A stretch of DNA of 64,000 nt, from contig JANQOE010000039.1 in assembly GCA_028279245.1 (NCBI GenBank), positions 66,916 through 130,915 of the forward strand, in the 5' to 3' direction. The notes under the pieces are model-generated. The model did no database searches. It was given only the letters and a program-made list of their open reading frames with translations, and was not told the origin of the DNA. The DNA comes from Alphaproteobacteria bacterium (GTDB taxonomy: Bacteria > Pseudomonadota > Alphaproteobacteria > UBA6615). The position numbers were made by a program, and so were the translations under genes. Below are positions 1 through 64,000 of this stretch, one piece after another. The number at the start of each line of letters is the position of its first letter. The first letter of the stretch is position 1.

Positions 1-307
1 GGAGCTTCAGGAATACGCCGGTATGGAACACATTCGAGTAACCGAACGCGACGTCCTCCGCTCCGTAGTAACCGAGATCCTCCGGCGCGCGCAGACGGCG
101 GCGCACGAGGCAGGCGCCAACAACGTGACGACAGAAGACGAGTTCGGCGACGTTGCTGGGCGGATAATTGAGTATGCCGCCAAACACGGTCCCGATTTGA
201 TCGTATTGGGTAGCCGCGGCCTCGGCCCCCTCAAGGGGGTGGCACTCGGCAGCGTGTCGCACAAGGTCACCCATTTGGCGAAGTGCCCGACTGTGACCGT
301 ACACTGA
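1..307 (+). CDS. Universal stress protein (UspA family), 5'-truncated by window edge
   Basis: ORF 23..307 translation ends ...LIVLGSRGLGPLKGVALGSVSHKVTHLAKCPTVTVH, typical UspA C-terminal ATP-binding motif; frame open to position 2. Confidence 0.7.
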   Translation, partial: ELQEYAGMEHIRVTERDVLRSVVTEILRRAQTAAHEAGANNVTTEDEFGDVAGRIIEYAAKHGPDLIVLGSRGLGPLKGVALGSVSHKVTHLAKCPTVTVH

Positions 308-456
308 CGCGCCTAGGCCGAACTGCGTTGCAGTCCGACCATAGCGGGTAGCATTGGGAGCACGGCCACGCCCTGCGAGAACCGGTAACTATCCTTTATG
401 AGCTCGTCGGCAGTATCATGCCCTGCTCGCGTGAAGCGGGCAGGGCTCTGCAGCGC

Positions 457-606
457 TCAGCCGCGCCGCCAAGCCTCAGTCGACTTGCAGCGGCGGCACA
501 CACGCTCGCCTTGCCACGCCGACTCAAAGACATCGCCGCACATCAGACACTTACGTTCGCAGGCCCGATGCTCGGGCTCGCGCTCTAAGATTTCAGCTTC
601 CTCCAT
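457..606 (-). CDS. Small (49 aa) Cys4 zinc-ribbon protein, not in ORF track (below length cutoff)
   Basis: Minus-strand ATG at ~606, stop ~457; translation MEEAEILEREPEHRACERKCLMCGDVFESAWQGERVCRRCKSTEAWRRG has paired CxxC...CxxC motifs; overlapping + strand ORF 398..622 is Arg/Ser-rich wrong-frame type. Confidence 0.45.
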   Translation of the reverse strand: MEEAEILEREPEHRACERKCLMCGDVFESAWQGERVCRRCKSTEAWRRG

Positions 607-701
607 AACGCCAAAGAAATAGACCCTGGGTGGGATAAGTCAACGTGTTGAAAGCATTGGTATTTATGCGCAGGGCCAATCGAGAGTGTTACCGCGATCA
701 G

Positions 702-1745
702 CTAAACAGGGGCCGGACCGGAGCTGGCGCCCTGAATCAGCGGCGCTGCGAGGCGGACCACGGGCTCTTCCACCTCCAGACCGGCAATAGCCTTTAGTAG
801 CGCCTGCGCCCCCGTCCGGCCCAGTTCATAACGTGGCTGGTGGACCGTGGTCAGGGTAGGGCGCACAAACCGTGCCACGTCGATCCCATCAAAGCCGACG
901 ACGGACACATCCTCGGGCACGCGCCGCCCCGCCGAGATCACGGTCTTCATGAAGCTTATGGCAGCCTCGTCGCAGGCCGCGTAGATGGCCGTAGGCGGCG
1001 CCTCGAGCGTCAAGAAATCCTCGGCGGCGTCAACCCCGGCGCGCAGGTTGAAGTGCCCCGGCCAATAAGTAAGGTCCTTGGCGCCGACACCGCCCTGGCG
1101 AAGCCCTTCCTTGAAACCGTCATACCGATCGATCTCATTCACGTTGCCGGCCGGCCCTGAGATGTAACCGAACCGGCGATGTCCGAACTCGAGGAAGTGC
1201 GTTGCGACGTCGATCGACGCCTGGCGATCATCGACGGTCACATGCGGTGCCGTCAGGCCAGGAACCGCGGCACAGACCGCGGCCATGGGCACACCCAGAT
1301 CCGCCATGGACCGATCGCCGTCGCCCGGAATGCGGCCGCTGGTAATCATCACACCGTCGACCTGACCCGACTGCACCAGCTTGACATACCGGGCTTCGCG
1401 TTCAACGAGGTTATCGAGGTTGCCGATAATCATGTCGTAGCCGGACAGCACGAGTTCATCGTCAATCCCGCGCAACACCTCGGCAATGAACGGACTGGCG
1501 ACATTCGGAACAATGACCAGGATCATCATCGAACGGCGCGCGCGCAGATTTCGTGCAGCGACGTTCGGCGTATAGCCAGTCGCCTCGACCGCCCGCAGCA
1601 CGCGCTCCCGCGTCGTGGCACTCACGACCTCCGGATTGGCCAATGTGCGGCTGACCGTTGCCGTCGAAACTCCAGCCCGCGCCGCCACATCTTGAATGGT
1701 GACGTTCCCCGGGCTGTGTCGCGCGCTGCGCCGATTGCCTTCCAT
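702..1745 (-). CDS. LacI family transcriptional regulator
   Basis: N-terminal [27 protein letters not shown] plus periplasmic-binding-fold effector domain; divergent from sugar ABC operon. Confidence 0.9.
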
Positions 1746-1831
1746 TCCACCTTTTGCAACGGGAACCGGTCCTCACGGAAGCGTGGGCCGAATACCGAGT
1801 TGACATCCCTTGTCGATCAGCCCTAACATTA

Positions 1832-1845
1832 TGTAATCGATTACA
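1832..1845. promoter_or_regulatory. Candidate LacI-family operator (perfect 14-bp palindrome TGTAATCGATTACA)
   Basis: Perfect palindrome in the divergent intergenic region between the LacI gene (start 1745) and the SBP gene (start 1909); matches generic LacI-family operator core TGnAAnCGnTTnCA. Confidence 0.5.
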
Positions 1846-1908
1846 TTTACACAAGGATGACCTCTGATATCCGGTGAGTGGTCATCCAGCATTAAGGGAG
1901 GAACCGGG

Positions 1909-3156
1909 ATGGCAGGACGAGGCTTCCGAAAACTGTTAACCACGACTGCGGCGGCAGCACTGTTTAGCGCGCCCGCCATGGCCGCCGACATCGAGGTGAT
2001 TCACTGGTGGACCTCCGGTGGCGAGCAAGCAGCAGTCAGCGTGTTTGCCGACGAGTTTGACGCCCTGGGCGGCGACAGCTGGATCGACGGCGCCATTGCC
2101 ACGGGCGATGCCGCGCGCTCCGCCACGCTGCAGCGGATCCTCGGCGGTGACCCGCCAGGCGCGGCGCAATTCAACACGGGCCGGCAATATGAAGAGCTGA
2201 TCGAAGGCGGCCTGTTGCTTGACTTGACCGAGTTGGCCGAAAGCGAAGGCTGGCGCGACTTTATTCGCCCGTCAACGATTCTTGACGCCTGCGAGCGCGA
2301 TGGCCGCATCTATTGCGTACCGGTCAACATCCACTCCTGGCAATGGGGCTGGGCCTCAATCCCGGTTTTTGAGCAATCCGGTGTCGACCTTCCCAAGAAC
2401 ATAGACGAGTTCCTCGCCGCCGCCCCGCAGATCCAGGAGGCAGGCTTCATCCCGTTCGCCATGGGTGGCCAAAGCTGGCAGCACTCCGGTGCCTTCGCGG
2501 TGCTGATGCTCAACACCCTCGGACGTGACAAGTACGAACAGCTCTATCGGGATAAGAGCGTCGATGTCGCCTCGTCGGCGGAAGTGCGCAAAGTGTTCGA
2601 GTCGTTCCGCGCACTGAAGCAATTCTCCGATGAAGGTTCCGCAAACCGGACTTGGAATGACACCACCAACCTGGTCATCACCGATCAGGCGGCCCTGCAG
2701 ATCATGGGCGACTGGGCCCGCGGCGAATTCGCGGCTGCCGGCGAGGAGGCAGGTGTCGACTACGCTTGCATCGCCGGTCCGTCGGAGAGCCCGTATCTCA
2801 CCACCGGTGGCGACGTCTTCCTGTTCCCGAAGCAGGACGACCCGGATGTGGAGCAGGCCCAACTCAAGCTCGCGTCGATGATGGTGAACCCGCGCGTGCA
2901 GGCCCTGTTCAACAATGCCAAGGGCTCCCTCCCGGTGCGTGACGACGTCGACCTGTCGCTCGCCGACTCCTGCATGCAGGCCGGTCTGGAACTGCTTGCC
3001 AATCCGGACACTGTTGTTGGCGATCCGAACCTCTGGCTGACCGCTGATACGGACGGCCAGATCCGCGATTTGTTCGCGGAGTTCTGGGCAAATGAGGGGC
3101 TGTCGGTTGACGACGCCCAAGCTCAATTCGCTTCGATTATCGAAGCGGCGGAATAA
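1909..3156 (+). CDS. Sugar ABC transporter substrate-binding protein (family 1 SBP)
   Basis: Signal peptide ...ALFSAPAMAADIEV, strong SD agggagg upstream, SBP_bac_1-like sequence, followed by two permeases and ATPase. Confidence 0.9.
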   Translation: MAGRGFRKLLTTTAAAALFSAPAMAADIEVIHWWTSGGEQAAVSVFADEFDALGGDSWIDGAIATGDAARSATLQRILGGDPPGAAQFNTGRQYEELIEGGLLLDLTELAESEGWRDFIRPSTILDACERDGRIYCVPVNIHSWQWGWASIPVFEQSGVDLPKNIDEFLAAAPQIQEAGFIPFAMGGQSWQHSGAFAVLMLNTLGRDKYEQLYRDKSVDVASSAEVRKVFESFRALKQFSDEGSANRTWNDTTNLVITDQAALQIMGDWARGEFAAAGEEAGVDYACIAGPSESPYLTTGGDVFLFPKQDDPDVEQAQLKLASMMVNPRVQALFNNAKGSLPVRDDVDLSLADSCMQAGLELLANPDTVVGDPNLWLTADTDGQIRDLFAEFWANEGLSVDDAQAQFASIIEAAE

Positions 3157-3170
3157 CATCCTCCCCTACT

Positions 3171-3197
3171 GCGGGCGGCTCTAGTAGAGTCGCCCGC
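3171..3197 (+). terminator. Intra-operon stem-loop after SBP gene (attenuator/partial terminator candidate)
   Basis: gcgggcg-g-ctcta-g-tagag-t-cgcccgc nested perfect hairpin followed by gctttcc; position typical for SBP/permease stoichiometry hairpins. Confidence 0.35.
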
Positions 3198-3227
3198 GCT
3201 TTCCTTGTTCCACGCGAGCACTCGATC

Positions 3228-4130
3228 ATGACCTCGTCGCGGAAGCGGTTCGCCAATTTGAACGCCGTCATTGGCGCATCGCCGATGATCGCCGTCGCTG
3301 TTGGGCTTTACATTTTCGGTATTGCCTACTCGATCGCCCTATCCTTCACCAACTCGCGCCTGCTGCCGAAGTTCGACAGCTTTGCGGGTCTTGCCAACTA
3401 CGAGCGGTTGTGGAGCACACCGAGTTGGCTGGTCTCGGTTCATAACATTTGGCTGTTCGGCTTGCTGGTGATCGGCCTGAACATGGCGCTCGGCTTTCTT
3501 ATGGCGACCTTTATGGACCGCCGCGTCCGGCAAGAGGACACATTCCGCACCATCATTCTCTACCCCTACGCCATGTCCCTTATCGTCACCGGACTTGTCT
3601 GGCAGTGGATGATGGACCCGGGCCTCGGCATCCAGGAATCGCTGCGCAACTGGGGCTTTGAAGGCGCTGCATTCGCTCCCCTCGCCAGCCCGGACACCGC
3701 CATTTTTGGCGTTGTCATCGCCGGCGTTTGGCAGGGTTCGGGCGTAACCATGGCCATTCTGTTGGCCGGTCTGCGCGGCGTAGATGAAGACATCTGGAAA
3801 GCGGCGCGGGTTGACGGGATTCCCATTTGGCGGACCTACGTCTTCATCGCATTGCCGATGTTGCGTGGCGCCCTTGCCACGGCATTTGTGCTGCAGGCCG
3901 TCGGCGTGGTGCGGATCTATGATTTGATTATCGCCATCACCGGCGGTGGGCCCGGCATTGCGACCGAGATGCCGGCGAAGTTTGTGATTGATCACATCAC
4001 CAGCCGGATCAACGTATCGCTGGGCATGGCGGGGGCAACCATGATGCTGATACCGATCCTGGTCCTCGTCGCGATCAATTGGTACGTCGATTGGCGCCGC
4101 AAGCGTGCAGCATTGCAGGCCATCGGATGA
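3228..4130 (+). CDS. Sugar ABC transporter permease (MalF/UgpA-like)
   Basis: Six predicted TM segments, EAA-like loop region ...AARVDGIPIWRTYVFIALPML. Confidence 0.9.
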   Translation: MTSSRKRFANLNAVIGASPMIAVAVGLYIFGIAYSIALSFTNSRLLPKFDSFAGLANYERLWSTPSWLVSVHNIWLFGLLVIGLNMALGFLMATFMDRRVRQEDTFRTIILYPYAMSLIVTGLVWQWMMDPGLGIQESLRNWGFEGAAFAPLASPDTAIFGVVIAGVWQGSGVTMAILLAGLRGVDEDIWKAARVDGIPIWRTYVFIALPMLRGALATAFVLQAVGVVRIYDLIIAITGGGPGIATEMPAKFVIDHITSRINVSLGMAGATMMLIPILVLVAINWYVDWRRKRAALQAIG

Positions 4131-5032
4131 CCGCCATCGCTGCCCATGAAACGGTGCTGGAGGCCAGCGGCCCAAGGCCCCGGCAGGTTTCAGCCGCCCG
4201 TATCGGCGTCTACGCCTTCCTGATAACCGCAGCGCTGTTCTTCGCGCTGCCGCTCTATGTGATGCTCGTGACCAGTCTCAAGGGCATGCCGGAAGTCAGA
4301 CTGGGACAGATATTCGCTTTCCCGAGTGCTCCGACATTCGAGCCTTGGATCAAAGCGTGGAGCACAGCGTGTACAGGACGCACCTGCGAAGGCCTTACCC
4401 CCGGCTTCCTGAACTCGGTCAAGATCACCGTGCCGAGCGTGATAATCTCGATTATTGCCGCCGCACTGAACGGCTATGCGCTCTCTTTCTGGAAGTTCAG
4501 GGGCGCGAACTTCTTCTTCGGCTTGCTCATCTTCGGCGCCTTCGTACCGTACCAAGTCGTCATCTTCCCGTTGATCATCTTCATGCGTGAGGTAGGACTA
4601 TTTGCCACCCTACCCGGCATCATTATCGTTCATACGATATTCGGCATGCCTATTCTGACGCTGCTATACCGGAACTATTTCTCGGCGCTTCCTGAAGAAC
4701 TGTTCAAAGCAGCACGTGTCGACGGCGCCGGTTTCTGGCGAATCTTTTTCTACGTGATCATGCCCATGTCGGTGCCGATCACAATCGTCGCCATCATTCT
4801 TCAGGTAACCGGCATCTGGAACGACTTCCTATTCGGCATCGTCTTCGCCGGCCGCGAGAATCTGCCGATGACAGTGCAGCTCAACAACATCGTCCAGACG
4901 ACCACCGGTATTCGGGAGCACAACGTAAACATGGCGGCAACCATCCTGGCGGCCGCGGTACCCCTGGCCGTCTATTTCATCTCAGGCAGATGGTTTGTCC
5001 GCGGCATAGCCGCCGGTGCGGTGAAAGGCTGA
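4127..5032 (+). CDS. Sugar ABC transporter permease (MalG/UgpE-like)
   Basis: ORF 4079..5032; ATG at 4127 overlaps upstream stop (atga); conserved ...AARVDGAGFWRIFFYVIMPM permease signature. Confidence 0.85.
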   Translation: MTAIAAHETVLEASGPRPRQVSAARIGVYAFLITAALFFALPLYVMLVTSLKGMPEVRLGQIFAFPSAPTFEPWIKAWSTACTGRTCEGLTPGFLNSVKITVPSVIISIIAAALNGYALSFWKFRGANFFFGLLIFGAFVPYQVVIFPLIIFMREVGLFATLPGIIIVHTIFGMPILTLLYRNYFSALPEELFKAARVDGAGFWRIFFYVIMPMSVPITIVAIILQVTGIWNDFLFGIVFAGRENLPMTVQLNNIVQTTTGIREHNVNMAATILAAAVPLAVYFISGRWFVRGIAAGAVKG

Positions 5033-5036
5033 AACC

Positions 5037-6116
5037 ATGGCATCCGTGTCCGTCAAGAATCTCGAGGTCTCATTCGGCAGCCTCAAAGTCCTCCGCGAAC
5101 TGAACATTGACATTCGGTCGGGTGAGTTCGTTGTCCTGCTGGGCCCATCCGGCTGCGGCAAGTCGACACTGCTGAACTCGATTGCCGGGCTGTTGGATGC
5201 CAGCGCCGGCCAGATCTGGATCGGCGACCGGAACGTCACCTGGGAAGAGCCGAAGGACCGCGGCATCGGCATGGTCTTTCAGTCATACGCGCTCTACCCG
5301 CGGATGACTGTTGAGGGCAACCTGTCCTTCGGTTTGCGTATGGCCGGCGTTCCGAAGCCGGAGATCGCGCGGCGCATCAACGCCGCGGCCGAGCTTCTGC
5401 ACATCGAGAATCTGATGAAGCGCCGGCCGTCTGAGCTGTCTGGCGGTCAGCGTCAGCGCGTCGCCATCGGCCGCGCACTGGTGCGTGACGTTAACGTCTT
5501 CCTGTTCGACGAACCGCTGTCCAACCTCGACGCCGCGCTGCGGACCGAACTGAGAGTCGAACTCAAGCGGCTGCACCGGGAACTCGGCAACTCAACGATG
5601 ATCTACGTCACACACGATCAGGTGGAGGCACTGACCCTCGCCGATCGGATGGCGGTGATGCACCGCGGCCTGATCCAGCAGTTCGATACGCCGCGGACCA
5701 TCTATCACCACCCAGCAAACACCTTCGTCGCCGGCTTCGTCGGTTCCCCCCGAATGAATTTCCTCAAGGGGCGGGTCGAACAGCGAGCCAATTCGTTTGC
5801 CTTCGTCTCCGATCAGTTCGTGCAGCCGCTGGCACAGTACAATTTCGTCAATGCCACGGGTAGTGGCGATGGAGCCGAACTCGGTATCCGTCCGGAGCAT
5901 ATTCGCATCGATCCTGACCAGGGCACCCATGAGGCAACAGTCGAGCTGGTCGAGCCAATGGGGGCCGAAACAGTTGTCTGGTGCCGCCTCAAAAAGCAAA
6001 CAATAGGCCTGCGGCTCGAAGGCGACCAATCATTCGAAACGCAACAGACGTTAAGACTCACCTTCCCCGAACAACGATTGAATATGTTCGATTCGAACAC
6101 CGGGGACCGGCTCTAG
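5037..6116 (+). CDS. ABC transporter ATP-binding protein (MalK/UgpC-like with C-terminal regulatory domain)
   Basis: Walker A GPSGCGKST, signature LSGGQRQR, Walker B LFDEPLSNLD, C-terminal TOBE-like domain. Confidence 0.9.
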   Translation: MASVSVKNLEVSFGSLKVLRELNIDIRSGEFVVLLGPSGCGKSTLLNSIAGLLDASAGQIWIGDRNVTWEEPKDRGIGMVFQSYALYPRMTVEGNLSFGLRMAGVPKPEIARRINAAAELLHIENLMKRRPSELSGGQRQRVAIGRALVRDVNVFLFDEPLSNLDAALRTELRVELKRLHRELGNSTMIYVTHDQVEALTLADRMAVMHRGLIQQFDTPRTIYHHPANTFVAGFVGSPRMNFLKGRVEQRANSFAFVSDQFVQPLAQYNFVNATGSGDGAELGIRPEHIRIDPDQGTHEATVELVEPMGAETVVWCRLKKQTIGLRLEGDQSFETQQTLRLTFPEQRLNMFDSNTGDRL

Positions 6117-6143
6117 TTAATAGTCAAACAACGAAGCAGATTA

Positions 6144-6899
6144 ATGACCAACAGCGACATTCTCTCTATTCAACTCTATAGCCTGCGGAAATACGGGGAC
6201 CTCAACCGGGCGCTGGATCTCGTCGCCTCCATCGGCTTCAAACAAGTCGAACCGGTAATGAGCCATTATGATGACGCCGCCGGTACGCGGGCTGCGTTGG
6301 ACGAACGCGGCCTAACGGCCCCCAGCGGCCATTTCTCGCTGGAGGCGGTGAGCGAGCGCACTGGCTGGGTCATCGACGTCGCCAAGACTATCGGTATCCA
6401 GCAGATCATCGTGCCCGCGGTCCCGACCGAGGTCCGGACATCGCGCGCCGCCGACTGGCATGCAACGACCGACGCGATGGCCAGCGCCGCTCCGGCATTG
6501 GCCGATGCCGGCCTCGCATTGGCCTATCACAACCACGATTGGGACCTGCAGCCGACCGACGAAGGCCCGACCCCCTTGGACATCATCTTGTCTGCCCCGG
6601 ATCTGAAGTGGCAGGCCGACGTCGCCTGGATCGCCCGCGCCGGCGTCCCGGTCAACGACTGGCTCTCCAAGTATGAAGACCGGCTTATTAGTTGCCATGT
6701 GAAAGACATCGCGCCGGCCGGTGAGAATCTCGACGAGGACGGGTGGAGCGCCGTGGGTGACGGCGTGATGGACTGGAAGACGCTATGGTCCCGCTGCCGT
6801 CAGACACCCGCCGACTGGATGGTTGTCGAACACGACAACCCGAGGGATTTCGAGCCGTTCGTCAAACGCAGCTTCGCCTTCCTGCAGGGCCTCAACTAG
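6144..6899 (+). CDS. Sugar phosphate isomerase/epimerase (xylose isomerase-like TIM barrel)
   Basis: N-term MTNSDILSIQLYSLRKYGDL... typical AP_endonuc_2/xylose-isomerase-fold proteins. Confidence 0.8.
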   Translation: MTNSDILSIQLYSLRKYGDLNRALDLVASIGFKQVEPVMSHYDDAAGTRAALDERGLTAPSGHFSLEAVSERTGWVIDVAKTIGIQQIIVPAVPTEVRTSRAADWHATTDAMASAAPALADAGLALAYHNHDWDLQPTDEGPTPLDIILSAPDLKWQADVAWIARAGVPVNDWLSKYEDRLISCHVKDIAPAGENLDEDGWSAVGDGVMDWKTLWSRCRQTPADWMVVEHDNPRDFEPFVKRSFAFLQGLN

Positions 6900-6918
6900 C
6901 AACGCCGGAGCCACCGCA

Positions 6919-8052
6919 ATGAAAGCAATGAAGGCCGGCCTTATCGGCTGCGGCAACATCAGCGACACCTACTTCCAGATGACGCCCCGGTTCGAGGCGC
7001 TCGACATCGTGAGTTGCACCGACATCGCACCGGACGCCGCCTCAGCGAAGACCTCAGAATATGGCGTCACATCCCAAACTGTGGACGAGTTCTTCGGCAA
7101 CCCCGAGTTGGAACTCATCATCAACCTGACAGTCCCCAACGCCCACGCCGAAGTCACGGAGCGGGCGCTACGGGCCGGAAAGCATGTCTATTCGGAGAAG
7201 CCCCTCGCTGCATCACTCAACGATGCGCGGAGTATCGCAGCGGTAGCAGTGGAAACGGGCCGCCGCGTCGGCTGCGCGCCCGACACCATATTCGGCGGTG
7301 GCCACCAGCGCGCCCGGCAGCTTATCGACAGCGATGTCATCGGCCGGCCTGTCGGCGCCACCGCACTGTTTTTGTCGCGGGGGATGGAATCCTGGCACCC
7401 GAACCCGGATTTCTTCTTCAAGCGCGGCGGCGGGCCGGTTCTCGACGTTGGCCCCTATTACATCGCCGCTCTGATAAACCTGATGGGCCCTGTCAAAAGG
7501 CTCACAGCCAGCGGCGCGATCACCCATCCGGAACGGACAATCACCAGCCAGCCGCGACACGGCGAGAAGATCCAGGTGGAGATACCGACTCATGTATCGG
7601 CATCCCTGGAGTTTCATTCCGGCGCCGTCGCCGCATTGATGGCAAGCTGGGATGTGCAGCGACACGGGCACAACCCCATCGAGATCTATGGAACCCGGGC
7701 CTCTATGATCGTGCCCGACCCGAACTTCTTCGGCGGCGACTGCCTGGTTGGCCGGCCGGACGGAGATTGGGAAACGGTCCCGCCCGGCGATCTGCCCTTC
7801 GCCGAACCAAACTGGCCGACGAAGAGCGGCAACCAGGTGGCGAACCACCGCATTATCGGCGCCATCGACATGGCCTACGGGATTCGCAACGAGCGCCCCC
7901 ACCGGGCAAGCATGGAATTCGCCCTGCATACCCTTGAGATCATGGAGGCCATCGGCAAGTCAGCCGAAACCGGCCGACACGTCGAGATCGAAAGCACCTG
8001 CGAGCGTCCGGCCGCCGTACCCGCCGGACGGGGCGAATCCGTCTTCGCCTGA
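6919..8052 (+). CDS. Gfo/Idh/MocA family NAD(P)-dependent oxidoreductase
   Basis: ORF 6823..8052; start refined to ATG 6919 (MKAMKAGLIGCGNIS Rossmann motif, ggag SD 8 nt upstream). Confidence 0.85.
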   Translation: MKAMKAGLIGCGNISDTYFQMTPRFEALDIVSCTDIAPDAASAKTSEYGVTSQTVDEFFGNPELELIINLTVPNAHAEVTERALRAGKHVYSEKPLAASLNDARSIAAVAVETGRRVGCAPDTIFGGGHQRARQLIDSDVIGRPVGATALFLSRGMESWHPNPDFFFKRGGGPVLDVGPYYIAALINLMGPVKRLTASGAITHPERTITSQPRHGEKIQVEIPTHVSASLEFHSGAVAALMASWDVQRHGHNPIEIYGTRASMIVPDPNFFGGDCLVGRPDGDWETVPPGDLPFAEPNWPTKSGNQVANHRIIGAIDMAYGIRNERPHRASMEFALHTLEIMEAIGKSAETGRHVEIESTCERPAAVPAGRGESVFA

Positions 8053-8098
8053 GGCCGGCGCCTTTTGGAGTGGCGTCAAACGCCGCCTCGGCCTGCAA

Positions 8099-8197
8099 TC
8101 AGAAGCTGGTGTCTTCAAACACCTTGAGCAGTCGGGCCAGGATCATCAGCCCAACCGCGGCCACAGACAGCCACGCGGCCCGGCGCAGGGCGCGCAT
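8099..8197 (-). CDS. Possible 32-aa hydrophobic micro-protein
   Basis: MRALRRAAWLSVAAVGLMILARLLKVFEDTSF; AAGG 8 nt upstream of ATG; unsupported by homology. Confidence 0.2.
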   Translation of the reverse strand: MRALRRAAWLSVAAVGLMILARLLKVFEDTSF

Positions 8198-8352
8198 GGT
8201 TAACCTTCTGTTAAGGTTACCGAGTCATATATGCGGCGTGCATTCTTCATGCTTCCTCCCTGAAACTTGGCCCCGCTCTTAAGCGGGGTCTTCTTTTTCG
8301 GGCCGCGACGTCGATCTGAGGCGCCTTCCAGGGAAATGCCCCGCCTGAGCCG

Positions 8353-8541
8353 CTAGACGCCCCCAGGCTCGCGAATTTGGCGATCCACCGCCGTATGCAA
8401 TTCGTCCAAAGTGCCGAAACAGCGGCCATCCAGCCCACCCAGGGACAGGTGGCTGGTATGGAACGAGAAGCGGTCGCCGAGGGTCATGGCATGACCAACC
8501 ACTCTGCCTTCAATTTCAACCGGATAGCTCAGAATCGGCAT
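8353..8541 (-). CDS. Hypothetical small protein (62 aa)
   Basis: ATG with good SD (agggag) 6-7 nt upstream; MPILSYPVEIEGRVVGHAMTLGDRFSFHTSHLSLGG...; no family recognised. Confidence 0.35.
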   Translation of the reverse strand: MPILSYPVEIEGRVVGHAMTLGDRFSFHTSHLSLGGLDGRCFGTLDELHTAVDRQIREPGGV

Positions 8542-8672
8542 CCCTGGCTCCCTGTGCTACCTTCTTTCAAGAGTAGCTGGAGCGCTAATTAAAGCGCGTA
8601 TTTGCGTCGCGGCAAGGGGGATATTTCGTTGCATCGCCGAATAAGACCGATCGCGCCCGGGCGCTAACTCCC

Positions 8673-10037
8673 ATGGCCCGATTTGTCCTGGTCTCAAACC
8701 GTGTGCCCCTCCCGGGCCAAGAATCCGCAACCTCCTTCACCGCCGCCCTAACCGCCTCCCTCCGCAGCCACGATTGCCTCTGGTTCGGCTGGAGCGGCAA
8801 ACTGAGCGATAGCCCGAGTCTCGACGTGCGGGTCACGAAACGGCGCCATCTGACCATCGCTACGGTCGATCTCGGGCAGCGCGACTATGACGAATACTAC
8901 AACGGCTATGCTCACCAGACGCTGTGGCCCCTGTTCCACTATCGCCCGGGTCTGACGTCCTACAACCGCGCCTACTACGCGGCCTATCACCGGGTCAACG
9001 CGCTCTTCGCCTCCCAACTCGCCAAGATACTTCGCCCCGACGACATGGTGCTAGTGCAGGACTATCACCTCATCCCGTTGGGCGAGGAGCTGCGGAAACT
9101 CGGCTGTAAGGCCTCGGTCGGCTTCTTTCTGCACATACCGTTCCCGGCGCACCAAGTTCTGGCGACGTTGTACAACCATCGCCGCCTCATCCGATCGATG
9201 CTGGCCTACGATTTGGTGGGCGTACAGACAGACGCCGACCTCCAGGCGCTACGCGACTATGTTGAGCGTGAATTGGCAGGCACCACAACCGTCACCGAAG
9301 TTACCGTGGACGGGCAGACGACCCGCATCTGCGCGAGGCCCTTCGGCATCAACGTCGAAGATGCAAGACAACAGCCCGAGACCCCGGCCGGCCGCCGGCA
9401 GGCTGAAAGGATGGAACAGAGTTTGGCCGGCGGCAGTCTGATCGTCAGCGCCGATCGCCTTGACTACACGAAGGGGTTGGCGGAGCGGCTTGCAGCTTTC
9501 GAGACACTGCTCGAACATCATCCGGAGCATCGCCGCCGCGTAACAATGATGCAAACCGTCATCGCGTCCCGGCGTCCAGGCGTCGCCGAGTATGATGAGC
9601 TGCGCCGCCGGCTGGAGATCGAAGCGGGTCGTTTGAACGGACGCTATGCCGAGTTCGATTGGATCCCGCTCCGCTACATTTACAAGCGGGTCAGTCGCAG
9701 CGCGACCGCCGGCCTCTTTCGCGTTGCGCGGATCGGCCTGATGACCCCGCTGCACGACGGCATGAACCTGCTCGCCAAGGACTTTGTCGCGGCACAGGAT
9801 CCGGACGATCCGGGGGTACTCGTTCTGTCGCGTTTCGCCGGTGCGGCACAGGCGTTGTCGAGCGCATTGATCGTCAATCCATACGACACACTCGAAACAG
9901 CAAACGCCCTACACGTTGCCCTAGAAATGCCACTCGACCAACGCAAAGCCCGTTGGGCATCAATGATGGATGCAATACGGCGTGACAGCGCCGAGGCATG
10001 GTTCGCCGGCTTCGCTCAAGAACTCGCACTGAAATAA
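8673..10037 (+). CDS. otsA: Alpha,alpha-trehalose-phosphate synthase (UDP-forming), GT20
   Basis: MARFVLVSNRVPLP... , ...FFLHIPFP..., ...DGMNLLAKDF... hallmark OtsA motifs. Confidence 0.9.
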   Translation: MARFVLVSNRVPLPGQESATSFTAALTASLRSHDCLWFGWSGKLSDSPSLDVRVTKRRHLTIATVDLGQRDYDEYYNGYAHQTLWPLFHYRPGLTSYNRAYYAAYHRVNALFASQLAKILRPDDMVLVQDYHLIPLGEELRKLGCKASVGFFLHIPFPAHQVLATLYNHRRLIRSMLAYDLVGVQTDADLQALRDYVERELAGTTTVTEVTVDGQTTRICARPFGINVEDARQQPETPAGRRQAERMEQSLAGGSLIVSADRLDYTKGLAERLAAFETLLEHHPEHRRRVTMMQTVIASRRPGVAEYDELRRRLEIEAGRLNGRYAEFDWIPLRYIYKRVSRSATAGLFRVARIGLMTPLHDGMNLLAKDFVAAQDPDDPGVLVLSRFAGAAQALSSALIVNPYDTLETANALHVALEMPLDQRKARWASMMDAIRRDSAEAWFAGFAQELALK

Positions 10038-10217
10038 ACAGTAAGAAAGAGTGACTTGGTTGGTCGGCGCACGGACCCATTATTAGGTGCGTTGGACCGA
10101 GAGTTAGGCGATGGCTTATATTACTGAACGGACTTTCAAAGCGCGGCCGGCACGCGGCGAGTGGTTGAGGCGCTACGTCAGACGAATCTCGCGACTAATG
10201 CGGTCGTTCAGAGCACC

Positions 10218-10469
10218 CTAGCGGCGATCCCAATTCATGGCATTCGGCAAAGGCAGGTTGTCGTTTGCCGGAATGCCACGGCGCCGGCCGGCCGGTGGCA
10301 AAACGCGATCCTTGCGGAGTTCGGCGACCGTCGCCTCAAGCTGCGCGACATTGGCCCGCAACTCGCGAATACGGCCGTTAAGCCGACTGATGACCGAACG
10401 ATAGCGCTCCTGCGCAAGGCGCGGCGGATAAATGATATCGAGAATGCGCGATCGGATGTACCGAGCCAC
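10218..10469 (-). CDS. Hypothetical coiled-coil small protein (83 aa), weak
   Basis: GTG start; RIRELRANVAQLEATVAELRKD coiled-coil; overlapping + strand ORF 10161..10520 equally unsupported. Confidence 0.2.
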   Translation of the reverse strand: MARYIRSRILDIIYPPRLAQERYRSVISRLNGRIRELRANVAQLEATVAELRKDRVLPPAGRRRGIPANDNLPLPNAMNWDRR

Positions 10470-10658
10470 AACTCACCTTCCCCACCATTTTCTTTTCTTT
10501 CGCAGGGAACAGTGCGCTGATTCGATGAACTGAGTCTCGTGACAAAGATCGGTACGGTTACCCTTCGGAAAGGGCGATATCGGCAGCCGACGGGCTGTTG
10601 GTAGCTATCCTTCGTGGGTCCACATCCCGGATGCCTACGGCAACACCTGTTGGGACCC

Positions 10659-11804
10659 CTAAGTTTCAACCCGTTGCGGGCGCACCCAAGAACCTGTTCT
10701 CCCACACCCCTGCGATTGCCGAAGCTGTATCGCCTGCTCGTACAGCCTAACACATCGCTCTGTAACGGCCGGCCAGGCGAATGAGCGGGCAAATGCCTGA
10801 GCACGTCGGCGGTCAGACGAGGTGGTTCGGCGCATCAGCGCCTCAAGTCGCACTACCACCTCTCCAGTGTCCTCGAAGTCGATCGCCGCCCCGACCTTTG
10901 CATCACGCACAAGCTCTGTGAAAGAAGCATTGTTGTGCACCAGCGGCACCAGTCCGACCGACATGGCCTCAATGAGGCTCATGCCAAACCCTTCATAATC
11001 GGACCCGGAGCAATAGAAGCCACATTGCTGCGCGATCTCGCGCAGGCGGCTCTTCGAAACGGCCCCATGAAAGACCACCGCCGACGACACGCCCAACGCG
11101 GACGACACCTCTTCAAGTGCCGCGCAAGACACATCCCACTCTGGGCCAACGACATGAAGCCGAGAGTTCACGCCAAGCTGAAGCAGTTCGGCAAACGCGC
11201 GGATGACACGATCCACTCGCTTGTGACTGGCCAATCGGCCCAAACACAATATGTCGGATCCCGCCCCGATAAATAACCCAATCGGTTCCACACCATTCGG
11301 CAACAGCGAGACTCTGCGGTGAATGCTCTGAAACCGCGTTAGGTCATTCTCGCTGTTGGCCAACAGGCAAGAGTACGCGCGGCATGTCCGTGCGGTCACA
11401 TGTTTGAGATAGGTTCGCTTGGCCCGCGCCATGAAATCGGTGTGAAAGAACCCGCCATGCGTCGTCGCCACCAATGGTGCCTTGGGCGGTAACAAGCCTA
11501 GGATATCAAAGAAACTGTCTGTCGAGTGCACATGGACGATGTCCCGATCCGCCAGCAGCTTTCGATATCCGAAAGGCATGAATAGGCGTCGCCCGCCAAA
11601 GAAAGGGACCCGAGCGACGCGCACGCCGTCGACAGTATCAGCAACGGCGAGTCTCGTTCTGTCTCCAAACACCCGATCGAGGGTCAGTAGCTCACAAGAC
11701 AAACCAAGTTGTTGCTGATGCGTGGCCAAGGCTGCGACATAGTTCTCGAGGCCGCCGATTGACGGTGCAAACTGACGCACAACGTGCAGAACGCGCAATG
11801 ACAT
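10659..11804 (-). CDS. Glycosyltransferase family 4 (GT-B, RfaG-like)
   Basis: MSLRVLHVVRQFAPSIGGLENYV N-term and C-terminal ...SGSDYEGFGMSLIEAMSVGLVPLV... EX7E-type motif. Confidence 0.85.
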   Translation of the reverse strand: MSLRVLHVVRQFAPSIGGLENYVAALATHQQQLGLSCELLTLDRVFGDRTRLAVADTVDGVRVARVPFFGGRRLFMPFGYRKLLADRDIVHVHSTDSFFDILGLLPPKAPLVATTHGGFFHTDFMARAKRTYLKHVTARTCRAYSCLLANSENDLTRFQSIHRRVSLLPNGVEPIGLFIGAGSDILCLGRLASHKRVDRVIRAFAELLQLGVNSRLHVVGPEWDVSCAALEEVSSALGVSSAVVFHGAVSKSRLREIAQQCGFYCSGSDYEGFGMSLIEAMSVGLVPLVHNNASFTELVRDAKVGAAIDFEDTGEVVVRLEALMRRTTSSDRRRAQAFARSFAWPAVTERCVRLYEQAIQLRQSQGCGRTGSWVRPQRVET

Positions 11805-11829
11805 GGGACTCCCTCACTTCACGCTGGGT

Positions 11830-12993
11830 CTATTGCCGGCCTTCTACCAGTACGTCGCGGAGAAAGGTCACGTTCCCGACCAGATACCGGCGCCACAGCC
11901 GGCGCGGTTCTCGGCCCAGACGGTACACCCACTCCAGCCGCCATCGTCGCATCCATAGCGGCGCGCGCGCCGCTCGGCCTGACACGAAATCGAACAGACC
12001 CCCAACCGCGACAAGCAGGACCGCTCCGGTTGCTTGGGCATTCTCGGCGATCCAGATCTCCTGCTTCGGGCTACCCAGCGCAACGATCACCATGTCGGCT
12101 TGCAGAGACTTGATGCGATCGCGGATGCGCGGCGTCTCAGACGGCTCGAAAAAGCCGTGCTGGTATCCGACAACCAAATGTCGAGGAAACCTCGCTCCAA
12201 GTTCATCGGCAACGGCGGATACAACCTCTTGCTCCGCGCCCAACAAGAAAATGCGAAACGCGTGCCTGGTGCCATCGAGATAGAACGGGACTAGATCAGT
12301 ACCGTTGAGGTTCTCTGGAAAGTCTCTACCGTACCAAATACGGCTGGCGATATCGATCCCGATCCCATCGTTGTAAACGAGAAAGTCGGATAGCCCGATA
12401 CGAAAGAATTCCGAGCGGTTCGTGAGGTTCAACGTATTGGCATTCGCGAAGGCGACCTTCGTCATCTGCCTTTTGGAGTAACAGCGGTCTAGCTCTTCGA
12501 CGACCCCATCCCGGGTTCGCGCACTTACATCGAGCCCGAAGAGACGATGCGTTGGCAAAGGCACTGACGCGTGCCGCAGATAGACGACGTGACAGCCGAT
12601 CAGACACGGGAGGAACAGCACGAACAAAGCTAGTAACCAACCGCGAGAGAAGTCGCCGAACAATCTCAGTAAAAGCACCACGGACAATAGGATGACCGCT
12701 ATCACGACCAGGGTGACAAAAGCGCGGCGAACGCTCACCGCGGTGGCAACATCCCGACGAACACCGCCTCGCCACCCCGGCTGAGTCACAAAGAAAAGCG
12801 AGCCAAGAGCGGTAACGCCGGCATACTTCGGCCAGTCTTCGAATTGGCCATGCACGCCCCACACCCAGACCAGGAATAGCAAGAATCCAACGGCAGCGAA
12901 GGCCAACCCATCCACGAGCCAGACTCTCAACTGAGAACAGTCAGATCCCGCCAGGCCCGTGAGCCGTTGGTACGAAAGCCCCATCTCGATCAC
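11830..12993 (-). CDS. WecB/TagA/CpsF (GT26) family glycosyltransferase with N-terminal ~150-aa multi-TM extension
   Basis: C-terminal ...IVALGSPKQEIWIAENAQATGAVLLVAVGGLFDFVSGRAARAPLWMRRWRLEWVYRLGREPRRLWRRYL is canonical GT26; N-term has 4 hydrophobic helices. Confidence 0.8.
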   Translation of the reverse strand: MIEMGLSYQRLTGLAGSDCSQLRVWLVDGLAFAAVGFLLFLVWVWGVHGQFEDWPKYAGVTALGSLFFVTQPGWRGGVRRDVATAVSVRRAFVTLVVIAVILLSVVLLLRLFGDFSRGWLLALFVLFLPCLIGCHVVYLRHASVPLPTHRLFGLDVSARTRDGVVEELDRCYSKRQMTKVAFANANTLNLTNRSEFFRIGLSDFLVYNDGIGIDIASRIWYGRDFPENLNGTDLVPFYLDGTRHAFRIFLLGAEQEVVSAVADELGARFPRHLVVGYQHGFFEPSETPRIRDRIKSLQADMVIVALGSPKQEIWIAENAQATGAVLLVAVGGLFDFVSGRAARAPLWMRRWRLEWVYRLGREPRRLWRRYLVGNVTFLRDVLVEGRQ

Positions 12994-13162
12994 CCAGGAA
13001 AGACTCGAACTGCCTAACCAGTACTAGTTGAGTGTTCGATTTGGCGCTCACGAACTAGAGTAAGAACAACCCTTTCGATATTAATCAGGAGTCTGGTGGG
13101 ATAAAGACACAGTGACCAACCGGCCCCGCTGCGCGGAGACCCAACAGAATCAGCCAACGGCC

Positions 13163-15373
13163 CTAGCTGCTCGCACCGCTTGCCGTCGAATAGTAATCGG
13201 CGCACTTGCCATGGCCGTAAAACGAACCGGCGTCGCCATACCCATACCCCGACATGACGCGCGCATTCACCTGGGTCATCACGCAACCCAAAGCCTTGGG
13301 TTCCGACTCAAGCAACAGCTCCACCGCAGACTGAGCAACCCGACGCCGTGTTTCTTTCCACTTGACCAGAAAGACCGTGGAATCGGCCACCCGCGCCAGG
13401 ATGCGCGGGTCAACCACGGCAAGTACGGGAGGCGCGTCGAGAAAGATAACGTCGAAGTCTTGCCGCAGGCGCTTGAGCATCTTGGGGATGCGAACGGTCT
13501 GTAGGAGTTCTGCGGCAGTAGGGCTTGCCTGGCCAGCGGTGACGAACATAAGGTCACTCTGCTCGTCCTTATGGGCTGCCAACTCCGCCTCCGTTTCCTC
13601 CTCCAGGTACTCCGCCAAGCCGCGATGATTGGGAACCCCCAGCACCTCGTGCAGCCGCGGCCGCCGCAGGTCGCAATCGACGGTCAGCACTCTGTGTCCC
13701 ATGCCGGCCATCGCCCGTGCCAGACCGACAGTGGTGGTCGTCTTTCCTTCGCCAGGTAGGGAGGATGTAACCAGCACCACTTGAGAGGTGCCCTCGGACG
13801 TCCGCAAGAGCAAGGACGCCCGGATCCCGCGCATCGCCTCGGCAAAACTCGAACGAGACCCCGTCTTTTCGAGGAGTGCGGCCTGGTCACGGGCTGCTGC
13901 CCGGACTTCCGGTATCTGCCCCAACACCGGCAGCCCCAGCACCTGTCGCAACTCCCTCGACGTGCTGAATGACAGTTGATCCAACCGCTCGATCACAAAC
14001 ACAAGCGCCGGCCCAAGCAGCAGCGCCAGCACCAAAGCTCCAGCCAGCAACACTGGCTTGTTCGGCGCACTCGGCCGGCTCGGCACGCTAGCATAGGAAA
14101 CGACCCGCGCATCGGCCTGCTGGATACCATCTTGGATTGTTGTTTCTTTGAATCGGGCAAGAAAAAGCTCGTAGAGCCGCCTATCGGCTTCCGCGTCTCG
14201 CTCCAGCGCACGAAGCTGCACGCCGGCGAGGCTGGCATCGGTCGCCACTGCCTCAAGCTCCTGCACGCGTTGTCCCAGCGTCGACACACGCGACTGCGCG
14301 ACGCGCACCTCTGACGAAAGGTTCTCGACGACCCTCTCCACCTCCTCGTCGATCTTTGTTTGCAGAATAGTGCTCTCGGCGCGGACCTTTTCCCAAACGG
14401 GGTGCTCCGGGCCGTACTGGACGGAAAGCTCAGCCTCACGCTGTGACATCGCGACGGCGTCGTTCCTGAGGTTCTGAATCGGCGTGGAACCTAGAACCGC
14501 CGCAATCGTATCGATATCCGCGCCGGACAACCCCTCGGCCTCACGGAGGCGCGCTTCGGCTTCGGTGGCCAGCGCCTCGGCGCCGGCCAGTTCTGCGTTC
14601 AACCGCGACAACTGCTCGATCAGCAGCGGTGCTTGGACTCCCTCGACCAAACCAACACGCGCACGGAAGTCCTCGATCTCCCGTTCGGATCCTTGCACCG
14701 TCGCCTCAAGCTCGCTCAGACGCTCATTGATCCAATCAGTCGCCCTTCGGGTTGCGTCGAACTTGTTCCTTAGCTGGGACTCAATGTACCGGTCGGCGAC
14801 CGCATTAGCGGCGGCGGCCGCGTTTGCCGCGCTAAGAGCATCGAACCGAACCGATATCACATTTGACCGCTGCACTTGCCGTACAGTCAGATGGCTCAGA
14901 AACCGGTCCACGGCACCCGACCCCGTAGCCTCCGGTTGACGAGCACCCTGCACCTCGGCACCCAGCGTGTCCGCCAGGTCGCCAACAACAGCCTCCGCAA
15001 TCGTCCGGGATCGAATAACCTGGACCTCACCCGTGATAGCGGCTGTATCGTCTGAGAGTGCAGAAGCGACTTTCTCGATGCCGACAATGTTGTCGGAGGC
15101 TGGTTCAATCTGGATCAGCGACTCAGCCGTGTACACCGGCTTGGCGAACTGCAGGTAGACAACCGCAATCGCAAGAGTGACTGAAATCGACGAGAGAAGC
15201 ACGAAGCGCCGACGCCAAAGCATGCGAAAGATCTCATCGAGATCGATCTCGTTGGGAGAACCGGTACTGATCTCGTATGAGTGGTAATCAGGTCCGGAAT
15301 AGGGTTGCGCGTGCCCAGACGCGTGGACGCCAACAGGTGAAAGAGAGGCATCGGCCATAAGAGTTACCGCCAA
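13163..15373 (-). CDS. Polysaccharide co-polymerase / BY-tyrosine autokinase (Wzc/ExoP/GumC-like)
   Basis: Wzz-type N-terminal TM plus long coiled-coil periplasmic domain, second TM, cytoplasmic kinase with Walker A SSLPGEGKTTTT and C-terminal Tyr cluster GYGYGDAGSFYGHG..YY. Confidence 0.9.
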   Translation of the reverse strand: MAVTLMADASLSPVGVHASGHAQPYSGPDYHSYEISTGSPNEIDLDEIFRMLWRRRFVLLSSISVTLAIAVVYLQFAKPVYTAESLIQIEPASDNIVGIEKVASALSDDTAAITGEVQVIRSRTIAEAVVGDLADTLGAEVQGARQPEATGSGAVDRFLSHLTVRQVQRSNVISVRFDALSAANAAAAANAVADRYIESQLRNKFDATRRATDWINERLSELEATVQGSEREIEDFRARVGLVEGVQAPLLIEQLSRLNAELAGAEALATEAEARLREAEGLSGADIDTIAAVLGSTPIQNLRNDAVAMSQREAELSVQYGPEHPVWEKVRAESTILQTKIDEEVERVVENLSSEVRVAQSRVSTLGQRVQELEAVATDASLAGVQLRALERDAEADRRLYELFLARFKETTIQDGIQQADARVVSYASVPSRPSAPNKPVLLAGALVLALLLGPALVFVIERLDQLSFSTSRELRQVLGLPVLGQIPEVRAAARDQAALLEKTGSRSSFAEAMRGIRASLLLRTSEGTSQVVLVTSSLPGEGKTTTTVGLARAMAGMGHRVLTVDCDLRRPRLHEVLGVPNHRGLAEYLEEETEAELAAHKDEQSDLMFVTAGQASPTAAELLQTVRIPKMLKRLRQDFDVIFLDAPPVLAVVDPRILARVADSTVFLVKWKETRRRVAQSAVELLLESEPKALGCVMTQVNARVMSGYGYGDAGSFYGHGKCADYYSTASGASS

Positions 15374-15558
15374 ACACGCGAATCACGGGAGATCTGGAAG
15401 TATTCGTAGGCAAGAGTTGCGCTCCGAGACACTCCGATTAGGTATTAGATTGCCCCTTGATTGAAACCGTTGATTTTTGCCAGCGGGGTCGGCACAAGGG
15501 TCGGGGTAGCGCAAGAAAGGTAGGCGCAGGGCCGTTGGCTACTGCGCCCAGTCATCGA

Positions 15559-16332
15559 GTGAAGGCAGTCATTCTCGCCGGCGGCGTTGGCAGCCGCCTA
15601 GCCGAAGAAACACAGACTCGACCCAAACCGATGGTTGAAATCGGCGGGCGGCCGATTCTGTGGCACATCATGAAGTTGTACGAACATCACGGGGTCTGCG
15701 AATTCATCATCTGCGCGGGATACAAGGGTTATCTAATCAAAGAGTTCTTTGCGAACTACCATCTGCACAACGCGGATGTGACGATCGACCTTGCGACCAA
15801 TACCATCGAGTACGACGCTGGACGTGTCGACCCATGGCGCGTCACGATCGCCGACACCGGCGACACGACAATGACCGGTGGGCGTCTCCGGCGCATTGCG
15901 CGGCACCTTGATCCGGAAGAGACCTTCTTGCTGACCTACGGCGACGGAGTTGGCGACATCGACATTCGGGCTAGTATCGAGCATCACTACCGCGCGGGCC
16001 GCAAAGCCACTGTTACTGTGGTCGCACCGCCCGGCCGCTTCGGCGTGACGAGCCTTGACGGTGATCGGGTCCAGGCTTTCACCGAGAAGCCGCTGGGCGA
16101 AGGCGGCCGTATCAACGCGGGCTTCTTTGTTTGTGAGCCATCGGTGATCGAACTGATCGACAACGACCAAACGATATGGGAGCAAGGCCCGCTAACGACG
16201 CTGGCTGAACAAGGCGAACTGACCGCTTTCACCCACGATGGGTTCTGGCAGCCTATGGATACGCTGCGCGACCGCAACGATCTCGAACGTCATTGGGCGT
16301 CCGGCAACGCGCCGTGGCAAGTGTGGCGATAG
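15559..16332 (+). CDS. rfbF: Glucose-1-phosphate cytidylyltransferase
   Basis: ORF 15457..16332, start refined to GTG ~15559 (VKAVILAGGVGSRLAEET...PKPMVEIGGRPILWHIMK); 258 aa matches RfbF not RmlA length. Confidence 0.85.
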   Translation: MKAVILAGGVGSRLAEETQTRPKPMVEIGGRPILWHIMKLYEHHGVCEFIICAGYKGYLIKEFFANYHLHNADVTIDLATNTIEYDAGRVDPWRVTIADTGDTTMTGGRLRRIARHLDPEETFLLTYGDGVGDIDIRASIEHHYRAGRKATVTVVAPPGRFGVTSLDGDRVQAFTEKPLGEGGRINAGFFVCEPSVIELIDNDQTIWEQGPLTTLAEQGELTAFTHDGFWQPMDTLRDRNDLERHWASGNAPWQVWR

Positions 16333-16344
16333 CCCCCCAGCGCA

Positions 16345-17418
16345 ATGAACACCGGGCCTACGATTGATCGCAAGCTATGGGACGGCGCGCGCGTGCTCCT
16401 CACCGGGCACACGGGTTTCAAGGGTGCCTGGTTAAGCCTCTGGCTCGAGCATCTAGGGGCAAAGGTTTTTGGCTTTGCACTCGCGCCCGAGCATGAGAAA
16501 TGCGTGGCCAATCTCGCCAGATGCGGTGGCGATCGGAGCATCATCGGCGACATCCGTCAGGCGAGCGCGGTCAATGAGGCCGTTACGGCGGCGGCCCCGG
16601 ATATCGTCCTTCATATGGCCGCCCAACCCCTCGTTCGACTCGGCTTCCGCGAACCGGTGACCACCTTCGACACAAACCTCATGGGGACAGCGAATCTACT
16701 GGACGCGCTGTACCGGCATCACCAACCACGCTGTGTCCTGGTGATCACCAGCGATAAGGTCTACGCGAACGACGGGACTACCGGCGCCTTCTCCGAGCAA
16801 GCGCGGCTCGGCGGCAAGGAGCCATACGGCGCCTCCAAGGCATGTCAGGAGATCATCACCACGGCGTATGCGGAGAGCTACCTGCGGCCGGCCGGCATAC
16901 CAGTCGCGACCGCACGTTCCGGCAATGTCGTCGGTGGCGGCGATTGGGCGGCCGACCGTTTGGTGGGCGACGTGGTCCGCGCTCTCGAGGAAAACGGATG
17001 CGTGCGGCTGCGAAATCCGGCATCCACCCGGCCATGGCAACATGTCCTCGACCCTTTGTTCGGGTACATTCTGTTTGTTCAACAACTCCTGACTGGCGAC
17101 GCGCCGGAAACGCTGAACTTTGGGCCGAGGACCTCTCATTCTGTTGCCGTCGTGGCCGAAGAGCTTGCGGGTCTGCTTGGCGTTCGTGTCGAGCGCGAAA
17201 GCGTCATGCCGGACCGCGAACCGCAAGCGCGCGAAGCCATTACTCTGGATGTTGATCCCACCGCCGCACTCCACGAACTTGGCTGGACCACGCAGATCGA
17301 TCTGAAAACGACCCTACGCTGGATCGCCGATTGGCACCTTCAGCATCGCCACGGCGCGGACATGCGACAGGTGACCCTTAACCAAATCACCGCCTACGAA
17401 GAACGGCTTGGTCAGTGA
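16345..17418 (+). CDS. rfbG: CDP-glucose 4,6-dehydratase
   Basis: ...LLTGHTGFKGAWLSLWLEHLGAKVFGFAL... and YGASKACQE catalytic YxxxK; 357 aa. Confidence 0.85.
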   Translation: MNTGPTIDRKLWDGARVLLTGHTGFKGAWLSLWLEHLGAKVFGFALAPEHEKCVANLARCGGDRSIIGDIRQASAVNEAVTAAAPDIVLHMAAQPLVRLGFREPVTTFDTNLMGTANLLDALYRHHQPRCVLVITSDKVYANDGTTGAFSEQARLGGKEPYGASKACQEIITTAYAESYLRPAGIPVATARSGNVVGGGDWAADRLVGDVVRALEENGCVRLRNPASTRPWQHVLDPLFGYILFVQQLLTGDAPETLNFGPRTSHSVAVVAEELAGLLGVRVERESVMPDREPQAREAITLDVDPTAALHELGWTTQIDLKTTLRWIADWHLQHRHGADMRQVTLNQITAYEERLGQ

Positions 17419-18650
17419 GCAGCGCCCCAACCTGTCGCAGTTGCGGCGCAAATCTCAGATTGACCCTGATCGATCTCGGCCCCATGCCGTTGGCGAATGC
17501 GTTTCTCTCGTCAGCGGATGAGATCGCCGCGGAGCGCACCTACCCGCTCCATGCACGAGTTTGCGAACAGTGCTTCTTGGTTCAGGTCGACGACGTGGTC
17601 CCGCCGGAGGAAATCTTCACTGACTACGCCTATTTCTCTTCATATTCCGAAAGCTGGATCGCCCACGCCAAGGCCTACGCAATGCGGGTCACGGATCGCC
17701 TCAACCTGACCAAGGATAGCCTCGTTGTTGAGATTGCATCGAACGACGGATATCTGCTCCGTCACTTTAAGGAGGCGGGCATCCCGGTCCTCGGCATCGA
17801 GCCTGCGGCCAATGTCGCCGCCGCGGCGACGGCTCAAGATATCCCGACAGAAGTGCTGTTCTTTGGGAAGGCCACAGCCACCAGTCTGGCAAAGAAGCAC
17901 CGCCAGGCAAACTTGATAGTCGCCAACAACGTCCTCGCCCACGTCCCGGACATCAACGACTTCGTCGCGGGCATGCCCCAACTACTGGCCCCCGACGGAG
18001 TGGTCACACTAGAGTTCCCTCACCTCCAGAACCTGATTGAGCAAGTTCAGTTCGATACGATCTATCACGAGCACTTCTCTTATCTCTCCCTGTTCGCAAC
18101 CGAACGACTATTCGCACGACACAAGCTTCGGGTGTTCGACGTGGAGCAGCTCTCGACCCACGGCGGCTCGCTCCGGCTCTGGGTTTGCCATGCGGATGCC
18201 AAACACGCGCCGTCAACAGCCCTAGCGGAAACAAGGGCGCAAGAAGAAACCGCCGGACTCACCGACGTCCGTACCTACGCAGCATTCGGTGCAGCCGCGA
18301 ACAATGTACGCCTCGGGCTACGGCAGTTCCTGGACGAGGCCCGTGAGGATAGGAAACGGGTCGTTGCCTACGGCGCGGCAGCTAAGGGGAACACCCTGCT
18401 AAACAGCTGCCACGCCAGCACTGAAGACATCGAGTTTGTCGCCGACCTGAACGAGTTCAAGCAAGGCCGGCTGCTCCCCGGAAGCCACATCCCGGTTCGC
18501 GCACCACAGGCGATCTACAATGCCCGACCCGACTATGTTCTGATCCTGCCTTGGAACCTCACGGACGAGATAACGGAGTCCCTGGCAGACATCCGGGAAT
18601 GGGGCGCCCAGTTCGTTGTCGCGGTACCGCGGACAACGATACTTCCGTGA
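17415..18650 (+). CDS. NDP-hexose C-methyltransferase (TylC3/EvaC-like: N-terminal Cys4 zinc domain + class I SAM MTase + C-methyltransferase C-terminal domain)
   Basis: N-term CRSCGANLRLTLIDLGPMPLANAF...ARVCEQCFLVQV zinc-ribbon, ...YLLRHFKEAGIPVLGIEPAANVA... SAM fold, ~410 aa typical of sugar 3-C-methyltransferases; start overlaps rfbG stop. Confidence 0.75.
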   Translation: MSSAPTCRSCGANLRLTLIDLGPMPLANAFLSSADEIAAERTYPLHARVCEQCFLVQVDDVVPPEEIFTDYAYFSSYSESWIAHAKAYAMRVTDRLNLTKDSLVVEIASNDGYLLRHFKEAGIPVLGIEPAANVAAAATAQDIPTEVLFFGKATATSLAKKHRQANLIVANNVLAHVPDINDFVAGMPQLLAPDGVVTLEFPHLQNLIEQVQFDTIYHEHFSYLSLFATERLFARHKLRVFDVEQLSTHGGSLRLWVCHADAKHAPSTALAETRAQEETAGLTDVRTYAAFGAAANNVRLGLRQFLDEAREDRKRVVAYGAAAKGNTLLNSCHASTEDIEFVADLNEFKQGRLLPGSHIPVRAPQAIYNARPDYVLILPWNLTDEITESLADIREWGAQFVVAVPRTTILP

Positions 18651-19177
18651 TCTTTCAGAACACGCCGATCGCCGGCGTCACGCAGATCGAGTTCGAGCCC
18701 GTCGAAGACGAGCGAGGTAGCTTTGGTCGGGTGTTTTGCGAGACCGAGATGGCGGATCACGCCTTTCCTTTTGACATCCGCCAAATCAACCGATCGACCA
18801 ATCACCGCGTCCATACGCTTCGCGGACTGCATTACCAAGCAGCGCCAAAGCCCGATCCAAAGATCGTCCGCTGCACCCGAGGGCAGATCTGGGACGTCGT
18901 CGTCGACCTGCGCCCCGAATCATCCAGCTATCTGGCTTGGTACGGCACAACCTTGACGGCCGAAGCCAGCAACGCGCTCCTGATCCCGGGCGAATGCGCC
19001 CATGGCTACCTGACACTCAGCGACAACACCGAGCTGCTATACCTCATGGGCGAAGTCTACGTGCCAGAGCTCGCGCGGGGGGTGCGTTGGGACGATCCAG
19101 TGTTTGGCATCGATTGGCCCGCCACCCCGCAGGTTATCGCACCGCGCGACGCGGCTTATCCCGACTTCCGCCTGTGA
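18647..19177 (+). CDS. NDP-4-keto-6-deoxyhexose 3,5-epimerase-like cupin (RmlC/RfbC family)
   Basis: ORF 18551..19177; GTG 18647 overlaps upstream TGA; ...EDERGSFGRVF... and ...HGYLTLSDNTELLYLM... RmlC motifs. Confidence 0.75.
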   Translation: MIFQNTPIAGVTQIEFEPVEDERGSFGRVFCETEMADHAFPFDIRQINRSTNHRVHTLRGLHYQAAPKPDPKIVRCTRGQIWDVVVDLRPESSSYLAWYGTTLTAEASNALLIPGECAHGYLTLSDNTELLYLMGEVYVPELARGVRWDDPVFGIDWPATPQVIAPRDAAYPDFRL

Positions 19178-20091
19178 GAATTCTCATCACCGGCGGCACC
19201 GGCTTCATTGGCCAGCACGCGGTCGCCGCACTCGCGGATACGGAACACGAGCTGGCCATTGTCTCCAGAAACGCCCGACCCGACGAGGGTCGGACGCGCT
19301 TTGTACGCATAGATCTGCTCGATCCCGAAGCGCCTCGGTCAATGCTGCAAAGAGAACCGCCGACCCACCTGCTCCACCTCGCTTGGGAAACCGCGCACGG
19401 GCACTATTGGACCGCACCCGAAAACACGGCCTGGGCTGATGCGACCTGCAGGCTGTTGACCGACTTCTTCGAGTACGGCGGCGTGCGGGCGGTCGCGATC
19501 GGCACCTGCGCTGAATACGACTGGATGGTGCCAGGCAAGGCTGCCCTCTCTGAGTATAGCGCCAGACTGTCCGCGGATACGGCCTATGCCCGCGCGAAAC
19601 TGTCGGCCTATGAGCACGCGGAGAAGCTGCGCGCTAGTGGGGCGTCGGTGGCCTGGTGCCGGCTATTCTTCCCGTATGGGCGGTTTGAGCCCGCTGAACG
19701 CTTCATTCCCGCCGTGACCCGAGCGCTGATCCAAGGCGAACCAGCCAAGATGACCAACGGCCGGCAAGCCAGAGACTTCATGGCCGCCCGCGACGTCGGA
19801 CAAGCCTTGGCTGCCGTCCTCGCCGGCGATGTCTCAGGCGCCATCAACATCTCCAGCGGGTTTGCCACGCCATTGATCGATGTGGCCAGGGAGATCGGGC
19901 GCGCGTTGAACCGGGAGCACCTGCTGCGGCCGGGCGCGCTCCCCGGGCGTCCTGGCGACCCGGCATTCTTGGCTGGCGACAATCGGCGGCTAGCGACCGA
20001 GGTCGGCTTCACCCCTCGGATCACCCTGCCGGAAGGAATCGCAGACGCGGTCACATATTGGCGGGGCGAATTGCAGCAAACGGCACGTTAG
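19174..20091 (+). CDS. NAD-dependent epimerase/dehydratase family protein (probable NDP-sugar 4-ketoreductase)
   Basis: ORF 18937..20091; GTG 19174 overlaps upstream stop; ILITGGTGFIGQHAVAAL Rossmann motif, YxxxK (YARAK). Confidence 0.75.
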   Translation: MRILITGGTGFIGQHAVAALADTEHELAIVSRNARPDEGRTRFVRIDLLDPEAPRSMLQREPPTHLLHLAWETAHGHYWTAPENTAWADATCRLLTDFFEYGGVRAVAIGTCAEYDWMVPGKAALSEYSARLSADTAYARAKLSAYEHAEKLRASGASVAWCRLFFPYGRFEPAERFIPAVTRALIQGEPAKMTNGRQARDFMAARDVGQALAAVLAGDVSGAINISSGFATPLIDVAREIGRALNREHLLRPGALPGRPGDPAFLAGDNRRLATEVGFTPRITLPEGIADAVTYWRGELQQTAR

Positions 20092-20108
20092 TGCTAGACG
20101 GCACAGCT

Positions 20109-20891
20109 ATGTCTAATGGGGCCGGCGTGATAAGCATCGATTTTGAGGAGCAGGTCGTCATCGTGGCCGAAGACGGTGACCGGCGGGTCATCCCGCTCGC
20201 CTCACCCGAGGCCTTTGCGGCGGCGTCACGTGCGTGGCTCCGATGCGGCTGGGACGTGAAGCACGCCTATACCTTTAGCTGGCTCGGCCGCCCGATAATC
20301 CAGCTTCCCGAGGATATGGTCCGTGCCCAGGAGGCCATCTTCGCCGTTAAGCCGGACCTGATCATCGAGACTGGCATCGCCCATGGCGGCTCCCTCATTT
20401 TCTATGCGAGCCTTTGCAAGGCGATGGGGCGCGGCCGTGTCATTGGCGTGGACATTGAGATACGGCCGCACAACCGTACAGCCATCGAAGCCCACGAACT
20501 GTTCGATTACATCACGCTTTATGAGGGCAACTCCACCGACCCGCAGATCGTGAGCAAAGTCTCCGCCGATGCCGAGGGGGCCGAAACCGTGATGGTCTTC
20601 CTCGACTCCAACCACACCAAGGCGCATGTGCTGGCAGAGTTGGCAGCCTATGCCCCCCTAGTATCGGTCGGCTCTTACGTCGTTGCGGCCGACGGCATCA
20701 TGGAGCAACTCGTCGGTGCGCCAAGAAGCAGCCCCGATTGGGGAACGGACAACCCGCGGCAGGCCGCAATCGAATACACGGCGGCCAACCCCAACTACGT
20801 GATCTCCCAGCCCGACCTCACTTTCAACGAAGGTAACGTCAGTACGCCCGTAACCTACTGGCCGGACGGCTGGATCAAACGCGTCGACTAG
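20109..20891 (+). CDS. CmcI/cephalosporin-hydroxylase-family class I SAM methyltransferase (sugar O-methyltransferase-like)
   Basis: ORF 20058..20891, ATG 20109; ...PDLIIETGIAHGGSLIFYASL...VMVFLDSNHTKAHVLAEL... matches CmcI/MtfB-type rhamnosyl O-MTases. Confidence 0.7.
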   Translation: MSNGAGVISIDFEEQVVIVAEDGDRRVIPLASPEAFAAASRAWLRCGWDVKHAYTFSWLGRPIIQLPEDMVRAQEAIFAVKPDLIIETGIAHGGSLIFYASLCKAMGRGRVIGVDIEIRPHNRTAIEAHELFDYITLYEGNSTDPQIVSKVSADAEGAETVMVFLDSNHTKAHVLAELAAYAPLVSVGSYVVAADGIMEQLVGAPRSSPDWGTDNPRQAAIEYTAANPNYVISQPDLTFNEGNVSTPVTYWPDGWIKRVD

Positions 20892-20897
20892 GGCTCG

Positions 20898-21821
20898 TTG
20901 CAGATGCCGCTCGTTACGGTCGGCATGCCGGTATACAACGCCGCACCGCTACTCCCTCGGGGACTGGACTGTATCTGCAATCAGTCCTTCGAAGACATTC
21001 AGATTGTCATTTCAGACAACGCATCCACCGACGAAACACCCGACATCACCAAAGACTACGCAGCCCGAGATAGTCGAATCTCTTTACTCCGGCAATTGCA
21101 GAACGTTGGCATGATCGAGAACTTCGCCAAAGTTCTCGAAGCGGCACAAACCCCCTACTTCATGTGGCGCGCCCACGACGACACCTCGGACCTCGACTAC
21201 ATAAGGTCCCTGTACACCATACTCTCAGAAGACTCTCTGAGTGGCATGGCCGCCCCGCTTGTGGATCGCCGATCAATCGATGGGCGTATTAGCGCCAGGG
21301 CAAGGTTTCCGGAGCTCGGGCCTCACGAAACGCGGCGCCAGCGCGTCAGAAAGCTGTTGCGCACCGTTCAGGCGAGTTGGTTCTACGGCCTGTACCGCAC
21401 GGAAGAGCTTCGCGCTGCCTGGAAGCAGGTCACGACGCGTTACCCCTATATCTGGGCATTCGACCACTTGCTCCTGTTGCAGTTCGTCCTGAAAGCCCGA
21501 GTAAACGGCACAAACGATGCCAAATTCACCCAACTCGAGACCGGTGTCTCACAGGAGACCTACCGGCCCACCTCCGCCTCGAAGCAGCGGCAGATCGCCC
21601 GCTGCTTCCTCTCCTTTGCGTTGCATGAGTTGCGATCAAGCTCATCCTCGCCGACCGACCAGTTCGCTCTGGTATGGCCACTGCTCAAATACACCAACGG
21701 GAAAACCGTGAAGTACCGACGGATCGCTATAGGCATGGTCAAAGAGGTTGGCCGGATCGCCACCAGGTCGGGTGACCAGCCCAACACAAAACCACCTAAA
21801 CGCGTAACACGAAAGAACTGA
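20898..21821 (+). CDS. Glycosyltransferase family 2
   Basis: VTVGMPVYNAAPLLPRGLDCICNQSFEDIQIVISDNASTDET GT-A DxD region. Confidence 0.85.
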   Translation: MQMPLVTVGMPVYNAAPLLPRGLDCICNQSFEDIQIVISDNASTDETPDITKDYAARDSRISLLRQLQNVGMIENFAKVLEAAQTPYFMWRAHDDTSDLDYIRSLYTILSEDSLSGMAAPLVDRRSIDGRISARARFPELGPHETRRQRVRKLLRTVQASWFYGLYRTEELRAAWKQVTTRYPYIWAFDHLLLLQFVLKARVNGTNDAKFTQLETGVSQETYRPTSASKQRQIARCFLSFALHELRSSSSSPTDQFALVWPLLKYTNGKTVKYRRIAIGMVKEVGRIATRSGDQPNTKPPKRVTRKN

Positions 21822-21880
21822 ACTCTGATTGGCCTGACCGCACCTCATCATGGTGCCAAAGTACGAGGTTAACAGACTCA

Positions 21881-21920
21881 TAACGAGTCAATGCGACTGT
21901 ATCGCATTGCCTAACGAGTC
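21881..21920. promoter_or_regulatory. Direct repeat TAACGAGTC flanking 8-bp inverted repeat CAATGCGA/TCGCATTG (candidate regulatory site)
   Basis: TAACGAGTC-AATGCGA-CTGTA-TCGCATT-GCC-TAACGAGTC located 35-75 bp upstream of hybrid kinase start. Confidence 0.3.
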
Positions 21921-21953
21921 TGCGCTGGGCGCAACGTCCGGCTCACGAACTAG

Positions 21954-23579
21954 GTGGTCAGAGAACCGATGCCAAATTCGGCCACATCTGCGTCGCCAAT
22001 CCACTGCCTGATCATCGATGATGACGAGGACGAGGTGATGCTGGTCGACTCTTGCTTGCGCGATATCCCTGATATCGCCTCGACCGTGACATGGCAGCCG
22101 AATCCCGAGAAGGCCATGGTTGAGCTTCAGTCAGGTTCGTTCAACCTCTGTTTCGTCGACTACTCACTCGGTGCGACCAACGGTTTGGAGTTCATCCAGC
22201 AGGCGGCGAGCGCCGGCGTCGGTATGCCGATGATCCTCCTCACCGGAGCGGACCATCCGGAGATCGAGGCTGCCGCCGCGGCCAGCGGTGCCGTCGATTT
22301 CGTCGCAAAGTACGATTTGTCGCCACCGACACTCGCCCGCGCCATCCGCTTCGCCGTTGCCGGCCAGAAGGAGGCGGAAGAGCTAAAGCGCAAGACGACG
22401 GAACTTGAGACCGCGGTCGAAGCGCTCGCCAATGAACGAAGCTTGCTCCAGCAGGCGATGGACCACACCAAGCATGGCATCGCCATGTTTGACGAGAAGC
22501 AGCGTCTTATCACCTCAAACGCGCGTTATCTGGAGATCTACGGGTTCTCACCGGATGTTGTCCGACCCGGAACCGACCTCACGGCCATCTTGCGCTACAG
22601 CATTTCCCTCGGGAACTATTCCCAAGAAGAGGGTCGACGCTTGTTGAAGGAACGCTCGCGACAAGCCGCATCTACCCGCCCCTCCACCTACCAGCAGCGA
22701 CTAAGCGATGGCCGAACAATCAGCGTCGATCATGCACCCATCAGCGGCGGCGGCTCCGTAACCACCTGTGAAGACATTACCGAAACACTTAAGAAGCAGC
22801 AGGAGTCGGCTGCCCTGGCCAGCAGCGCAGCTCTGGCGGATGCCGTGTTGGCCTCCAAATCGCGGTTCCTGTCAAACATGAGCCACGAGCTGCGGACTCC
22901 ATTGAACGCGATTATTGGTTTCAACGATATCTTTCGCCAACAGATCTTCGGGCCAATCGGCAGCAAACAATACGAAGCCTATGCCGAAGATATTGGCAGG
23001 AGCGCGGCAGCCCTCCTTCAGACAATCGACCAACTGCTCGACATGTCGCTGCTCTACAGCGACCAAACCGCACTCGACGAGCACGAATTCGAGCTGTCGG
23101 ACGCCCTTCAGCATGCCGTTCGTCTTCACGAGGGCGCCATCGAGGAAAAAGGCATCACCCTGAAGACGAACCTGGCTGCAGGCTTTTCCTTTTATGGGGA
23201 CGAAAACAAGATCACGCATGCCGTCGACTGTCTGCTCGACAACGCCATCAAGTTCAGCTACCCGGCCAGCAAGATCTGCGTCAACCTCGCAACAACCAAG
23301 GATAGTGGCGCACTCATTGAGATCTCAGACGCCGGTCCGGGAATACCCGCGGACCAGATATCAGATCTGCTGACACCATTCGAACAAGCGGAGGCCGCCG
23401 ATTGTCGATCCAATCACGGGTCTGGTCTGGGATTGCCCATCGCCTCGGGCTTGATCCGCCTACACGGTGGCGCTTTAGATATCTCAAGTGCGGAGGAAGG
23501 TGGTACAACCGTCCAAATCCTGCTTCCACCCGACCGGATCTCTTTCGCCGCCCGAGCGGCGGTTGGCCGCAGGAAGTAG
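21954..23579 (+). CDS. Hybrid sensor histidine kinase (N-terminal REC, PAS, HisKA, HATPase_c)
   Basis: IHCLIIDDDEDEV...D (REC), PAS core NARYLEIYGFSPDVVRPG..., H-box MSHELRTPLNAIIGF, G-boxes DAGPGIP / GSGLGL. Confidence 0.85.
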   Translation: MVREPMPNSATSASPIHCLIIDDDEDEVMLVDSCLRDIPDIASTVTWQPNPEKAMVELQSGSFNLCFVDYSLGATNGLEFIQQAASAGVGMPMILLTGADHPEIEAAAAASGAVDFVAKYDLSPPTLARAIRFAVAGQKEAEELKRKTTELETAVEALANERSLLQQAMDHTKHGIAMFDEKQRLITSNARYLEIYGFSPDVVRPGTDLTAILRYSISLGNYSQEEGRRLLKERSRQAASTRPSTYQQRLSDGRTISVDHAPISGGGSVTTCEDITETLKKQQESAALASSAALADAVLASKSRFLSNMSHELRTPLNAIIGFNDIFRQQIFGPIGSKQYEAYAEDIGRSAAALLQTIDQLLDMSLLYSDQTALDEHEFELSDALQHAVRLHEGAIEEKGITLKTNLAAGFSFYGDENKITHAVDCLLDNAIKFSYPASKICVNLATTKDSGALIEISDAGPGIPADQISDLLTPFEQAEAADCRSNHGSGLGLPIASGLIRLHGGALDISSAEEGGTTVQILLPPDRISFAARAAVGRRK

Positions 23580-23583
23580 CTCT

Positions 23584-23811
23584 CTAGGCAGACACACCCT
23601 TCGCTTGAAGCGCTTGCCGCACGGCCCCGACTGACCTGAGGCTCGTTATCTCGGGCATGGAGAACTTTACCGAGTAGGCACCTTCGATCGCCAGAACGAG
23701 TTCAAGGTGCTTCAGCGAGTCCCAGGACTTTGTATTTGCTGGGCTCGTTTCATTGCTGATCGACTCAATCGGTTCACGCAGTATGTTTGCGATCAGAGCT
23801 TCAATTTCCAT
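23584..23811 (-). CDS. Acyl/D-alanyl carrier protein-like (DltC/ACP family, 75 aa)
   Basis: ORF 23584..23979 but carrier domain starts at internal ATG ~23811: MEIEALIANILREPIESISNETSPANTKSWDSLKHLELVLAIEGAYSVKF... with DSL phosphopantetheine-attachment motif resembling DltC LDSFxxVELLLAIE. Confidence 0.7.
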   Translation of the reverse strand: MEIEALIANILREPIESISNETSPANTKSWDSLKHLELVLAIEGAYSVKFSMPEITSLRSVGAVRQALQAKGVSA

Positions 23812-23867
23812 TGTCGTCGGATCCCTATCCCTTAGAAGACTGCTTCCCGGACAGCCGCCAGCCCCAA

Positions 23868-25391
23868 TCAGAACTGATAGTAGAGGAATGTCGAATGGCT
23901 CTTTATCGATGCGATGGCTATGACAAACGCCACGGCCGTCGCCACCGCCCAGTTCGGCGATGCTCTCCAGAGCATCCACCGCCGTACCGGACTCTCTTCG
24001 GACGGTTGGGGGTCTGAACTGACCCAGTAGTTGCGCAGTATGTCCTGCGTATTCGGCAGCATCACGACAATCATCCCAAGCGCAAGTATCAAGGATAAGG
24101 CTGGAACGAGGTCCAACTGGACAATACCCGCCTGCACCAGACCGTCACCGAACAGGTAGGATACCCCCCACATGCTGGCCAATATCGTTCCGGCAACATC
24201 CAGATTCGGTGCTCGGAAGACGACCAGTGAGCTCACGACCACAGACATGGTGATCGCCCACCCGGCAAGCGGATGCAGCGTCGGTAGCTTGAACTCTCGC
24301 CAGCCATGGTTGATGGCCAACGCAAACCCATGGATCAAGCCATAGACCACCATGGTCCAACCTGCACCATGCCAAATACCCGCGATCAGGAAGGTAAAGA
24401 TGACCGGCCATGCGGCCGTTGCGAAAAAGCGGTGGACCGGACCGTACTCATTCGCCATCGCGCGGCGCAGGTTCTTCATCGCCATCGGCGTGAATAAATA
24501 GGTGGTGAAGAATCTGGTCATCGTCATATGCCACCGATGCCAGAAGTCTTGAATGCTTGTCGCCTTGAGCGGCGAGTTGAAATTGAGCGGTAGCTTTATG
24601 CCGAACAGGTATCCAAGACCGACCGCCATATCGGAATACCCGGAGAAGTCGAAATACAGCTGGAGTGTATAGCAGAGGGCTCCCACCCAGGCGGTAAGTG
24701 GTTCGATCCCCCCACCAGCGGCAACGCCGCCAAATGCCTCATTCGCAAAGGGGGCGATCGTGTCGGCGAAAACGACTTTCTTGAACATCCCCATACAGAA
24801 GATGGTCAGCCCAATGATCACCCGCGACGACGAGAACGCACTGTCGTCTCGGTCCTTCATCTGCCGGAAGAACTCGCTCTGCAGCACGAGAGGACCTGCC
24901 GTTACACAAGGGAAGAACGTCGCGAACAGAGCATAACGGTCAAAAGACGGACGTTCTGCCGTTCCATTGTAGGCCTCAACCAAGAAGCCTATCTGAATGA
25001 ACGTATAGAACGAGATCCCGACAGGAAGGATAAGGTCGAGGTGACTAAAGCCGGTTCCGGCGACCCCGTTCACTGTCTCGATGAGGAAGTTCGTGTACTT
25101 GAAATAGCCAAGAGCAATGATGTTGCCCGCCACAGCAGCAATCAACAGAAGCTTAGCCGTCGCCTGCCGGTTTCGAAGCTCAACAATTGCGTTCGCAACC
25201 GCGAAGTTCGCCAGCACTGACGCCGCCAGCACTGCAACTAGCAGAAGGCTCCAGTGCGCGTAGAAAGCGAGTGACGCGGCGGCCAGATACGGATACACGG
25301 CCCGCCAGCCACCAACTCGATGGATGATGAGAAAGCCGATATAGGCAAGCGGGAAGAAGACGAATATGAACTGAAAAGAATTGAAGACCAT
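23868..25391 (-). CDS. MBOAT family membrane-bound O-acyltransferase (AlgI/DltB-like)
   Basis: ORF 23868..25523; start refined to ATG 25391 (MVFNSFQFIFVFFPL, canonical MBOAT N-terminus); multi-TM, conserved His region ...WHRWHMTMTRFFTTYLFTP... Confidence 0.85.
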   Translation of the reverse strand: MVFNSFQFIFVFFPLAYIGFLIIHRVGGWRAVYPYLAAASLAFYAHWSLLLVAVLAASVLANFAVANAIVELRNRQATAKLLLIAAVAGNIIALGYFKYTNFLIETVNGVAGTGFSHLDLILPVGISFYTFIQIGFLVEAYNGTAERPSFDRYALFATFFPCVTAGPLVLQSEFFRQMKDRDDSAFSSSRVIIGLTIFCMGMFKKVVFADTIAPFANEAFGGVAAGGGIEPLTAWVGALCYTLQLYFDFSGYSDMAVGLGYLFGIKLPLNFNSPLKATSIQDFWHRWHMTMTRFFTTYLFTPMAMKNLRRAMANEYGPVHRFFATAAWPVIFTFLIAGIWHGAGWTMVVYGLIHGFALAINHGWREFKLPTLHPLAGWAITMSVVVSSLVVFRAPNLDVAGTILASMWGVSYLFGDGLVQAGIVQLDLVPALSLILALGMIVVMLPNTQDILRNYWVSSDPQPSEESPVRRWMLWRASPNWAVATAVAFVIAIASIKSHSTFLYYQF

Positions 25392-25396
25392 ATCGA

Positions 25397-26683
25397 CTAT
25401 CGCCTGTCTACCGGCCGTGCAACGGGCCTTCCTGCGGTGGCATGCCCCCGATAGCCATTCAGAACACGCTGGAGGCAGTCCGGGTTCGAATGTTCCGCAT
25501 CGATGTACATCTCGGCCGTACATCCAAGATCATGGGGGTTGAAACTGCCGATGACCTTCAGGCCGAAGCGCTCCGCAAACCCGACTGTCAATTGCTCGAT
25601 TTCGGCCAAACCCGCCATATAGGCCGATCCTTGAAGTGAGTCGTAGTAGATCGGGTTGAACGGCGGATGTGCCAGGTACACTTCAACGTCCCGATCCTGC
25701 AGAAACTGAAGTAGCATCTCGAACTGCGCAACGCCGGCCGAGTCGATCTTCGGCGGGTCGTTGCGGCGTTGCGCCGCAAACGCCAAGGCGCCCGATCTCG
25801 CAAACTCCCGCGTGAACAACGCGTCATGTTCCCGAGACCAAATGATCGACCCATCCGGGCGAAGTATGTCGAGGGTATCGTGCTTATCCGCGTCGGTGAC
25901 GTGCGGCAAAACAGGTGCCGCAAACCACCGTTCTACATTGTCTTTCAAGACCACAAGGGAGATCGCATTACGTAGTTGCGGCACGGGTATCAGTTCACTT
26001 ATTGGCCGCCGGTCGATGTCCAGCCGGCGCGACATATCGCGGTAGTCCGGGATCGTCGGGACCCAGAGAAAGTCGGTGCGGTCCTCTACAGGGGTGAACA
26101 GATTGTCCCTGATGGTGATGATCATTGCTTGCGGCAGACGATTGTTCCGGACGAACATCTCCGTCACCGACAGCATGTCCTCGTAGTAATCTCTGTGAAC
26201 ATGTGCATTGTACATGTTGACTTCGGGGATCAGCCCAGCATGGCCTTCCTGCCAGTGACTGGCGCCGAGGACGGCCACGTCGGGTGTCTCCGAAAGCGAA
26301 GCAATATGCTCGCGACGAAGGGCCCGGCTCTCAATGTTCAGATCAAAGGTCGCGTAACTGCGGCCCGACGCAAGTACGTCCGCCACCTCGACCGCAGTGT
26401 TCGGGTTGAACAACAGCGGCGCGAATCTGGCGTTCCCCCCAGCAACCGCGACCAGGCCAAGAACCAGGAAGATGCCGAGCAGGAACAGATACAATACCGG
26501 GTTGGCAACGATGCTTGGATCGACTTCATGAGCATCGACGATCCCGATCTTGGCGAGGTCCTCCTCGCGTCGACCGATCTCGGCCCGCGGCAACAATCGT
26601 CTGTCCGGGTGATTTTCAGAACGGAGATTGTCGTCTCCGAAGTTGGAGTCAGATGTGGACACGTCCTGCCCTTGAGTACCCAA
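25397..26683 (-). CDS. Membrane-anchored periplasmic protein, candidate DltD/AlgJ-like (SGNH-like) partner of MBOAT
   Basis: Cytoplasmic N-term, single TM PVLYLFLLGIFLVLGLVAVAGG, ~340-aa periplasmic domain with VAVLGASHWQEGH block; position immediately upstream of MBOAT mirrors dltD/algJ logic; homology not verifiable by eye. Confidence 0.5.
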   Translation of the reverse strand: MGTQGQDVSTSDSNFGDDNLRSENHPDRRLLPRAEIGRREEDLAKIGIVDAHEVDPSIVANPVLYLFLLGIFLVLGLVAVAGGNARFAPLLFNPNTAVEVADVLASGRSYATFDLNIESRALRREHIASLSETPDVAVLGASHWQEGHAGLIPEVNMYNAHVHRDYYEDMLSVTEMFVRNNRLPQAMIITIRDNLFTPVEDRTDFLWVPTIPDYRDMSRRLDIDRRPISELIPVPQLRNAISLVVLKDNVERWFAAPVLPHVTDADKHDTLDILRPDGSIIWSREHDALFTREFARSGALAFAAQRRNDPPKIDSAGVAQFEMLLQFLQDRDVEVYLAHPPFNPIYYDSLQGSAYMAGLAEIEQLTVGFAERFGLKVIGSFNPHDLGCTAEMYIDAEHSNPDCLQRVLNGYRGHATAGRPVARPVDRR

Positions 26684-26902
26684 AGCCCTGCGAGCCTAAG
26701 AAGCCATCAAAGGCTCAATGAAGCGTAAACGTTAACCTTTTGAAGGTTGTCGGTAGGGGCTAGGAATCACCCATTCGTTGGCCGCGACTTGAAGGGTCCC
26801 AAGGTCGCCAGGTCCAGGAACACACCGTACCCTAATCCTAGGAAGCCCTATGCACGTCAGGTGTCTGCAGTCCTCCGGACTTTCGACCCGTCCGATAGCC
26901 GC

Positions 26903-28867
26903 CTAATCCACTTCCTGGTGCCGCACGGGCAGGACAACACTGAAAACTGCCCCCTCGTCAAGAACGCCGGCCGCATCGATGGTGCCGCCGTGCCACTCAG
27001 CAATCTTCCGGCACGTCGCAAGGCCGATCCCCGTACCTTCATACTCATGGCGACCGTGGAGACGCTGAAATATGGTGAATATCTGGTCCTTGTATTTGTT
27101 ATCAAAACCGATGCCGTTGTCTTCGACCCGGATCTGACAATAGCCTGGTCTTTCCGCCGGCAATGCCGTCTCAACGCGAACAATCGGCTTCACATCCGGC
27201 TTGCCAAACTTCAACGCGTTCCCGATCAGGTTCTGCAGAAGCTGGCGCATTTGCGTTGGGTCAGCATCAATCTTGTGGAGTGGACCAAGGACGACCTCCG
27301 CATTGGCCTCCTCAATCCGAATCTGCAGGTCCGAGACAACTTCCGCTGCAATCTCACCAAGATCGGTCTCTTCAAACGGCTGCGCCTTTGTCGTCACGCG
27401 CGAGAAATTCAGCAGGTCGTCAATGAGCTGCCGCATCCGTCCAGCGGCATTCTGCATCCGATCCACATATAGTTTGCCTTCGTCGGGCAAATCACCGGCG
27501 AACTTCGTTGCCAACCGGCCACCAAACGCTTCGATCTTGCGGAGCGGTTCCTTGAGATCATGGGACGCGACATGCGCGAAGTCCTGGAGTTCCCTGTTCG
27601 AGATCTCAAGCTTGTGCATGTACTCTTGCACCTGCGCTTCCCGGCGCTCAAGATCCGTTATGTCCTGATAGGTCGCAATTGAGCCGCCGTTCGGCATGGG
27701 CTCATGCATGACGGCGATGACTCGCCCATCCCTCAAATACTGCTTAAGGGTTGTCCGTTCACGTTTCTTCGCTTGGTCCGGCCGCGCCGCGATAGCTTTT
27801 TTGGCATCCTCCTCCGTATAGTTCCCGATAGAGACACTGTATTCCATTATCTCTCGGAGCCTTATGCCTGGCTTAACGATCTGCGGATCAAATCCATACA
27901 TTTCGAGATAACGACTGTTACAGACCAGTAGAACCTGTTCGTCGTCGAACATGCACAGGCCCTGGATCATATTGTTTAGGGCGGTATCAAACTGGATGTT
28001 GGTTTTACGCAATTCATGCGTCATCCGCAGAATATCGAGCTCGCGCTTCTTCAACTCGGTGATGTCCGAGCGAATGCCGACAATCCCACCATCTTCTGTA
28101 CGCTTCTCGTGAACGCGTATCCAGCGACCGTCAGCCAACTGCATGTCGTAGGGCGCATCTGGGTTCTTATGCTGCTTTAGGCGCAGCTCAAAGAACTCAT
28201 CGGGATCCATGCTCCCGATGTTGAATCCACCTCGATCAACGCCAGCGCGAAGTAGATCCTCAAAGACCGCGCCTGGAAGAATCAGGTCGGAGACGTGCGA
28301 GTTATACTCAACATACTTCCGGTTGTAGAGGACCAACCGGCCCTCCGCATCATGTAGGCAAAACCCGTCCGCCATCCCCTCCAACGCGTGGGTCAAGCGT
28401 TGCCGCGCCAACTCGGCGAGGGCGCCAGCACCCAGCCGGGACGCATCCGCTGGATCGGCCGGCCGTACGGTTTCGACCAGAACACCATCTTGCAGGCAAC
28501 GGCGCGTAACGATGAGCGCCTGGCCGGCGGAAGTCGTAAACTGAAACGTCTGGACCGATCCCGGAACCAGCCGCTCCTTCGCCTCGGTCACCTGACGCTC
28601 GGCATAATCCGGATCACCGTGGCGCCGCATCATCTTGATCCGAATCAGTGTATCCAGGGCTACGCCCGGATACGCCTCCTTATCCGCATAGCGGAAGAAC
28701 GTCTTGTACTTCTCGTTGCAGGCCACCAGAGCAAGGGCCGGATCGAACACCGCGAGCCCAACATCTGCGCCCTCAAGCACGTCGGCCAGCGAGTCGAAGC
28801 TATCGGAGAACGCCGGGGAGTCGCCCAACGCAGTTGATGCGTGTTTATCCGCGTTGTCCGTTCTCAT
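26903..28867 (-). CDS. Cytoplasmic multi-PAS sensor histidine kinase
   Basis: Several PAS cores (one nearly identical to that of 21954..23579 kinase: NSRYLEMYGFDPQIVKPG), H-box ASHDLKEPLRKI, HATPase G-boxes; no TM, no REC. Confidence 0.85.
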   Translation of the reverse strand: MRTDNADKHASTALGDSPAFSDSFDSLADVLEGADVGLAVFDPALALVACNEKYKTFFRYADKEAYPGVALDTLIRIKMMRRHGDPDYAERQVTEAKERLVPGSVQTFQFTTSAGQALIVTRRCLQDGVLVETVRPADPADASRLGAGALAELARQRLTHALEGMADGFCLHDAEGRLVLYNRKYVEYNSHVSDLILPGAVFEDLLRAGVDRGGFNIGSMDPDEFFELRLKQHKNPDAPYDMQLADGRWIRVHEKRTEDGGIVGIRSDITELKKRELDILRMTHELRKTNIQFDTALNNMIQGLCMFDDEQVLLVCNSRYLEMYGFDPQIVKPGIRLREIMEYSVSIGNYTEEDAKKAIAARPDQAKKRERTTLKQYLRDGRVIAVMHEPMPNGGSIATYQDITDLERREAQVQEYMHKLEISNRELQDFAHVASHDLKEPLRKIEAFGGRLATKFAGDLPDEGKLYVDRMQNAAGRMRQLIDDLLNFSRVTTKAQPFEETDLGEIAAEVVSDLQIRIEEANAEVVLGPLHKIDADPTQMRQLLQNLIGNALKFGKPDVKPIVRVETALPAERPGYCQIRVEDNGIGFDNKYKDQIFTIFQRLHGRHEYEGTGIGLATCRKIAEWHGGTIDAAGVLDEGAVFSVVLPVRHQEVD

Positions 28868-28938
28868 CGCACCTGGTCCGCGCGGGCAAAGGTAGTCGAG
28901 ATTTGCAGGAGTTCGTCAAACAATTGTTAAGCCTACGG

Positions 28939-30243
28939 CTAGCGGACCGGCTGCAGAGAGGCCGGCAAGTGTAGGGCGATCTCCGGAAACAGCCACACAA
29001 TGAACAGCATCAAGATCATTATCAGGAAGAGCGGCGCCGCAGCCTTTGCCACGTAGAAAATGTTGTGGCCGGTCATGGACTGGATCACGTAGAGATTGAA
29101 CCCAACCGGTGGAGTGATCTGGGCAGTTTCCACCAATATGACAAGGAATACGCCAAACCAGATCGGATCGATGCCGGCCCCCCTGATCATCGGTTCAACA
29201 ATCGCCATCGTCAGGACAACCGCGGAGATCCCGTCAAGAAACATGCCGAGTATGATGTAGAACACACCTAGCAACAGCAGCAGTTCACCCTGGGTGAGAT
29301 CCAATCCGGCAATCGCTTCGGCGACACCACGGGGCACCCCCGTGAACCCCATCGAAAGAGTCAACGTGGCGGACCCGGCAAGAATGAGAGCGATCATCGA
29401 CGATGTTTTTAGCGCGCCCGTCACCCCCTCGATGAACGAAGTCAATGTCAGGCTGCCATCAAGATATGAGATGACGAGCGCGCCCAACACGCCCACCACA
29501 GCCGCCTCGGTCGCCGTAAGGAGGCCCGCGTAAATCGAACCAAGGACAGACACCACAAGAACGACAAGCGGCAGCAAAGATACAACGGAGACGGCACCAT
29601 CCGCCTGCGCCTCCTCCGGGCCCGGAAAAGAGGCTCGCCCCAAAACCGCGCTACTTGCCACGTAGATCATGAACAGTGCCGCGAGAACCAGCGCCGGACC
29701 AATGCCGGCCATGAAAAGTTTGGTAATGGACTCGTTAGTCGTCACTCCATAGACGATCAGAATGATCGACGGCGGCATCAACAAGCCGAGCGTACCAGCG
29801 CCAGCCAGGCTCCCCACGGCGAGCTGTTCCGGATACCCCCGTCGCCGCAGTTCGGGAAGGGCTATCTTACCTACTGCCGAAACTGTCGCGGCGGACGAGC
29901 CGGAGATTGCTGCGAACAGGGTACACCCGGCAATGTTCACGTGCAGCAGGCGCCCGGGAAGCCGCCGTACAATTGGGCTTAACCCGCGAAACAGGGATTG
30001 CGAGACGCTAGAGCGGGTGAGGATTTCTCCCATCCAGATGAAGAGCGGCAGGGCCACCAACGGCCAACTCGATAGAGCGCTCCAGACAGCGGTCGCCATC
30101 GCGTCAACGGCAGGTCTCGCGGTAAACAACTCGATGCCGATGAGACCCACAGCCAACAACGCCAGCCCGACCCATACGCCTGCGCCCAACAAACCGAGCA
30201 AGGCCAACAAGTAGACGGCCACAACGAGTGTGTTGCCACTCAC
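28939..30243 (-). CDS. dctM: TRAP transporter large permease subunit
   Basis: ORF 28939..30372; start refined to GTG 30243 overlapping dctQ stop; 12-TM DctM family sequence. Confidence 0.85.
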   Translation of the reverse strand: MSGNTLVVAVYLLALLGLLGAGVWVGLALLAVGLIGIELFTARPAVDAMATAVWSALSSWPLVALPLFIWMGEILTRSSVSQSLFRGLSPIVRRLPGRLLHVNIAGCTLFAAISGSSAATVSAVGKIALPELRRRGYPEQLAVGSLAGAGTLGLLMPPSIILIVYGVTTNESITKLFMAGIGPALVLAALFMIYVASSAVLGRASFPGPEEAQADGAVSVVSLLPLVVLVVSVLGSIYAGLLTATEAAVVGVLGALVISYLDGSLTLTSFIEGVTGALKTSSMIALILAGSATLTLSMGFTGVPRGVAEAIAGLDLTQGELLLLLGVFYIILGMFLDGISAVVLTMAIVEPMIRGAGIDPIWFGVFLVILVETAQITPPVGFNLYVIQSMTGHNIFYVAKAAAPLFLIMILMLFIVWLFPEIALHLPASLQPVR

Positions 30244-30773
30244 CGCCCCGCCTCGACGACGCGCGCGCCAGGTAACCCGCCGAAGAAGCGCGTGACCTGC
30301 TCCCATAGCGTTTGCCCGATGGCAACCACCAGCAAGCCCGACCCAATCGACAGACCGAGCTGCGGTATCCACAGCGGTGTCGCATCCGCGCCTTGGCTCA
30401 AGTCGCCGATCATGAACGAGATCCAGGCCAACCGGCCCATAGCAATGGCCAGAGCCCCAGCGATGACCAGACCAACTGCGAGCACCACCAACTCAACGAC
30501 ATTCCGCTGAGGGTCGCTCAATCGATCTGCAAACAGCCGGATCCGAATGTGCGCGCCCTGACGAAAAGCGTAGGCCAGGGGCAGAAAGAAGCTGTTGGCC
30601 ATGGCATAGCCGGTCAGCTCGGGAATCCCGGCTGTGGTGAGGCCCGACCAGCGCCCAATCACCTGAACGATGACGAGCCCCGCAACGCCTACCAGGCACA
30701 CCCCAGCAAGCAACGCACCGATTTCATAAAAAGCTCTGAGCCAGGTGGTCAGCCGGTCACCCATCCGAACCAC
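30240..30773 (-). CDS. dctQ: TRAP transporter small permease subunit
   Basis: 177 aa, 4 TM, positioned between dctP and dctM. Confidence 0.8.
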   Translation of the reverse strand: MVRMGDRLTTWLRAFYEIGALLAGVCLVGVAGLVIVQVIGRWSGLTTAGIPELTGYAMANSFFLPLAYAFRQGAHIRIRLFADRLSDPQRNVVELVVLAVGLVIAGALAIAMGRLAWISFMIGDLSQGADATPLWIPQLGLSIGSGLLVVAIGQTLWEQVTRFFGGLPGARVVEAGR

Positions 30774-30799
30774 ACTCGGAGATCCGGAACCGCCGCCAG

Positions 30800-31831
30800 C
30801 TACCGGTTGGTAGGCACCAGCGTCGCCGGACGCACTGGCTTGGCTGCACCGTTTCCGTTTCTGAACGTCTGCAGAATCTGCGCCCCGGACGCGCCGGCGT
30901 CAGCGAGCCATTCCTCGGCCATTTGCTGGCCGATCGAGGTCACACCGTCCTGCAGCGCCGCACCTGCTGGCTGAACCTGCATGCCATTCTCGGCCAGCAT
31001 TGTCAGGTGCTGCCCGGCGAGTTCCTCCGACCGGGACCAGCCAAACGACTCAGCCATCGCCGCCGCGCCGCGCACAACCGCCTGTGTTTCAGGATCAAGC
31101 CGATCCCACATCCGCTTGTTCACGAATACCATATTCTTCGGCAGCCAGGCCTGTAGATCGTAGAAGTGGGAAAGATGCTCCCAGACCTTGCGGTCCACCC
31201 CAGTGGCGCCGGATGTGATGAGCGAGTTCGCAACCCCGGTGGCCAGTGCCTGCGACAACTCGGCCGTCTCAATCTGAGTCGGCGTCGCCCCCATCAACTC
31301 GGCAAGACGTGATGTCGCCGGATTGTAGGCCCGGAACCTCATACCTTGCATATCCGCCACATCATCGATGGCTCGATCCGAATACAAACCCTGGGGCGGC
31401 CAAGGCGTTGCATACAAGAACACCAGCCCTTGCTTCGCCAGCTTCTCGACAATCGCCGGCTTGGATGCTTGGTAGAGCCGCCACGCGTCGTCGTAACTCG
31501 TCGCTAGGAACGGCACCGCATCGACGCCGAAGATGGCATCTTCATTCGACAGCGCGGACATAAGACGTTCGCCGATCGGCGCTTGGCCGGTCTGCACCGC
31601 CCGCTTGATCTCACCGCCAGCAAACAGCGAACCGCCGGCATGAACCACGATCTCCAACTCTCCATCAGTCGCCCGACCAACCGCCTCGGCAAACATCACC
31701 GCTGTTTGTGAATGGAAGTTCCCCGGCGCATACGCCGTCGGCATGTCCCACTTTTCGGCCGCGGCCGGCAAAGATCCAGCGGCAAACACAACGCTGCCAA
31801 GTAGAGCAGCGAAGACCCGTGCGATACCCAT
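30800..31831 (-). CDS. dctP: TRAP transporter substrate-binding protein (DctP family)
   Basis: ORF 30800..31870; start refined to ATG 31831 (MGIARVFAALLGSVVFAAGSLPAAA signal peptide, aaggaag SD). Confidence 0.85.
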   Translation of the reverse strand: MGIARVFAALLGSVVFAAGSLPAAAEKWDMPTAYAPGNFHSQTAVMFAEAVGRATDGELEIVVHAGGSLFAGGEIKRAVQTGQAPIGERLMSALSNEDAIFGVDAVPFLATSYDDAWRLYQASKPAIVEKLAKQGLVFLYATPWPPQGLYSDRAIDDVADMQGMRFRAYNPATSRLAELMGATPTQIETAELSQALATGVANSLITSGATGVDRKVWEHLSHFYDLQAWLPKNMVFVNKRMWDRLDPETQAVVRGAAAMAESFGWSRSEELAGQHLTMLAENGMQVQPAGAALQDGVTSIGQQMAEEWLADAGASGAQILQTFRNGNGAAKPVRPATLVPTNR

Positions 31832-31992
31832 TCTCTTCCTTCTTTCCAAGCTGAATACGGGCCTGAGCAAGTCGGGCGCCTGCTAGTCCGGTACGGTTAA
31901 TAGCTCACCGTTGGTTGACTACATCTTAATACTCAGCCGGTAGTCAAACCGGGCACAAAGAACTATCCGATGCCAAGCCAGGGGCTCGAAAC

Positions 31993-32958
31993 ATGTCAAA
32001 CGGGGATTCCGCCGGTTTCAGCCGTGGGGCCGTGGCTGCTCTGCTCGCGATTGGGGTTTGCTCGGCCCTTGCCGTGCCGCAACTAGCAGCACTTTTTTCA
32101 CCGCTCGTGTTTCCGGCGCTGTTCCTGCTCGTAACGCTCTCGCTGTCCCTTACGACAGATCGTCCAACGGCCATTCTCGCCAACCCGGAACCGGCTGTCT
32201 GGGGAATCATGCTCTGGCAGCTCGCCTTCCTGCCTCTCCTCGTCATCTTGATTGGTTGGGCCATCGGTTTGCCGCGCGACCTCCACCTGATGCTGCTCGT
32301 GACGGCCGCGTCGAGTTCGGTTTTTGCCGCCCCTACGATCGCCAACCACTTCCGCCTGAACGGCCGGCTCCCGATAAATGGCATGGTCGTTTCAACGTTC
32401 TTGATGCCGGTCGCCCTCCTGGTCTTCGATCAGGCACTCGAAGGCGAGGCATTGGACTTTCCAATCAAGGAATATGTATTCCGTGTCGCGCTGTTCCTGT
32501 TTCTGCCGCTCGGGATTTCGATACTCATCAACCGGCTGGTGAAGCGCCTCCCGAAGCAAGCATCTGAAACGTCGTACAACTTGCTGCATGCCGGCGCCGT
32601 CATATCACTTCTTGTCTTCGGCATCGGCATCATGGATGGCGTCCACCATCACATCCAAACAGACCCTTCCAGGGTGTTATCCCTTTTCCTGGTCGCCGTC
32701 GGCTTCGGCGTCATAGCCATTGCCGGTACAGCGTGCCTGTTTTGGTCGTTGGGGCGCGACCTGCTGCTATCCGCAATCATTCTCTCGGTCCACCGAAACG
32801 TCGGGCTCACCTACGCGGTGATTGGGACTGCGATAGCCGCCGATTTCGCAGTCTATGTGGCGATATTCCAGATCCCGATGTTCCTCTCACCATTGTTCAT
32901 TGGCTTGGGCCAAGCAGCCTACCATCGTCCCAGAAAGCCCATGGCTGAAGCCGCCTAA
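31993..32958 (+). CDS. Integral membrane transporter, bile acid:sodium symporter (BASS)/AEC-like
   Basis: ~10 hydrophobic helices, two-repeat architecture; family assignment by overall pattern only. Confidence 0.5.
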   Translation: MSNGDSAGFSRGAVAALLAIGVCSALAVPQLAALFSPLVFPALFLLVTLSLSLTTDRPTAILANPEPAVWGIMLWQLAFLPLLVILIGWAIGLPRDLHLMLLVTAASSSVFAAPTIANHFRLNGRLPINGMVVSTFLMPVALLVFDQALEGEALDFPIKEYVFRVALFLFLPLGISILINRLVKRLPKQASETSYNLLHAGAVISLLVFGIGIMDGVHHHIQTDPSRVLSLFLVAVGFGVIAIAGTACLFWSLGRDLLLSAIILSVHRNVGLTYAVIGTAIAADFAVYVAIFQIPMFLSPLFIGLGQAAYHRPRKPMAEAA

Positions 32959-32964
32959 CCGGTT

Positions 32965-34467
32965 GTGGTCGTGGCGAACCAACCAATCAGGATCCTGCTC
33001 GTCGAAGACGACGAGGACGACTACATCCTAACGCGCGGTCTCATCCAAGAGATTGATGGAACCGACAGGTTCGAGTTGCGTTGGGTGGCCGACTACAAGT
33101 CCGGCCTCGAAGCTCTCGCACGCTGCGAGGCAGACATCTGCCTCGTCGACTATTATGTCGGCGGGAAAAACGGATTGGATCTGGTGCGGGAGGCCCGGCG
33201 AAATGGCTGCGACGTGCCGACGATACTTCTGACGGGAAGGGGCGATAGAGAAATAGACATCGCTGCGATGGAAGCCGGCGCGGCCGACTACCTGGAGAAA
33301 ACCGAACTTAGCCCACGTCTCCTGGAGAGAACAATTAGATACGCCATTGCAGAAGCAAAGGACCGTCAGACAATTCTAGAGCGCGGAGCTTTACTTCAGG
33401 CAACGCTAGATTATACGGGAGCCGGTATCGCGACATTTGATCGAGATATGAACCTGCTAGCTCATAACGATAGTATTCTAAGCATGCTCGGCATGACGGC
33501 TGACAGCCCAGAACAGTCAGCTGATCAGAAAGAATCGCGCATCGGCCAGAATATCTCAACAAGCCTCGACCTGGTTCGGCACACACGCGAAGGACGCGAG
33601 ATCATCGCGCGGAGTGGCAGAGTCATAGAAGTTCGCAGCAACAAGATGCCAAACGGTGGCCTGGCAACGATCTGTATCGACATAACGGACCGAAAGAAAG
33701 CGGAAGAAATCCTGCTCAAGTCAAAGAACGAAGCGGAAGCGGCGAGCCGGGCCAAATCAGAATTCCTTGCGAATATGAGCCACGAGCTTCGCACGCCGCT
33801 CAACGCGATTATTGGTTTCACCGAAGTCATGATGGCCCATAACACATCGGTCTCGGAGGAGTCGGCGCACAGTTATCTGGGACACATCCTTGATAGCGGT
33901 AAGCACCTTCTCGCTGTTATCAATGACATACTGGATGTCTCTAAGATCGAAGCCGGCAAGTTTGAGATCGACGAAATTGAACTGGATCCCGCAGAAGTCG
34001 TACTCAGCAGCATCCGGCTAATCTCGGAGCGAGCCAAGCAGTCGAACGTCACAGTCACGACTAGTACGCAACCAAGAACCCGCGAACTCTATGCCGACGA
34101 ACGAGCCCTAAAACAGATACTTTTGAACCTGCTCTCCAACGCCATCAAGTTCACGCCTGCTGGTGGTTCCGTTTCTGTAGACCTCGTCACCAGCGACTGC
34201 GGCAGCTTGGATCTTGTCGTGGCTGACACAGGCATCGGCATTGCGGAAGCGGACATAGAGAGGGTTTTGACACCATTCTACCAGATCCAATCGACGCTCT
34301 CCCGGTCGCACCAGGGCACCGGCCTAGGACTGGCCCTAGTTAAGTCGCTGGCAGAGCTGCACGGGGGTAGCGTATCGATCGCCAGCAAGGAGGGCGCTGG
34401 CACGCAGGTGCGGGTTCGTTTTCCCAAGCATCGGGCGAACCTCGCAACGCACCGCGCCTCAGCCTAG
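32965..34467 (+). CDS. Hybrid sensor histidine kinase (N-terminal REC, PAS, HisKA, HATPase_c)
   Basis: IRILLVEDDEDDYILTRGLI...D (REC), PAS with KMPNGGLATICIDITDRK, H-box MSHELRTPLNAIIGF, G-box GTGLGL. Confidence 0.85.
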   Translation: MVVANQPIRILLVEDDEDDYILTRGLIQEIDGTDRFELRWVADYKSGLEALARCEADICLVDYYVGGKNGLDLVREARRNGCDVPTILLTGRGDREIDIAAMEAGAADYLEKTELSPRLLERTIRYAIAEAKDRQTILERGALLQATLDYTGAGIATFDRDMNLLAHNDSILSMLGMTADSPEQSADQKESRIGQNISTSLDLVRHTREGREIIARSGRVIEVRSNKMPNGGLATICIDITDRKKAEEILLKSKNEAEAASRAKSEFLANMSHELRTPLNAIIGFTEVMMAHNTSVSEESAHSYLGHILDSGKHLLAVINDILDVSKIEAGKFEIDEIELDPAEVVLSSIRLISERAKQSNVTVTTSTQPRTRELYADERALKQILLNLLSNAIKFTPAGGSVSVDLVTSDCGSLDLVVADTGIGIAEADIERVLTPFYQIQSTLSRSHQGTGLGLALVKSLAELHGGSVSIASKEGAGTQVRVRFPKHRANLATHRASA

Positions 34468-34590
34468 CAGGTTCCCGACGAAGATCTAGCGGGCTTGAAG
34501 CGTCGCGAAGTCTAGACATATCGAATTCGTTAAGCCTGTTCGGCAGATACTCAAGGGGGACCATTCAAAAGCCCCTTGGGGGTCGAGGAC

Positions 34591-34896
34591 ATGCGTTACA
34601 TCATAACCTTGATGGCCACCGCACTGGCGGTTGCGGCGTGCAAGCAACACGACGAAGTTCTTCAAACCTGGGTTGGGGCACCTCAAGCCAAGCTACTCTC
34701 AATCTGGGGCGAGCCGACAGAGACCCATGTCGCGCAGGACGGCACCAAGATCCTGGTATACTCCAGGCCCGTGAGGAGCGGCGTGATCGTGCCAAGCAGC
34801 GGCCAAAGCACCGCCGGCCCGGCCGCGTGCGAAACAGTCTTCATGCTGGAGCAAGGACGGGTCACCGGGCACACGTCGGGGGCCGGCTGCCAGTAG
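34591..34896 (+). CDS. Hypothetical lipoprotein
   Basis: ORF 34576..34896; ATG 34591 with gagga SD; MRYIITLMATALAVAAC lipobox. Confidence 0.5.
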   Translation: MRYIITLMATALAVAACKQHDEVLQTWVGAPQAKLLSIWGEPTETHVAQDGTKILVYSRPVRSGVIVPSSGQSTAGPAACETVFMLEQGRVTGHTSGAGCQ

Positions 34897-35003
34897 GCTC
34901 ACCAATGGCCAACCGGCTTGCTGCAGTTCAGCTCACGCATCGGGAACGACTCACGTCACCGACCAGCCCCTAGCGGGCCAAGAAAACACGGCTGAAGAGC
35001 AAG

Positions 35004-35057
35004 CTGGGGTGGCTGATGGGACTTGAACCCACGACCCCCAGATCCACAATCTGGTGC
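35004..35057 (-). repeat. 54-nt 3' fragment of a tRNA-His gene (candidate att-site direct repeat)
   Basis: 51/54 identity to the 3' end (anticodon stem to CCA) of the intact tRNA-His at 47171..47248, same orientation; two of the three differences form a compensatory T-stem base pair (G-C to T-A). Confidence 0.6.
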
Positions 35058-35564
35058 TAAACCGCAGATTTCTGCGGTTTTCAGCGCGATGTGTTGAAAA
35101 TATGTTGCATCCACGGGCGCTTCAGCTTTTACACCGACCATCCGATCGCTGGGCACACACTGTGCGCGCGGCTCCAACCCGGCATAGCTTGAAGTCTGCT
35201 TTGACCACTACACGTCGAGTAGCGGACATCATCGGGGCGCCAGTCCGCACCTCCGCCGTGCACTCGGGCGCTAGCCGCAACGACCGAACAGGAGGTCAAT
35301 CTTTCGGGAACAGGGCGTCTTATATTATGGCGCTTGTCCTGCTCGGCTTCCTGCTTGCGTCTCTGCAGGTTCATTATTTCACTCGGCCGTACCGGCCCGA
35401 CGCGACCCTCACGCGGCACTACAATCTGCGAATAAGGGACGAACTGGTCGACAGAGAAATGCACCTTCGTTACCCGCTCGCGGGCATAGCTCAGCGCCCT
35501 GTCGACAGGAACACCGGACGCCTCCAAGCTGCGCAGCTTGCCCTCGAGATCCGTCAGTTGGAAA

Positions 35565-35629
35565 GGGACAAGGCCAGTTCCGAATACGACATCGAGAAGC
35601 GCGGCGACATCTACAGGGAGATACAGCGC
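35565..35629. repeat. 65-bp inverted duplicate of the 3' coding end of the SBP gene at 42123..43736
   Basis: Exact match to the reverse complement of 42252..42316 (encodes DKASSEYDIEKRGDIYREIQR in both places). Confidence 0.55.
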
Positions 35630-35686
35630 GTTCAAGACAAAAGTTGGCATAGATGCCGACCCTGTCGCCGGCGCGCCCCTGACGGG

Positions 35687-37087
35687 TCAGTGGGTTCCGT
35701 CGATCACCGCACCCTGCTCCTTGAGGCGTTCGCGCAAGGCGCCGACCTGAACCGTGCGGATGTCCTCTAGCTGATTGGCCGATGATGCCAGAGCCGCCGC
35801 CGTGCCCACCGCCTGCCCCATCGCCATGCAGGTCCCCATGACGCGGGCGGACCCGTGCGCCTCGCGCGTCGCCGACAAACAACGGCCGGCCAACAGGACA
35901 TTCTTGACGTTGCGCGGAATCAGGCAGCCGAGGGGAATGTCGTAAGACCCTCCGTCCTTGATCGGCTGGCGCAATTGATACCTTCCAGAGCCGTGGATAT
36001 CGACGTGATGGGCGCCCTTGGCGACGCCATCGTCGCGCTTCTTCGCATTCATGACATCATCGAAGTTGAGGACATAGTCACCGAGGATGCGCCGCGTCTC
36101 CCGGATACCGATCCGTGGCGCGATGCCAGAGAACTGGGCGTCTTCGAATCCGGGAACCCGCTTGGCCAGGAACCTCGAGCAAATCCACACCTGCTCCATG
36201 AGTTCGGGCAAGGTCTGCGTCAGTTTTTCGGTATCGGTCGCATCGACATTGGCGATGCGGGTGGTGTTGCAGTAGATCTCCCGCCGTTTCATTGATACCG
36301 GCCCGATGCCCATCAGGGCGGTCGGATACAATTCGCCTGAGGCGATGCCCGCGCTGATCAACGGCCCCTTGGCAACGAAGAACACCTTGGGGTAACCCTG
36401 TTCGACCAGACGCCGCAACTGCTCCTCTCGGCTGATGTTGTCGTAGTAGGGATTTTCCGCTACCGCGACGTTTTCCGGCTTCTCGGCGACGAACGACATT
36501 AGGCGTTCGGTATCCACGCCCATCATGCGAAAGACCAGGCTGACCGGCTGCAGAGCGCCTTCCTCGCCGCCCATCTCGTGCGGCGCGCCGGCCAGGTGGG
36601 CCAGATCGCCGTCGCCCGAACAGTCGACGAAGACCTTGCCGGTCACCAGCGTGCGCTGGTTCTTGTTGAGCAGGACGACACCGGTCACCTTGCCGTCCTG
36701 GACGACGACGTCCTCGGCAAAGGTATACAGCAGGAGCTTGATCCCCGCCCGCATCACGACATTCATGACGGCCAGCTTCATGACCTCGGGATCGACACAG
36801 ACGACCCAGATCGTTCGCCAATCGTAGAAGGCACCGACGTAACCACCCATCTTGTCACATTCGTCGAACAACTCGCGGGCAACGCCGCCGACCACCCATT
36901 CGCCGCGGGTGTTGAGGCATCCGTCAATCGGCAGGCCGCTGATCATCTCGCCACCGATCATCGGCCCGGCTTCGACCAGCAGTGTCCGCGACCCGTTGCG
37001 CGCCGCGCTGACCGCCGCCGCCACGCCCGCGGCACCCCCGCCAATCACGACGACGTCGTAGTCTTCCTGCCGCAACCGCTGCGCCAT
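35687..37087 (-). CDS. FAD-dependent oxidoreductase (FAD_oxidored/PF12831-like)
   Basis: N-term YDVVVIGGGAAGVAAAVSAARNGSRTLLVEAGPMIGG dinucleotide-binding motif. Confidence 0.8.
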   Translation of the reverse strand: MAQRLRQEDYDVVVIGGGAAGVAAAVSAARNGSRTLLVEAGPMIGGEMISGLPIDGCLNTRGEWVVGGVARELFDECDKMGGYVGAFYDWRTIWVVCVDPEVMKLAVMNVVMRAGIKLLLYTFAEDVVVQDGKVTGVVLLNKNQRTLVTGKVFVDCSGDGDLAHLAGAPHEMGGEEGALQPVSLVFRMMGVDTERLMSFVAEKPENVAVAENPYYDNISREEQLRRLVEQGYPKVFFVAKGPLISAGIASGELYPTALMGIGPVSMKRREIYCNTTRIANVDATDTEKLTQTLPELMEQVWICSRFLAKRVPGFEDAQFSGIAPRIGIRETRRILGDYVLNFDDVMNAKKRDDGVAKGAHHVDIHGSGRYQLRQPIKDGGSYDIPLGCLIPRNVKNVLLAGRCLSATREAHGSARVMGTCMAMGQAVGTAAALASSANQLEDIRTVQVGALRERLKEQGAVIDGTH

Positions 37088-37105
37088 TGCCGAACTCCTC
37101 CAGCA

Positions 37106-37861
37106 CTAATCCGCGATATCGAAGAAGCGGATGCGAATCTGTTCCATAAGCTGGTTCATAGCCACCTCCGCCCCGCGGCGGTCACGCCGGAAAAGGGCGT
37201 CGTACAGCTCCATCCGGCATTGCAGCGCATCGACATGGTGGGCCGGCGTGACAACGCGCTTGCGGATTGTGCGCCACATGTGGCCGGTTCGCATCTCCCA
37301 CAGGTCGCTGATGACCTTGATGAAGATGGTGTTGCGTGACGCCGCGGCGACAAGACGATGGAACTCGAACCGATGAGCTTCAGCCGCCGGACCGTCCACG
37401 TCCTTCTTCATGGCTTCAAGGCAGCGCGCCAACTCCGTCAGCTCTGTAGTCGTGATGTTGTCGGCGGCATCGGCAGCCGCGGCGCTTTCAATGACGATGC
37501 GGGCCCGGAATTGCTCCAACGGACTGGGGCCGGACACGTCCAGCCGCTCTGCGCTGCCGAGTCCCTTTCTTTCAGCCTCCTGCGATACGTAGGTGCCGTC
37601 CCCGACGCGCACCTCGATCAAACCCATGGTTTCCAGCACGATCATGGCTTCGCGGACCGTGGTCCGGCTGACCTGGAACTGGCTGGCCAATTCCCTCTCC
37701 GCCAGCAGCCGTGAGCCGGGAGGCAGCGGCAGTTCGCGAATTTGGCTGGCGATCTGGCGTGCCACGGCGAGGTACAGCCGTTGTTGATCCAACCGCTTGA
37801 ATCGCGGTACCGACGGGCTCGCATCGGCACCCGTTGATGTCCGTGTCGTAGTGGTTTTCAT
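37106..37861 (-). CDS. GntR family transcriptional regulator (FadR/FCD subfamily)
   Basis: ORF 37106..38113, start refined to ATG 37861; HTH ...ELASQFQVSRTTVREAMIVLETMGLIEVRVGDGTYV plus FCD C-terminal domain. Confidence 0.8.
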   Translation of the reverse strand: MKTTTTRTSTGADASPSVPRFKRLDQQRLYLAVARQIASQIRELPLPPGSRLLAERELASQFQVSRTTVREAMIVLETMGLIEVRVGDGTYVSQEAERKGLGSAERLDVSGPSPLEQFRARIVIESAAAADAADNITTTELTELARCLEAMKKDVDGPAAEAHRFEFHRLVAAASRNTIFIKVISDLWEMRTGHMWRTIRKRVVTPAHHVDALQCRMELYDALFRRDRRGAEVAMNQLMEQIRIRFFDIAD

Positions 37862-38001
37862 GGCATGTCCTTTGCCGCTCATTCCCAAAGGTTGGACCGA
37901 TAGACAGGAATAGCTTTCCGGCACCAGGCCAATAGCCCGCCGTCCGCTTCCAACGCGTGTGAACCGGTGCAAATCCAAAGGAAAGTGGGTCTGTTCACCA
38001 T

Positions 38002-39018
38002 CTAACGCTCCGCAAAATGGCAGGCCACGGCATGGCCGGAGCTCTCGCCGGTCAGGAGTGGCTCCTCCTCGGCGCAAATGGCCGGGTTGTCTTTCATCGT
38101 CCGTAGCGGACAACGGGTGTGGAAACGGCAGCCCGACGGCGGATTGTCGGGATTCGGCATGTCGCCGGACAGGACGACGCGCGAACGCGTCCTCTCCCGC
38201 TTCGGATCCGGCACCGGAACCGCCGACAGCAACGCCTGGGAATAGGGGTGGAGCGGATTGGCGTAAAAGGCGGTCTTGTCGGCCAACTCGACGATCTTGC
38301 CCAGATACATGACCGCGATCTTGTCGGAGATGTAACGCACCACCGCCAGGTCGTGGGCGATGAAGATCATCGACAGCTTCATTGTCTGCTTGATCTCCAG
38401 AAGCAGGTTGACGACCTGTGCCTGGATCGACACGTCGAGCGCGGAGATCGGTTCGTCGGCGACCAAAAAATCGGGATCGAGGGCAAGGGCGCGCGCGATG
38501 GCGATGCGTTGTGCCTGCCCACCCGAAAACTGATGAGGATACCGCACCCCGACGGTCGGGTTGAGGCCAACAAGTTGCAGGAGTTCGGCGACCCTTTCTC
38601 GGCGCTCCGCCCGGGTTCCGATGTGGTGAATTTCCAACGGCTCGCCGATGATCTGCGATACGCGCATCTTGGAATCGAGCGAGCTTCGCGGATCCTGAAA
38701 GATCATCTGCATGCGGCGGCGATAGGGCCGCATTTGTTTTTCCGGCATGCCGGCAATCTCGACTCCATCGAACCTCACCGAACCGGCTGTCGGCGGCGTG
38801 ATCTGAAGAATGGCGCGGCCCGCAGTCGATTTACCGGAGCCTGACTCGCCGACCAATCCAAGGGTCTCGCCGCGCTTCACTGAAAACCCGACGTTGTCCA
38901 CCGCGCGGACGCTCGCGAACCGAACCGACAGGTTCGATACTTCCAACAATGACTGCCCCGGGTCGGGCGCGCCGGACGGCGCATTGGCTGCATGGCCGGC
39001 TTCATGGATTTGCGTCAT
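38002..39018 (-). CDS. Oligopeptide/dipeptide ABC transporter ATP-binding protein (DppF/OppF-like)
   Basis: Walker [10 protein letters not shown], signature [16 protein letters not shown]-terminal oligopeptide-ABC Cys motif CRFHTRCP. Confidence 0.9.
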
Positions 39019-39031
39019 TGCCCGTCCCCTG

Positions 39032-40174
39032 TCATCCTCCGACGGCCGCGGAGGAGCGTATCTGCTTTACAAGCCCAGGATCCCCAAGATCCGATTGCCA
39101 GTCGGTCGCCAGGAGCCAGCCGCCCTCGGTCACTTCCTGGCGCCCCCAGCAGCGAGTCAGGTGGCCTTCATTGGTATCGGGCGCCAGCAGCAGGTCTGGC
39201 TCCCGTTCCGCGCAGATATCGCGGCGGTAGGCGCACCGCGGCTGGAAACGGCAGCCCTTGGCCGACTTCGTCGCATCCGGCGGCACGCCCTCGATGGGCA
39301 CAAGCTTGTCGAGCGCCTCGCCTTCCAGCCGCGGAACCGAACGCAGCAAACCCCAGGTGTAGGGCATCGACGGATGGTCAAACAGGTCGTCCGTCGTCGC
39401 GGTCTCCACAACCCGGCCTGCATAGAGCACGTAGACCCGCTGGGCCATGCCGGCCACCACGCCCAGGTCGTGGGAGATCAGCACCATGGCAGTGCTCAGT
39501 TTGCTTGCTAGGTCTTTCAGGAGCTCCAGGATCTGCGCCTGAATGGTGACGTCGAGCGCCGTGGTCACTTCGTCGGCCAGAATGACATCCGGGTTGCACG
39601 AGATCGCGATCGCGATCATGACCCGCTGTCGCATGCCGCCGGAAAATTGATGGGGATACCAGGTCAGACGGTCTTCCGCGCCCGGGATGCCAACCAGTGT
39701 CAGCAGCTCGACAACACGCTCGCGCACCTCGTGCTTGGGCAGTTCCTCGTGCGCCCGGATGGCCTCCGCGATCTGCTCGCCGACGGTCAGCACCGGGTTG
39801 AGCGCCGCCATCGGATCCTGAAAGGCAAGGGCGATCTTATTGCCGCGCACCTCGCGCATGGTGGCTTCGTCGGCCTGGAGGAGATCGCGCCCCTCGAACA
39901 ACACGCGTCCCGAGTCGATGCGGGCGGTGGCTTTTGGAAGGAGCCTGAGGATCGAGCGCACCGCCACCGACTTGCCGGAACCAGACTCGCCTACCAGCGC
40001 GATGGTCTCTCCCTGCTGCACGCACAGGGACAGGTTCTGGACCGCCCAGACCACGCCCTGTTTGGTGGCAAAACTGATGCTTAGGCCCGAGACGTCGAGC
40101 AACAGCGGCTTACTATTCTCGCTCACGTCATGTCCCGTCCCGGCGCCGCGGCCGGCTGTCTGCTGTGCTCGCAC
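39032..40174 (-). CDS. Oligopeptide/dipeptide ABC transporter ATP-binding protein (DppD/OppD-like)
   Basis: Walker A GESGSGKS, signature [16 protein letters not shown]-terminal CRFQPRCAY motif. Confidence 0.9.
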
Positions 40175-41023
40175 TCATCCCCGCGGATCGGTGTAGTCCC
40201 GCAGGGCATCGGCCAGGAGGTTGAGTCCAAAAACAGCGATAAGAATCGCCGCACCCGAGAAAGCCGACAACCACGGCGCCGTCTCCAGGAAGGCGAAACC
40301 GGTTCGCAGCACCCCGCCCCAGCTCGAGGTCGGCGGTTGAACGCCGAGCCCGAGAAATGACAGGGCCGCCTCGGTAAGAATGGCGAAACCCACATGCAGC
40401 GACGCCATGACCATGACCGGTGTCGTCACATGCGGCCAGATGTGGCGAAAGATCAGGCGCTTCGGTTTGGCGCCGAGGGCGCGCGCCGCGGTGACGAAAT
40501 CCCGCTCCCGCACTGTCAACACCTGTCCCCGGGTCAGGCGCGCGAACACCGGCATGTCGGCAACGGCGATGGCAATGACGATCGTAAACGTTCCGGGACC
40601 GAGCGCGGCCGTGATGCCCAGGGCCAGCAGGACTGATGGAAACGCGAACAGGGCGTCCATGACGCGCATCATCGCTTCGTCCACCAGGCCCGACGCGTAG
40701 CCCGAGAGCAGGCCCAGGAACGACCCGAGTACCGCGGCCAGGCCGACCGACGCCACGCCGACCAACAACGCGACTTGGCTGCCGTGGATCAACCGCGACA
40801 ACAGGTCACGCCCCAAGTGGTCGGTGCCTAGCAGGTGATCGAGGGACGGCGGCTGCAAGACCACCGTGTAGTCCTGCGCGTTCGGATCCATCGGTGCGAT
40901 CACGTCCGCGAACAGGGCGGCGCAGACAATCACGACGATAATGCCCACCGCCACCGCGGACCGCGGCGTCGACACGAATTCCCGGAAGGCGCTGAATCGC
41001 GGCCCCAGCATCAATCGGTCCAT
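40175..41023 (-). CDS. ABC transporter permease (DppC/OppC-like)
   Basis: ORF 40175..41083; start refined to ATG 41023 to avoid 50-nt same-strand overlap; BPD_transp_1 permease. Confidence 0.8.
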   Translation of the reverse strand: MDRLMLGPRFSAFREFVSTPRSAVAVGIIVVIVCAALFADVIAPMDPNAQDYTVVLQPPSLDHLLGTDHLGRDLLSRLIHGSQVALLVGVASVGLAAVLGSFLGLLSGYASGLVDEAMMRVMDALFAFPSVLLALGITAALGPGTFTIVIAIAVADMPVFARLTRGQVLTVRERDFVTAARALGAKPKRLIFRHIWPHVTTPVMVMASLHVGFAILTEAALSFLGLGVQPPTSSWGGVLRTGFAFLETAPWLSAFSGAAILIAVFGLNLLADALRDYTDPRG

Positions 41024-41033
41024 GGCCGAGCTC

Positions 41034-41984
41034 TCACGCATAGCGGACCCGTGGGTCGAGGCGCGCATAGACGATGTCAGCAAGCAGGCTGGTCAGCAGC
41101 ACGGTCAGCGCCAAGAACATCATGACCGCCTGAATCATCGTGAAGTCGCGAAAAAAGATGGAATCGACGGCGAGCCGGCCCAGTCCGGGTATGGAAAACA
41201 CCACCTCGACGGTCGCGGCGCCGCCGAAGGTCTGGCCGACCTGCAGGCCGATCAGCGTCACCACCGGAAAGATGGCATTGCGAAACGCATGCTTGTAAAG
41301 AACCACCCGCTCCGTCAGGCCCTTGCTTCGGGCGGCAACTATGTACTCCTCTCCCAGAACCTCGATCACCGAGGCCCGGACCTGGCGGATCAGAACACCT
41401 GTCAGTCCCGAGGCCAGCGCGATTCCCGGCATGATCATCAGGCGCAGCGCCTCAACAGGGTTTTCCCAGAAGGGCACGAACCCTGATGGCGGCAGCCATC
41501 GCAGCCACACCGCAAAAACCAGCATCAGCATGATGCCGAGCCAGAACCCCGGCGTCGCGACCCCCAGGATCGCAAACAGCGTCCCGCCTGTGTCAACCAT
41601 GGTCCGCTGGCGAACCGCGGAAATGACCCCAACAGGTACCGAGACTAGGATGGACAGGGCCATGGCGAAAATTGCCAGCTGGATGGTCGGAACGGCGCGC
41701 GACACGATGGCTGGCCCGATGTCTTCCTGGGTCCGCATGGAGATGCCGAAGTCGCCGCGCAGCGCGTCGGTCAGCCAGTTCAGGTATTGAATGTACAGAG
41801 GCTGGTCGAGACCGAGGCTCGCCCGCAGCTCCTCGTAGCGCTGGGAATCGGCGCCGCCTTCCTCGCCGAGAATGGCAGCGGCGAGATCGCCGGGCAGCAC
41901 ATTGACGATGGAGAACGAAATAATGCTGACCAGGATCACTACGATGCAGGTCGTGAAGGCTCGCCGCGCTAGGAACTTTGCCAC
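41034..41984 (-). CDS. ABC transporter permease (DppB/OppB-like)
   Basis: MAKFLARRAFTTCIVVILVSIISFSIVNVLPGD typical DppB N-terminus. Confidence 0.9.
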   Translation of the reverse strand: MAKFLARRAFTTCIVVILVSIISFSIVNVLPGDLAAAILGEEGGADSQRYEELRASLGLDQPLYIQYLNWLTDALRGDFGISMRTQEDIGPAIVSRAVPTIQLAIFAMALSILVSVPVGVISAVRQRTMVDTGGTLFAILGVATPGFWLGIMLMLVFAVWLRWLPPSGFVPFWENPVEALRLMIMPGIALASGLTGVLIRQVRASVIEVLGEEYIVAARSKGLTERVVLYKHAFRNAIFPVVTLIGLQVGQTFGGAATVEVVFSIPGLGRLAVDSIFFRDFTMIQAVMMFLALTVLLTSLLADIVYARLDPRVRYA

Positions 41985-42122
41985 CGCGGCCTCGTGGTCA
42001 TGTCAATGGGCGCGTCATGGAGACGGATATCGACCGGCTTGCTGCCAGCCCGTTGGCACAGCCGGTCAACACCCTTATCCCCAACCGCCGACCAGCGCCC
42101 TGTTCGGCGGGCCGTCACCGTC

Positions 42123-43736
42123 CTACTGCTTCAGCCAGAGATAGCGTGAATCGTAGCCGGCACCGATTTCCATGCCCATCAGGGCGGCGGTGTGCGCCAT
42201 CAAAAGTGGCGTGCGATAACCGATAAGGTGATAGGCATCCTTATGGAGAATGCGCTGTATCTCCCTGTAGATGTCGCCGCGCTTCTCGATGTCGTATTCG
42301 GAACTGGCCTTGTCCCACAAGGCATCCACCTCTGCATTGGAATAGGACGCCCAGTTCGAGGACGATCCCGTTTTCGTCTCCCAGCGGAGCATCGGGTCAA
42401 GAAGGCTTGAGTTCCGATGAGCGAGTGCTTCGAAGTTGCCCTTGCGGCCATCGTCGACCCACGGCGTACGGTCCAGCAGTTCGATGTTTAGCTCGATGCC
42501 CACCTGGCCCAGCATGCCCTGAACAATTTCCAGCGGCTGCACGTCCGTCGGCCGGTTGATCACCTTGACGTTCAGCTCTATCCCGTCTGGGTATCCCGCC
42601 TCGGCAAGCAACTGCCTGGACTTTTCCGGGTCAAATTCGTAACGGGGCAAGGATTCGTCATAGCCCGGCATGCCCGGATACGAACCCCAATAGTATTGAG
42701 CGGTGCCGCTGCCGAAACCCAGTGCCGCGGCCATCGCATCCCGGTTGATGGCGTGCTGGACCGCCTGACGCAGCTTCACGTCCTTGGAGAACGGAGACTG
42801 AGAATCAGGGTTGGAGGAAATGTAAAAGCTGGGGGCGCCGACGAAGCGGGGTGCTTCAAAGACGTTGATGTTGGAATCCCGGCGCAGGCCCTCGATATCC
42901 TGCGGCAAGATACGCTGCACGAGGTGAACGTTGCCCGCCCGAAGTTCCAGCGTGGACACCGATGTGTCGGTAATCAGGCGTACGACGTATTCGTCGGCAT
43001 AAGGCAGCGGCTTGCCGTCGGCGCCCATCTGCCAGTGGTTGTCGAACTTCGTCAGTTCGATCCGGTCGTCTGGAATCCACCTTGCGACCTGATATGGTCC
43101 GCTACCGACCGGAGACCGGCCGAACTCGACCTCGCCTTTGCCCTCGACCGCCGCCTTGGACACCATATAGACGTTCAGAGGGTTGGCCGGCGACAGCATC
43201 ATCTGCAGCAGCGGCTGCGGCGCGCTGAGCTTCAGTTCGATCGTCATGGGATCGACGACCGTGATGGTCTCGATCGCTTCGACCGTCGTTGTGCGCCCCG
43301 AATCCTGGTGGTCGCGTGCGCGTTCCAGGTTCCATTTCGCCAGGTCAGCGTCCCATTTGGAACCGTCGTGGAAGACCACGCCGTCGCGAAGCTTCATAAC
43401 AACGGTGGTGGGATCCATGACCTCGTAGGTTGTCGCTAAGCCGGGGACGATGTCGTACTCGCCGTTTTCGACGGAGGTGTACTGAACATTGAACAGCGAA
43501 TCGAAAAACAGCGAGTAGTTGGTATCGCCCGCATTCGACAGATGCGGATCAAGCGTCGCCAACGCAAGCCACGCGGCCTCGACGATCTTTCCGCCGCGGG
43601 TCACGGTATCCTGAGCGGCGGCGTTCTGCGGGACCGTCGCGAACGCCAACAGCGCGAACGTCATGCCCGCTGCCATCGAGAACCTTGTCACGCGGCTCCG
43701 CAACGAACCGGTTCCTGATCTGCCATGTCGAAACAT
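42123..43736 (-). CDS. ABC transporter substrate-binding protein, family 5 (peptide/opine/nickel type)
   Basis: ORF 42123..43769; start refined to ATG 43736 (ggaggga SD; signal peptide MAAGMTFALLAFATVPQNAAAQD). Confidence 0.9.
   Translation of the reverse strand: MFRHGRSGTGSLRSRVTRFSMAAGMTFALLAFATVPQNAAAQDTVTRGGKIVEAAWLALATLDPHLSNAGDTNYSLFFDSLFNVQYTSVENGEYDIVPGLATTYEVMDPTTVVMKLRDGVVFHDGSKWDADLAKWNLERARDHQDSGRTTTVEAIETITVVDPMTIELKLSAPQPLLQMMLSPANPLNVYMVSKAAVEGKGEVEFGRSPVGSGPYQVARWIPDDRIELTKFDNHWQMGADGKPLPYADEYVVRLITDTSVSTLELRAGNVHLVQRILPQDIEGLRRDSNINVFEAPRFVGAPSFYISSNPDSQSPFSKDVKLRQAVQHAINRDAMAAALGFGSGTAQYYWGSYPGMPGYDESLPRYEFDPEKSRQLLAEAGYPDGIELNVKVINRPTDVQPLEIVQGMLGQVGIELNIELLDRTPWVDDGRKGNFEALAHRNSSLLDPMLRWETKTGSSSNWASYSNAEVDALWDKASSEYDIEKRGDIYREIQRILHKDAYHLIGYRTPLLMAHTAALMGMEIGAGYDSRYLWLKQ
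42252..42316. repeat. Parent copy of the 65-bp inverted repeat (inside SBP gene 3' end)
   Basis: Reverse complement identical to 35565..35629. Confidence 0.55.
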
Positions 43737-44000
43737 CGTGTTCTCCCTCCTGGTTTGGTGGCGGATCACCGCCGCCCGTGCCCTGCTCTAACTGTCAGCG
43801 GGGTCAGTAATCCCCCGCTTTTCGTTTTTCACTCAACTCAGCCGCTCCGGGCCGCGTACTGCCTCCTTGAGAAGGAACCCAGCTACGGCGTGAAAAAAAG
43901 CTTAGCCCGTCCAATGGTTGGACCAATATAGTGCCATGCCAAACGTGCGATCAAGGGGCGCCTGCCTGAGTCCATTGCCAAAGGACCGACCATTCGCTAG

Positions 44001-44026
44001 TGTCAATTTATCTGACAATTTGACAT
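44001..44026. promoter_or_regulatory. Candidate GntR-type operator in divergent promoter region (TGTCAATTTATCTGACA + CAATTTGACA)
   Basis: TGTCA-N7-TGACA inverted repeat with overlapping direct repeat CAATTT, between SBP (minus) and TauD (plus) starts. Confidence 0.3.
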
Positions 44027-44138
44027 TTCTGGCAACTTCCGGGCCAGATTGCGCATGGCCTCGCAAGATACTGCCAGCGCGTCAAAAAACCTCGTTGCAG
44101 GCCGCAACCCTGCGGCTTTCTATACCTGAGGTGACAGA

Positions 44139-45011
44139 ATGACCCTTTCTCACAGCTACGATGTACGCGCCCTGTCCCCGTTTCTTGGGTTGGAGGTGCG
44201 CGGCTTGGCCTTGTCCGCAGACATGTCGGACGAGAGTTTTTCGGTATTGCACGATGCTCTCGTGCGCGGCGCCGTCGCCGTCGTGCGGGACCAGCAATTA
44301 GGCCCCGAGGACTGCAAGGCCATTGGGCGGAGGATTGGTAAGTTGGAACCTCACTCGATCCTGCACTACCGCCATCCCGAGCACCCAGAACTCAGCTACA
44401 TCACGAACGTCGATAAGGACGGCAACGTGGACGACTATGGTGCCAACGAACGTGCGTCGGGCTGGCATTCGGATGGCTCTTTCAAGGAGAATCCCGACGC
44501 TGTGGCCTTTTTGGTGTCGGTCGCCGCACCATCCCGAGGCGGCCCAACAGAGTTCACCAGCATGGTTCGCGCGTGCGAAACACTGCCCGACGACCTTCGC
44601 CAACGCATTCACGGCATGAAGGCGTTTCACCTGCGCGGTGCGGGGTGGAAGGGCGAGGCGAAGACGCCGCCTCTAACGGAGCAGCAGAAGGCGACGGGCG
44701 AATTCAACGGTGCAGAGCATCCGATTGTCTTGGTGCATCCTTGGTCGAAGCGCGAGACGCTTTTCGTAAATCCAAGCCATACCAACAGCGTGGTGGGGTT
44801 GGACAAGGCCGAGAGCGACGCCCTGCTCGACGCGCTGTACGAGCATTCGATCAATCCCGAATTCCAGTACCACCACCAGTGGCGCCCAGGTGACGTGGTG
44901 TTTTGGGATCAGCGCTGCGTCATGCACCGCGCCGGTCGCGGAACGCCGAGCGGGGAGAAGCGGATCATGTTGCGCACCATGGTCACTTGTGAACCGCATC
45001 ATCTGAACTGA
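44139..45011 (+). CDS. TauD/TfdA family Fe(II)/2-oxoglutarate-dependent dioxygenase
   Basis: ...HSDGSFKENPDAVAFL... (HxD) and C-terminal ...HRAGRG...R; gaggtga SD. Confidence 0.85.
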   Translation: MTLSHSYDVRALSPFLGLEVRGLALSADMSDESFSVLHDALVRGAVAVVRDQQLGPEDCKAIGRRIGKLEPHSILHYRHPEHPELSYITNVDKDGNVDDYGANERASGWHSDGSFKENPDAVAFLVSVAAPSRGGPTEFTSMVRACETLPDDLRQRIHGMKAFHLRGAGWKGEAKTPPLTEQQKATGEFNGAEHPIVLVHPWSKRETLFVNPSHTNSVVGLDKAESDALLDALYEHSINPEFQYHHQWRPGDVVFWDQRCVMHRAGRGTPSGEKRIMLRTMVTCEPHHLN

Positions 45012-45089
45012 TACGCTTAAGCGGTTCATCGGCTGCGTAGGTCGATAGGGGGCCGTGTGTACTGGGCGAACTGATGAGGTGAATGAACA

Positions 45090-45824
45090 GTGAAGCCGGC
45101 AGCTTCATCGAAAGCGGAACCCACGCTTGTCCCCCTCGTCCGCACCAAACGACTCTACGAGCAGATTGCCGACGCAATCGTTCAGATGATGCACGAGAAC
45201 GACATGCAACCCGGCGATCGCATCCCGCCCGAACTGTCTTTGACGCGGCAGCTCGGGGTCAGCCGCCCGGCGGTGCGCGAGGCGATGATCGCGCTTGAGA
45301 CTGCGGGCCTAATTGAGGTCCGAATCGGTGACGGCACCTATATCCGGCGTATTCCCGGCCCGGATTCTTCCTTGCCATGGTCTCGCCCCGACGATCCCGG
45401 CCCAGGTCCCCGTGAACTGTACGAGGCCCAGGAAATCCTCGAAACCACAGCTGCGGCCTTGGCTGCCAAAACGATGACACCCGACGCCATCGATCGTCTC
45501 GAGTTGATCGTCGATAGGATGGAAAGCCAGCTGAAGGAAGGGGTACCGCCTGTCGACGAAACCATGGCGTTTCATGTCGGGCTTGCGCACGGCTGCGGCA
45601 ACACGGTCATCGCGGGTTATCTGCGTGACCTGTGGGCGAGACGGCATCAGGAACCGATGTGGACCACCATGCGCGACCACAACACCGTGCCGGACGACCT
45701 TTGGGACGGACTCGACATGCGCCGCAAGATGATTGCGTGCCTTCGCGCCAGGGACGGACGGGGCGCCCGCACCCTGATTCGTCGCCATTTCCGGCGTCGG
45801 CGAAAGATATACTTCTCGGAATGA
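45090..45824 (+). CDS. GntR family transcriptional regulator (FadR/FCD subfamily)
   Basis: HTH ...LTRQLGVSRPAVREAMIALETAGLIEVRIGDGTYI almost identical recognition helix to regulator at 37106..37861. Confidence 0.8.
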   Translation: MKPAASSKAEPTLVPLVRTKRLYEQIADAIVQMMHENDMQPGDRIPPELSLTRQLGVSRPAVREAMIALETAGLIEVRIGDGTYIRRIPGPDSSLPWSRPDDPGPGPRELYEAQEILETTAAALAAKTMTPDAIDRLELIVDRMESQLKEGVPPVDETMAFHVGLAHGCGNTVIAGYLRDLWARRHQEPMWTTMRDHNTVPDDLWDGLDMRRKMIACLRARDGRGARTLIRRHFRRRRKIYFSE

Positions 45825-45917
45825 GGCCGCGTTCCCTGAATTTCCGTGTTACTGGCGAATCGTTTCCTATTCCCCGGCATTCCGGCTCTATGACTGGCTG
45901 ACTCACCCTCCTGTGGT

Positions 45918-46349
45918 GTGGGGCGCATAATGTGTTCTATTGCGAATTTCCAACGCCTTGTGCAACTCGTCCCGAGCAGCATGAACAGGATCACTATGTG
46001 TCAAGGTAATTTTACGTTGATGACGGATGACCTTCCACGGGAGCTCGTCAGGTTCGGCGACAAGATATCGTTTGTTCATTTCCGAGATGTTCGTGGTGTC
46101 CCAGGTAACTTCGTGGAAACTTGGCATGATTGTGGCCAGACTGAGATGCTTGCCTGTATGAGGGCCTACAAAGAGATTGGATTTGACGGTGTTCTTCGAC
46201 CTGATCATGTACCGACCGTAGAAGGAGACAGAATAACGATGCCGGCTATTCGGCGTTCGGACGCCGCCTTTGCTAGCACAGACAAAAAGAAGAGGGCTTG
46301 TCAGCCTCGTAAGACTTGGGCTGCCTATCAACAAGTCGGATTGTGTTGA
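45918..46349 (+). pseudogene. Mannonate dehydratase (UxuA) C-terminal fragment
   Basis: ...FGDKISFVHFRDVRGVPGNFVETWHDCGQTEMLACMRAYKEIGFDGVLRPDHVPTVEGD... matches only the C-terminal third of UxuA (~390 aa full length). Confidence 0.55.
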
Positions 46350-46380
46350 CCTGCCACGGGTCATTCGGCGATGAGAGCGG

Positions 46381-46623
46381 TCAGTCCATTAACAATCCCC
46401 CATTCACATCAATGAACTCGCCGGTGAGATAGGCAGCCTGTTCGCTGCACAAGAAAGCGGCTATTGGGCCAATATCACCGGGCGTCCCACGTCGCATCAC
46501 AGGGATCTCCATACCTGGCAACAGATCCGTCGTTCGCGGATAGCCCATTACGTCATTGAACGCGGTTTCGCCGATACTTCCAGGCAGGATGGCGTTGACG
46601 GTGATGCCTTTGGGGCCAAACAC
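46381..46623 (-). pseudogene. Short-chain dehydrogenase/reductase (SDR) C-terminal 80-aa fragment
   Basis: GITVNAILPGSIGET...RRGTPGDIGPIAAFLCSEQAAYLTGEFIDVNGG is the SDR C-terminus only; N-terminal 170 aa missing (region occupied by DctP fragment). Confidence 0.5.
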
Positions 46624-46643
46624 AGGTCTTCGAGAGCGAATTC

Positions 46644-47087
46644 ATGAAGGATATCGCCGACAAGATTGCAGCGGAGCAGAGCGTGCGTATCTTGGGCATT
46701 GCTATTTTGCCATCGCGAGCGTTCTTCACCAAAAAGAAAATGGAAGCCGCGTCGGACTTCTCTGGCCTTAAGATTCGCTCGCCGCAACTCGACAACTGGC
46801 TTGCGTCCTATTCTTCGCTCGGGGCAAATCCGACGCCAGTGAATTGGAACGAGGTGTCCCTGGCTCTGCAGACCAGCTTGGTCGAAGGTGGTCACGGGTT
46901 GCCAGCCGACACTAAACCCAACAACTGGCACAAGGCCGCGCCGTACATAACCGACCTCGAGGACATGTTATACGACCGTGCATGCGCAGATGTCTTGTCT
47001 AGACTCAAGAGTAGACATTCCGGCCTTAGGATGATTGATCAGGTGATTCGACGCCATCCGATTGACCAACCCGGCGCTCTTCGCTGA
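46644..47087 (+). pseudogene. TRAP DctP-family substrate-binding protein internal/C-terminal fragment
   Basis: ...GLKIRSPQLDNWLASYSSLGANPTPVNWNEVSLALQTSLVEGGH... DctP motif block without signal peptide/N-terminal domain. Confidence 0.55.
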
Positions 47088-47170
47088 GGCGCATTTATAA
47101 GTAGATCAGTCCATTAGACGCCGAAACTCAGACAGGACATCAGCTTCAATGATGCCATTCTGTGGGAGGT

Positions 47171-47248
47171 TGGGGTGGCTGAGGGGACTTGAACCCCCGG
47201 CCCCCAGATCCACAATCTGGTGCTCTAACCAACTGAGCTACAGCCACC
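47171..47248 (-). tRNA. tRNA-His (anticodon GTG), with encoded G-1 and CCA
   Basis: Reverse complement folds as cloverleaf: acceptor GTGGCTG/CAGCCAC, D-arm GCTC-AGTTGGTTA-GAGC, anticodon loop TTGTGGA, T-arm GGGGG-TTCAAGT-CCCCT, discriminator C, CCA. Confidence 0.85.
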
Positions 47249-47465
47249 ACCCGACCGGAAACGTGTAATCCGGGCCCGAGGGGGCGTCAAGCGGACCTGA
47301 CAAGCCCCGGAACCGTGAAATCTCGACTGCCGGGAATAAAACCGGCCTCGCCCCGTCTTTCTTCTATGGGAGGGGTGGTCACCCCGCGACACATTCGCAC
47401 CCGCGTATCCAAGCCAACAGTACCATCCCTCCCGACATACCCTTACGGAAAGGCGTTCATCATCA

Positions 47466-47602
47466 TGACCAGACGACTTCGATTGCTCCCGCCGGCCCTG
47501 GCCGCGGCGCTTCTATTCGCCCTTGCCGCCTGCGAAGAGCAGGGCACCCAGACCGGGGAGGTCCCGCCGCAGCAGCAAGAACAGCCGGCACCCTCGCAAT
47601 AA
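47466..47602 (+). CDS. Small putative lipoprotein (45 aa)
   Basis: Inner ATG of ORF 47315..47602; MTRRLRLLPPALAAALLFALAAC lipobox then Gln/Glu/Pro-rich tail; immediately upstream of ECF sigma. Confidence 0.4.
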
Positions 47603-47765
47603 CCTCGCCAGGTCTGCGCGAACGTTAACTATCTCGGTTTCGCCCGGGTGGTGCCGCTTTGTTGCCACATCAGGACACTTCCATGGGTCAGCAAAGGTGT
47701 TCAGTCGTCGCCCGCGCGGGAAATAAGAGGGGGCAAGCGCGCCGACTTATCCGGGAGTTGCCGGC

Positions 47766-48275
47766 GTGGCGGCCAGTAAACAGGAAATCACTCTTCACTT
47801 GGCGGCTTTACGCCGCTTTGCATTCGCCTTGACCGGTGACCGCAACGAGGCGGACGATCTGGTGCAGGAGAGTCTGACGCGCGTTATGGCGCACCGCATG
47901 CGCCTGGGCGGCGTCAGGAACCTGCGGTCCTATCTGTTTAGGGTCCTGCGCAATGCGCATATCGATAACGCCAAGCGGGCGCGGCGCTCGGCCGACATTG
48001 TGCCGCTCGAGCGGGTTGCGCCGACGCTCCAGTCAGCCCCGTCCCAGGCAGATCACCTGGAAATGAAGGAGTTGGAACAAGCCCTGGCCCGCCTACCGGA
48101 AGATCAGCGGCAGGTCATTCTACTCGTCGCCTACGAGGGCATCAGCTATCGCGAGGCGGCGGACATAATCGGCGTGCCCATCGGCACCGTGATGTCACGG
48201 CTCTCGCGGGGGCGAGAGGCACTACGGGCCCGGCTTGACCGGGCGCCAGTTACCTATTTGAAGAAGGCCCAATGA
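47766..48275 (+). CDS. ECF-subfamily RNA polymerase sigma-70 factor
   Basis: Region 2 ...EADDLVQESLTRVMAH... and region 4 ...VAYEGISYREAADIIGVPIGTVMSRLSRGREAL. Confidence 0.85.
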   Translation: MAASKQEITLHLAALRRFAFALTGDRNEADDLVQESLTRVMAHRMRLGGVRNLRSYLFRVLRNAHIDNAKRARRSADIVPLERVAPTLQSAPSQADHLEMKELEQALARLPEDQRQVILLVAYEGISYREAADIIGVPIGTVMSRLSRGREALRARLDRAPVTYLKKAQ

Positions 48276-49204
48276 ACAGAAGCATTACCGAAAACGACCT
48301 CCACGCCTACGTGGATGGCCACCTGGATCCCGACCTCCGGCGCGAGATCGAAGCGTTTCTCTCCACCTCGCCACGACATGCTGCTCTGGTCGAAGACTAC
48401 CGGCGCCAGCGGATCGTCCTGCATCGCCTGTACGATCGGATTGAGGAGGGCGACCTCCCCGCACAGCTTGAGTCGTTGGCGGCCAGCGCCGACCGCGCAA
48501 GACGCGTTGGCCGGCTCGTTCATGGTGCCGCCCGCGGCGGCGCTCTTTGCGTTGTCCTGGCACTTGTTGCGGGAACACTCTTCTATAGCGCACCGCGGTT
48601 CGACCAGGTCGCCGATCCGCTGGTCGATTTCCGGCGCCAGGCCGTGGCCGCGCACCTGGCACTCGGCGATGATCCCCTCACCACGGACCCAGCGGTCGAA
48701 GGCGCCTCGCTGACGGTGCCGGAGCTGGACGCCATAGGCCTGATCCCTGTCGCACGCCGGCTGCTGCAGACCAGTTCCGGTCACGCCTTGCAGATCATCT
48801 ATGCCGACAAGGACAATGTGCGTGTGACCCTCTACGCCCAATCGGTCGCCGGCGACAAACGTGGTTCAGCCTTCGCTGCTGACCAGGGTGTTGGCCAGAT
48901 CTTCTGGCGCGACGGCGGCGTTGCCTTCAGCTTGCTCGGCATGCCTGACGAAGAGCGGCTAACCCATATTGCCGACGCCATCGGCGGCATCGGCTCGGCG
49001 ATGTTCCCCCTGACGGAAGTGCCCCTGGACACCGCAACCTCGACGGCGGTGCAGATCGAATTGGAGCCATTGGCTGACGGTGCGGCAGATGAAATCGAGG
49101 TGCTGCCAGCGCCGGTTCAGCCGGAGGTCGAGCCAGTAGACCAGGAGCCGCTGCCCGCCACACAAAGCCGCCGCTTCAAACTGGCGCAACCGGTGAGGGC
49201 CTAG
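48272..49204 (+). CDS. Anti-sigma factor (membrane-spanning, co-transcribed with ECF sigma)
   Basis: Start overlaps sigma stop; N-term ...DLHAYVDGHLDPDLRREIEAFL... anti-sigma signature, one TM (LCVVLALVAGTLFYS), periplasmic domain. Confidence 0.7.
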   Translation: MNRSITENDLHAYVDGHLDPDLRREIEAFLSTSPRHAALVEDYRRQRIVLHRLYDRIEEGDLPAQLESLAASADRARRVGRLVHGAARGGALCVVLALVAGTLFYSAPRFDQVADPLVDFRRQAVAAHLALGDDPLTTDPAVEGASLTVPELDAIGLIPVARRLLQTSSGHALQIIYADKDNVRVTLYAQSVAGDKRGSAFAADQGVGQIFWRDGGVAFSLLGMPDEERLTHIADAIGGIGSAMFPLTEVPLDTATSTAVQIELEPLADGAADEIEVLPAPVQPEVEPVDQEPLPATQSRRFKLAQPVRA

Positions 49205-50358
49205 CCTAGAAACCCGGCCAGTTTGGACACCGCGTCGTCCAGCACTGAGTCTGCTTTGCAGAAACAAAACCGCAAGAAGCCGCCGACATCAGGCGTCTGG
49301 TAGAAGGCACTCAACGGGATGGCAGTCACCCCGGCCTCAAGCGTCAGCACCCGGCAGAAAGCCTCGTCGTCCACGTGATCGGCGAGCCCGCGGTAGCCCG
49401 CATTGAGGAAGTAGGTGCCGTCACAGGGCAGGAGATCAAAGCCGATGCCCGCCAGACCGTCCGCCAGACGGTCGCGCTTTCGCTTCATGTCTTGGCCGAG
49501 TTCCGTGAAGTACCCATCGTCAAGCGACAGCCCGTAGGCGGTGGCATGCTGCAAATTCGGCGGCGTCGTGAAGACAAGAAACTGATGCGCCTTGCTGACT
49601 GGCCCCAGCAAGTCGGCCGAGGCGGTCAGGTACCCGACCTTCCATCCGGTCAGCGAGAACGTCTTGCCGGCCGATCCGATACGCAGGCACCGGTCACGCA
49701 TCCCCGGCAAGGTGATGAGCGGCACGTGCTCCGCCCCGTCAAACGTAATGTGCTCATAGACTTCATCACAGACCACGAAGGCATCGGAACGTTCGACTAG
49801 GCCCGCCAGGAACAGCAACTCGTCTCGCGTGAACACCTTCCCGGTGGGGTTCATCGGCGTGTTGAGCAGCAGCAGCTTGGTACGGTAGGTAAACGCGTTT
49901 TCCAGGTCCGCGCGGGGCAGGCTCCAGTCCGGCGGCTCGACACGAACCAGCTTCGGCACACCGCCGGCCCGGCGGACGATCGGCAGATAGCTGTCGTACA
50001 GCGGCTCGATCAGCACGACCTCGTCGCCCGGCTCGATCAGTCCGAACAGACACGCCGCCAGCGCCTCGGTCGCACCGGATGTCACTATGACCTCCCGCGA
50101 CCAATCGACATCCAGCCCATAGAAGCGCTTGGCATGCCGGGCCACCTCCTGCCGCAACTCGGGGAGGCCAAGCATCGGCGGATACTGATTGTTCTTCTCG
50201 GTCAGCGCCACGGCCGCCGCACGCACAACGTCGCCGGGCCCATTCCCGTCGGGAAATCCCTGCCCCAGATTGACCGCGCCATGCTCGATGGCAAGCCGGC
50301 TCATGACCTCGAAGACCGTGGTGCCATAGCTCGACAAGACGGAATTGGCCGGCTTCAT
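49201..50358 (-). CDS. PLP-dependent aminotransferase class I/II (MalY/YbdL methionine-aminotransferase-like)
   Basis: ORF 49201..50595, start taken at MKPANSVLSSYGTTVFEV...; ...LLLNTPMNPTGKVF... and SAGKTFSLTGWKVGY PLP-lysine motif. Confidence 0.75.
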   Translation of the reverse strand: MKPANSVLSSYGTTVFEVMSRLAIEHGAVNLGQGFPDGNGPGDVVRAAAVALTEKNNQYPPMLGLPELRQEVARHAKRFYGLDVDWSREVIVTSGATEALAACLFGLIEPGDEVVLIEPLYDSYLPIVRRAGGVPKLVRVEPPDWSLPRADLENAFTYRTKLLLLNTPMNPTGKVFTRDELLFLAGLVERSDAFVVCDEVYEHITFDGAEHVPLITLPGMRDRCLRIGSAGKTFSLTGWKVGYLTASADLLGPVSKAHQFLVFTTPPNLQHATAYGLSLDDGYFTELGQDMKRKRDRLADGLAGIGFDLLPCDGTYFLNAGYRGLADHVDDEAFCRVLTLEAGVTAIPLSAFYQTPDVGGFLRFCFCKADSVLDDAVSKLAGFLG

Positions 50359-50434
50359 CGAGGCCTCCAGATGTTTGCCCGCGCACGCCGCCTCATGCAT
50401 AGTCTGGCGGTCGCGGATAGAGAGGAATTCCAAG

Positions 50435-51601
50435 ATGTTACACCTTGCCGCCGGGATGTCACGGCTCGGCACCGAGACGGCCTTTGAAGTTTTGGCGCGG
50501 GCCGAAGCCCTCTCCCGCGAAGGCCGCGACATCATCAACCTCGGGATCGGCCAGCCCGACTTTAAGACACCGCCCCATATCGTCGAAGCGGCCACGAAGG
50601 CCCTGCATGATGGCCATCATGGGTATACGCCCTCACCCGGCATCCTGCCGCTGCGCGAAGCCGTCGCCGCGGACATCCGGAAGTACCGGGGTGTGGAGGT
50701 CTCGCCGGAACGGATTGTCGTGGTTCCGGGCGGCAAGGTCACCATGTTCTTCGCCATCCTGATGTTCGGCGAATCCGGTGCCGAGATCCTCTATCCGAAC
50801 CCCGGCTTCCCGATCTATGAGTCCGTCATCAACTTCACCGGCGCCAAGGCGATCCCCATTCCGCTGGTCGAGGAGAAGGACTTCTCCTTCGATGCCGACA
50901 CCGTCCTCAACCTGATCACGGAGCGGACCCGACTGGTGATCCTGAACTCGCCGGCCAACCCAACCGGCGGCGCAGTCCCGAAGCAGGAGATCGACAAGCT
51001 GGTTGCCGGACTGGCAAAGCGGCCGGACGTGGCGATCCTCAGCGACGAGATCTACTCGCGCATTGTCTACGACGGCCACCCCCACACTTCCCTGCTCGCC
51101 TATCCGGAACTCGCCGATCAGCTCATCATGCTGGACGGCTGGAGCAAGACCTACGCCATGACTGGCTGGCGCCTCGGCTACGCGGTGTGGCCGGCAGCAA
51201 TCGCCGACAAGGCCGCCCGGCTTTCAGTGAACTGCCATTCATGCGTCAATGCGGCGACCCAGTTCGCCGGCATTGCCGCGCTTGAGGGCCCTCAGGACCA
51301 GGTTGACGAGATGGTCCGGGCCTTTGACAAGCGCCGTGAGGTCATCGTCTCCGGCCTGAACGGCCTGCCCGGCGTCACCTGCCGCAATCCCGGCGGCGCC
51401 TTCTACGCCTTTCCCAACATCACCGGCACCGGTATGGATGCGCGCACCCTCCAGAACAATCTCCTTGAGGAGGTTGGCATCGCGACCGTGGCGGGCACAA
51501 GTTTCGGGGCGTTCGGCGAGGGCTATCTGCGTTTCTCCTACGCGAACAGCGTTGAAAATATTCAGCTCTCACTGGACCGTCTGGCGACGTTCTTTCGCTG
51601 A
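50435..51601 (+). CDS. PLP-dependent aminotransferase class I (aspartate/aromatic aminotransferase-like)
   Basis: ORF 50345..51601, start taken at MLHLAAGMSRLGTETAFEVL; ...LNSPANPTGG... and GWSKTYAMTGWRLGY PLP-lysine motif. Confidence 0.8.
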   Translation: MLHLAAGMSRLGTETAFEVLARAEALSREGRDIINLGIGQPDFKTPPHIVEAATKALHDGHHGYTPSPGILPLREAVAADIRKYRGVEVSPERIVVVPGGKVTMFFAILMFGESGAEILYPNPGFPIYESVINFTGAKAIPIPLVEEKDFSFDADTVLNLITERTRLVILNSPANPTGGAVPKQEIDKLVAGLAKRPDVAILSDEIYSRIVYDGHPHTSLLAYPELADQLIMLDGWSKTYAMTGWRLGYAVWPAAIADKAARLSVNCHSCVNAATQFAGIAALEGPQDQVDEMVRAFDKRREVIVSGLNGLPGVTCRNPGGAFYAFPNITGTGMDARTLQNNLLEEVGIATVAGTSFGAFGEGYLRFSYANSVENIQLSLDRLATFFR

Positions 51602-51664
51602 TCCGGCGTCATTGCCGGCACTGATTAGCCATACTAAGTAAGCGTCGCAACTCCGAGGGACGCA

Positions 51665-52783
51665 ATGGGCAAGCTAGGCAATCTCGCGATCACGGCAGTG
51701 GTTTTGGGCGGAATGGCGATCGCCTACTGGTTCGTAGCATTACGGGACACCACCACGGCCCAAGCCGGAGGACCCACCGGTGCCCCGCCCGGACTCGTCG
51801 TCGAGGCAACGGAGGCGGTCCGTGGCACCTCCGTCCGCAAACTGAAGGCCGTCGGCACCCTCGCATCCAACCAATCGGTCACCATCAGCCCCGAAATCGC
51901 CGGCCGCGTCACCCAGATCCTGTTCGAGAACGGCGATCGAGTGGAAGCGGGCGATCAATTGATCGAATTGGACCAGAGCGTCCAACTCGCCGAACTGGCC
52001 GATGCCGAAGCAACTCTGGATCTGGCAAGGCGCGAATATGACCGCGCGGACGATCTGGTCAATCGCGGTACCGTCGCCGTGGCGCGGCGCGACGAAGCCG
52101 TCGCCGACCTCCGCTCAGCCGAGGCGCGGGTGAACCTCGCCCGGGCCCAGCTTGAGAAAATGGATATAGCGGCGCCGTTCGACGGGACCATTGGCATTCG
52201 GAAGGTCGATGTCGGCGACTTTCTCAATGTGGGCGAAGAGATCGTCAACTTGGAGCAGATCGTGCCGATCAAGGTTACGTTCGAGGTTCCCGAACGCTTC
52301 CTCCAGGATGTCACGATGGGGAAGGAACTGCTCCTTCGGAGCGATGCCTATGCGGGCGAAACCTTCGCCGCACACATCAGTGCCATCGACCCACTGGTCA
52401 ACCCGCGCACACGGAGCATTCGCATCGAGGCCCTGGTCGGCAATGAAGACCTGCGGCTGCGACCGGGACAATTCGTCTCCGTCACCATCCGCGTCGATGA
52501 GCGCCGCGATGTAGTTTTTATCCCGGAACAAGCGGTCGTGCCCAACAGCGACGAACCGCTGGTCTTCCGGGTCAACGAGGGCACGGTCGAACTGGTCCCC
52601 ATAGAGACCGGCGCTCGCATCGCCCGGCACGTCGAGGTCCGCAGTGGCATCGTCCCCGGCGACGTTGTGGTAACCGCGGGTCAACAGCGCTTGGCCGACG
52701 GAACCCCGGTGACCGTGACCGAGCCAACCTACATTCCACCCAGCCCGGCAGACGAAGAAATCCAAGTCCTGCAGGGGTCCTAA
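51665..52783 (+). CDS. RND efflux periplasmic adaptor (membrane fusion protein)
   Basis: N-terminal TM, biotinyl-lipoyl/hairpin/beta-barrel domain pattern, directly upstream of RND pump. Confidence 0.9.
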   Translation: MGKLGNLAITAVVLGGMAIAYWFVALRDTTTAQAGGPTGAPPGLVVEATEAVRGTSVRKLKAVGTLASNQSVTISPEIAGRVTQILFENGDRVEAGDQLIELDQSVQLAELADAEATLDLARREYDRADDLVNRGTVAVARRDEAVADLRSAEARVNLARAQLEKMDIAAPFDGTIGIRKVDVGDFLNVGEEIVNLEQIVPIKVTFEVPERFLQDVTMGKELLLRSDAYAGETFAAHISAIDPLVNPRTRSIRIEALVGNEDLRLRPGQFVSVTIRVDERRDVVFIPEQAVVPNSDEPLVFRVNEGTVELVPIETGARIARHVEVRSGIVPGDVVVTAGQQRLADGTPVTVTEPTYIPPSPADEEIQVLQGS

Positions 52784-52786
52784 GAC

Positions 52787-55700
52787 ATGGGCGGACTCCC
52801 CAGCATCAGCATCAAGCGTCCGGTCTTCGCAATGGTGCTGAGCCTCCTGGTCGTGCTGATCGGTTTGGTATCGATGAGCCGACTCACGGTTCGCGAGTAT
52901 CCGGAGATCGATGAGCCCACGGTCAGCGTCACCACCCTGTTCCGCGGTGCGCCGGCCGAATTGATGGAAACCCAGATCACAACCATCATCGAGGACTCCC
53001 TGGCCGGCATCGAAGGGATCAAGACGATCAGTTCGATCAGCCGGGAAGAAACCAGCGAGATCACGGTGACCTTCCGGTTGGGCCGCGATCCCGATGACGC
53101 CGCCGCCGAGGTGCGCGACCGCGTCGGCCGAGTACGCGGCGATCTGCCGGACGACGTGGAAGAACCGATCGTCGCCAAGGTGGAGGCCAACGCCGACCCG
53201 ATCATCTGGATCGCCTTTTCCAGCGCGCGCCACACGCCGGCGCAGATGACCGATGTGGTCGACCGGTTCGTCGTCGATGAGATCAAGCGGATCGACGGAG
53301 TCGCCGACGCCATCATTTTCGCCGAACGGCGCTTTGCCATGCGGCTGTGGCTCGATGCCCTGGACCTCGCCGGCCACGGGATCACCACCGACGATGTCGA
53401 AGACGCACTCCGCCGGCAAAACCAGGAGATCCCCGGCGGCCGCGTGGAAAGCCGGCAAAGGGAATTCACCGTCCGCAATGAAAGCGACCTGCAGACCGTC
53501 GAACAGTTCAACGATCTGATCCTACGCGCCGACGGCGACCATCTGCTGCGCCTAAGCGATGTGGGCCGGGCGGTGCTTGGTGTTGAGGAGGATCGGCAGG
53601 TCGCCCGCTTCATGGGCGTCGAAGCCATCGCCATCGGTGTGGTCCGTCAGTCCGTCGCCAACCCGCTGGAGATTTCGCAGGAGGTGACGGAGCTGCTTCC
53701 GGCGATCCAGCAGCGGCTGCCGGACGGCATGCGCATCGATCTCGCCTACGATAGTTCCGTGTTCATCGATGCGTCGATCGACAACGTATTCAAGACCCTG
53801 GTCGAAGCGATCATCCTGGTTCTCGCCGTCATTCTCTTCTTCCTCCGCTCGCCCCGCTCGGTACTGATCCCGCTCGTCACCATCCCGGTCTCGCTGGTCG
53901 GCACGTTTTTCATGATGTGGATCCTCGGATTCTCCATCAACACTCTAACCCTGCTGGCCATGGTCCTAGCAATCGGCCTAGTGGTCGACGATGCCATCGT
54001 CATGCTCGAAAACATCTACCGGCATGTCGAGGCCGGCATGCACCCGATCAAAGCGGCATTGGTCGGCGCGAAGGAGATCCAGTTCGCGGTCATCGCCACG
54101 ACCCTCGCCCTGGCGGCGGTGTTCGTGCCGGTCGCCTTCATCGAGGGACGGACAGGCCGGCTATTCACGGAGTTCGCACTGACCTTGGCCGGCGCAGTCT
54201 TCATTTCCAGTTTCGTGGCGCTCAGCCTATCACCGATGATGTGTTCCCGGCTGCTGCGCCGCGAGGCATCGGAAGGCGCCATCAGCCGCGGCATCGGCCG
54301 GGCGCTCGAAGCGCTTGAACGGGTGTACGGCGTGACGCTCCGCTGGGCGCTCGCCAACCGCGCTGCCGTCGTCCTGATCGCGGTATTTGTCGCCGCCGGC
54401 AATGTCGTCGTCTTCAACCAGCTCCGCAGCGAACTGGCACCCCTGGAGGACCGTGGGGTGCTGTTTGGCATTCTTGTCGGTCCGGAAGGTGCGACAATCG
54501 ATTACACCGACGCGTACATGCGGCAGGTGGAAGAAGCCTACGAAACCATCCCGGAGATGCGTCAGTACTTCACGGCCAGCGGCTTCCAGATCGCGAGTGA
54601 AGGTTTGAGTGTACTCTTGCTCGATCCATGGCAGGAGCGGGAGCGCCACATCACCCAGATCGTCGGGTCGGTCTTCCCGCAGTTTCAGAGTGTGGCAGGG
54701 ACGCTCGCGTTCCCGGTAGCGCCACCGTCCCTCGGCGCCAGCCCGATCGAACGGCCGGTGAATTTCGTCATCATGGACAGCCGCCCGTATGAGGAGATGG
54801 GCGCGTCCCTCGACACCTTCCTTGGGGAGGTCGCGGCCAACCCCGGTCTTGTCAGCGTCGACACCGATCTCCGCATCAATACGCCGCAGCTTCTGATCCA
54901 AATGAACCGCGATCGCATCGGCACACTGGGTCTCGACGTGGCAACGATCGGACGAACCATCGAGACCATGCTAGGCGGCCGCGAAGTAACCCGCTTCAAA
55001 CAGAATGGCGAACAGTACGACGTCATCGTACAAGCTGACGAGGTGGAGCGCGCCTCGCCTGACCAGCTCAGCCGCTTTTTTGTACGCGCGCCGGAAGGCG
55101 ACTTGATCCCGCTATCCGCCCTGGTCGAAATCGAGGAAGTAGTCACACCGCGCGACCGGAATCACTTCAATCGAGCCCGCTCGATAACCGTCACCGCAAA
55201 CCTGGCGCCCGGCTATTCCCAGGGTCAGGCGCTCGACTTTCTGGAAGGCGTTGCCGCCCGGACGTTTCCTCCGACCGCAACCATCGGCTTCGATGGGCAA
55301 AGCCTCGAGTTCAAGGAGTCCGGCGCCAGCCTGATGCTGACCTTCGGCCTGGCACTCATTTTCATCTTCCTGGTCCTGGCGGCACAGTTCGAAAGCTTCG
55401 TCGACCCGACGGTCGTCATGCTGACAGTTCCGCTCTCGGTGATCGGCGCCTTGCTAGCCCTGCAAGCCACGGGTAACACCCTCAACATCTACAGCCAGAT
55501 AGGTCTAATTACCCTTGTCGGTCTCATAACCAAGAACGGCATCCTGATCACCGAGTTTGCCAACCAACTGCAAGACGCCGGCAAGGCCAAAGCCGAAGCG
55601 CTGCTCGAAGCCTCAATTCAACGGCTGCGGCCGATCCTGATGACGGCCTTCTCGATGATCCTCGGGACCCTGCCCCTGGCCGCGGCCAGCGGTGCCGGCG

Positions 55701-55858
55701 CCGAAAGCCGCCACCAGATCGGTTGGGTGATTGTCGGCGGCCTGCTGCTCGGAACCTTCTTTTCGATCTACATCGTCCCGGTGGCGTACAGCTTCATCGG
55801 CCGCGACCGCCAACGCCGGCCAAACCTCAACTATGAGGCCATCGAAGCCGGCTCGTAG
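52787..55858 (+). CDS. RND efflux transporter permease (AcrB/HAE1-like, 1023 aa)
   Basis: 12-TM plus two large periplasmic loops; ...FSINTLTLLAMVLAIGLVVDDAIVMLENI... conserved TM4 motif. Confidence 0.95.
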   Translation: MGGLPSISIKRPVFAMVLSLLVVLIGLVSMSRLTVREYPEIDEPTVSVTTLFRGAPAELMETQITTIIEDSLAGIEGIKTISSISREETSEITVTFRLGRDPDDAAAEVRDRVGRVRGDLPDDVEEPIVAKVEANADPIIWIAFSSARHTPAQMTDVVDRFVVDEIKRIDGVADAIIFAERRFAMRLWLDALDLAGHGITTDDVEDALRRQNQEIPGGRVESRQREFTVRNESDLQTVEQFNDLILRADGDHLLRLSDVGRAVLGVEEDRQVARFMGVEAIAIGVVRQSVANPLEISQEVTELLPAIQQRLPDGMRIDLAYDSSVFIDASIDNVFKTLVEAIILVLAVILFFLRSPRSVLIPLVTIPVSLVGTFFMMWILGFSINTLTLLAMVLAIGLVVDDAIVMLENIYRHVEAGMHPIKAALVGAKEIQFAVIATTLALAAVFVPVAFIEGRTGRLFTEFALTLAGAVFISSFVALSLSPMMCSRLLRREASEGAISRGIGRALEALERVYGVTLRWALANRAAVVLIAVFVAAGNVVVFNQLRSELAPLEDRGVLFGILVGPEGATIDYTDAYMRQVEEAYETIPEMRQYFTASGFQIASEGLSVLLLDPWQERERHITQIVGSVFPQFQSVAGTLAFPVAPPSLGASPIERPVNFVIMDSRPYEEMGASLDTFLGEVAANPGLVSVDTDLRINTPQLLIQMNRDRIGTLGLDVATIGRTIETMLGGREVTRFKQNGEQYDVIVQADEVERASPDQLSRFFVRAPEGDLIPLSALVEIEEVVTPRDRNHFNRARSITVTANLAPGYSQGQALDFLEGVAARTFPPTATIGFDGQSLEFKESGASLMLTFGLALIFIFLVLAAQFESFVDPTVVMLTVPLSVIGALLALQATGNTLNIYSQIGLITLVGLITKNGILITEFANQLQDAGKAKAEALLEASIQRLRPILMTAFSMILGTLPLAAASGAGAESRHQIGWVIVGGLLLGTFFSIYIVPVAYSFIGRDRQRRPNLNYEAIEAGS

Positions 55859-55917
55859 GACCGCCCACGGATTGGGCGGAGGTTGCTCAATTCATAGGCA
55901 TACGGCAAACGCATTGA

Positions 55918-56382
<465 letters not shown>

Positions 56383-56430
56383 CCATTGGCTTCGATCACC
56401 CAAGAATTCAACGAAAAGAGGTAGTTAAGG

Positions 56431-57840
<1,410 letters not shown>

Positions 57841-57864
57841 CCGCACCCAACCGCGCGGTTGAGA

Positions 57865-57918
57865 ACGGGGGCCTTCGGGCCCCCGTTTCCTTATTGGCCC
57901 ATTCTTTCGGGCCAATAA
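57865..57918 (+). terminator. Tandem rho-independent terminator hairpins after glnA
   Basis: acgggggcc-ttcg-ggcccccgt followed by tttcctt, then ttattggccc-attctttc-gggccaataa. Confidence 0.6.
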
Positions 57919-57933
57919 CAAAGACGAGGCATA

Positions 57934-57962
57934 TTGAGCGAGATGACGAAAAGTTGTAAAAT
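57934..57962 (+). promoter_or_regulatory. Candidate sigma70 promoter in unusually AT-rich stretch (TTGAGC-17-TAAAAT)
   Basis: Only strongly AT-rich ~80 bp in window; -35/-10 with 17-bp spacer ~35 bp upstream of aminotransferase start. Confidence 0.3.
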
Positions 57963-57996
57963 AACAATATTATACACACATAACGGGATATCATCG

Positions 57997-59334
57997 ATGC
58001 TTCATCAGAACGCCCCGCAAGCGGTCTCGCGGACAAACAGCTTGGCCGCGCTAGAGCGCGCCCGTCAGAGCGTCGCCGGCGGCGACAGTAGCACCATGCG
58101 CGTCCTGCCCTATCACCCCGCCATCGTCGCGGAGCGGGGTGAGGGTCCATGGGTGTTTGACGTCGATGGTAACCGCTACCTCGACATGAACATGGCCTAC
58201 GGGCCACTTTTTTTTGGCCATCGCCCGGACTTTGTCATCGAACGGATCGTGGAACAGCTCCGCGAACGCGGGTCCCAACTTGGTTTTCCGACCGAGCTCA
58301 ATGCCCGGGTCGCAGAAAAGCTGAGGCAACTCATCCCGTCGATGCAGCGCATGCGCTTCGCCAACTCCGGCACCGAGGCCATAGCCTCGGCCGTGCGCGT
58401 CGCCAGACACAACACCGGCCGCAATCGCATTGTACTCTTTGAAGGCCACTATCACGGTTGGTCGGAATCGGTCTTCCACCGCTACCACGCACCGTTGACG
58501 GAACTGGGGGCCAAACCTGGATATCAGGCGCTGAGGGGCACCAGCGGCATGAGCAAGGCCCTTGAAGACGCCGTCATGTGCCCCTGGAACGACGCGTCAG
58601 CTCTGGAACGCGTACTCGACCGCAACCGCGGCCACATCGCTGCCGTTCTAATGGAGCCGGTCATGGGCAACGGCGGCACGATCCCGCCGAAACCCAACTA
58701 CCTGAACGCTGTCCGCGCACTCTGCGACGACCATGCCTGTCACCTCATCTTCGACGAGGTCATGACCGGTATGCGGGTTGCCAAAGGCGGGGCCCAAGAA
58801 CGCTTCGCCGTGGTCCCGGACCTGACGGTGGTGTCGAAAGTCCTAGGGGGCGGCGTGCCCATCGCCGCTTTTGGTGGCTCCGGCGACACCATGGCCTGCA
58901 TCGCCAATGGCGAGGTGTTTCACGGCGGCGTCTACTCCAGCAACGCGATGGTGCTAGCCGCCGCCGAGGCGGTGTTGGACCGTATCCTCGAGCATGCGGA
59001 CGAAATCTACCCCGAAATCGAGGCAAACGTCGCCTATTTGGCTGAAGGCTTGATGACGATTCTGCGCAACCGACAAGTGGCCCATTGTGTCCAACATGTC
59101 GGGGCCATGCTTTCCATGTTCCTCACCTCCGATCACGTCGAAAGCCTGGACGACTACCGCGCGGTCCGCCGCCATGGCGACTTTGAAAAATACAAACGTC
59201 TTGAACATGCGCTGGCTGATGCCGGCGTCTACATCCATCCCAACATGTTCGAACCGCTGTTTCCCAGCGTCTGCCACGGGCGCGAAGAGATGGACTTTAT
59301 CCTCAACCAGGTTGAGGATTGTATCGCGGCCTAG
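57997..59334 (+). CDS. Class III PLP aminotransferase (glutamate-1-semialdehyde aminomutase-like)
   Basis: ORF 57934..59334; start moved to ATG 57997 because first 21 codons lie in AT-rich non-coding-looking DNA; ...RFANSGTEAIASAVRVAR... and ...GGGVPIAAFGG... Confidence 0.8.
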   Translation: MLHQNAPQAVSRTNSLAALERARQSVAGGDSSTMRVLPYHPAIVAERGEGPWVFDVDGNRYLDMNMAYGPLFFGHRPDFVIERIVEQLRERGSQLGFPTELNARVAEKLRQLIPSMQRMRFANSGTEAIASAVRVARHNTGRNRIVLFEGHYHGWSESVFHRYHAPLTELGAKPGYQALRGTSGMSKALEDAVMCPWNDASALERVLDRNRGHIAAVLMEPVMGNGGTIPPKPNYLNAVRALCDDHACHLIFDEVMTGMRVAKGGAQERFAVVPDLTVVSKVLGGGVPIAAFGGSGDTMACIANGEVFHGGVYSSNAMVLAAAEAVLDRILEHADEIYPEIEANVAYLAEGLMTILRNRQVAHCVQHVGAMLSMFLTSDHVESLDDYRAVRRHGDFEKYKRLEHALADAGVYIHPNMFEPLFPSVCHGREEMDFILNQVEDCIAA

Positions 59335-59337
59335 GGC

Positions 59338-60024
59338 CTAGAAGAGTTCTGCTTGACCGGCCAGCGGAGCTGCGTCCGCCGGCGCGATGCAAGCCGCGTC
59401 GTCATGTTTCACGCTGTTTACCCGGCTACTCACCGTGGTGACGTGCATCCTGTCCGCCGAAAACGGATGCAGCAGAGCGGCGGTCGGATCGGCCAGCCAT
59501 GTCCCATAATCGGTCGGATCGAGGATCACCGGCATCCGGTCATGGACCTCGGCAACCAAATCATTCGCGTCGGTGGTGATGATTGTACAGCTTCTGACGA
59601 CCTGATCGTCGGGGCCCTTCCAGCGCTCCCATAACCCGGCAAAAGCAAACGGGCCGCCACCGGCAAGCGTATACCGGTGCGGCAGCTGCTTGCCGTCGGG
59701 CTGCTTGCACCACTCATAGAAGCCATCGGCGACCACCAGACATCGGCGCCGCTGATAGGCCTCTTTGAATGCCCCTTGGGTGGCGACAGTCTCGGCCCGC
59801 GCATTGATCATCCGTGCGCCAATCTTCAGGTCTTTCGCCCAGAACGGAACGAGACCCCACCGCACGAGCCGCAGCTCCCGCCGGCCATCCCGGTTCAACC
59901 GCACGATCGGCACATCGTCCGTTGGCGCGATGTTGTACCGAGGCCGAAGGTTTGGCCGCTGCTCGACCAGGAACAGGTCGACCAAGGCATCGACGGGCGT
60001 TGTCAGGCTATAGCGGCCGCACAT
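59338..60024 (-). CDS. SOS response-associated peptidase (SRAP/YedK, abasic-site DNA-protein crosslink family)
   Basis: ORF 59338..60060; true start MCGRYSL (catalytic Cys2) at ~60024. Confidence 0.8.
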   Translation of the reverse strand: MCGRYSLTTPVDALVDLFLVEQRPNLRPRYNIAPTDDVPIVRLNRDGRRELRLVRWGLVPFWAKDLKIGARMINARAETVATQGAFKEAYQRRRCLVVADGFYEWCKQPDGKQLPHRYTLAGGGPFAFAGLWERWKGPDDQVVRSCTIITTDANDLVAEVHDRMPVILDPTDYGTWLADPTAALLHPFSADRMHVTTVSSRVNSVKHDDAACIAPADAAPLAGQAELF

Positions 60025-60082
60025 GCTCGAAACTCTGCCATGCCGCCGGCCGGCCGCCAACCGCCCCGCTCAACCTTCGAGC

Positions 60083-62758
60083 CTAGCCTTCGAGCTCCAG
60101 CTCGATTTCGAAGACACCACCTTCGCCGGTTCTCTTATCGAAACCGAGCCGGTCCGCCAGGCGCAACATACGGGTATTGTCTGACAAGACCTGGCCGACC
60201 ATTCGCCGCGTCCCGCGCGCGCGGCAGTACCGCACAATCTTCTCCATCAAATTGCGGCCCAGTCCAATCCCGGCGGCATCCGCACTGACGACGATGGCAA
60301 ACTCGGCCGCTGCATTGTTTGGATCGGTCACGGCCCGCACCACGCCGATCGTCTCGCGTTCACCCTCCCGAGTCTCCGTCGCGACAAAGGCCATTTCTCG
60401 GTCGTAGTCGATCTGAGTGAAGCGCGCCATCTGCGAGTGGGGAAACTCCCGCACCTGTCCGAAGAACCGAAAACGAATGTCCTCGGGACGCAGGGCAGAC
60501 AGAAAACGATGGTGCGCCGGCTCATCCTCCGGCCGGATCGGCCGCAGCAGGATCTCCCGGTCATCAAGCTCTATCCACTCCTCTAGCTCCTGCGGATAGG
60601 GCCTGATCGCCAATCGTTCCGGACCGGCGACGCTCGTCGCGGCCACCCGAATACGGGCATCAAGCGCCACCACACCCACCTGGTCCGCCAGCAGCGGATT
60701 GACGTCGATCTCCAGTACCTCCGGAATGTCGGTCACCAGTTGCGCCACCTTCACCAGGGTCAGCGCGATCGCATCAAGGTCGGCGGCAGGGCGGTCCCGG
60801 TAGCCCGCGAGCAGTTTCGCGACGCGAGTCCGCTCGATCAGTTCCCGGGCGAGCTTGATGTTCAGCGGTGGCAACGCCACCGCTTTGTCAGCGATGACTT
60901 CCACACCCGTGCCACCCTGCCCGAACAGTATCACCGGGCCGAAGATCGGGTCTTCAACCGCGCCAACGATCAGCTCGTGTGCACCCGGCCGGCGCGCCAT
61001 TTTCTGAACCGTGAAGCCGGTCAACTTGGCATCCGGATTGAACTTGTGCAGACGCGCCGCCATCGCCTCAGCCGCCTGCACGGCAGCATCGCCATCCGCC
61101 AGGTCCAGCGCGACGCCACCGACGTCCGATTTATGGGTCACATCGGGCGATAGGATCTTGATGGCCACCGGATAGCCGATCCGATCCGCCACTGCCGCCG
61201 CGTCCGCGGCGTTCTTGACGATCCTAGTCTCGACGACCGGAATGCCATAGGCGGCAAGCACCGCCTTTGACTCTGGTTCCGTCAGTATGTCGCGCTCCGC
61301 GGCGATCGCACCTTCGATAACGAGCTGCGCGGTGGTTCGCACCGGCTCGAAATCGCTCGGGATCGACGGCGGCATTTCTAGGAGTTGCCGCTGGTTACGG
61401 CTATAGGCGACGATATGCATGAAGCCCCGCACCGCCTGCTCCGGCGTCGGATAGGTCGGCACGCCGGCCTCAGCAAAGAGCTGCCGCGCTGGTTCCACCG
61501 TCGCACCGCCCATCCAACTCGTCAGAATGTCCGCGTCTTCCCGCCGATCTGCGGCGGCGGCCAGGATCGAACGCGCGACTTCGGTCGGGTCAGCCATCGC
61601 CGTCGGTGCGTGCAGCACCAGGATCGCATCGATCCCCGGATCATCCAGCAGAATCCGCAGCGCCTCCGCATAGCGCTCACCGGTCGCGTCCCCAATGATG
61701 TCGATCGGATTTCCACGCGACCAGTTACCCGGGAGCACCGCGCTGAGGCGTTCGATCGTCTGCGCCGTCAACGCGGCCAATTGGCCGCCGTCGGCTATAA
61801 GCGCGTCCGTGGCAATGACACCCGGCCCCCCACCATTCGTCAGAATGGCCATGCGCTCGCCCTTCAGAGAGCGCAAGTGGGCGAGGGTCTCGACCGCATC
61901 GAACATCTCGTCCGTGTCGAGCACCCGCAGCATCCCCGCCCGACGGAAGGCGGTGTCGTAGACATCGTCAGCGCCGGCGAGCGCACCGGTATGCGACGCC
62001 GCCGCCCGCGCCCCCTCCTCGACCCGCCCCGACTTGATGACGATGACCGGTTTGTTCCGCGCCGCACCACGCGCCGCCGACATAAACTTCCGCGCTTCGG
62101 TGATCGACTCCACGTACAACAAGACGGCGCGGGCCTCCGGTACACCACCCAGATAGTCGAGGATGTCGCCAAAATCCGCGTCGGCGCTGTCACCCAACGA
62201 GACGAAGTGGGAGAAGCCGATTCCCTTGGTCCGCGCCCAGTCCAACAACGCGGTGCAGAGTGCCCCCGACTGATGGATGAATGCGAGGTGACCCGGTAGC
62301 GCCGCCACGTGGGCGAAGCTGGCATTGAGCCCAATCCCCGGCACCAGCAGGCCCAGGCAATTCGGGCCAAGCAACCGCAACATGTGTGGCCGCGCCGCCT
62401 CAAGCATAGCCTGGCGAATGCTCACGCCAGGTTCATGCTCAGCATCCGTCCCGGCGGAGAGCACAATCGCCGCCCGCGTCCCCCGCTCGCCAAGCCCCCC
62501 GATGATCTCCGGCAAGGTCGGCGCCGGCGTGCACAACACAGCCAGATCAGGCGTTATCGGCAACGAAGCCACGTCCGGATAGGCCAACACACCCGCCACC
62601 GCCTCGTACTTTGGGTTAACCGGCATCACGGGCCCAGCAAACCCGCCCGCCAACAGATTCCGCATGACCGCCCCACCGACACTGGGCAAACGGTTAGACG
62701 CCCCAATAACCGCCACCCCGCGCGGCTCGAACATGTGATTCAGATTGCGCACAGTCAT
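60083..62758 (-). CDS. Bifunctional NDP-forming acyl-CoA synthetase (alpha+beta domains) / GNAT acetyltransferase (Pat-like protein lysine acetyltransferase)
   Basis: 891 aa; N-terminal CoA-binding ...GVAVIGASNRLPSVGG..., ATP-grasp middle, C-terminal GNAT ...GIGLGRNLMEKIVRYCRARGTRRMVGQVL. Confidence 0.85.
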   Translation of the reverse strand: MTVRNLNHMFEPRGVAVIGASNRLPSVGGAVMRNLLAGGFAGPVMPVNPKYEAVAGVLAYPDVASLPITPDLAVLCTPAPTLPEIIGGLGERGTRAAIVLSAGTDAEHEPGVSIRQAMLEAARPHMLRLLGPNCLGLLVPGIGLNASFAHVAALPGHLAFIHQSGALCTALLDWARTKGIGFSHFVSLGDSADADFGDILDYLGGVPEARAVLLYVESITEARKFMSAARGAARNKPVIVIKSGRVEEGARAAASHTGALAGADDVYDTAFRRAGMLRVLDTDEMFDAVETLAHLRSLKGERMAILTNGGGPGVIATDALIADGGQLAALTAQTIERLSAVLPGNWSRGNPIDIIGDATGERYAEALRILLDDPGIDAILVLHAPTAMADPTEVARSILAAAADRREDADILTSWMGGATVEPARQLFAEAGVPTYPTPEQAVRGFMHIVAYSRNQRQLLEMPPSIPSDFEPVRTTAQLVIEGAIAAERDILTEPESKAVLAAYGIPVVETRIVKNAADAAAVADRIGYPVAIKILSPDVTHKSDVGGVALDLADGDAAVQAAEAMAARLHKFNPDAKLTGFTVQKMARRPGAHELIVGAVEDPIFGPVILFGQGGTGVEVIADKAVALPPLNIKLARELIERTRVAKLLAGYRDRPAADLDAIALTLVKVAQLVTDIPEVLEIDVNPLLADQVGVVALDARIRVAATSVAGPERLAIRPYPQELEEWIELDDREILLRPIRPEDEPAHHRFLSALRPEDIRFRFFGQVREFPHSQMARFTQIDYDREMAFVATETREGERETIGVVRAVTDPNNAAAEFAIVVSADAAGIGLGRNLMEKIVRYCRARGTRRMVGQVLSDNTRMLRLADRLGFDKRTGEGGVFEIELELEG

Positions 62759-62995
62759 CCGACTGACCTCTGGCTGAGTAGGCTCAAGCTAAGGCGTCAT
62801 ATGCCGGACCAGCGTCCGACCCGACGTTGATCTAACCCACTGTCCGCAACATTGGCAGGAACGGTCGGGGTATGTCCGTACTTTTTCGCCGCCCTAACCA
62901 GCTAACAGGCGCTCCATAGGAGCCGGAGCTTGTCAGAAACACACCCGTATGATGATCGGCTTCACAGGCATATCGGTGCGACGTAAGTGAAAGTC

Positions 62996-64000
62996 TTTGG
63001 TAGAACCGACCCCGGAACAAAAGTCCTCATAGCCGGCCTCTCGACAAACGGCGCGGCCCTCCTTCGTCGGTTGTCCCGCCAGGGTTACAAGGTCTGCGGC
63101 CTAACGCACAACCCAGAGGCGCTTGGCATGCGGTCCCGCCACGGGACCAAAGTCATTTGTGCCAGCCCAAGCGCAGACCTCGACGCATTTGCCGCCGACC
63201 TACGCAAGATCGCCTCTTTCTGTCGCGAGGAACCTTTCATCCTGCCGGTCTCGGATGATTACGTCGTCGCCCTCGACAAGTTGGCACCGTCTCTCAAGGG
63301 CATTGTGCGCTGCCATGGGTTCGGCAGCGGCTTACGAACTCGCCTCACCTCGAAGCGTCACACCTTTGCCCTCGCGGACAAAATGGACTTCCCGCGTCCG
63401 GCCACAATCTTCATCGAAAATGCGAACCAACTGCGGGCATTGTGGGACCGGGTCAACGGACCCGTCCTGATCAAGCCGGAGTTTTCCTTGGACTGGCGCA
63501 CCCCAAAGGCCAAGGAGAAGATCGACGCCAAGGCCATCACCGCGAACTCCCGCGACGAACTGGTTTCGCTGTATGAGTGGTTGCGGCCAATTGCGCCGCG
63601 GCTCATGGCGCAAGAGGTCATCCCAGGCCCGGACGCCAACCTGATCTATTGGGCCGGATTTGTTGGCGCCGATGGGCGTGTTCGCGGGCGTGTTGTCGGA
63701 CGCAAATTGCGTGTCTACCCGATCCATCTGGGGTCCGCATGTTTCGTGCAGATGGTCGACATGCCGGAAGTGGAACGCCACTGCGAAGACTTCCTATCGA
63801 AGATCGGCTATCGCGGGATTTGCGGCATCGAACTCAAGATTGACCCTCGCGACAATGTCGGCAAGCTCATTGAGGTCAATGCCCGTTTCGGCCTATGGGA
63901 CGACATTGGCGTACCCGCCGGCGTCGACATCGCGGAGGAGGCCATTCTGTCCGCCTTCGGCCAGGAAACGGCGCCGCACCGGCCGCGGCACTTCCGCCAA
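62996..64000 (+). CDS. ATP-grasp domain protein (3'-truncated by window edge), probable TTG start
   Basis: Open frame from stop at 62987 to window end not in ORF track (no stop); ...GPVLIKPEFSLDWRTPKAKEKI...GICGIELKIDPRDNVGKLIEVNARFG... ATP-grasp motifs; only start-like codon is TTG ~62996. Confidence 0.45.

Follow-up and report, generated by a model that had tools for sequence, protein, structure and literature searches.

A seven-gene operon predicted to make and install a CDP-activated, C- and O-methylated 6-deoxy sugar, a variant of a widespread cassette

Introduction

A tight cluster of nucleotide-sugar genes lies beside an ExoP-like gene in the window, the 64-kb stretch of DNA analysed here. 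It raises the question which sugar such a cluster makes, and whether its route is of a new kind. The original prediction had read the cluster as a rare CDP-activated route to a branched, methylated 6-deoxyhexose for which no fully assigned gene set existed. Gene content, domain and active-site conservation, related loci and known pathways were compared to answer this question.

Results and Discussion

Organization of the operon and its locus

Six genes on the plus strand occupy positions 15559-20891, with the same outer coordinates as in the original prediction, in the order RfbF, RfbG, zinc-domain C-methyltransferase, RmlC-like protein, SDR and CmcI-family methyltransferase. All six were confirmed as they had been named, with profile scores far above chance expectation. 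The features of the locus are as follows.

10659-11804, minus strand, GT4 glycosyltransferase (PF00534, PF13439)
11830-12993, minus strand, WecG/TagA/CpsF-family glycosyltransferase (PF03808, 185 bits)
13163-15373, minus strand, ExoP-like polysaccharide co-polymerase with tyrosine-kinase domain (PF02706 Wzz, PF13807 GNVR, PF13614)
15559-16332, plus strand, rfbF, glucose-1-phosphate cytidylyltransferase, 257 aa, GTG start (TIGR02623)
16345-17418, plus strand, rfbG, CDP-glucose 4,6-dehydratase, 357 aa (TIGR02622)
17415-18650, plus strand, SAM-dependent NDP-hexose C-methyltransferase with N-terminal Cys4 zinc domain, 411 aa (PF08421, PF13489, PF08484)
18647-19177, plus strand, RmlC-like NDP-4-keto-6-deoxyhexose epimerase, 176 aa (PF00908)
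19174-20091, plus strand, SDR, putative CDP-3-C-methyl-4-keto-6-deoxyhexose 4-reductase, 305 aa (PF01370)
20109-20891, plus strand, CmcI-family SAM methyltransferase, putative sugar O-methyltransferase, 260 aa (PF04989)
20898-21821, plus strand, GT2 glycosyltransferase, candidate for transferring the modified sugar (PF00535)

Of the two kinds of stop/start overlap that had been described, GTGA was read from the sequence at three junctions (4 nt each, at 17415-17418, 18647-18650 and 19174-19177), but ATGA at none of the junctions of the operon. The rfbF and rfbG genes are separated by 12 nt and the SDR and CmcI-family genes by 17 nt, the latter gap becoming a 1-nt overlap if the start is GTG 20091. 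The GT2 gene begins 6 nt past the CmcI-family stop codon and belongs to the same unit as the six sugar genes, giving a seven-gene operon.

The ExoP-like gene is divergent from the operon. The GT4, WecG, ExoP and GT2 genes are conserved together with the cassette in the closest relative (locus L002), where the GT2 gene holds an equal position and its product is 55% identical to that of the window. Wzx, Wzy, Wza and a priming transferase were not found among the annotated ORFs of the window. The operon belongs to a compact polysaccharide locus whose co-polymerase is ExoP-like.

Entry into the CDP-sugar pathway

Both entry enzymes score above the NCBIfam equivalog cutoffs, RfbF with 417 bits against TIGR02623 (cutoff 300, aligned end to end) and RfbG with 381 bits against TIGR02622 (cutoff 278). 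On these equivalog-level matches, RfbF would form CDP-D-glucose from glucose-1-phosphate and CTP, and RfbG would convert this to CDP-4-keto-6-deoxy-D-glucose. The two are encoded in one operon, as expected of a member of the CDP-3-C-methyl-6-deoxyhexose pathway. A 3-dehydrase had been thought absent, and this holds across the whole window, where a DegT-family probe for an E1/DegT-type enzyme gave a best tblastn E of 2.8; no PF01041 protein is present among the annotated ORFs. Paralogues of the sugar genes were not found in the window either.

The C-methyltransferase

The third gene product matches PF08421 (81 bits), PF13489 (60 bits) and PF08484 (194 bits), so that, as in TylC3, EvaC and TcaB9, a Cys4 zinc domain is followed by a class I SAM domain and, at the C-terminus, by a Methyltransf_14 domain. 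In an alignment of 15 homologues the zinc-site residues C7, C10, C50 and C53 are invariant, and so are Y71, H176, Y217, E219 and H220. These last five align with Tyr76, His181, Tyr222, Glu224 and His225 of TcaB9, which we take to be the catalytic residues of that enzyme. The best solved relatives, aligned over their full length, are MtmC (E 1.6e-90), KijD1 and TcaB9, and all solved relatives found are sugar C-3 methyltransferases. The sequence comparison thus supports a sugar C-methyltransferase grouping with the C-3 enzymes, of the TylC3/EvaC type with Cys4 domain that had been proposed; from its nearest characterised relatives, it would act at C-3.

Identity to the antibiotic-pathway dTDP-sugar C-3 methyltransferases is 35-39%, and the enzyme belongs to a large clade apart from these, whose members mostly adjoin a CDP-type cytidylyltransferase. 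Its context does not point to a dTDP-linked substrate, as the operon supplies CDP-glucose and neither RmlA nor RmlB was found in the window.

The 4-keto group is flanked by C-5 as well as by C-3, and methylation at C-5 as in NovU/CloU (noviose) would give a 5-C-methyl (gem-dimethyl) 6-deoxyhexose. NovU-type enzymes share the domain architecture and act together with the RmlC-like NovW, and similarity between the window epimerase and NovW (2c0z) can be detected at E 6e-23. This alternative is nevertheless highly improbable, given that the solved relatives are C-3 methyltransferases without exception, that the closest characterised-type cassette, from Bacillus cereus (50% identity), is a reported maker of 3-C-methyl sugars, and that 5-C-methyl sugars are, to our knowledge, confined to aminocoumarin antibiotics. 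Methylation at C-3 is taken as the working assignment below.

The RmlC-like epimerase and the reductase

The RmlC-like protein matches PF00908 with 181 bits but reaches only 137.9 bits against TIGR01221, under the trusted cutoff of 155.75, and so does not count as a dTDP RmlC equivalog. It keeps the four catalytic motifs of RmlC, namely RGLHYQ, KIVR, LLY and WDDP, which it shares with the solved RmlC 7pvi. The SDR (PF01370) carries the glycine-rich motif GGTGFIG and the YxxxK motif YARAK, and its best solved relative is 2pk3, a GDP-6-deoxy-D-lyxo-4-hexulose reductase; it is putatively the dedicated 4-reductase of the pathway.

The RmlC fold also includes mono-epimerases such as NovW, EvaD and ChmJ, and ChmJ-type 3-epimerases are among the structure matches (4hn0). 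Together with the score under the equivalog cutoff, this leaves some room for a pathway in which the D series is kept and the RmlC-like protein is a 3-epimerase acting before methylation, or acts on another substrate. Such a route would end in an O-methylated sugar of the cereose/cillose type (3-C-methyl-6-deoxy-D-gulose or -D-allose). Such a pathway is unlikely in view of the four retained motifs and of the gene's distribution. Among 60 evaluable species loci, each with a close C-methyltransferase homologue, an RmlC-like gene is present in 44, mostly immediately downstream, while it is missing from the Bacillus D-series cassette. This pattern suggests that the epimerase is what separates the two products.

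The CmcI-family methyltransferase

The last sugar gene encodes a PF04989 protein (241 bits, cutoff 23) with weak resemblance to solved CmcI (E 3e-8). The mycobacterial rhamnosyl O-methyltransferase equivalog NF045824 was ruled out as an identity for it, at 84.5 bits against a cutoff of 400. In all six close homologues sampled, the CmcI-like gene adjoins that of a zinc-domain C-methyltransferase, the loci being O-antigen-type or flagellar.

It is possible, but somewhat unlikely, that the enzyme acts after transfer, on a lipid-linked or polymeric glycan, or is not an O-methyltransferase. Mycobacterial Rv2959c, a characterised sugar-directed member of PF04989, methylates rhamnose already on the glycolipid, and CmcI itself is part of a hydroxylase/methyltransferase system. 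The position of the gene argues otherwise, since in every locus examined it lies inside the nucleotide-sugar cassette, right after the SDR or an aminotransferase/acyltransferase step, and this placement is the same in loci with an ExoP-type co-polymerase, an ABC transporter (Wzm/Wzt-type) or flagellar genes. Moreover, CDP-vinelose is reported to have been isolated as a nucleotide sugar already bearing a 2-O-methyl group. O-methylation of the nucleotide sugar is the preferred reading.

Predicted pathway and product

On the sequence evidence, the seven-gene operon probably makes a CDP-activated, C- and O-methylated branched 6-deoxy sugar of the L series and installs it in a surface polysaccharide. 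By homology and context, the zinc-domain SAM enzyme would methylate C-3, adjacent to the 4-keto group, and the RmlC-like enzyme would invert C-5; as the methylated C-3 is quaternary, this inversion would yield an L-series 4-ketosugar. The SDR would then reduce C-4, the CmcI-family enzyme would O-methylate the sugar, most plausibly at O-2, and the adjacent GT2 would transfer it into a polysaccharide built by an ExoP-type route. The succession of the steps at C-3 and C-5, like the stereochemistry at C-4 and the position of O-methylation, is inferred. Assuming the C-3 stereochemistry of the Bacillus enzymes, the simplest product would be O-methylated CDP-6-deoxy-3-C-methyl-L-talose or -L-mannose, the L-talo form with 2-O-methyl being vinelose. 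The predicted O-methylated CDP-6-deoxy-3-C-methylhexose therefore stands in its pathway logic, its sugar C-methyltransferase and the absence of E1, but not in its rarity or its lack of an assigned gene set.

Distribution and significance

For each of the two methyltransferases at least 8000 close homologues were found, counted as homologue clusters at E≤1e-30, and a genome scan gave at least 599 matching stretches. A CDP-type RfbF lies beside the C-methyltransferase in 42 of the 60 loci. Because of these numbers, the CDP route cannot be called rare in genome space. The gene order RfbF-RfbG-CMT-RmlC-SDR-CmcI is repeated in L002 (a 70% relative) and L073, and with an inserted hexapeptide acyltransferase in L092 and L093. 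The cassette extended by epimerase and CmcI-type methyltransferase recurs in polysaccharide, O-antigen-type and flagellar clusters, and the window is one ordinary member of this widespread family.

According to a 2023 review (PMC9912281), monosaccharides with a 3-C-methyl branch are ‘quite uncommon’ among known glycans, and in PMC7725333 the CDP-cereose/cillose pathway is predicted in only 0.6% of 12,939 genomes. In contrast, the C-methyltransferase clade is very large and mostly adjoins CDP-sugar genes. Tentatively, and with rather more doubt than confidence, this cassette may encode the enzymes so far missing for sugars of the CDP-vinelose type (6-deoxy-3-C-methyl-2-O-methyl-L-hexoses). It would also be a widespread module, employed in many phyla in loci with an ExoP-type co-polymerase, an ABC transporter (Wzm/Wzt-type) or flagellar genes. 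If so, C-methyl-branched surface sugars would be far commoner than structural glycan catalogues suggest. Assignment of the product would name a common, uncharacterised surface sugar, would probably connect the old observation of CDP-vinelose with a set of genes and would define what the CmcI-like subfamily does in sugar methylation; the practical value of this particular window is modest.

Comparison with known systems

The antibiotic dTDP-sugar C-3 methyltransferases (TylC3, EryBIII, EvaC, MtmC, KijD1, TcaB9) share with the window enzyme the three-domain fold family, the Cys4 site and the active-site Tyr, His, Tyr, Glu and His. They belong to secondary metabolism, where their substrates are dTDP-2,6-dideoxy or 3-amino sugars, whereas the window enzyme stands in a CDP context. 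The CDP-3,6-dideoxyhexose pathway (ddhA-D/rfbFGH; abequose, paratose, tyvelose, ascarylose) has RfbF, RfbG and CDP-4-keto-6-deoxy-D-glucose in common with the window. It differs in having E1 (DdhC), and in the window C-3 would be methylated and not deoxygenated; no E3 reductase was found among the annotated ORFs of the window.

A surface-polysaccharide 6-deoxy-3-C-methylhexose would also be made by the GDP-based virenose pathway proposed, largely in silico, for Coxiella burnetii (PMC3539893, PMC3204966), in which a methyltransferase resembling TylC3 acts along with an epimerase and a reductase. That route starts from GDP-mannose and has no O-methylation, whereas the window route starts from CDP-glucose.

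Vinelose is 6-deoxy-3-C-methyl-2-O-methyl-L-talose, and CDP-vinelose was already known as a compound in the 1960s, reportedly from work on Azotobacter vinelandii by Okuda, Suzuki and Suzuki (in J Biol Chem of 1967/68). We know of no gene set for it. Like the predicted product, it is a CDP-activated L-series 6-deoxy sugar with 3-C-methyl and O-methyl groups, and the six enzymes would make it provided that reduction at C-4 leads to the talo configuration. Loss of rfbG in A. vinelandii alters the cell surface (Gavini 1997, as cited in PMC5335844).

A B. cereus plasmid cassette (L088) consists of rfbF-rfbG-CMT-SDR, the layout of a four-gene operon of this species. That operon is reported to make CDP-cereose and CDP-cillose, the sugars being 3-C-methyl-6-deoxy-gulose and -allose. 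The paper on it (Li et al. 2017 J Biol Chem 292:7636) is in the reference list of PMC7725333, which treats both as products of one pathway. Full-length identities between window and L088 are 55% for RfbF, 38% for RfbG, 50% for the C-methyltransferase (404 aa) and 31% for the SDR, the last matching over its full length with E 2e-61; the plasmid copy is assumed to be equivalent to the characterised ATCC 14579 operon. In Sinorhizobium meliloti, SMb21416-18 have long been annotated as ddhA, ddhB and NDP-hexose 3-C-methyltransferase. This annotation and the B. cereus operon contradict the earlier view that no fully assigned gene set existed.

The first three steps, the type of the final enzyme and the order RfbF-RfbG-C-methyltransferase-SDR are the same in window and B. 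cereus. In the window, the RmlC-like epimerase is inserted between methyltransferase and reductase and the CmcI-family methyltransferase is added after the reductase. With these two additions, the product is predicted to be L-series and O-methylated, unlike CDP-cereose and CDP-cillose. The settings differ as well, with spore glycans in B. cereus and, in the window, a polysaccharide locus of Gram-negative type that includes an ExoP-like co-polymerase. The window most likely holds the CDP-cereose/cillose pathway with an epimerase and an O-methyltransferase added. As its four-enzyme core is known from B. cereus and bacterial genomes commonly carry the whole cassette, this is an interesting variant and not a new kind of pathway.

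Organisation of the sugar operon

The original prediction of a six-gene operon on the forward strand proved real, with outer limits at exactly 15559 and 20891. Genes were called from an ORF listing and by direct reading of the sequence. The stop/start overlaps that had been described were recovered in part: four-nucleotide GTGA overlaps are present at three junctions (17415, 18647 and 19174), ATGA overlaps at none, and the two other gene pairs are spaced 12 and 17 nt apart.

Genes of the operon and its flanks (window coordinates, strand, assignment)
10659-11804, -, GT4 transferase, upstream of the operon
11830-12993, -, WecG/TagA/CpsF-family transferase, upstream of the operon
13163-15373, -, ExoP-like co-polymerase with tyrosine-kinase domain, upstream of the operon
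15559-16332, +, rfbF; GTG start, end-to-end TIGR02623 match from this start
16345-17418, +, rfbG; NCBIfam equivalog, 381 vs 278 bits
17415-18650, +, C-methyltransferase; PF08421, class I SAM domain, PF08484
18647-19177, +, RmlC-like; PF00908, 181 bits
19174-20091, +, SDR
20109-20891, +, CmcI-family methyltransferase; PF04989, 241 bits
20898-21821, +, GT2 glycosyltransferase, starting 6 nt past the last cassette stop

RfbF and RfbG both exceed their NCBIfam equivalog cutoffs (417 bits against 300 and 381 against 278), and the C-methyltransferase combines a Cys4 zinc domain (PF08421) with a class I SAM domain and PF08484. The RmlC-like protein keeps all catalytic motifs, though with 138 bits it stays under the dTDP RmlC equivalog cutoff of 156. 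The CmcI-family protein is far below the cutoff for the mycobacterial rhamnosyl O-methyltransferase equivalog (84 bits, cutoff 400), and exact look-up of its 260-aa product returned no record. No promoter-like sites were found in the scan and terminator-like sites occurred only at chance level. The operon DNA gave no megablast match to plasmids, and no paralogues of the sugar genes were found within the window.

As predicted, no DegT-type, PMP-dependent 3-dehydrase (E1, DdhC) is present in the 64-kb window (best tblastn E 2.8); because of this absence a CDP-3,6-dideoxyhexose cluster was ruled out. Wzx, Wzy, Wza and a priming transferase were likewise not found across the 64 kb. The closest relative among the matches listed is an ENA metagenome contig (L002), with a C-methyltransferase 70% and a CmcI-like protein 86% identical. 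Its gene order is that of the window (GT4, then WecG, ExoP, the six genes for the sugar and finally GT2), which marks this conserved set as the functional unit.

Several other genes were observed nearby. A trehalose-6-phosphate synthase (GT20, OtsA-like; 8673-10037, +) lies immediately upstream of the polysaccharide locus and occupies the same position in Logan contig L001. Right downstream of the operon, three PAS_7 histidine kinases (21954-23579, +; 26903-28867, -; 32965-34467, +) span less than 13 kb, two of them carrying receiver domains. An MBOAT-family O-acyltransferase and a 399-427 aa protein without Pfam match adjoin each other (23868-25523, -; 25397-26683, -); this pair, missing from L002, could be an AlgI/AlgJ-like polysaccharide O-acylation system.

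Identity of the C-methyltransferase

The solved relatives that were found, MtmC (E 1.6e-90), KijD1 and TcaB9, are all sugar C-3 methyltransferases and align over the full length. Residues Y71, H176, Y217, E219 and H220 align with Tyr76, His181, Tyr222, Glu224 and His225 of TcaB9, the residues reportedly probed in that enzyme, and are invariant across 15 aligned homologues. With the dTDP enzymes of actinomycetes the window protein shares only 35-39% identity, and a neighbour-joining tree places these enzymes outside the large clade that holds it. Clustering with non-sugar methyltransferases, which would have refuted the original assignment, was not seen; the reading as a non-sugar methyltransferase was rejected, since the domain architecture, the conserved residues and the gene neighbourhood all speak against it.

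Some further relatives were also noted. In Rhodospirillum centenum (L003), a second paralogue of 26% identity to the window enzyme lies beside the cassette (9787-10974, -) and lacks the zinc domain, having PF13489 and PF08484 only. A sub-clade in Cyanobacteria, Acidobacteriota and other MAGs (L025, L047, L056, L063, L067, L068, L074, L077-L079) has the C-methyltransferase match at about 10001-11230 and the next gene at about 11250. At most of these loci the gene directly after the C-methyltransferase encodes a nucleotidyltransferase that shares just 32-37% identity with RfbF, which may point to a different activating nucleotide. A C-methyltransferase with 52% identity to the window enzyme is encoded on a contig binned as Candidatus Bathyarchaeota (L010, 10001-11236), where none of the partner genes lies within 10 kb; horizontal transfer or misbinning could account for it.

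Abundance and distribution

The view that this pathway is rare did not hold in sequence space. The C-methyltransferase protein search returned at least 8000 clusters at E<=1e-30, many about 60% identical, and the genome scan at least 599 confirmed relatives. The best 80 of these loci belong to Alphaproteobacteria, Gammaproteobacteria, Cyanobacteria, Acidobacteria, Nitrospira, Actinobacteria and others. Neighbours were counted at the 60 of these 80 that have 3 kb or more of flanking sequence on each side. At 42 of the 60 a CDP-type RfbF of 45% identity or higher lies within 10 kb; an RmlC-like gene is present at 44, the SDR at 21 and a CmcI-like gene at eight. The full six-gene set was found at four of the 60, among them a Rhizomicrobium locus (L073) colinear with the window. 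Candidate carriers of the complete cassette in culture are Aurantiacibacter suaedae (L013), Sinorhizobium chiapasense (L058) and Rhodospirillum centenum (L003).

Related gene sets were found in Peteryoungia, Azospirillum lipoferum 4B and Rhodospirillum centenum. On Sinorhizobium meliloti pSymB, SMb21416-18 are ddhA, ddhB and ‘NDP-hexose 3-C-methyltransferase’ (PMC4053727), with a CmcI-family gene and an SDR 8 kb away. On a Peteryoungia desertarenae plasmid (L006, 575-12003), two rfbF-rfbG-C-methyltransferase-epimerase cassettes lie back to back and point away from each other; close to one of them are genes for a DegT aminotransferase and a CmcI-family protein. The cassette is widespread yet biochemically uncharacterised, and the window is one ordinary member.

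Variant loci of the CmcI-like gene

The search for the CmcI-like subfamily gave at least 8000 clusters, from which six close homologues (61-67% identical) on long contigs were sampled. The zinc-domain C-methyltransferase gene adjoins the CmcI-like gene in all six.

Cassettes of the sampled homologues (locus, coordinates)
Flagellar clusters, with flagellin, FliD, FliS, FlaG and FliW genes and a large TPR/GT41 glycosyltransferase:
L092, 2784-11442
L093, 3111-12043
L091, 852-12079
Aminotransferase variants:
L090, 2267-10010
L095, 2433-9808
L094, 4784-8822

L092 and L093 share the order RfbF-RfbG-C-methyltransferase-RmlC-hexapeptide acyltransferase-SDR-CmcI, followed by the TPR/GT41 glycosyltransferase, within clusters of flagellin, FliD, FliS and FlaG genes. 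L091, likewise a flagellar locus, carries a DegT aminotransferase gene and two CmcI-like copies. The position of these cassettes inside flagellar clusters, beside the TPR/GT41 transferase, suggests that flagellin in some uncultured bacteria is glycosylated with the C-methyl/O-methyl sugar. In L090, L094 and L095, which border ABC-transporter (Wzm/Wzt-type) genes, a DegT aminotransferase and a GNAT acyltransferase replace the SDR. Gene calling in L094 breaks both the adjoining C-methyltransferase gene and the DegT gene into fragments, with an intact second copy about 5 kb away.

Since the pairing is kept in all six homologues across varied locus types, the CmcI-like enzyme appears dedicated to the C-methyl sugar pathway, irrespective of the final glycoconjugate. 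Such dedication speaks for, but does not prove, an enzyme that acts on the sugar at the nucleotide stage or close to it.

Proposed pathway and comparison with known systems

Li and colleagues are said to have described in 2017 four activities in Bacillus cereus, a cytidylyltransferase, a 4,6-dehydratase, a C-methyltransferase and a 4-reductase, the products reportedly being 3-C-methyl-6-deoxy-gulose and -allose (cereose and cillose). A B. cereus plasmid cassette (L088) consists of exactly rfbF-rfbG-methyltransferase-SDR, with full-length identities to the window of 55% for RfbF, 38% for RfbG, 50% for the methyltransferase and 31% for the SDR (E 2e-61). This match supports a 4-reductase role for the SDR better than 2pk3 does, the GDP-4-keto-6-deoxymannose reductase that is its nearest relative of solved structure (E 2.5e-16). 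It also provides the best argument for C-3 regiochemistry, L088 being a cassette of the same layout, assumed equivalent to the assayed operon. The window adds an RmlC-like epimerase and a CmcI-family methyltransferase, and its operon is the Bacillus CDP-cereose core plus epimerase and O-methyltransferase. In PMC7725333, whose reference list includes Li et al. on the four-gene operon, CDP-cereose and CDP-cillose are products of one pathway differing at C-4 reduction, predicted according to the supplement in 81 of 12,939 genomes. The statement that such sugars lack a fully assigned gene set is therefore outdated (Li et al., via PMC7725333).

The pathway logic originally proposed is sound. The first two steps (RfbF, RfbG) rest on equivalog-level matches; C-methylation, epimerisation, 4-reduction and O-methylation are inferred from homology and context. 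With C-3 methylated first, only C-5 would be left for the RmlC-like epimerase. Epimerisation at C-5 converts D-allo to L-talo and D-gulo to L-manno. The simplest product would then be CDP-6-deoxy-3-C-methyl-L-talose or -L-mannose bearing an O-methyl group.

Vinelose is 6-deoxy-3-C-methyl-2-O-methyl-L-talose, reportedly isolated in CDP-activated form from Azotobacter vinelandii in 1967-68. The predicted product is likely linked to CDP-vinelose, and this link is one of two sources of interest in the operon; the other is the contrast between a cassette abundant in genomes and 3-C-methyl sugars reported as rare (PMC9912281). An A. vinelandii rfbG gene has a cell-surface phenotype (Gavini 1997, as cited in PMC5335844). 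No Azotobacter genome was among the matches listed from the genome scan (at least 599), and the literature searched gave no mention of vinelose and no joint mention of TylC3 and cytidylyltransferase. In N-acylkansosamine of Mycobacterium kansasii, 3-C-methyl and 2-O-methyl groups are carried on an L-manno 4-amino sugar. The product predicted from gene content for L090, L094 and L095, a 4-acylamino-4,6-dideoxy-3-C-methyl-O-methyl hexose, would resemble kansosamine, named in its N-acyl form in PMC4403928.

Follow-up and report, generated by a model that had tools for sequence, protein, structure and literature searches.

Comparison of the window (the whole 64-kb stretch of DNA that was analysed) with related loci suggests that two of its three PAS-containing histidine kinases belong to a widespread and already known three-gene signalling cassette, K2 as its first and K3 as its third gene; they would act there as sensor kinase and receiver-kinase, respectively, and the cassette is altered in the window. 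We assign this reading a probability of roughly 0.6.

Architecture of the three kinases

The kinases and the genes that lie between them are the following (coordinates within K2 are approximate).

21954-23579, + strand: K1, REC-PAS_7-HisKA-HATPase (Pfam)
23584-23811, - strand: acyl-carrier-protein-like gene, 75 aa, with weak NCBIfam ACP matches (2.6e-5)
23868-25391, - strand: DltB-like MBOAT (Pfam MBOAT, 2.7e-17)
25397-26596, - strand: p399, bitopic: TM anchor at the N terminus (aa 33-53), domain of ~340 aa
26597-26902, - strand: K2-p399 intergenic gap of 306 bp, the site of the receiver gene in relatives
26903-28867, - strand: K2, sensor histidine kinase, 3xPAS_7-HisKA-HATPase_c (Pfam)
28448-28795, 28034-28402 and 27638-27979, - strand: PAS1, PAS2 and PAS3 of K2
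27392-27589 and 26921-27262, - strand: HisKA and HATPase of K2
28939-30243, 30240-30773 and 30800-31831, - strand: dctM, dctQ and dctP, TRAP transporter (Pfam, gene calls)
31993-32958, + strand: mem321, 10 TM-like segments, distant BASS fold
32965-34467, + strand: K3, REC-PAS_7-HisKA-HATPase_c (Pfam)

The initial annotation had described K1 and K3 as REC-PAS-HK proteins and K2 as a multi-PAS kinase, and Pfam agrees: K1 comprises Response_reg (residues 19-120), PAS_7 (170-282), HisKA (301-365) and HATPase_c (415-527), K2 three PAS_7 stretches followed by HisKA (427-492) and HATPase_c (536-649), and K3 Response_reg (10-122), PAS_7 (153-248), HisKA (263-331) and HATPase_c (378-489). The PAS_7 (PF12860) scores of 99.5 bits for K1, 223.1 for K2 (three stretches) and 48.4 for K3 all exceed the Pfam gathering cut-off of 27 bits. 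The sensory part of K2 gave PAS_7, PAS_8 and PAS_4 matches only, with neither GAF nor PHY found by Pfam, and none of the three proteins reaches an NCBIfam equivalog cut-off. None of the three ORFs is truncated, and their H, N and G boxes, like the key residues of the receivers, are intact; the HisKA histidines are His311 (K1), His436 (K2) and His273 (K3), the phospho-acceptor aspartates are Asp69 (K1) and Asp62 (K3), and the catalytic set of the K3 receiver is complete (E14/D15, D62, T, K). According to Pfam, the receivers of K1 and K3 are N-terminal, not C-terminal as in the classical hybrid-kinase phosphorelay. The true start of K1 is likely the ATG at 21969, giving 536 aa as in the Logan gene call; the NCBI call of 513 aa would truncate the REC domain. 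Since no 19-residue window reaches a Kyte-Doolittle value of 1.6 (maxima 1.21, 1.53 and 1.15 for K1, K2 and K3), all three kinases are soluble, as had been proposed initially; likewise, the coordinates place the MBOAT gene and dctPQM between the kinases, where the initial annotation had put them.

Pfam searches of essentially every ORF of the 64-kb window found no Response_reg domain outside K1 and K3 and no Hpt domain, two home-made REC HMMs run in six frames recovered only the K1 and K3 receivers, and ORF scans of the window revealed no DNA-binding response regulator. The earlier statement that the kinases lack a response regulator or Hpt partner thus holds within the window but, as regards the response regulator, not as a property of the system, because relatives carry a single-domain receiver.

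Conserved gene neighbourhood of K2 and K3

The neighbourhood of K2 was readable in 12 relatives, mostly on MAG contigs. In all 12, K2 resides in a cluster comprising a BASS-like transporter, K2, an Rcp1-type receiver, a K3-type REC-PAS-HK, p399, a DltB-like MBOAT and a carrier protein, whose orthologues form the cluster end; an amino-acid:carrier-protein ligase is usual and dctPQM is often present. The K2 and K3 orthologues are neighbours in each of the 12, which supports a functional link between K2 and K3 and thus this part of the regulatory grouping made initially. The single-domain REC directly follows K2 in 11 loci (L005, L007, L008, L009, L010, L012, L013, L015, L016, L033 and L034) and is located elsewhere inside the cluster in L011, and the contiguous order of the trio is retained in L008, L009, L013, L015, L016 and L034. 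The receiver is also present in the closest relative, L033 (K2 identity about 70-72%), while full-length K2 orthologues are numerous at 55-70% identity. In an NJ tree, K3 of the window groups with those kinases of the relatives that are encoded after the single-domain receiver. The receiver itself has 146-157 aa and is of the Rcp1/RcpA/RcpB type, with PDB matches that include bacteriophytochrome-associated regulators; the receivers of K1 and K3 are 24-28% identical to it, that is, without special similarity. The solved structures nearest to the K2 kinase core are 8f71 (4e-52) and then the bacteriophytochromes 8sgk/8avv (about 3e-32). A trio of HK, single REC and REC-effector is moreover found in Planctomycetota, Cyanobacteria, Desulfobacteria, Bacteroidota and Ignavibacteriae, with HK cores 47-58% identical to that of K2 and single RECs at 56-62% identity. 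Conservation among K2 orthologues decreases in the order PAS3 (0.87), DHp (0.82), PAS2 (0.80), CA (0.78) and PAS1 (0.56). Neither a terminal output regulator nor a DNA-binding regulator accompanies K2 in any of the clusters.

The accompanying genes resemble an acylation module. Mem321, a constant neighbour of K2 in relatives, has 10 hydrophobic windows and no Pfam match at 1e-3, and a profile of 10 orthologues matches ASBT_NM (3zuy) over residues 17-283 with E=7.8e-5. It is fused with p399 in one ORF in L010, L012 and two family representatives. The p399 family (1150 representative clusters at E<=1e-3, 66 at <=1e-30) has the invariant motifs GASHWQE and D-x-x-H, and the TM anchor of p399 reaches a KD value of 2.9. 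No Pfam family or PDB entry matches p399, 2 of 11 orthologues match DUF1574 weakly, and the AF2 model (pLDDT 37.5) offers no usable fold; from its sequence, p399 is presumably an SGNH/DltD-like partner of the MBOAT. The latter scores 63.5 bits with Pfam (cut-off 27) and matches TIGR04091 LTA_dltB with 8.5e-52 and 176.6 bits, against a cut-off of 375 bits. The carrier-protein gene encodes a WDSL serine motif and is convergent with K1, with 4 bp between the stop codons. Of the tie to envelope and polysaccharide functions proposed initially, the linkage to the MBOAT is borne out as conserved synteny, and seven loci (window included) have TRAP genes adjacent to K2. The polysaccharide side is not supported: for the upstream Wzz/glycosyltransferase cluster (13163-21821), no counterpart was observed next to K2 in relatives with annotated flanks.

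Rearrangement and gene loss in the window

In the window, K2 (- strand) and K3 (+ strand) lie on opposite strands about 4 kb apart, K3 being located beyond dctPQM and mem321 and following the latter after a 7-bp spacer, an arrangement of mem321 and K3 that also occurs in L005 and L033. Neither in the gap at 26597-26902 nor elsewhere in the window was a receiver gene detected, be it with tblastn using the L005 receiver (best E=0.79) or with the six-frame HMMs; the sole trace is a stretch of 16 nt that resembles (15/16, E=0.027) the spacer immediately following the receiver gene in L005. Among the loci compared, the receiver is missing only here. An aaRS-like amino acid--[ACP] ligase is carried by 9 relatives (NF005479, 1.4e-47, below the cut-off of that model); the window contains none (best tblastn E 0.036), and the clusters of L012 and L016 likewise lack it. 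Hence, the comparison indicates that in the lineage of the window K3 was relocated behind the transporter gene, and that the locus no longer contains the single-domain receiver or the ligase. This absence is known for the 64-kb window only, so that both genes may have moved elsewhere in the genome.

Ancient PAS subclass shared by K1 and K2

The initial annotation had called one PAS of K2 nearly identical to that of K1 and had taken this to reflect recent duplication or shuffling. Both quoted peptides are present (starting at K2 residue 317 and K1 residue 189), but alignment yields only 21 of 37 identical residues (57%; 64/111 nt) in this stretch, and 41% identity over 117 aa when the K1 PAS is compared with K2 PAS3 as a whole domain. 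Third codon positions are identical in 11 of 37 cases, and of the 21 conserved residues, only 9 share their codon. Because about 100 PAS segments of other organisms score higher against the K1 PAS than does K2 PAS3 (rank 101), recent duplication or shuffling can be dismissed, and the similarity is ancient. It does, however, exceed a generic PAS consensus, which had been named as the alternative: of 35 positions that are conserved (>=80%) and identical in the K1-family PAS and K2-family PAS3, only 6 hold in the K3-family PAS, 15 in K2 PAS2 and 9 in K2 PAS1. These alignments thus place the K1-family PAS and K2-family PAS3 in an ancient common PAS_7 subclass.

Proposed mechanism and alternative readings

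By analogy with characterized systems, K2 would sense a cytoplasmic cue through its PAS_7 domains (PAS3 being the best conserved of them), autophosphorylate on His436 and then transfer the phosphoryl group to Asp62 of K3. The phosphorylated receiver may in turn alter the autokinase activity of K3, as it does in an inhibitory manner in ExsG and CheS3, and K3 (via His273) would then phosphorylate a terminal regulator encoded elsewhere. The sign of the control exerted by the REC domain is uncertain because the K3 core is a classical HisKA and not, as in ExsG and CheS3, of the HWE type.

An alternative, close to what was proposed initially, is that K1, K2 and K3 operate in one branched phosphorelay controlling the polysaccharide, MBOAT and TRAP genes via single-domain RR or Hpt partners. 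Branching through an N-terminal receiver indeed has a precedent in the BphP1-AgR/ExsG system (PMC3899027), and K1 combines the REC/HK chassis of K3 (32% identity over 530 aa, compared with 27% to K2) with a sensor of the K2-PAS3 subclass, so that it may read the same cue as K2; moreover, in L005 and L006 the cluster has a K1 orthologue within 10 kb, and in L007 one adjoins mem321. The proposal is nevertheless unlikely. K1 forms a clade of its own in the NJ tree, apart from the third genes of the cassette, and its orthologues in L002, L031 and L032 are surrounded by unrelated genes; hence, there is no indication of a circuit of three kinases. A second K1-type gene (L031) is present elsewhere in the genome from which L005 comes, and the lack of an Hpt in the window and the absence of the polysaccharide cluster beside K2 in flank-annotated relatives also speak against such a relay. 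K1 is therefore best classified, on phylogeny and gene context, as an orphan paralogue of K3 and not as a fixed member of the K2/K3 system. That all three kinases are independent orphans brought together by chance, a common situation in Alphaproteobacteria rich in kinases, would fit this behaviour of K1 as well as the missing partner regulator and the sub-equivalog scores, but it is quite improbable, given that K2 and K3 are neighbours with a receiver in the cluster in 12 of 12 readable relatives and belong to a trio found across phyla.

K2 might also chiefly sense the TRAP solute, as a soluble counterpart of DctS controlling dctPQM, with the link to K3 and the MBOAT being secondary. The dctPQM genes immediately precede K2, with which they share the strand (72-bp gap), an order also present in L005, L033 and L034, and DctP, for which 6wgm and 2pfz/2pfy are the nearest solved structures, adjoins K2 in L007, L011 and L014 (55-58% identical in the latter two). 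Yet seven loci without nearby TRAP genes (L008, L009, L010, L012, L013, L015 and L016) retain the receiver, K3 and the MBOAT module, and given that none of the loci pairs K2 with a DNA-binding regulator, we regard this role as doubtful. Finally, the locus could be a decaying remnant in which K2, K3 and the MBOAT module became nonfunctional once the receiver and the ligase had been lost: the locus lacks these two conserved genes, the order is rearranged relative to the Hyphomicrobiales and Neomegalonema arrangement, and a fragmentary dctP pseudogene in another part of the window attests that gene decay does occur here. The intact reading frames and catalytic residues speak against it, however, and K2 carries the orthologue-majority residue at 83-87% of DHp and PAS3 positions; the 83% for DHp indicates that K2 is not decaying. 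With the ligase being absent from two other clusters, and lhfD being dispensable in the analogous Lhf system, decay has little probability.

Comparison with known systems

Considering K2 and K3 as parts of the conserved cassette, a close parallel is BphP1(Agp1)-AgR-ExsG-ExsF of Agrobacterium fabrum and Rhizobium NT-26, which shows the same order of HK, Rcp1-type receiver and REC-kinase, the same transmitter type, soluble components and no DNA-binding regulator in the operon; agp1-agR-exsG form a single operon (PMC1552090). There, BphP1-HK phosphorylates AgR and Asp62 of ExsG, the autokinase activity of ExsG is inhibited by its phosphorylated REC, and ExsG passes phosphate on to ExsF; within this type of cassette, BphP1 and ExsG are the only pair for which transfer of phosphate from the sensor to the second kinase's receiver has been demonstrated (PMC3899027). 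BphP1 senses through a PAS-GAF-PHY bilin module whereas K2 possesses three PAS_7 domains, and since K2 is devoid of a chromophore-binding module, the phytochrome analogy extends only to the transmitter and the gene order. Furthermore, ExsG is hexameric and consists of REC and an HWE core, whereas K3 contains PAS_7 and a classical HisKA, and the window lacks an AgR-type gene, shows K3 out of place and has no second, ExsF-like receiver in the vicinity.

The Lhf system of Rhodopseudomonas palustris, BphP2/BphP3-LhfD(Rpa3017)-LhfE(Rpa3018)-LhfA, has the same layout of HK, small receiver and REC-HK (PMC6879726). LhfD is dispensable for output and serves as a phosphate sink, whereas LhfE is required and integrates a second signal (PMC6879726); Lhf thus provides a precedent for a cassette that works without the small receiver, whose loss need not break the pathway. 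Unlike K3 with its PAS_7 domain, LhfE lacks a PAS and senses redox state by Cys262 (PMC6879726), and Lhf has an adjacent REC-HTH regulator (LhfA) and target (pucBAd), while no equivalent output is visible in the window. The dpxABC operon of Fremyella diplosiphon and other cyanobacteria likewise encodes a sensor HK, a single-domain RR and a hybrid HK; it is conserved in 86 of 95 dpxA contexts, highly conserved but patchy in distribution, and DpxC contains zero to three PAS domains depending on the species (PMC13492139). DpxA, however, is a cyanobacteriochrome (GAF) light sensor with phycobiliprotein pigmentation as output, whereas the alphaproteobacterial cluster is tied to the MBOAT module. 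In the CheA3-CheS3-CheY3 system of Rhodospirillum centenum, the upstream kinase phosphorylates the N-terminal receiver of the PAS-containing CheS3 and thereby inhibits it, and CheS3 also integrates an intracellular metabolic signal (PMC4436063); yet that cascade is headed by a CheA and encoded in a che cluster, and CheS3 combines two receivers with an HWE core. DctS/DctR differ in that a membrane kinase and a DNA-binding regulator are encoded next to dctPQM, whereas K2 is soluble and the window holds no such regulator.

With Dlt D-alanylation, PatA/PatB and AlgI/AlgJ/AlgX (PMC12148441, PMC11035591), the neighbouring module has in common an MBOAT of DltB-like character, a small carrier protein, a presumed extracytoplasmic partner (p399) that is TM-anchored and bears Ser and D-x-x-H motifs and, in relatives, a carrier-loading ATP-dependent ligase. 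This ligase, however, belongs to the class II aaRS-like amino-acid:[carrier protein] ligases, in contrast to the adenylating enzyme of the DltA type; none of the DltD, AlgX and SGNH models matches p399, the module includes a BASS-like transporter, and the host is Gram-negative. Taken together, the alphaproteobacterial cassette is embedded beside a Dlt-like envelope-acylation module, and the window would represent a rearranged version of it without the small receiver.

Results

Three histidine kinases and their PAS domains

The initial annotation was largely right in what it observed, the PAS identity discussed below being the exception. All three kinase open reading frames that it described are present, with the following Pfam architectures:

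21954-23579, + strand: K1, Response_reg-PAS_7-HisKA-HATPase_c
26903-28867, - strand: K2, three PAS_7 stretches (PAS1-3) and HisKA-HATPase_c
32965-34467, + strand: K3, Response_reg-PAS_7-HisKA-HATPase_c

Since no 19-residue window exceeds a Kyte-Doolittle value of 1.6 in any of the proteins, K1, K2 and K3 are confirmed as predicted soluble kinases. Each possesses H, N and G boxes (histidine H311 in K1, H436 in K2 and H273 in K3), and the receivers of K1 and K3 contain the acidic pair, the acceptor aspartate (D69 and D62, respectively) and the Thr and Lys of active receivers. A six-frame search of the 64 kb with two REC HMMs yielded no receiver beyond these two, and Pfam applied to essentially every ORF of the window revealed neither another Response_reg nor any Hpt domain; the statement that no partner regulator lies nearby is therefore correct for the window. 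None of the three kinases matches an NCBIfam equivalog, and megablast of 21954-34467 against plasmids gave no match. As for the start of K1 (21954-22040), the 513-aa NCBI-derived call (P0001) would begin inside the first strand and helix of the receiver and remove its acidic pair; with the ATG at 21969 as start (536 aa), the receiver stays intact.

The PAS domain of K1 and PAS3 of K2 had been considered nearly identical, and thus the product of recent duplication or shuffling. Both peptides exist, yet only 21 of their 37 residues are identical, as are 64 of the 111 underlying bases and 11 of the 37 third positions, and the pairwise alignment of the whole domains that had been proposed as a check gives 41% identity over 117 aa. 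About 100 foreign PAS segments, including those of K1 orthologues (56-69%) and PAS3 of foreign K2 orthologues (48-55%), are closer to the K1 domain than is the window's own PAS3, and recent duplication or shuffling is therefore excluded. The opposite objection, that the similarity merely reflects a generic PAS consensus, does not hold either: 35 positions show the same conserved residue in K1-family PAS and K2-family PAS3, of which only 6 are kept in K3-family PAS, 15 in PAS2 and 9 in PAS1 of K2, so that the likeness is specific. We thus assign both domains, on sequence grounds, to an old PAS_7 subclass. No part of K2 is better conserved than PAS3 (mean majority frequency 0.87), pointing to a ligand or partner that is conserved as well; a PDB sequence search identified no solved structure resembling it.

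K1 stands apart from the other two kinases

K1 shares 32% identity with K3 over the whole length and 27% with K2 over the PAS-HK region, and in a distance (NJ) tree the K3 clade is separate from that of K1. Orthologues of K1 (45-55% identity, about 17 clusters) occur in unrelated settings: that of L002 neighbours cobalamin genes and an ECF-like sigma factor, that of L031, in a related genome, a NepR/EcfG-type pair, and that of L032 another TRAP system. Membership of K1 in a circuit with K2 and K3 is thus unsupported, and we treat K1 as an orphan paralogue with a K3-like chassis and a K2-PAS3-like sensor, through which it may read the same cue as K2. An ECF sigma factor with a PhyR_sigma2-like region 2 is also encoded in the window (47766-49204, + strand); its stop codon overlaps the start of the next gene, whose 310-aa product has a weak zf-HC2 anti-sigma motif.

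A conserved cassette around K2 and K3

K2 is unusually well conserved: orthologues at 55-70% full-length identity fill well over a hundred clusters, whose members come from Kiloniellales, Hyphomicrobiales and further alphaproteobacterial groups. K3 orthologues exhibit 41-51% identity. Look-ups and a genome scan provided 12 loci, mostly on MAG contigs, with a K2 orthologue of at least 53% identity and a readable neighbourhood; a thirteenth (L014) is truncated by the contig end a short way upstream of K2, so that K2 and the DctP after it are all that is seen. The window genes relevant for the comparison are:

23584-23811, - strand: 75-aa ACP-like carrier protein
23868-25391, - strand: MBOAT
25397-26596, - strand: p399, a membrane-anchored protein
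30800-31831, - strand: DctP, solute-binding protein of the TRAP transporter dctPQM
31993-32958, + strand: mem321, a BASS-like membrane protein

In four relatives (L008, L009, L013 and L015; Hyphomicrobiales, Neomegalonema), a divergent BASS-like gene is followed by K2, a single-domain receiver, a K3-type REC-PAS-HK, p399, MBOAT, an aaRS-like ligase and the 75-aa carrier protein. The receiver lies directly after K2 in 11 of the 12 loci and elsewhere in the cluster in L011. None of the 12 lacks p399 or MBOAT; in L033, the contig breaks off shortly after p399, 89 codons into the following gene. Nine loci carry the ligase; it is absent from L012 and L016, and the L033 contig stops before its position could show. 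The layout of the window, in which K3 comes after the BASS-like gene and K2 after dctPQM, is that of its closest relatives L033 and L005 (K2 identity about 70-72% and 67%), both of which keep the receiver after K2, and in L034 (67%) dctPQM, K2, receiver and K3 are contiguous. Some K3-type kinases have extra C-terminal receivers (L011, 853-3198, - strand; L016, 7399-10380, + strand), giving the architectures REC-PAS-HK-REC and REC-...-REC-REC, which means that the cassette is wired differently downstream from one lineage to another.

The receiver of the relatives is of the phytochrome-response-regulator type, with PDB matches to RcpB (1e-31), RcpA (2e-31), Rcp1 (2e-30), 4zyl and the DrBphP response regulator fused in 8avv, and the transmitter of K2 is nearest to one unannotated kinase and then to bacteriophytochrome transmitters. 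A resemblance of the K1 and K3 receivers to this small receiver, which could have hinted at a common kinase partner, was ruled out (24-28% identity). The same trio occurs outside Alphaproteobacteria, with HK cores 47-58% and receivers 56-62% identical to those of the K2 cassette, variable sensors (MASE3, CHASE, multi-PAS), and REC-HK, REC-PAS-HK, REC-PAS-GGDEF-EAL or REC-HK-REC-Hpt as third gene.

Among the window and the 12 readable loci, the window is the only one devoid of the single-domain receiver, and a lack of regulator as an inherent trait of the system is thus unsupported. No remnant is detected by tblastn anywhere in the window, and a marginal 16-nt match to the L005 spacer downstream of the receiver gene is the sole trace in the 306-bp gap between K2 and p399. 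None of the 120 best receiver homologue clusters maps to the 134,419-bp source contig, a weak and indirect indication; by similarly indirect matching, many K2-orthologue contigs appear also to carry a receiver homologue. Promoter and terminator sites in the window are no more frequent than in shuffled sequence, and operon structure was therefore inferred from spacing alone.

The neighbouring putative acylation module

The BASS-like transporter, p399, DltB-like MBOAT, class II aaRS-like ligase and 75-aa carrier protein constitute a conserved alphaproteobacterial module:

window, 23584-26596 and 31993-32958
L005, 12524-16763
L034, 14508-18833

The MBOAT matches TIGR04091 (8.5e-52, below cut-off), and the ACP-like carrier protein contains a WDSL serine motif. 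The ligase of the relatives, missing from the window as it is from L012 and L016, matches the amino acid--[acyl-carrier-protein] ligase NF005479 (1.4e-47, likewise below cut-off) and methanogen-type SerRS. In p399, an N-terminal TM anchor precedes a domain of ~340 aa with invariant GASHWQE and D-x-x-H motifs, a topology resembling that of DltD and of the SGNH proteins that work with bacterial MBOATs (PMC12148441). The family comprises 1150 representative clusters at E<=1e-3; Pfam and PDB, including a profile search of PDB, offered no model beyond weak DUF1574 matches, and a single-sequence AlphaFold model was unusable (pLDDT 37.5). Taken together, these features give the module the appearance of a Gram-negative counterpart to the Dlt pathway that uses a non-homologous ligase, and no description of this cluster was found in the searchable literature.

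The protein mem321 combines ten TM-like segments with a fold distantly related to BASS (3zuy, 7.8e-5). Single-ORF fusions of mem321 and p399 (L010, 3314-5761, - strand; L012, 3668-6121, - strand; family representatives P0369 and P0416), in which transporter, low-complexity linker, TM helix and p399 domain add up to ~815 aa, argue for joint action of both proteins. An in-frame fusion of a K3-like receiver (VRVLLVEDDEDDY...) with p399, of which the cytoplasmic tail, TM anchor and catalytic domain are retained, is encoded in L007 (12515-14236, + strand); it is a singleton, with no other REC-p399 fusion among 150 family representatives, and probably arose through deletion of the remainder of K3.

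DctP beside K2 is very close to 6wgm (2.6e-94) and to 2pfz and 2pfy (3.7e-93 and 3.2e-79), the latter two of which we take to be Bordetella pertussis DctP6 and DctP7 crystallised with pyroglutamate, and an amino-acid-derived solute is therefore hinted at. An isolated 147-aa ORF (46644-47087, + strand), in a 1.4-kb stretch otherwise gene-free, aligns with DctP solely over the central part of the profile (positions 107-199 of 286) and is a pseudogene fragment of a TRAP solute-binding protein. Downstream of K3, a 106-aa lipoprotein-like ORF (34576-34896, + strand; signal peptide ending in AAC) is conserved near the K3-type gene of L005 (2329-2649); no family was found for it.

The window also contains a large surface-polysaccharide cluster:

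10659-21821: GT4, WecG/TagA-type transferase, Wzz-GNVR-P-loop tyrosine-kinase-like protein, NDP-sugar nucleotidyltransferase, 4,6-dehydratase, NDP-hexose C-methyltransferase, 3,5-epimerase, reductase/epimerase, CmcI-type O-methyltransferase and GT2

This gene content suggests a methylated deoxyhexose as product. The cluster is not seen beside K2 in relatives with annotated flanks, and the proposed link of the kinases to polysaccharide functions is thus unsupported. A P-II (GlnB/GlnK) gene directly before a glutamine synthetase gene (55972-57840, + strand) is an ordinary nitrogen-regulation context unrelated to the kinases.

Discussion

K1-K3 are ordinary kinases, and K2/K3, judged from sequence and gene order, are a rearranged, receiver-less form of an already known type of cassette. 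Of the earlier interpretation, a branched cascade and the tie to the MBOAT module draw support from synteny and precedent; no support was obtained for a recent duplication of the PAS domain, for K1 as a member, for the link to polysaccharides or for a design without regulator. It is tempting to speculate that K2, the small receiver and K3 serve as dedicated sensor and regulator of an undescribed Dlt-like aminoacylation pathway in Gram-negative Alphaproteobacteria, a tentative reading to which we assign a probability of roughly 0.3. The aaRS-like ligase would then load the carrier protein, and the DltB-like MBOAT would move the aminoacyl group across the membrane onto TM-anchored p399, with participation of the BASS-like transporter and, often, the TRAP importer; the metabolite sensed by the PAS_7 subclass of K1 and K2 PAS3 would be one related to the pathway. 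In that case, the biological function of amino-acid:carrier-protein ligases would become testable, and the window would represent a natural variant running the cascade without the small receiver. The tight and repeated association of the cassette with the MBOAT/carrier-protein/ligase module in any case offers a candidate physiological context both for the cassette, outside photobiology, and for these ligases.

From the architecture, the intact residues, orthology, synteny and the absence of the receiver we infer a cascade in which K2 would sense a cytoplasmic cue through its PAS_7 domains and phosphorylate the K3 receiver at Asp62, thereby changing K3 autokinase activity, up or down, and K3 would then signal to a terminal regulator encoded outside the cluster; no such output regulator lies in the cluster in any genome examined. 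A biochemical precedent is the agp1-agR-exsG operon of Agrobacterium/Rhizobium (PMC1552090), where BphP1 phosphorylates both AgR and Asp62 of the N-terminal receiver of ExsG, the phosphorylated receiver inhibits the autokinase, and ExsG phosphorylates ExsF, a pathway termed intrinsically branched by its authors (PMC3899027). CheA3-CheS3 provides another inhibitory N-terminal receiver on a PAS kinase (PMC4436063). The cores of ExsG and CheS3 are of the HWE type, however, whereas that of K3 is a classical HisKA, and receiver phosphorylation may therefore either raise or lower K3 activity. In the Lhf system of R. palustris, the REC-HK LhfE is essential and hands the signal to LhfA, and the small receiver LhfD is dispensable and thought to be a phosphate sink (PMC6879726). 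By analogy, loss of the small receiver need not inactivate the pathway and would remove a sink or branch. The window, with a conserved HK/small-receiver/REC-HK cassette minus the small receiver and both kinases intact, is hence a natural experiment on the question of whether Rcp1-type receivers act as relays or, as thought for LhfD, are merely phosphate sinks.

Follow-up and report, generated by a model that had tools for sequence, protein, structure and literature searches.

A Dlt-like carrier-protein and MBOAT cassette without a linked charging enzyme in an alphaproteobacterial genome

The closest described counterpart of the locus considered here is the Dlt pathway of Firmicutes, in which DltA, DltB, DltC, DltD and DltX serve the D-alanylation of teichoic acids. 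A Dlt-type carrier-protein/MBOAT system in a Gram-negative envelope is encoded by the Bordetella dra locus (dltABCD-like), in which the DltA-type ligase is the canonical one and the A-B-C-D order is preserved, and which is set beside the present cassette by description only; AlmG of the AlmEFG system is, to our knowledge, not an MBOAT. A further point of reference is formed by the amino acid:[carrier-protein] ligases of Mocibob et al. (2010, 2013), namely Bll0957, Bll6282 and Atu2573, together with their carrier proteins. Ligases of this kind have been characterised structurally and biochemically since 2010, and a 2022 review still describes their biological role as unknown (PMC9437257). Among the pathways that pair an MBOAT with an SGNH protein, only Dlt is described as using a carrier protein, and MBOATs with a fused shuttle are described as using acyl-CoA; FxYxxF is the acyl-Tyr shuttle motif in DltX as well as in PatA (PMC12148441).

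In a 64-kb stretch of alphaproteobacterial DNA (the window), three co-directional genes on the minus strand encode a DltD-like protein (X), an MBOAT and a small carrier protein (CP), and all three open reading frames were found where the initial annotation had placed them. Set against 82 related alphaproteobacterial loci (numbered with the prefix L), in 66 of which the gene order is X-MBOAT-ligase-CP, these are real genes of an alphaproteobacterial system that resembles the Gram-positive Dlt pathway. The system probably transfers an amino acid, bound to the CP, through the inner membrane to a component of the envelope, and the window copy is, judging from its sequence, an uncommon version without a linked CP-charging enzyme. 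No description of such a cassette was found in the literature searched, in agreement with its earlier classification as an uncharacterised variant, and a megablast search of the region against a plasmid collection gave no match. The features of the region are:

21954..23579, plus strand: hybrid kinase (Response_reg, PAS_7, HisKA and HATPase_c domains), convergent with the CP gene
23584..23811, minus strand: CP, 75 aa, with a predicted phosphopantetheine site at Ser32 (WDSLKH; codon 23716..23718)
23812..23867, minus strand: MBOAT-CP spacer of 56 nt, site of the ligase gene in 66 related loci, from which the gene is cleanly absent
23868..25391, minus strand: MBOAT, 507 aa, starting with MVFNSFQF, with a DltB-like core and two extra C-terminal TM helices
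25397..26683, minus strand: X, a 428-aa ORF with a TTG start, predicted DltD-like SGNH-fold acyl/aminoacyl transferase
26903..28867, minus strand: histidine kinase of 654 aa with two PAS domains, the next gene upstream of X (Pfam domains taken from the identical gene in L086)
28939..30243, minus strand: TRAP transporter component DctM (from gene calling and Pfam scans of L086/L090)
30240..30764, minus strand: TRAP transporter component DctQ (from gene calling and Pfam scans of L086/L090)
30800..31831, minus strand: TRAP transporter component DctP (from gene calling and Pfam scans of L086/L090)
31993..32958, plus strand: T, a 321-aa polytopic membrane protein with a ten-helix BASS fold
32965..34467, plus strand: second hybrid response-regulator/PAS/histidine kinase, adjoining T (Pfam domains)

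The sequence of X gave no match in Pfam (including the DltD family, PF04914), NCBIfam or the PDB, and a profile of the X family gave none among PDB sequences either. The solved structures nearest to its AlphaFold model are those of DltD, which bears out the SGNH fold considered in the initial annotation, with triad residues that are candidates only, i.e. Ser142 (GASHW) together with Asp395 and His398 (DAEH). The fold, the block I serine nucleophile and the block V DxxH place X in the SGNH hydrolase superfamily, and the GAS(H)W and DxxH motifs are conserved. The N-terminal tail of X is disordered and is followed by a single TM helix (residues ~62-87) and the catalytic domain, which lies in the periplasm; the start differs by caller (421 aa for NCBI, 399 aa for Logan, 428 aa for the ORF). 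Distant X relatives of ~360 aa score 28.4 bits against DUF1574 (PF07611; gathering threshold 29.1), whereas window X itself does not match this uncharacterised SGNH-clan family. For DUF1574 both a function and a solved structure are lacking (PMC9487903).

The MBOAT is related to DltB, as had been proposed: residues 120-368 match DltB 6BUG (E 1.2e-30), and the protein matches Pfam MBOAT (3e-17) and TIGR04091 DltB (8.5e-52; 176 bits against a cut-off of 375). Its predicted catalytic residues are His341 (WHG) and His288 (RWH); across 79 loci H288, H341, F502, Y504 and Y505 do not vary, and 78 loci keep F507. The description as DltB-like nevertheless needs amending, since the protein carries a fused FxYxxF shuttle that sets it apart from DltB proper. 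It exceeds DltB in length by ~100 aa, with extra helices at 428-446 and 478-496, and ends in FLYYQF, which fits the acyl-shuttle motif with Tyr504 as the predicted acyl-Tyr site. It can best be described as a DltB-like core combined with a predicted fused shuttle of the PatA/AlgI type.

Against PP-binding the CP scores 20.8 bits, which equals the gathering score, and its matches to NCBIfam ACP families are weak. The best PDB match is the putative ACP 2LML (E 1.2e-7), with Ser32 aligned to the serine of the ACP DSL motif. This serine, the predicted site of modification, is invariant in 74/74 orthologues, whether or not a ligase is linked, and the small protein therefore stands as the carrier it had been taken for. 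Its gene had been called hidden; a 131-aa ORF (23584..23979) does overlap it, but the gene is not really hidden, because the Logan and NCBI gene calls, made independently, both already give the 75-aa CP. The start is confirmed by orthologous 75-aa genes that match at both the N and the C terminus.

What charges the CP can be read from the relatives. In 66 of the 82 loci a class-II aaRS paralogue of ~400 aa is encoded between MBOAT and CP, which is homologous to Bll0957 (PDB 3MEY; E 1.8e-33), lacks the tRNA-binding domain and has an extra N-terminal region of ~100 aa. It scores 162 bits against NF005479 (1.4e-47; cut-off 357 bits) and about the same against archaeal-type SerRS (145.7 bits), for which reason it is regarded as a separate subfamily. 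Eight ligase-less loci have an NRPS-type adenylation (AMP-binding, ANL) enzyme in its place (PF00501, ~1e-85 to 1e-90; TIGR01733, 442 bits, cut-off 317), with 302 bits against DltA NF003417 (cut-off 476). The two loaders are mutually exclusive (0 loci with both). Among PDB entries the ANL enzyme matches best overall with adenylation domain 2 of LgrA, which activates Gly, and this makes the amino acid uncertain. The specificity code in 7/8 of the ANL enzymes, DVWHFSLVDK, is exactly the serine code of EntF (PMC3795760), and the characterised amino acid:carrier-protein ligases favour Gly or Ala over Ser (PMC5370406).

Neither loader is found in the window: the aaRS-like ligase and the ANL enzyme of the relatives gave no tblastn match in its 64 kb, Pfam scans of 30 other long ORFs revealed no adenylating enzyme, and permissive tblastn detected no trace of the ligase in the spacer. 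The absence of a DltA-type ligase from the window was thus correctly recognised at the outset (tblastn, Pfam scans), but it is not a design feature of the system, given that 66/82 loci carry an aaRS-like ligase and 8 an NRPS-type adenylation enzyme. Misassembly as the cause of the missing gene was rejected in view of Logan contig L086 (26 kb; same organism, run SRR20820731), in which the MBOAT-CP junction is identical to that of the window. The closest database ligases (P0123 and P0124) come from samples other than SRR20820731. The closest ligase-bearing relative is L088 (MBOAT 81% and CP 83% identical), and the ligase-less state of the window is a derived one, a secondary loss.

The kinases on either side and the EPS-type cluster were found as the initial annotation describes them. 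Orthologues of the PAS-PAS histidine kinase are found upstream of X in L001-L005, and the histidine-kinase cluster is represented in 79/82 loci; as a conserved neighbour of the cassette, this kinase is its probable regulator. The hybrid kinase convergent with CP has an equal arrangement in L088. A TRAP transporter is a frequent neighbour as well (DctP in 37 and DctM in 34 of the 82 loci). The proposal of a three-gene module had overlooked T, which is fused to X in 11 loci and is therefore regarded as a further component of the system; the pair of T and the adjoining hybrid kinase also occurs in L003 and L005. The adjacency of the EPS-type cluster to the cassette is not kept in relatives, among which no acceptor-synthesis gene was found to be conserved near the cassette. 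EPS, previously put forward as a plausible acceptor, was rejected as the indicated one because of this lack of conserved adjacency.

Following these results, we moderately favour the view that the window holds a loader-less copy of a conserved alphaproteobacterial Dlt-like cassette, the CP of which would be charged by a loader elsewhere in the genome. Such an unlinked loader is most likely because the three window genes show neither damage nor fast evolution: X, MBOAT and CP are all full-length ORFs that keep every conserved catalytic residue, and Tajima relative-rate tests against ligase-bearing relatives show no acceleration (p 0.075-1.0), although these tests are blind to a recent loss of function. 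The same observations count against a decaying relic, i.e. a pathway that died with the deletion of the ligase and whose remaining genes are intact only through the recency of that loss. The cassette does erode elsewhere (ligase fragments are kept in L020, L058 and L042, and loss is therefore ongoing), the whole window is without a loader, and a small response regulator that lies between kinase and X in relatives is missing from it, which could be a sign of locus erosion. However, L005 (70-78% identical) is likewise loader-less with its genes intact, so that the loader-less state would be maintained or recurrent and not that of a transient wreck. A relic is accordingly considered unlikely.

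Still less probable is a different donor, with acetyl, malonyl or fatty acyl groups placed on the CP by an FAS transacylase or an AasS-type synthetase for polymer O-acylation. The best family matches of the CP are indeed fatty-acid-type ACPs, and a linked amino-acid-activating enzyme is absent from the window. On the other hand, the loaders in 74 related loci all activate amino acids (an aaRS paralogue, or NRPS adenylation with the serine code), and the CP of the window shares 80-83% identity with its counterparts in ligase-bearing relatives and retains the MPE motif, which is found in 55/60 ligase-type CPs and 0/8 ANL-type CPs. An amino acid is thus the most likely donor, as predicted from the aaRS-like ligases of 66/82 loci and the NRPS-type enzymes of 8 others, and not a fatty acyl group derived from FAS as had been suggested. 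Least probable of all is an MBOAT that takes acetyl-CoA directly, as in PatA/AlgI, with another or a dispensable role for the CP, since, even though fused C-terminal shuttles have so far been described for acyl-CoA-using MBOATs without carrier proteins (PMC12148441), in all loci that are complete enough the CP gene comes after that of the MBOAT (or of the ligase), the CP serine is invariant, and in 8 loci the loader type was swapped and not simply lost, which implies selection for CP charging.

Returning to a loader-less copy that is charged from elsewhere, the chemical steps that we infer for the family would be as follows. A cytoplasmic loader would use ATP to activate a small amino acid (serine being favoured) and attach it as a thioester to the phosphopantetheine group that Ser32 of the CP bears. 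In most loci this loader would be the amino acid:carrier-protein ligase derived from SerRS, in some the NRPS-type adenylation enzyme with its serine code. The charged CP would dock on the MBOAT, where His341 would carry the aminoacyl group across the membrane to Tyr504 in the FLYYQF tail, from which it would pass to Ser142 of the membrane-anchored X for esterification of a periplasmic or envelope acceptor. T would act together with X, and the PAS histidine kinases would control the system. In the window, the loader gene between MBOAT and CP would have been deleted with no substitute within the 64 kb, leaving the CP to be charged in trans. Tentatively, this amounts to a pathway not described before for the O-aminoacylation (probably serylation) of a component of the envelope or periplasm, which is active in the window through charging in trans. 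Its loading step would be modular, relying on an aaRS paralogue in some loci, on an NRPS adenylation domain in others, or on an unlinked enzyme. If the window copy is active, its CP would be charged in trans by an unlinked ligase or, on a more speculative view, by the housekeeping class-II SerRS through a thiol-aminoacylation side activity.

The occurrence of amino acid:carrier-protein ligases inside a DltB/DltD-like transfer cassette suggests a concrete, testable role for these enzymes, and O-aminoacylation, if true, would be the physiological role that has been missing for the ligases derived from SerRS. The cassette family also joins both designs known from MBOAT-SGNH pathways, i.e. the carrier protein and the fused-shuttle MBOAT. 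The swap from an aaRS-type to an NRPS-type loader is a natural experiment on the exchange of carrier-charging modules, in which the serine code of the latter also predicts the transferred group. Envelope aminoacylation alters surface charge and elsewhere controls cationic-peptide resistance and host interaction; we know of nothing comparable for these marine/soil Alphaproteobacteria.

Compared with Dlt, the cassette has a predicted phosphopantetheine-Ser carrier, an MBOAT homologous to DltB (E 1e-30) that shares the catalytic His, and a membrane-anchored SGNH partner with DltD as its nearest solved structures, yet at the sequence level no similarity between X and DltD or the DltD Pfam family can be detected. 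The FxYxxF shuttle is common to both, as a separate DltX microprotein in Dlt and fused to the MBOAT here. The loader of Dlt is the ANL enzyme DltA, whereas the cassette family usually has a class-II aaRS paralogue and the window none. The order X-MBOAT-(loader)-CP, the Gram-negative alphaproteobacterial hosts and the extra BASS-fold partner are further differences, and the group transferred is probably Ser, or else a different small L-amino acid, instead of D-alanine. With PatA/PatB and AlgI/AlgJ/AlgF/AlgX, the cassette shares an MBOAT of ~500 aa with a C-terminal FxYxxF tail (borne, as in the PatA/PatB type, on two additional TM helices), a periplasmic SGNH partner and a Gram-negative envelope; the PatA/PatB type, however, uses an acyl-CoA donor without a carrier, whereas a CP gene is linked in all sufficiently complete cassette loci. 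With the Bll0957-type ligases, finally, the cassette ligase of the 66 loci shares homology, the lack of a tRNA-binding domain and a position beside a small carrier gene. Its surroundings, made up of the MBOAT, the DltD-like X and the BASS protein, differ from those of Atu2573, near which LPS genes, Atu2574, an ACP and a Rossmann enzyme are reported (PMC2922099).

The initial annotation had proposed a Dlt-like module in this window, and the ORF listing indeed gives three consecutive genes, all on the minus strand:

25397-26683, minus strand: X, the putative DltD-like protein, a 428-aa ORF from TTG
23868-25523, minus strand: MBOAT, internal ATG at 25391 giving 507 aa, N-terminus MVFNSFQF
23584-23979, minus strand: carrier protein (CP), internal ATG at 23811 giving 75 aa

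The stop of X lies 5 nt from the start of the MBOAT gene, and the stop of the latter 56 nt from the CP start. The carrier gene is not really hidden in a longer ORF, as had been stated, because the Logan and NCBI annotations of this organism, made independently, already give 75 aa. This start is also backed by orthologues of the same length that match at both termini.

Family scans returned no meaningful match for X. It has at least 436 close homologues, none of which carries a name or a Pfam domain. When 1.84 billion representatives were searched with a profile, 2097 sequences reached E ≤ 1e-3 and 96 of them E ≤ 1e-30; distant members of ~360 aa score just below the threshold of DUF1574, a family in the SGNH clan that is itself uncharacterised (PMC9487903). 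Distant X-like proteins bordering on Pfam DUF1574 (P0317-P0383, ~355-390 aa) number about 1100 representatives at E ≤ 1e-10. The X family profile found nothing among PDB sequences; the AlphaFold model built from 41 homologues is confident (pLDDT 87.8, pTM 0.81) and has a TM helix at 62-87. G140, A141, S142, W144, Q145 and E146 are invariant, with the GAS triplet coming right after a β-strand, while D395-x-E397-H398, just ahead of the last helix, is ≥90% conserved. The S142 region and the latter motif match the pattern of SGNH blocks I and V and provide a candidate triad.

The MBOAT protein matches Pfam MBOAT at 3e-17, and its residues 120-368 align with DltB (6BUG, E 1.2e-30). Against the DltB equivalog TIGR04091 its E-value is 8.5e-52, although the score of 176 bits stays below the 375-bit cut-off. 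The C-terminal tail comes after two additional hydrophobic helices (428-446 and 478-496). Across 79 loci there is little or no variation at His288, His341 and the C-terminal F502-L-Y504-Y505-x-F507. FxYxxF is an acyl-shuttle motif: the acyl-Tyr intermediate sits on DltX in Dlt, and in PatA-type MBOATs on their own fused C terminus (PMC12148441). CP reaches the PP-binding gathering score exactly (20.8 bits), and its ACP matches are weak. Ser32, which aligns with the phosphopantetheine serine of ACP, is found in all 74 orthologues.

In relatives, the gene order near X homologues is X, MBOAT, a ~400-aa protein and the 75-aa carrier. The third of these is similar to Bll0957, an amino acid:[carrier-protein] ligase of known crystal structure (3MEY, E 1.8e-33), and to type-2 SerRS (E 1.9e-30). 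Since it scores 162 bits against the 357-bit cut-off of NF005479, it forms a subfamily of its own among these SerRS-derived enzymes. GTDB species representatives yielded 80 further loci, all from alphaproteobacterial MAGs (including Hyphomicrobiales, Kiloniellaceae, Neomegalonema, Aestuariivirga, Anderseniella and Roseibium). According to tblastn and clustering of ORFs, 66 of 82 MBOAT-bearing loci have the ligase, which does not support the earlier emphasis on independence from a linked ligase. The carrier directly follows MBOAT in ten database loci and the window, and three loci hold only ligase fragments, each between intact MBOAT and carrier genes:

L020, 6392-6688: C-terminal 98 aa only
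L058, 12660-12998: N-terminal 113 aa only
L042, 13018-13839: residues 128-400

These look like snapshots of ligase decay, although the L042 case might instead be a frameshift or assembly error. The ligase-less loci are scattered over several separate places on the MBOAT tree, the window's nearest relatives (L088 and L003) carry the ligase, and no trace of it is found in the window's 56-nt spacer. The missing ligase of the window is thus a secondary loss.

Eight of the ten ligase-less database loci (L017, L033, L039, L040, L041, L052, L060 and L077) encode within 10 kb a ~734-aa AMP-binding protein (PF00501, ~1e-85 to 1e-90), which passes TIGR01733 (442 bits, cut-off 317) and never shares a locus with the aaRS-like ligase. 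In the PDB it matches NRPS adenylation domains, DltA being far more distant, and the best overall match is the second adenylation domain of LgrA. In all eight (e.g. L017:1290-3494 and L040:13460-15664) a ~240-aa N-terminal extension has no Pfam match. The specificity residues were read by alignment to a GrsA-PheA fragment, which as a self-check returned its published code DAWTIAAICK and K517. Seven of the eight proteins have the ten residues DVWHFSLVDK and L077 has DVWTFSLVDK, the former being the exact code of the serine-activating domain of EntF (PMC3795760). One amino-acid loader has thus been replaced by another, a non-orthologous replacement; the cassette evidently needs a charged carrier, the group carried probably being serine or another small amino acid. 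Serine is qualified on two counts. The LgrA domain named above activates Gly. Characterised amino acid:[carrier-protein] ligases favour Gly or Ala (PMC5370406). The carriers differ in sequence: F(S/T)MPEI occurs in 55 of 60 from ligase-type loci and in 0 of 8 from ANL-type loci, where SMSEM, AINEV or the like stand instead. The motif may mark a ligase-docking surface; the window's CP retains FSMPEIT.

Within the 64-kb window, which belongs to a 134-kb NCBI contig, tblastn with both the aaRS-like ligase and the NRPS-type enzyme was negative, and Pfam scans of 30 other long ORFs gave transporters, sugar and EPS enzymes, regulators, aminotransferases and an RND pump, with no adenylating enzyme. 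The cassette is probably still in use, and charging of CP in trans is favoured, because all three genes are intact, Tajima relative-rate tests against ligase-bearing relatives give no significant acceleration (p 0.075-1.0), the MPE motif is kept, and L005 (70-78% identical) is likewise loader-less yet intact in the same arrangement. A less likely alternative is that the cassette is a recently inactivated relic. Charging by FAS, as earlier suggested, is not supported, the loaders of relatives being of amino-acid type.

A probable further partner is T (31993-32958, plus strand), a polytopic 321-aa protein. Its homologue (E 4e-35) forms an N-terminal domain of X in 11 loci, a fusion from which it is argued that T works with X; the T-like gene is separate in 50 loci, and no locus has both forms. 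The cassette often has a PAS histidine kinase immediately upstream, with hybrid kinases and a TRAP transporter nearby. In relatives L001-L005 a ~150-aa response regulator lies between the PAS kinase and X, where the window has only a 219-nt gap (26684-26902); tblastn found no orthologue of it anywhere in the 64 kb. The transporter, DctPQM (28939-31831; 34-37 related loci), adjoins the kinase/cassette block in about 40% of loci and might import a compound that is sensed or attached.

The initial annotation had also linked the cassette to an adjacent polysaccharide locus:

10659-21821: EPS-type cluster

This cluster encodes glycosyltransferases (GT4, WecG/TagA-type, GT2), a Wzz-GNVR-P-loop tyrosine-kinase-type (Wzz/BY-kinase) co-polymerase, a nucleotidyltransferase, epimerase/dehydratases, a dTDP-sugar isomerase and two methyltransferases, which suggests a methylated deoxy-sugar polymer. 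It was not found beside the cassette in the neighbourhoods of L001-L005 and L088, and EPS is therefore not an indicated acceptor. Elsewhere, the window holds a glycosyltransferase family 20 gene of the trehalose-6-phosphate synthase type (8673-10037, plus strand, E 1e-108), downstream of a sugar ABC transporter and LacI regulator (702-6116); an 891-aa protein (60083-62758, minus strand) with CoA-binding, succinyl-CoA-ligase-like, ATP-grasp_5 and GNAT domains, a domain combination typical of protein lysine acetyltransferases of the Pat type or of ADP-forming acyl-CoA synthetases; and two putative plus-strand ORFs (35054-35770, 238 aa; 48272-49204, 310 aa) with no Pfam match at E ≤ 1e-5.

Taken together, the cassette is a real and coherent system, a new variant of MBOAT-SGNH envelope acylation, and full-text searches of an open-access library on MBOAT, aaRS, carrier protein and SGNH turned up no description of it; the core of the initial reading, an uncharacterised module with Dlt-type parts, was right. 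Its significance lies in the family-level findings, the window itself holding a loader-less form whose chemistry is predicted from sequence. By analogy it would work like Dlt: both have a carrier protein and an FxYxxF shuttle, and the MBOAT is of DltB type and X a predicted SGNH transferase resembling DltD. It lacks DltA and a separate DltX, X falls outside the DltD family by sequence and the MBOAT is under the DltB equivalog cut-off. A fused shuttle also occurs in PatA/AlgI-type systems, which, however, according to published descriptions use acyl-CoA and no carrier protein (PMC12148441). The usual loader of the cassette is related to the amino acid:[carrier-protein] ligases, the biological role of which is still termed unknown (PMC9437257). 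Their reported gene neighbourhood differs from that of the cassette (PMC2922099).

Follow-up and report, generated by a model that had tools for sequence, protein, structure and literature searches.

In the window, by which we mean the whole 64,000-nt stretch of DNA analysed, the partial copy of the tRNA-His gene on the 3' side of the intact gene looks like an integration-type scar, rather than a chance repeat or the result of decay in place. It is a feature of an ordinary, known kind, an island remnant that has no integrase. Sequence comparison with relatives places the scar at an internal boundary: the 12.2 kb that the first-pass annotation had taken for the island is the tRNA-nearest third of a 36.6-kb variable stretch (10563–47170). 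As a whole, we consider it probable that the copy is the att scar of a tyrosine-integrase-type insertion, the latest at a hotspot, whose recombinase has since been deleted. Neither a recombinase nor any remnant of one was detected, and the role of an integrase as the maker of the scar is thus suggested by analogy.

ARAGORN finds a single tRNA in the window, tRNA-His(GTG), and an Rfam scan over 33–49 kb gave nothing besides this gene. The span of 47171..47248 assigned to it earlier is acceptable, since base 47248 is the genome-encoded G-1. The gene occupies its ancestral position, downstream of the aminotransferase, anti-sigma, and ECF-sigma genes, and 47 of 80 species-representative loci have a tRNA-His adjoining the aminotransferase gene.

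A pattern search with the 3' 54 nt of the gene returned two sites only, both on the same strand: the gene itself (0 mismatches) and the partial copy (3 mismatches), while 100 dinucleotide-preserving shuffles gave 0 matches. An independent repeat search lists the same pair, with 94% identity and a spacing of 12166 nt. The copy, its orientation, and its three substitutions had been described correctly, but its position (35004..35057) was off by one: base 35004 (C) differs from 47170 (T), and base 35058 (T) agrees with 47224. Read in the tRNA sense, the copy comprises 3 nt of the D-stem 3' strand, A26, the anticodon arm, the variable loop, the T arm, the acceptor 3' strand, and C73-CCA; its 5' edge lies 4 nt before the anticodon stem, and the other edge is the exact tRNA 3' end. 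The three differences are a variable-loop C to T and, as first noticed from the sequence, a change of the T-stem pair G50-C64 to T50-A64 that keeps the pairing. When three random substitutions were placed in 54 nt, two of them hit one internal stem pair and kept it paired in 0.7–0.9% of the simulated trials. Retention of the T-stem pair is therefore rare by chance, which makes decay of a dead copy in place unlikely, and together with the shuffles this upholds the earlier view that the repeat is not a random duplication.

The 54 nt of the fragment occur, 54/54 identical, within whole tRNA-His genes of five metagenome loci from related lineages (L091, L094, L098, L100, and L101), and across 19 metagenome loci the repeat sequence was found solely inside tRNA-His genes and at no tRNA-unrelated site. 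Along with the compensatory differences, this indicates that both copies come from working tRNA genes. Which member of the pair is foreign, the intact tRNA or the fragment, cannot be told, so that the proposed origin of the fragment as the attP-derived copy of a donor lineage does not stand as a conclusion. The standard model takes the displaced fragment to be the old 3' end of the host gene, with the new 3' end coming from the island (PMC4383910). The intact tRNA is 77/77 identical to that of the sister genome (L085), which likewise points the other way, away from the fragment as the donor's copy. A scan of viral contigs revealed no attP-like copy.

According to the mechanism that we propose, a tyrosine-integrase-type element would have inserted into tRNA-His, with the anticodon arm through to the CCA end as its target, and the partial copy would be the surviving far-end att scar. 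The element would cross over within the tRNA gene and bring along a tRNA 3' part of its own, so that one whole gene is rebuilt and a partial copy is left at the far end. This insertion would be the latest in a series of additions at a single hotspot, where new DNA enters at the tRNA end and the older polysaccharide, kinase, and TRAP genes are pushed outward, until 36.6 kb came to lie between tRNA-His and its ancestral neighbour otsA. Later, the inner 12.1-kb module would have lost its recombinase, along with any transfer genes, by deletion; its ends would have been left as rearrangement debris, with four gene fragments and a GC of 0.53 beside the tRNA, and its centre as a self-contained GntR-regulated cassette with a Dpp-type ABC importer, a TauD-family dioxygenase, and a PF12831 flavoprotein. 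We infer that this cassette was the cargo of the integrating element.

Pfam searches confirm the gene content first read from the translations, with a substrate-binding protein (SBP), a DppBCDF-like importer, an FAD oxidoreductase, a TauD-family enzyme, and two GntR regulators (Table 1). The cassette is 91.7% identical in nucleotide sequence to contig JAJFIY010000098.1 (L082) and 69–81% identical, in three aligned blocks, to an ENA scaffold (L083); the second regulator is counted as part of the conserved cassette because it is found in L082 too. Compared with L082, the cassette genes have equal lengths, no internal stops, and a dN/dS of 0.15. All nine are thus intact, full length, and under purifying selection, and the description of the element as fixed and decaying, which fits the mobility backbone, does not extend to the cassette with its conserved putative operator palindrome. 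This palindrome, GTCCAATGGTTGGAC, lies between the divergent TauD and SBP genes and is identical in L082 (position 3850) and L083 (position 788); a second, variant copy is found upstream of the first GntR gene in all three carriers. It is likely to be a GntR-family operator.

NCBIfam gave no equivalog for the FAD-dependent oxidoreductase, both ATPases are OppF/OppD-like at scores below cut-off, and the TauD-family enzyme reaches 160.8 bits against the taurine dioxygenase model, below its 313-bit cut-off. The closest homologues of the SBP show 94%, 81%, and 78% identity, and the next at most 58%. The cassette presumably imports and oxidises a small peptide-like or amino-acid-derived compound.

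Table 1. Features of the tRNA-His region (window coordinates; L082 is contig JAJFIY010000098.1).
Feature	Position	Strand	Basis or remark
otsA, trehalose-6-phosphate synthase	8673..10037	plus	Pfam Glyco_transf_20
Outer variable region	10563..35004		Pfam, synteny, GC3
attR-like partial tRNA-His	35005..35058	minus	54 nt, 3 substitutions; homology stops exactly at CCA end
Spacer, non-functional, 608 bp	35059..35666		Far end of module
Catabolic/uptake cassette, nine intact genes, 10.2 kb	35667..45839		blastn, gene tables
FAD-dependent oxidoreductase, PF12831, 466 aa	35687..37087	minus	Pfam, E 3.9e-110
GntR/FCD regulator 1, 251 aa	37106..37861	minus	Pfam; start set from L082 comparison
Putative operator, GTCCAAAGGTTGGAC-like	37883–37897		Adjoins GntR/FCD regulator 1
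ABC ATPase, Dpp/Opp-type, 338 aa	38002–39018	minus	Pfam ABC_tran + oligo_HPY
ABC ATPase, Dpp/Opp-type, 364 aa	39032–40126	minus	Pfam ABC_tran + oligo_HPY
Permease, OppC_N + BPD_transp_1, 278 aa	40175–41011	minus	Pfam
Permease, BPD_transp_1, 316 aa	41034–41984	minus	Pfam
Family-5 periplasmic substrate-binding protein, 537 aa	42123..43736	minus	Pfam SBP_bac_5, E 7.7e-69
Palindrome GTCCAATGGTTGGAC	43909..43923		Divergent TauD/SBP promoter region
TauD/TfdA-family Fe(II)/2-oxoglutarate dioxygenase, 290 aa	44139..45011	plus	Pfam, E 8.5e-59
GntR/FCD regulator 2, 244 aa	45090..45824	plus	Pfam
Pseudogene stretch, GC 0.53	45840..47170		Pfam; composition
UxuA C-terminal fragment	45918–46349	plus	Pfam profile positions 217–330 of 352
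SDR C-terminal fragment	46381–46623	minus	Pfam profile positions 161–235 of 236
DctP internal fragment	46644–47087	plus	Pfam profile positions 107–199 of 286
attL-side repeat copy	47171..47224	minus	3' 54 nt of tRNA, D-stem 3' strand to CCA
Intact tRNA-His, anticodon GTG	47171..47247	minus	ARAGORN; Rfam RF00005, 70.8 bits

The cassette begins and ends at gene boundaries, and it has different surroundings in each of its three carrier genomes. In L082, its neighbours are an SDF symporter gene and, some 200 bp away, an intact IS6-family element (inverted repeats GGYRTTGACACGTCAA; a transposase with DDE_Tnp_IS240), with no tRNA there; the cassette therefore need not have been cargo of an element integrated at tRNA-His. 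A possible, though less probable, alternative is that the remnant had already decayed when the cassette arrived, through homologous recombination or through IS-mediated transposition or cointegration, in which case the scar would still record an integration and the cassette would be its neighbour by accident. The setting in L082 agrees with this, as do the core-like GC3 of the cassette, the unrelated gene fragments that abut both of its ends in the window, and the second TauD gene that follows the FAD gene in L082 and L083, where homology with the window ends 20 bp past the FAD stop codon. However, the window holds no IS6 inverted repeat or transposase remnant, no target-site duplication was identified around the cassette, and loss or rearrangement of the cassette once integrated accounts for the same facts.

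We think it unlikely that the 54 nt are not an att site at all but the remnant of a second complete tRNA-His gene, foreign or duplicated, whose 5' part was deleted. Any foreign tRNA gene would also give homology ending at CCA, the allele is present elsewhere as whole genes, and deletions are common in the region, with its four truncated genes. Nevertheless, the 5' edge falls where it does in anticodon-centred att blocks, and a random deletion would end within 4 nt of that point perhaps 10% of the time; the fragment lies on the 3' side of the resident tRNA and points the same way, with a synteny break exactly at the tRNA 3' end, which is the Islander geometry. The acceptor 3' strand of the fragment, CAGCCAC, also fits the resident 5' strand, despite the wide variation of acceptor stems among relatives.

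Integration followed by deletion, the reading we prefer, involves the debris at both ends of the inner module. The spacer next to the scar, in which no Pfam matches were found, shows codon-like periodicity and begins with a perfect hairpin (35059–35080) that abuts the 54 nt. It contains the C-terminal fragment of an orphan 571-aa protein family (~35324–35578, minus), which matches protein P0362 (49% identity, E 2.8e-15), the sole match among 1.84 billion representatives, and, in inverted orientation, a 69-nt piece copied from the SBP gene of the cassette itself (35565–35633, plus; 68/69 identical, with sharp edges). At the other end, the tRNA-proximal graveyard of three gene fragments was recovered by Pfam as UxuA, SDR, and DctP, with no matches in the other reading frames of this stretch; just 83 bp separate the DctP fragment from the tRNA and leave no space for an integrase remnant. 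Domains of integrases, excisionases, phages, and conjugation systems are absent from all ORFs and stop-free frames, in accordance with the first-pass annotation.

Somewhat more unlikely than a truncated second tRNA-His gene is that the module remains mobile as a cis-mobilisable element (CIME), with attL and attR kept and with excision or co-transfer by a tRNA-His-targeting integrase acting in trans. Two att-like copies with 94% identity over 54 nt and no recombinase of its own correspond to the published definition of a CIME (PMC5704250), and on a relative's contig (L102) an ORF directly after a tRNA-His has a weak match to DUF6538, an integrase N-terminus (E 0.0018, below the family cut-off). 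Against this, no helper element lies within the 64 kb, both ends are debris and the arm-type sites have therefore probably been lost, and the viral contigs scanned held no attP-like copy.

In relatives, the DNA downstream of tRNA-His is not conserved. Two deeper-branching ones, L086 and L089, have a compact arrangement of tRNA-His, 0.5–1.7 kb, and otsA, the conserved downstream neighbour of the tRNA in compact genomes, against which the window carries its extra 36.6 kb. About 0.5 kb past the tRNA, L086 continues as window position 10566 running down to 4956, and L089 runs from window position 10556 through a 1.7-kb stretch with an IS to the tRNA (matched otsA-side blocks: L086 8005–10462 with window 10566–8113; L089 7756–9950 with window 8384–10556). 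No related genome was found with the same gene order and no tRNA fragment. It should be noted that the clade sample consists of four genomes, with a best species-representative match of 72% aa, and that the compact state is not certain to be ancestral.

The outer variable region contains a polysaccharide cluster (GT4, WecG, Wzz/BY-kinase, NDP-sugar enzymes, methyltransferases, and GT2), three PAS histidine kinases, MBOAT, TRAP DctPQM, and a small lipoprotein gene. It is missing from L086 and L089, and its left 8 kb is common to the sister genome (L088). The expected compositional deviation of 35–47 kb was not borne out: cassette GC3 (0.776) equals that of the core (0.76–0.78), and it is the supposed left flank, the outer region, that looks foreign (0.69). 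In the order of events that we infer, the outer part would be older than the inner module. No tRNA fragment was found at the outer edge, at about 10.56 kb, and so a single integration event has left a direct mark. The sister genome is collinear with the window over 13.3 kb (76.6% nt), up to a break that falls exactly at the tRNA 3' end (L085 13242, window 47170), and the tRNA-adjacent 8 kb of the sister matches neither the inner module nor the window DNA left of 35005.

That the 36.6 kb is ancestral and was deleted in L086 and L089, the tRNA fragment being an unrelated local duplication, is very improbable: one deletion would be as parsimonious as one insertion if these two formed a sister pair, which an OtsA identity of 76.4% between them suggests, and the sister genome likewise has about 49 kb between otsA and tRNA-His, but L086 and L089 share the same two breakpoints although the distance between them is about the same as that of either to the window and its sister, the outer region is deviant in GC3, the tRNA-nearest DNA is completely different in the window and its sister, and a local duplication cannot explain the compensatory tRNA allele.

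Overall, the closest likeness is to the tDNA islands collected by Islander (Hudson, Lau & Williams 2015, PMC4383910; sublocation classes of Williams 2002), a set of 3919 islands, of which 3760 carry a 3' tDNA fragment and 2083 an anticodon-centred site. Like them, the window has an intact tRNA and, downstream of it, a 3' fragment in the same orientation; the block spans anticodon arm to CCA, as in the anticodon-centred class, and the enclosed DNA is absent from relatives. It differs in having no integrase gene, for which Islander's filter would reject it, in cargo of host-like composition, and in that the marked segment is part of a larger region whose outer edge has no fragment. CIMEs and tandem accretion at tRNA 3' ends (Guedon et al. 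2017, PMC5704250) resemble it in the tandem of the module with older foreign DNA at the same tRNA, but no helper ICE or IME is seen for the module, and the older outer DNA lacks an att site. As in the Klebsiella tDNA hotspots with their "virgin" downstream context (bioRxiv 10.1101/2020.11.02.365908), the tRNA 3' end is separated from a conserved gene, here otsA, by variable DNA whose content changes with each genome compared; some Klebsiella islands also have repeats without an integrase, whereas we are dealing with uncultured alphaproteobacteria and four clade genomes. The likeness to IS6/IS26-family-associated modules is one of proximity: a single intact IS copy is seen about 200 bp from the cassette in L082 and none in the window, with no evident composite-transposon structure. 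Finally, the cassette resembles Dpp/Opp/Gsi-type peptide importers and TauD-family dioxygenases in its family-5 SBP, two permeases, two oligo_HPY ATPases, and TauD-fold enzyme, but all its NCBIfam equivalog scores are far below cut-offs, and it adds a PF12831 flavoprotein and two GntR/FCD regulators.

The window holds a single tRNA gene, tRNA-His(GTG) at 47171–47247 on the minus strand (ARAGORN; Rfam RF00005, 70.8 bits), with an encoded G-1 at 47248 opposite a C73 discriminator, which is the canonical bacterial form of tRNA-His. In many alphaproteobacteria G-1 is absent and A73 is present; by this distribution, G-1/C73 would fit a Rhodospirillales-like lineage. The 3′-terminal 54 nt of this gene occur at exactly two sites, both on the minus strand: as an exact match at 47171–47224 and with three mismatches (51/54 identical) at 35005–35058. 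The same query gave no match in 100 dinucleotide-preserving shuffles (0 expected by chance). The same-orientation copy with three substitutions described in the first-pass annotation is thus borne out, at coordinates one base from the 35004–35057 given there. Read in the tRNA sense, the fragment extends from 4 nt 5′ of the anticodon stem to precisely the CCA end, and outside both repeat ends the sequences of the two copies are unrelated. No further tRNA-His copies were found by blastn-short, with the tRNA and the fragment as queries, in the window, in the two pieces of a sister genome (L085 on the tRNA side and L088 on the otsA side of ENA ERZ26051965 contig_6) or in two deeper relatives (L086, GCA_905168875.1, and L089, ENA ERZ28669063). 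A perfect hairpin, AAACCGCAGA-TT-TCTGCGGTTT at 35059–35080, abuts the fragment directly on the island side; it was not called by the consensus terminator scan and could act as a terminator for the rightward-reading left-flank genes or be what remains of an att arm.

Compared with the intact copy, the fragment has a variable-loop C replaced by T and the T-stem pair G50-C64 replaced by T50-A64. When three random substitutions were simulated, two fell on one internal pair with pairing kept in only 0.7–0.9% of cases, which argues that the fragment did not diverge as dead DNA; both repeat versions derive from working tRNA genes. The fragment allele is found, 54/54 identical, within the complete tRNA-His genes of five other loci (L091, L094, L098, L100 and L101), the last of which has ECF-sigma and anti-sigma genes beside the tRNA, as in the window. 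A scan of JGI metagenome contigs for the T arm and acceptor stem returned 19 loci, each of which is a tRNA-His gene or the part of one at a contig end; occurrence of the repeat at sites unrelated to tRNA, named beforehand as evidence against an island, was not seen. An exact scan of IMG/VR viruses with a degenerate 54-mer, as a search for attP, gave 0 matches. The only public contig with window-identical proteins, a 3.9-kb Logan contig of SRR20820731 (L001/L084), begins at about 47220, in the repeated part of the tRNA, probably owing to an assembly break at sequence common to the tRNA-His genes of the sample.

The intact gene carries the allele of the sister genome (C47, G50-C64), whose tRNA-His is identical to it at 77/77 positions. 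The tRNA-His of L086 combines T47 with G50-C64 and is, like that of L089, only two positions off the fragment; the T50-A64 pair is found only in other lineages. As to the direction between donor and host, either copy may be the foreign one: a crossover in the anticodon loop would make the fragment the displaced end of the host gene, yet the intact gene is the sister allele.

Among GTDB species representatives the best match has 72% amino acid identity, too far for downstream synteny, and only the adjacency of the aminotransferase gene and tRNA-His was informative; it is found in 47 of 80 loci, which places the tRNA-His at an old position. Four useful genomes came from a larger protein collection. 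The sister genome (84% identity to the window for OtsA, 90.5% for sigma and 95% for GlnA) is collinear with the window from 60356 to 47170 at 76.6% nucleotide identity, and collinearity breaks exactly at the tRNA 3′ end; the following 8 kb have no match anywhere in the window. In L086, the right flank and the tRNA are followed by about 0.5 kb and then by window 10566–8113 and 8046–4956; in L089, window 2812–10556 is followed by 1.7 kb with an IS and then by the tRNA and window 47171–58804. In L089, nothing but an IS encoding a DDE_Tnp_1/DUF772 transposase separates otsA from tRNA-His (9950–11661), so that the same interval attracts insertions there too. At a further locus, P0122/L087, the context is unrelated and uninformative.

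Relative to the compact arrangement of L086 and L089, the window has 36.6 kb of extra DNA (10563–47170) between tRNA-His and otsA, and the 12.2 kb originally proposed as the island is only the tRNA-nearest third of this region. The expected empty tRNA-His site is seen in these two relatives for the 36.6 kb; at the position of the inner 12.1 kb, the sister genome has different DNA. L086 and L089 are about as distant from each other as each is from the pair formed by the window and its sister; the outgroup L109 (OtsA 61%) has no tRNA-His nearby and gives no information on polarity. Judged from these sequences, the compact state is likely, but not proven, to be ancestral. The tRNA-His/otsA interval is a long-lived hotspot of gene gain in a poorly sampled alphaproteobacterial clade.

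The supposed left flank (10563–35004) is itself accessory DNA. These outer 24.4 kb encode a polysaccharide cluster (GT4, WecG, Wzz/BY-kinase, NDP-sugar dehydratases, C-methyltransferase, CmcI-type methyltransferase and GT2), three PAS histidine kinases, an MBOAT protein and TRAP DctPQM, with a GC3 of 0.69 versus 0.76–0.78 in the core on both sides. The first 8 kb are common to the sister genome, where they lie directly after otsA (L088) and the distance from otsA to the tRNA is about 49 kb. By blastn-short, the outer edge (near 10.56 kb) has no tRNA fragment. Among the three kinases, two hybrid ones (21954–23579 and 32965–34467) are paralogues with about 79% nucleotide identity around the HisKA box.

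The content of the inner module is listed in the table below.

Features between the two tRNA-His repeats, with the palindrome sites in the window and in two further copies of the cassette
Feature	Position	Strand	Length	Source
Spacer	35059–35666		608 bp	
FAD-dependent oxidoreductase, PF12831	35687–37087	−		Pfam/NCBIfam
GntR/FCD regulator (internal)	37106–37861	−		Pfam/NCBIfam
ABC ATPases (two), oligo_HPY tail	38002–39018, 39032–40126	−		Pfam/NCBIfam
Permeases (two)	40175–41011, 41034–41984	−		Pfam/NCBIfam
Family-5 binding protein	42123–43736	−		Pfam/NCBIfam
TauD-family dioxygenase	44139–45011	+		Pfam/NCBIfam
Second GntR/FCD regulator	45090–45824	+		Pfam/NCBIfam
UxuA C-terminal fragment	45918–46349			Pfam
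SDR C-terminal fragment	46381–46623			Pfam
DctP middle fragment	46644–47087			Pfam
Palindrome sites, window	43909–43923, 37883–37897			
Palindrome sites, L082	3850, 9876			
Palindrome sites, L083	788, 6785			

No integrase, excisionase, transposase, relaxase or phage domain was detected with Pfam and PHROGs in any ORF or stop-free frame between the repeats, in agreement with the first-pass annotation that integration and conjugation genes are gone. A search of the stop-free frames of 34.95–35.70 and 45.8–47.1 kb for integrase remnants (Pfam, E up to 10) returned only the UxuA, SDR and DctP fragments, and the same search with PHROGs gave nothing either. The DctP fragment ends 83 bp from the tRNA; with only 26% identity, it is not a copy of the left-flank DctP. 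In the spacer, about 35324–35578 (minus strand) corresponds to the C-terminal 80 residues of P0362, an orphan protein of 571 aa (49% identity across 84 aa, E 2.8e-15). P0362 was the sole match to this ORF among 1.84 billion representative proteins and belongs to no Pfam or PHROG family. At 35565–35633 lies an inverted 69-nt piece of the cassette binding-protein gene (42248–42316; codons for DKASSEYDIEKRGDIYREIQR), 68/69 identical and with sharp edges, which points to a local and recent inversion, duplication or gene conversion beside the FAD gene. At this end of the cassette, relatives carry a second TauD gene.

The nine intact genes form a unit that recurs elsewhere. Homologues of the binding protein have 94%, 81% and 78% identity, and then none is above 58%. 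The 94% homologue is encoded on a 13-kb contig of GCA_021774525.1 (L082). This contig matches 35667–45839 at 91.7% nucleotide identity over 10.27 kb, with the limits of the match 20 bp beyond the stop codon of the FAD gene and 15 bp beyond that of the GntR gene, and differs outside these limits. Beyond the GntR end, L082 carries an intact IS6-family element of about 0.8 kb (858–1650; DDE_Tnp_IS240 transposase, inverted repeats GGYRTTGACACGTCAA), the single IS copy on the contig, and a dicarboxylate symporter; beyond the FAD end there is a second, convergent TauD gene, and no tRNA was found on the contig. The stretch between the IS and the cassette (L082 1692–1864) contains about ten densely spaced CAGGGAAAT/ATTTCCCTG motifs. 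The 81% copy (L083, an ENA scaffold) also has the second TauD gene and lacks the divergent TauD–GntR pair. The window has no remnant of the second TauD gene of L082 and L083 and no trace of the IS6 element, either as an inverted-repeat match (up to 3 mismatches) or as transposase similarity. A plasmid search with the flavoprotein (tblastn) gave a best identity not above 38%. The genome of L082 may be a close or a distant relative of the source: the database has no aminotransferase homologues between 81% and 100% identity and no OtsA homologues between 84% and 100%, and, as these two genes are linked, one missing contig would explain both absences.

Each of the nine genes is as long in L082 as in the window and free of internal stops, with dS = 0.21 and dN/dS = 0.15. 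The window, L082 and L083 share an identical 15-nt palindrome, GTCCAATGGTTGGAC, ahead of the binding-protein operon, and in all three a variant precedes the internal GntR gene (general form GTCCAA-NGG-TTGGAC, or GTCCAA-N3-TTGGAC); the palindrome probably serves a GntR/FCD repressor as operator. At 44001–44017, a second palindrome, TGTCAATTTATCTGACA, has only a non-palindromic match with 3 mismatches in L082 (3696) and none in L083. The composition of the cassette (GC 0.622, GC3 0.776) equals that of the core (GC 0.61–0.62, GC3 0.76–0.78), so that the anticipated deviation in GC and codon usage at 35–47 kb is not seen. Intact genes, low dN/dS, the conserved palindrome and core-like GC3 together indicate that the cargo is a maintained, self-regulated unit and that only the mobility backbone has gone; of the description “fixed and decaying”, the loss of mobility holds and the decay of the cargo does not. 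No cassette gene reached an NCBIfam equivalog cut-off (TauD 160.8 versus 313 bits, GsiB 160.5 versus 594, DppA 101.5 versus 1005, OppF 376 versus 540), and membership of the TauD (taurine/sulfonate), Dpp (dipeptide) or Gsi (glutathione) systems was not found.

The geometry of integration into a tRNA gene and the extent of the repeated block, from the anticodon arm to CCA, lead us to read 35005–35058 as a far-end scar. It would date from the latest integration, at a hotspot where earlier DNA was already present; the recombinase would have been lost after integration and both module ends then rearranged. Because the cassette is core-like in composition and has an IS6-linked context in L082, its separate arrival is possible. 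In a related organism (L102, MAAC01018046.1), an ORF about 60 nt after tRNA-His (MSSPWKHPKHGNYYIRISIPERLR...), within 435 nt downstream, is cut by the contig end. Its match to DUF6538, the domain with which alphaproteobacterial island integrases usually begin, is weak (E 0.0018, below the cut-off), and the ORF may be part of a live tRNA-His-targeting element.

Two further readings seem improbable, judged from sequence: that the module moves by a foreign tRNA-His integrase, as a cis-mobilisable element (CIME), and that the cassette encodes an undescribed pathway carried by several vehicles. On the first, both att sites would be usable, and a tRNA-His-specific integrase of another element in the population could excise or co-transfer the module. 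On the second, the Dpp-type importer, TauD-family dioxygenase, PF12831 flavoprotein, two GntR/FCD regulators and operator would make up a pathway for a peptide-like or sulfonated compound. The cassette would spread among alphaproteobacteria of sea or soil by more than one vehicle, here a tRNA island and in L082 an IS6-linked context.

Taken together, our results confirm the original observation and partly support its interpretation. The main value is for annotation: the repeat of a tRNA fragment can mark far less than the full extent of a variable region (12 kb here versus 36.6 kb by relatives), and the lack of an integrase together with gene debris does not imply decaying cargo. A conserved, regulated uptake/oxidation cassette, to which NCBIfam equivalogs assign no substrate, is also flagged in three different genomic contexts. 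The current understanding of genomic islands is unchanged.

Among known systems, the module is neither an ICE nor a prophage, as T4SS, relaxase and phage structural or replication Pfam domains are absent from 35–47 kb, and it is no IS6-family composite or pseudo-compound transposon, as no IS copies or inverted repeats bound the cassette. By composition, the cassette does not deviate from the core; deviation is confined to the outer region (GC3 0.69) and the pseudogene stretch (GC 0.53). By comparison with relatives at the same tDNA, an island as an absent segment is found for 10563–47170 and not for 35005–47170. Of the features used by Islander, the tRNA with a same-orientation 3′-side fragment is present, the extent of the fragment fits the anticodon-centred class of crossover sublocations, and an integrase between tDNA and fragment is lacking by Pfam in ORFs and stop-free non-coding frames. 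CIMEs are defined by retained attL and attR and by lost integration and transfer genes (PMC5704250), and on sequence criteria the module corresponds to this definition. A decayed tRNA-adjacent island without an integrase, inside a larger hotspot, is a well-known kind of feature.
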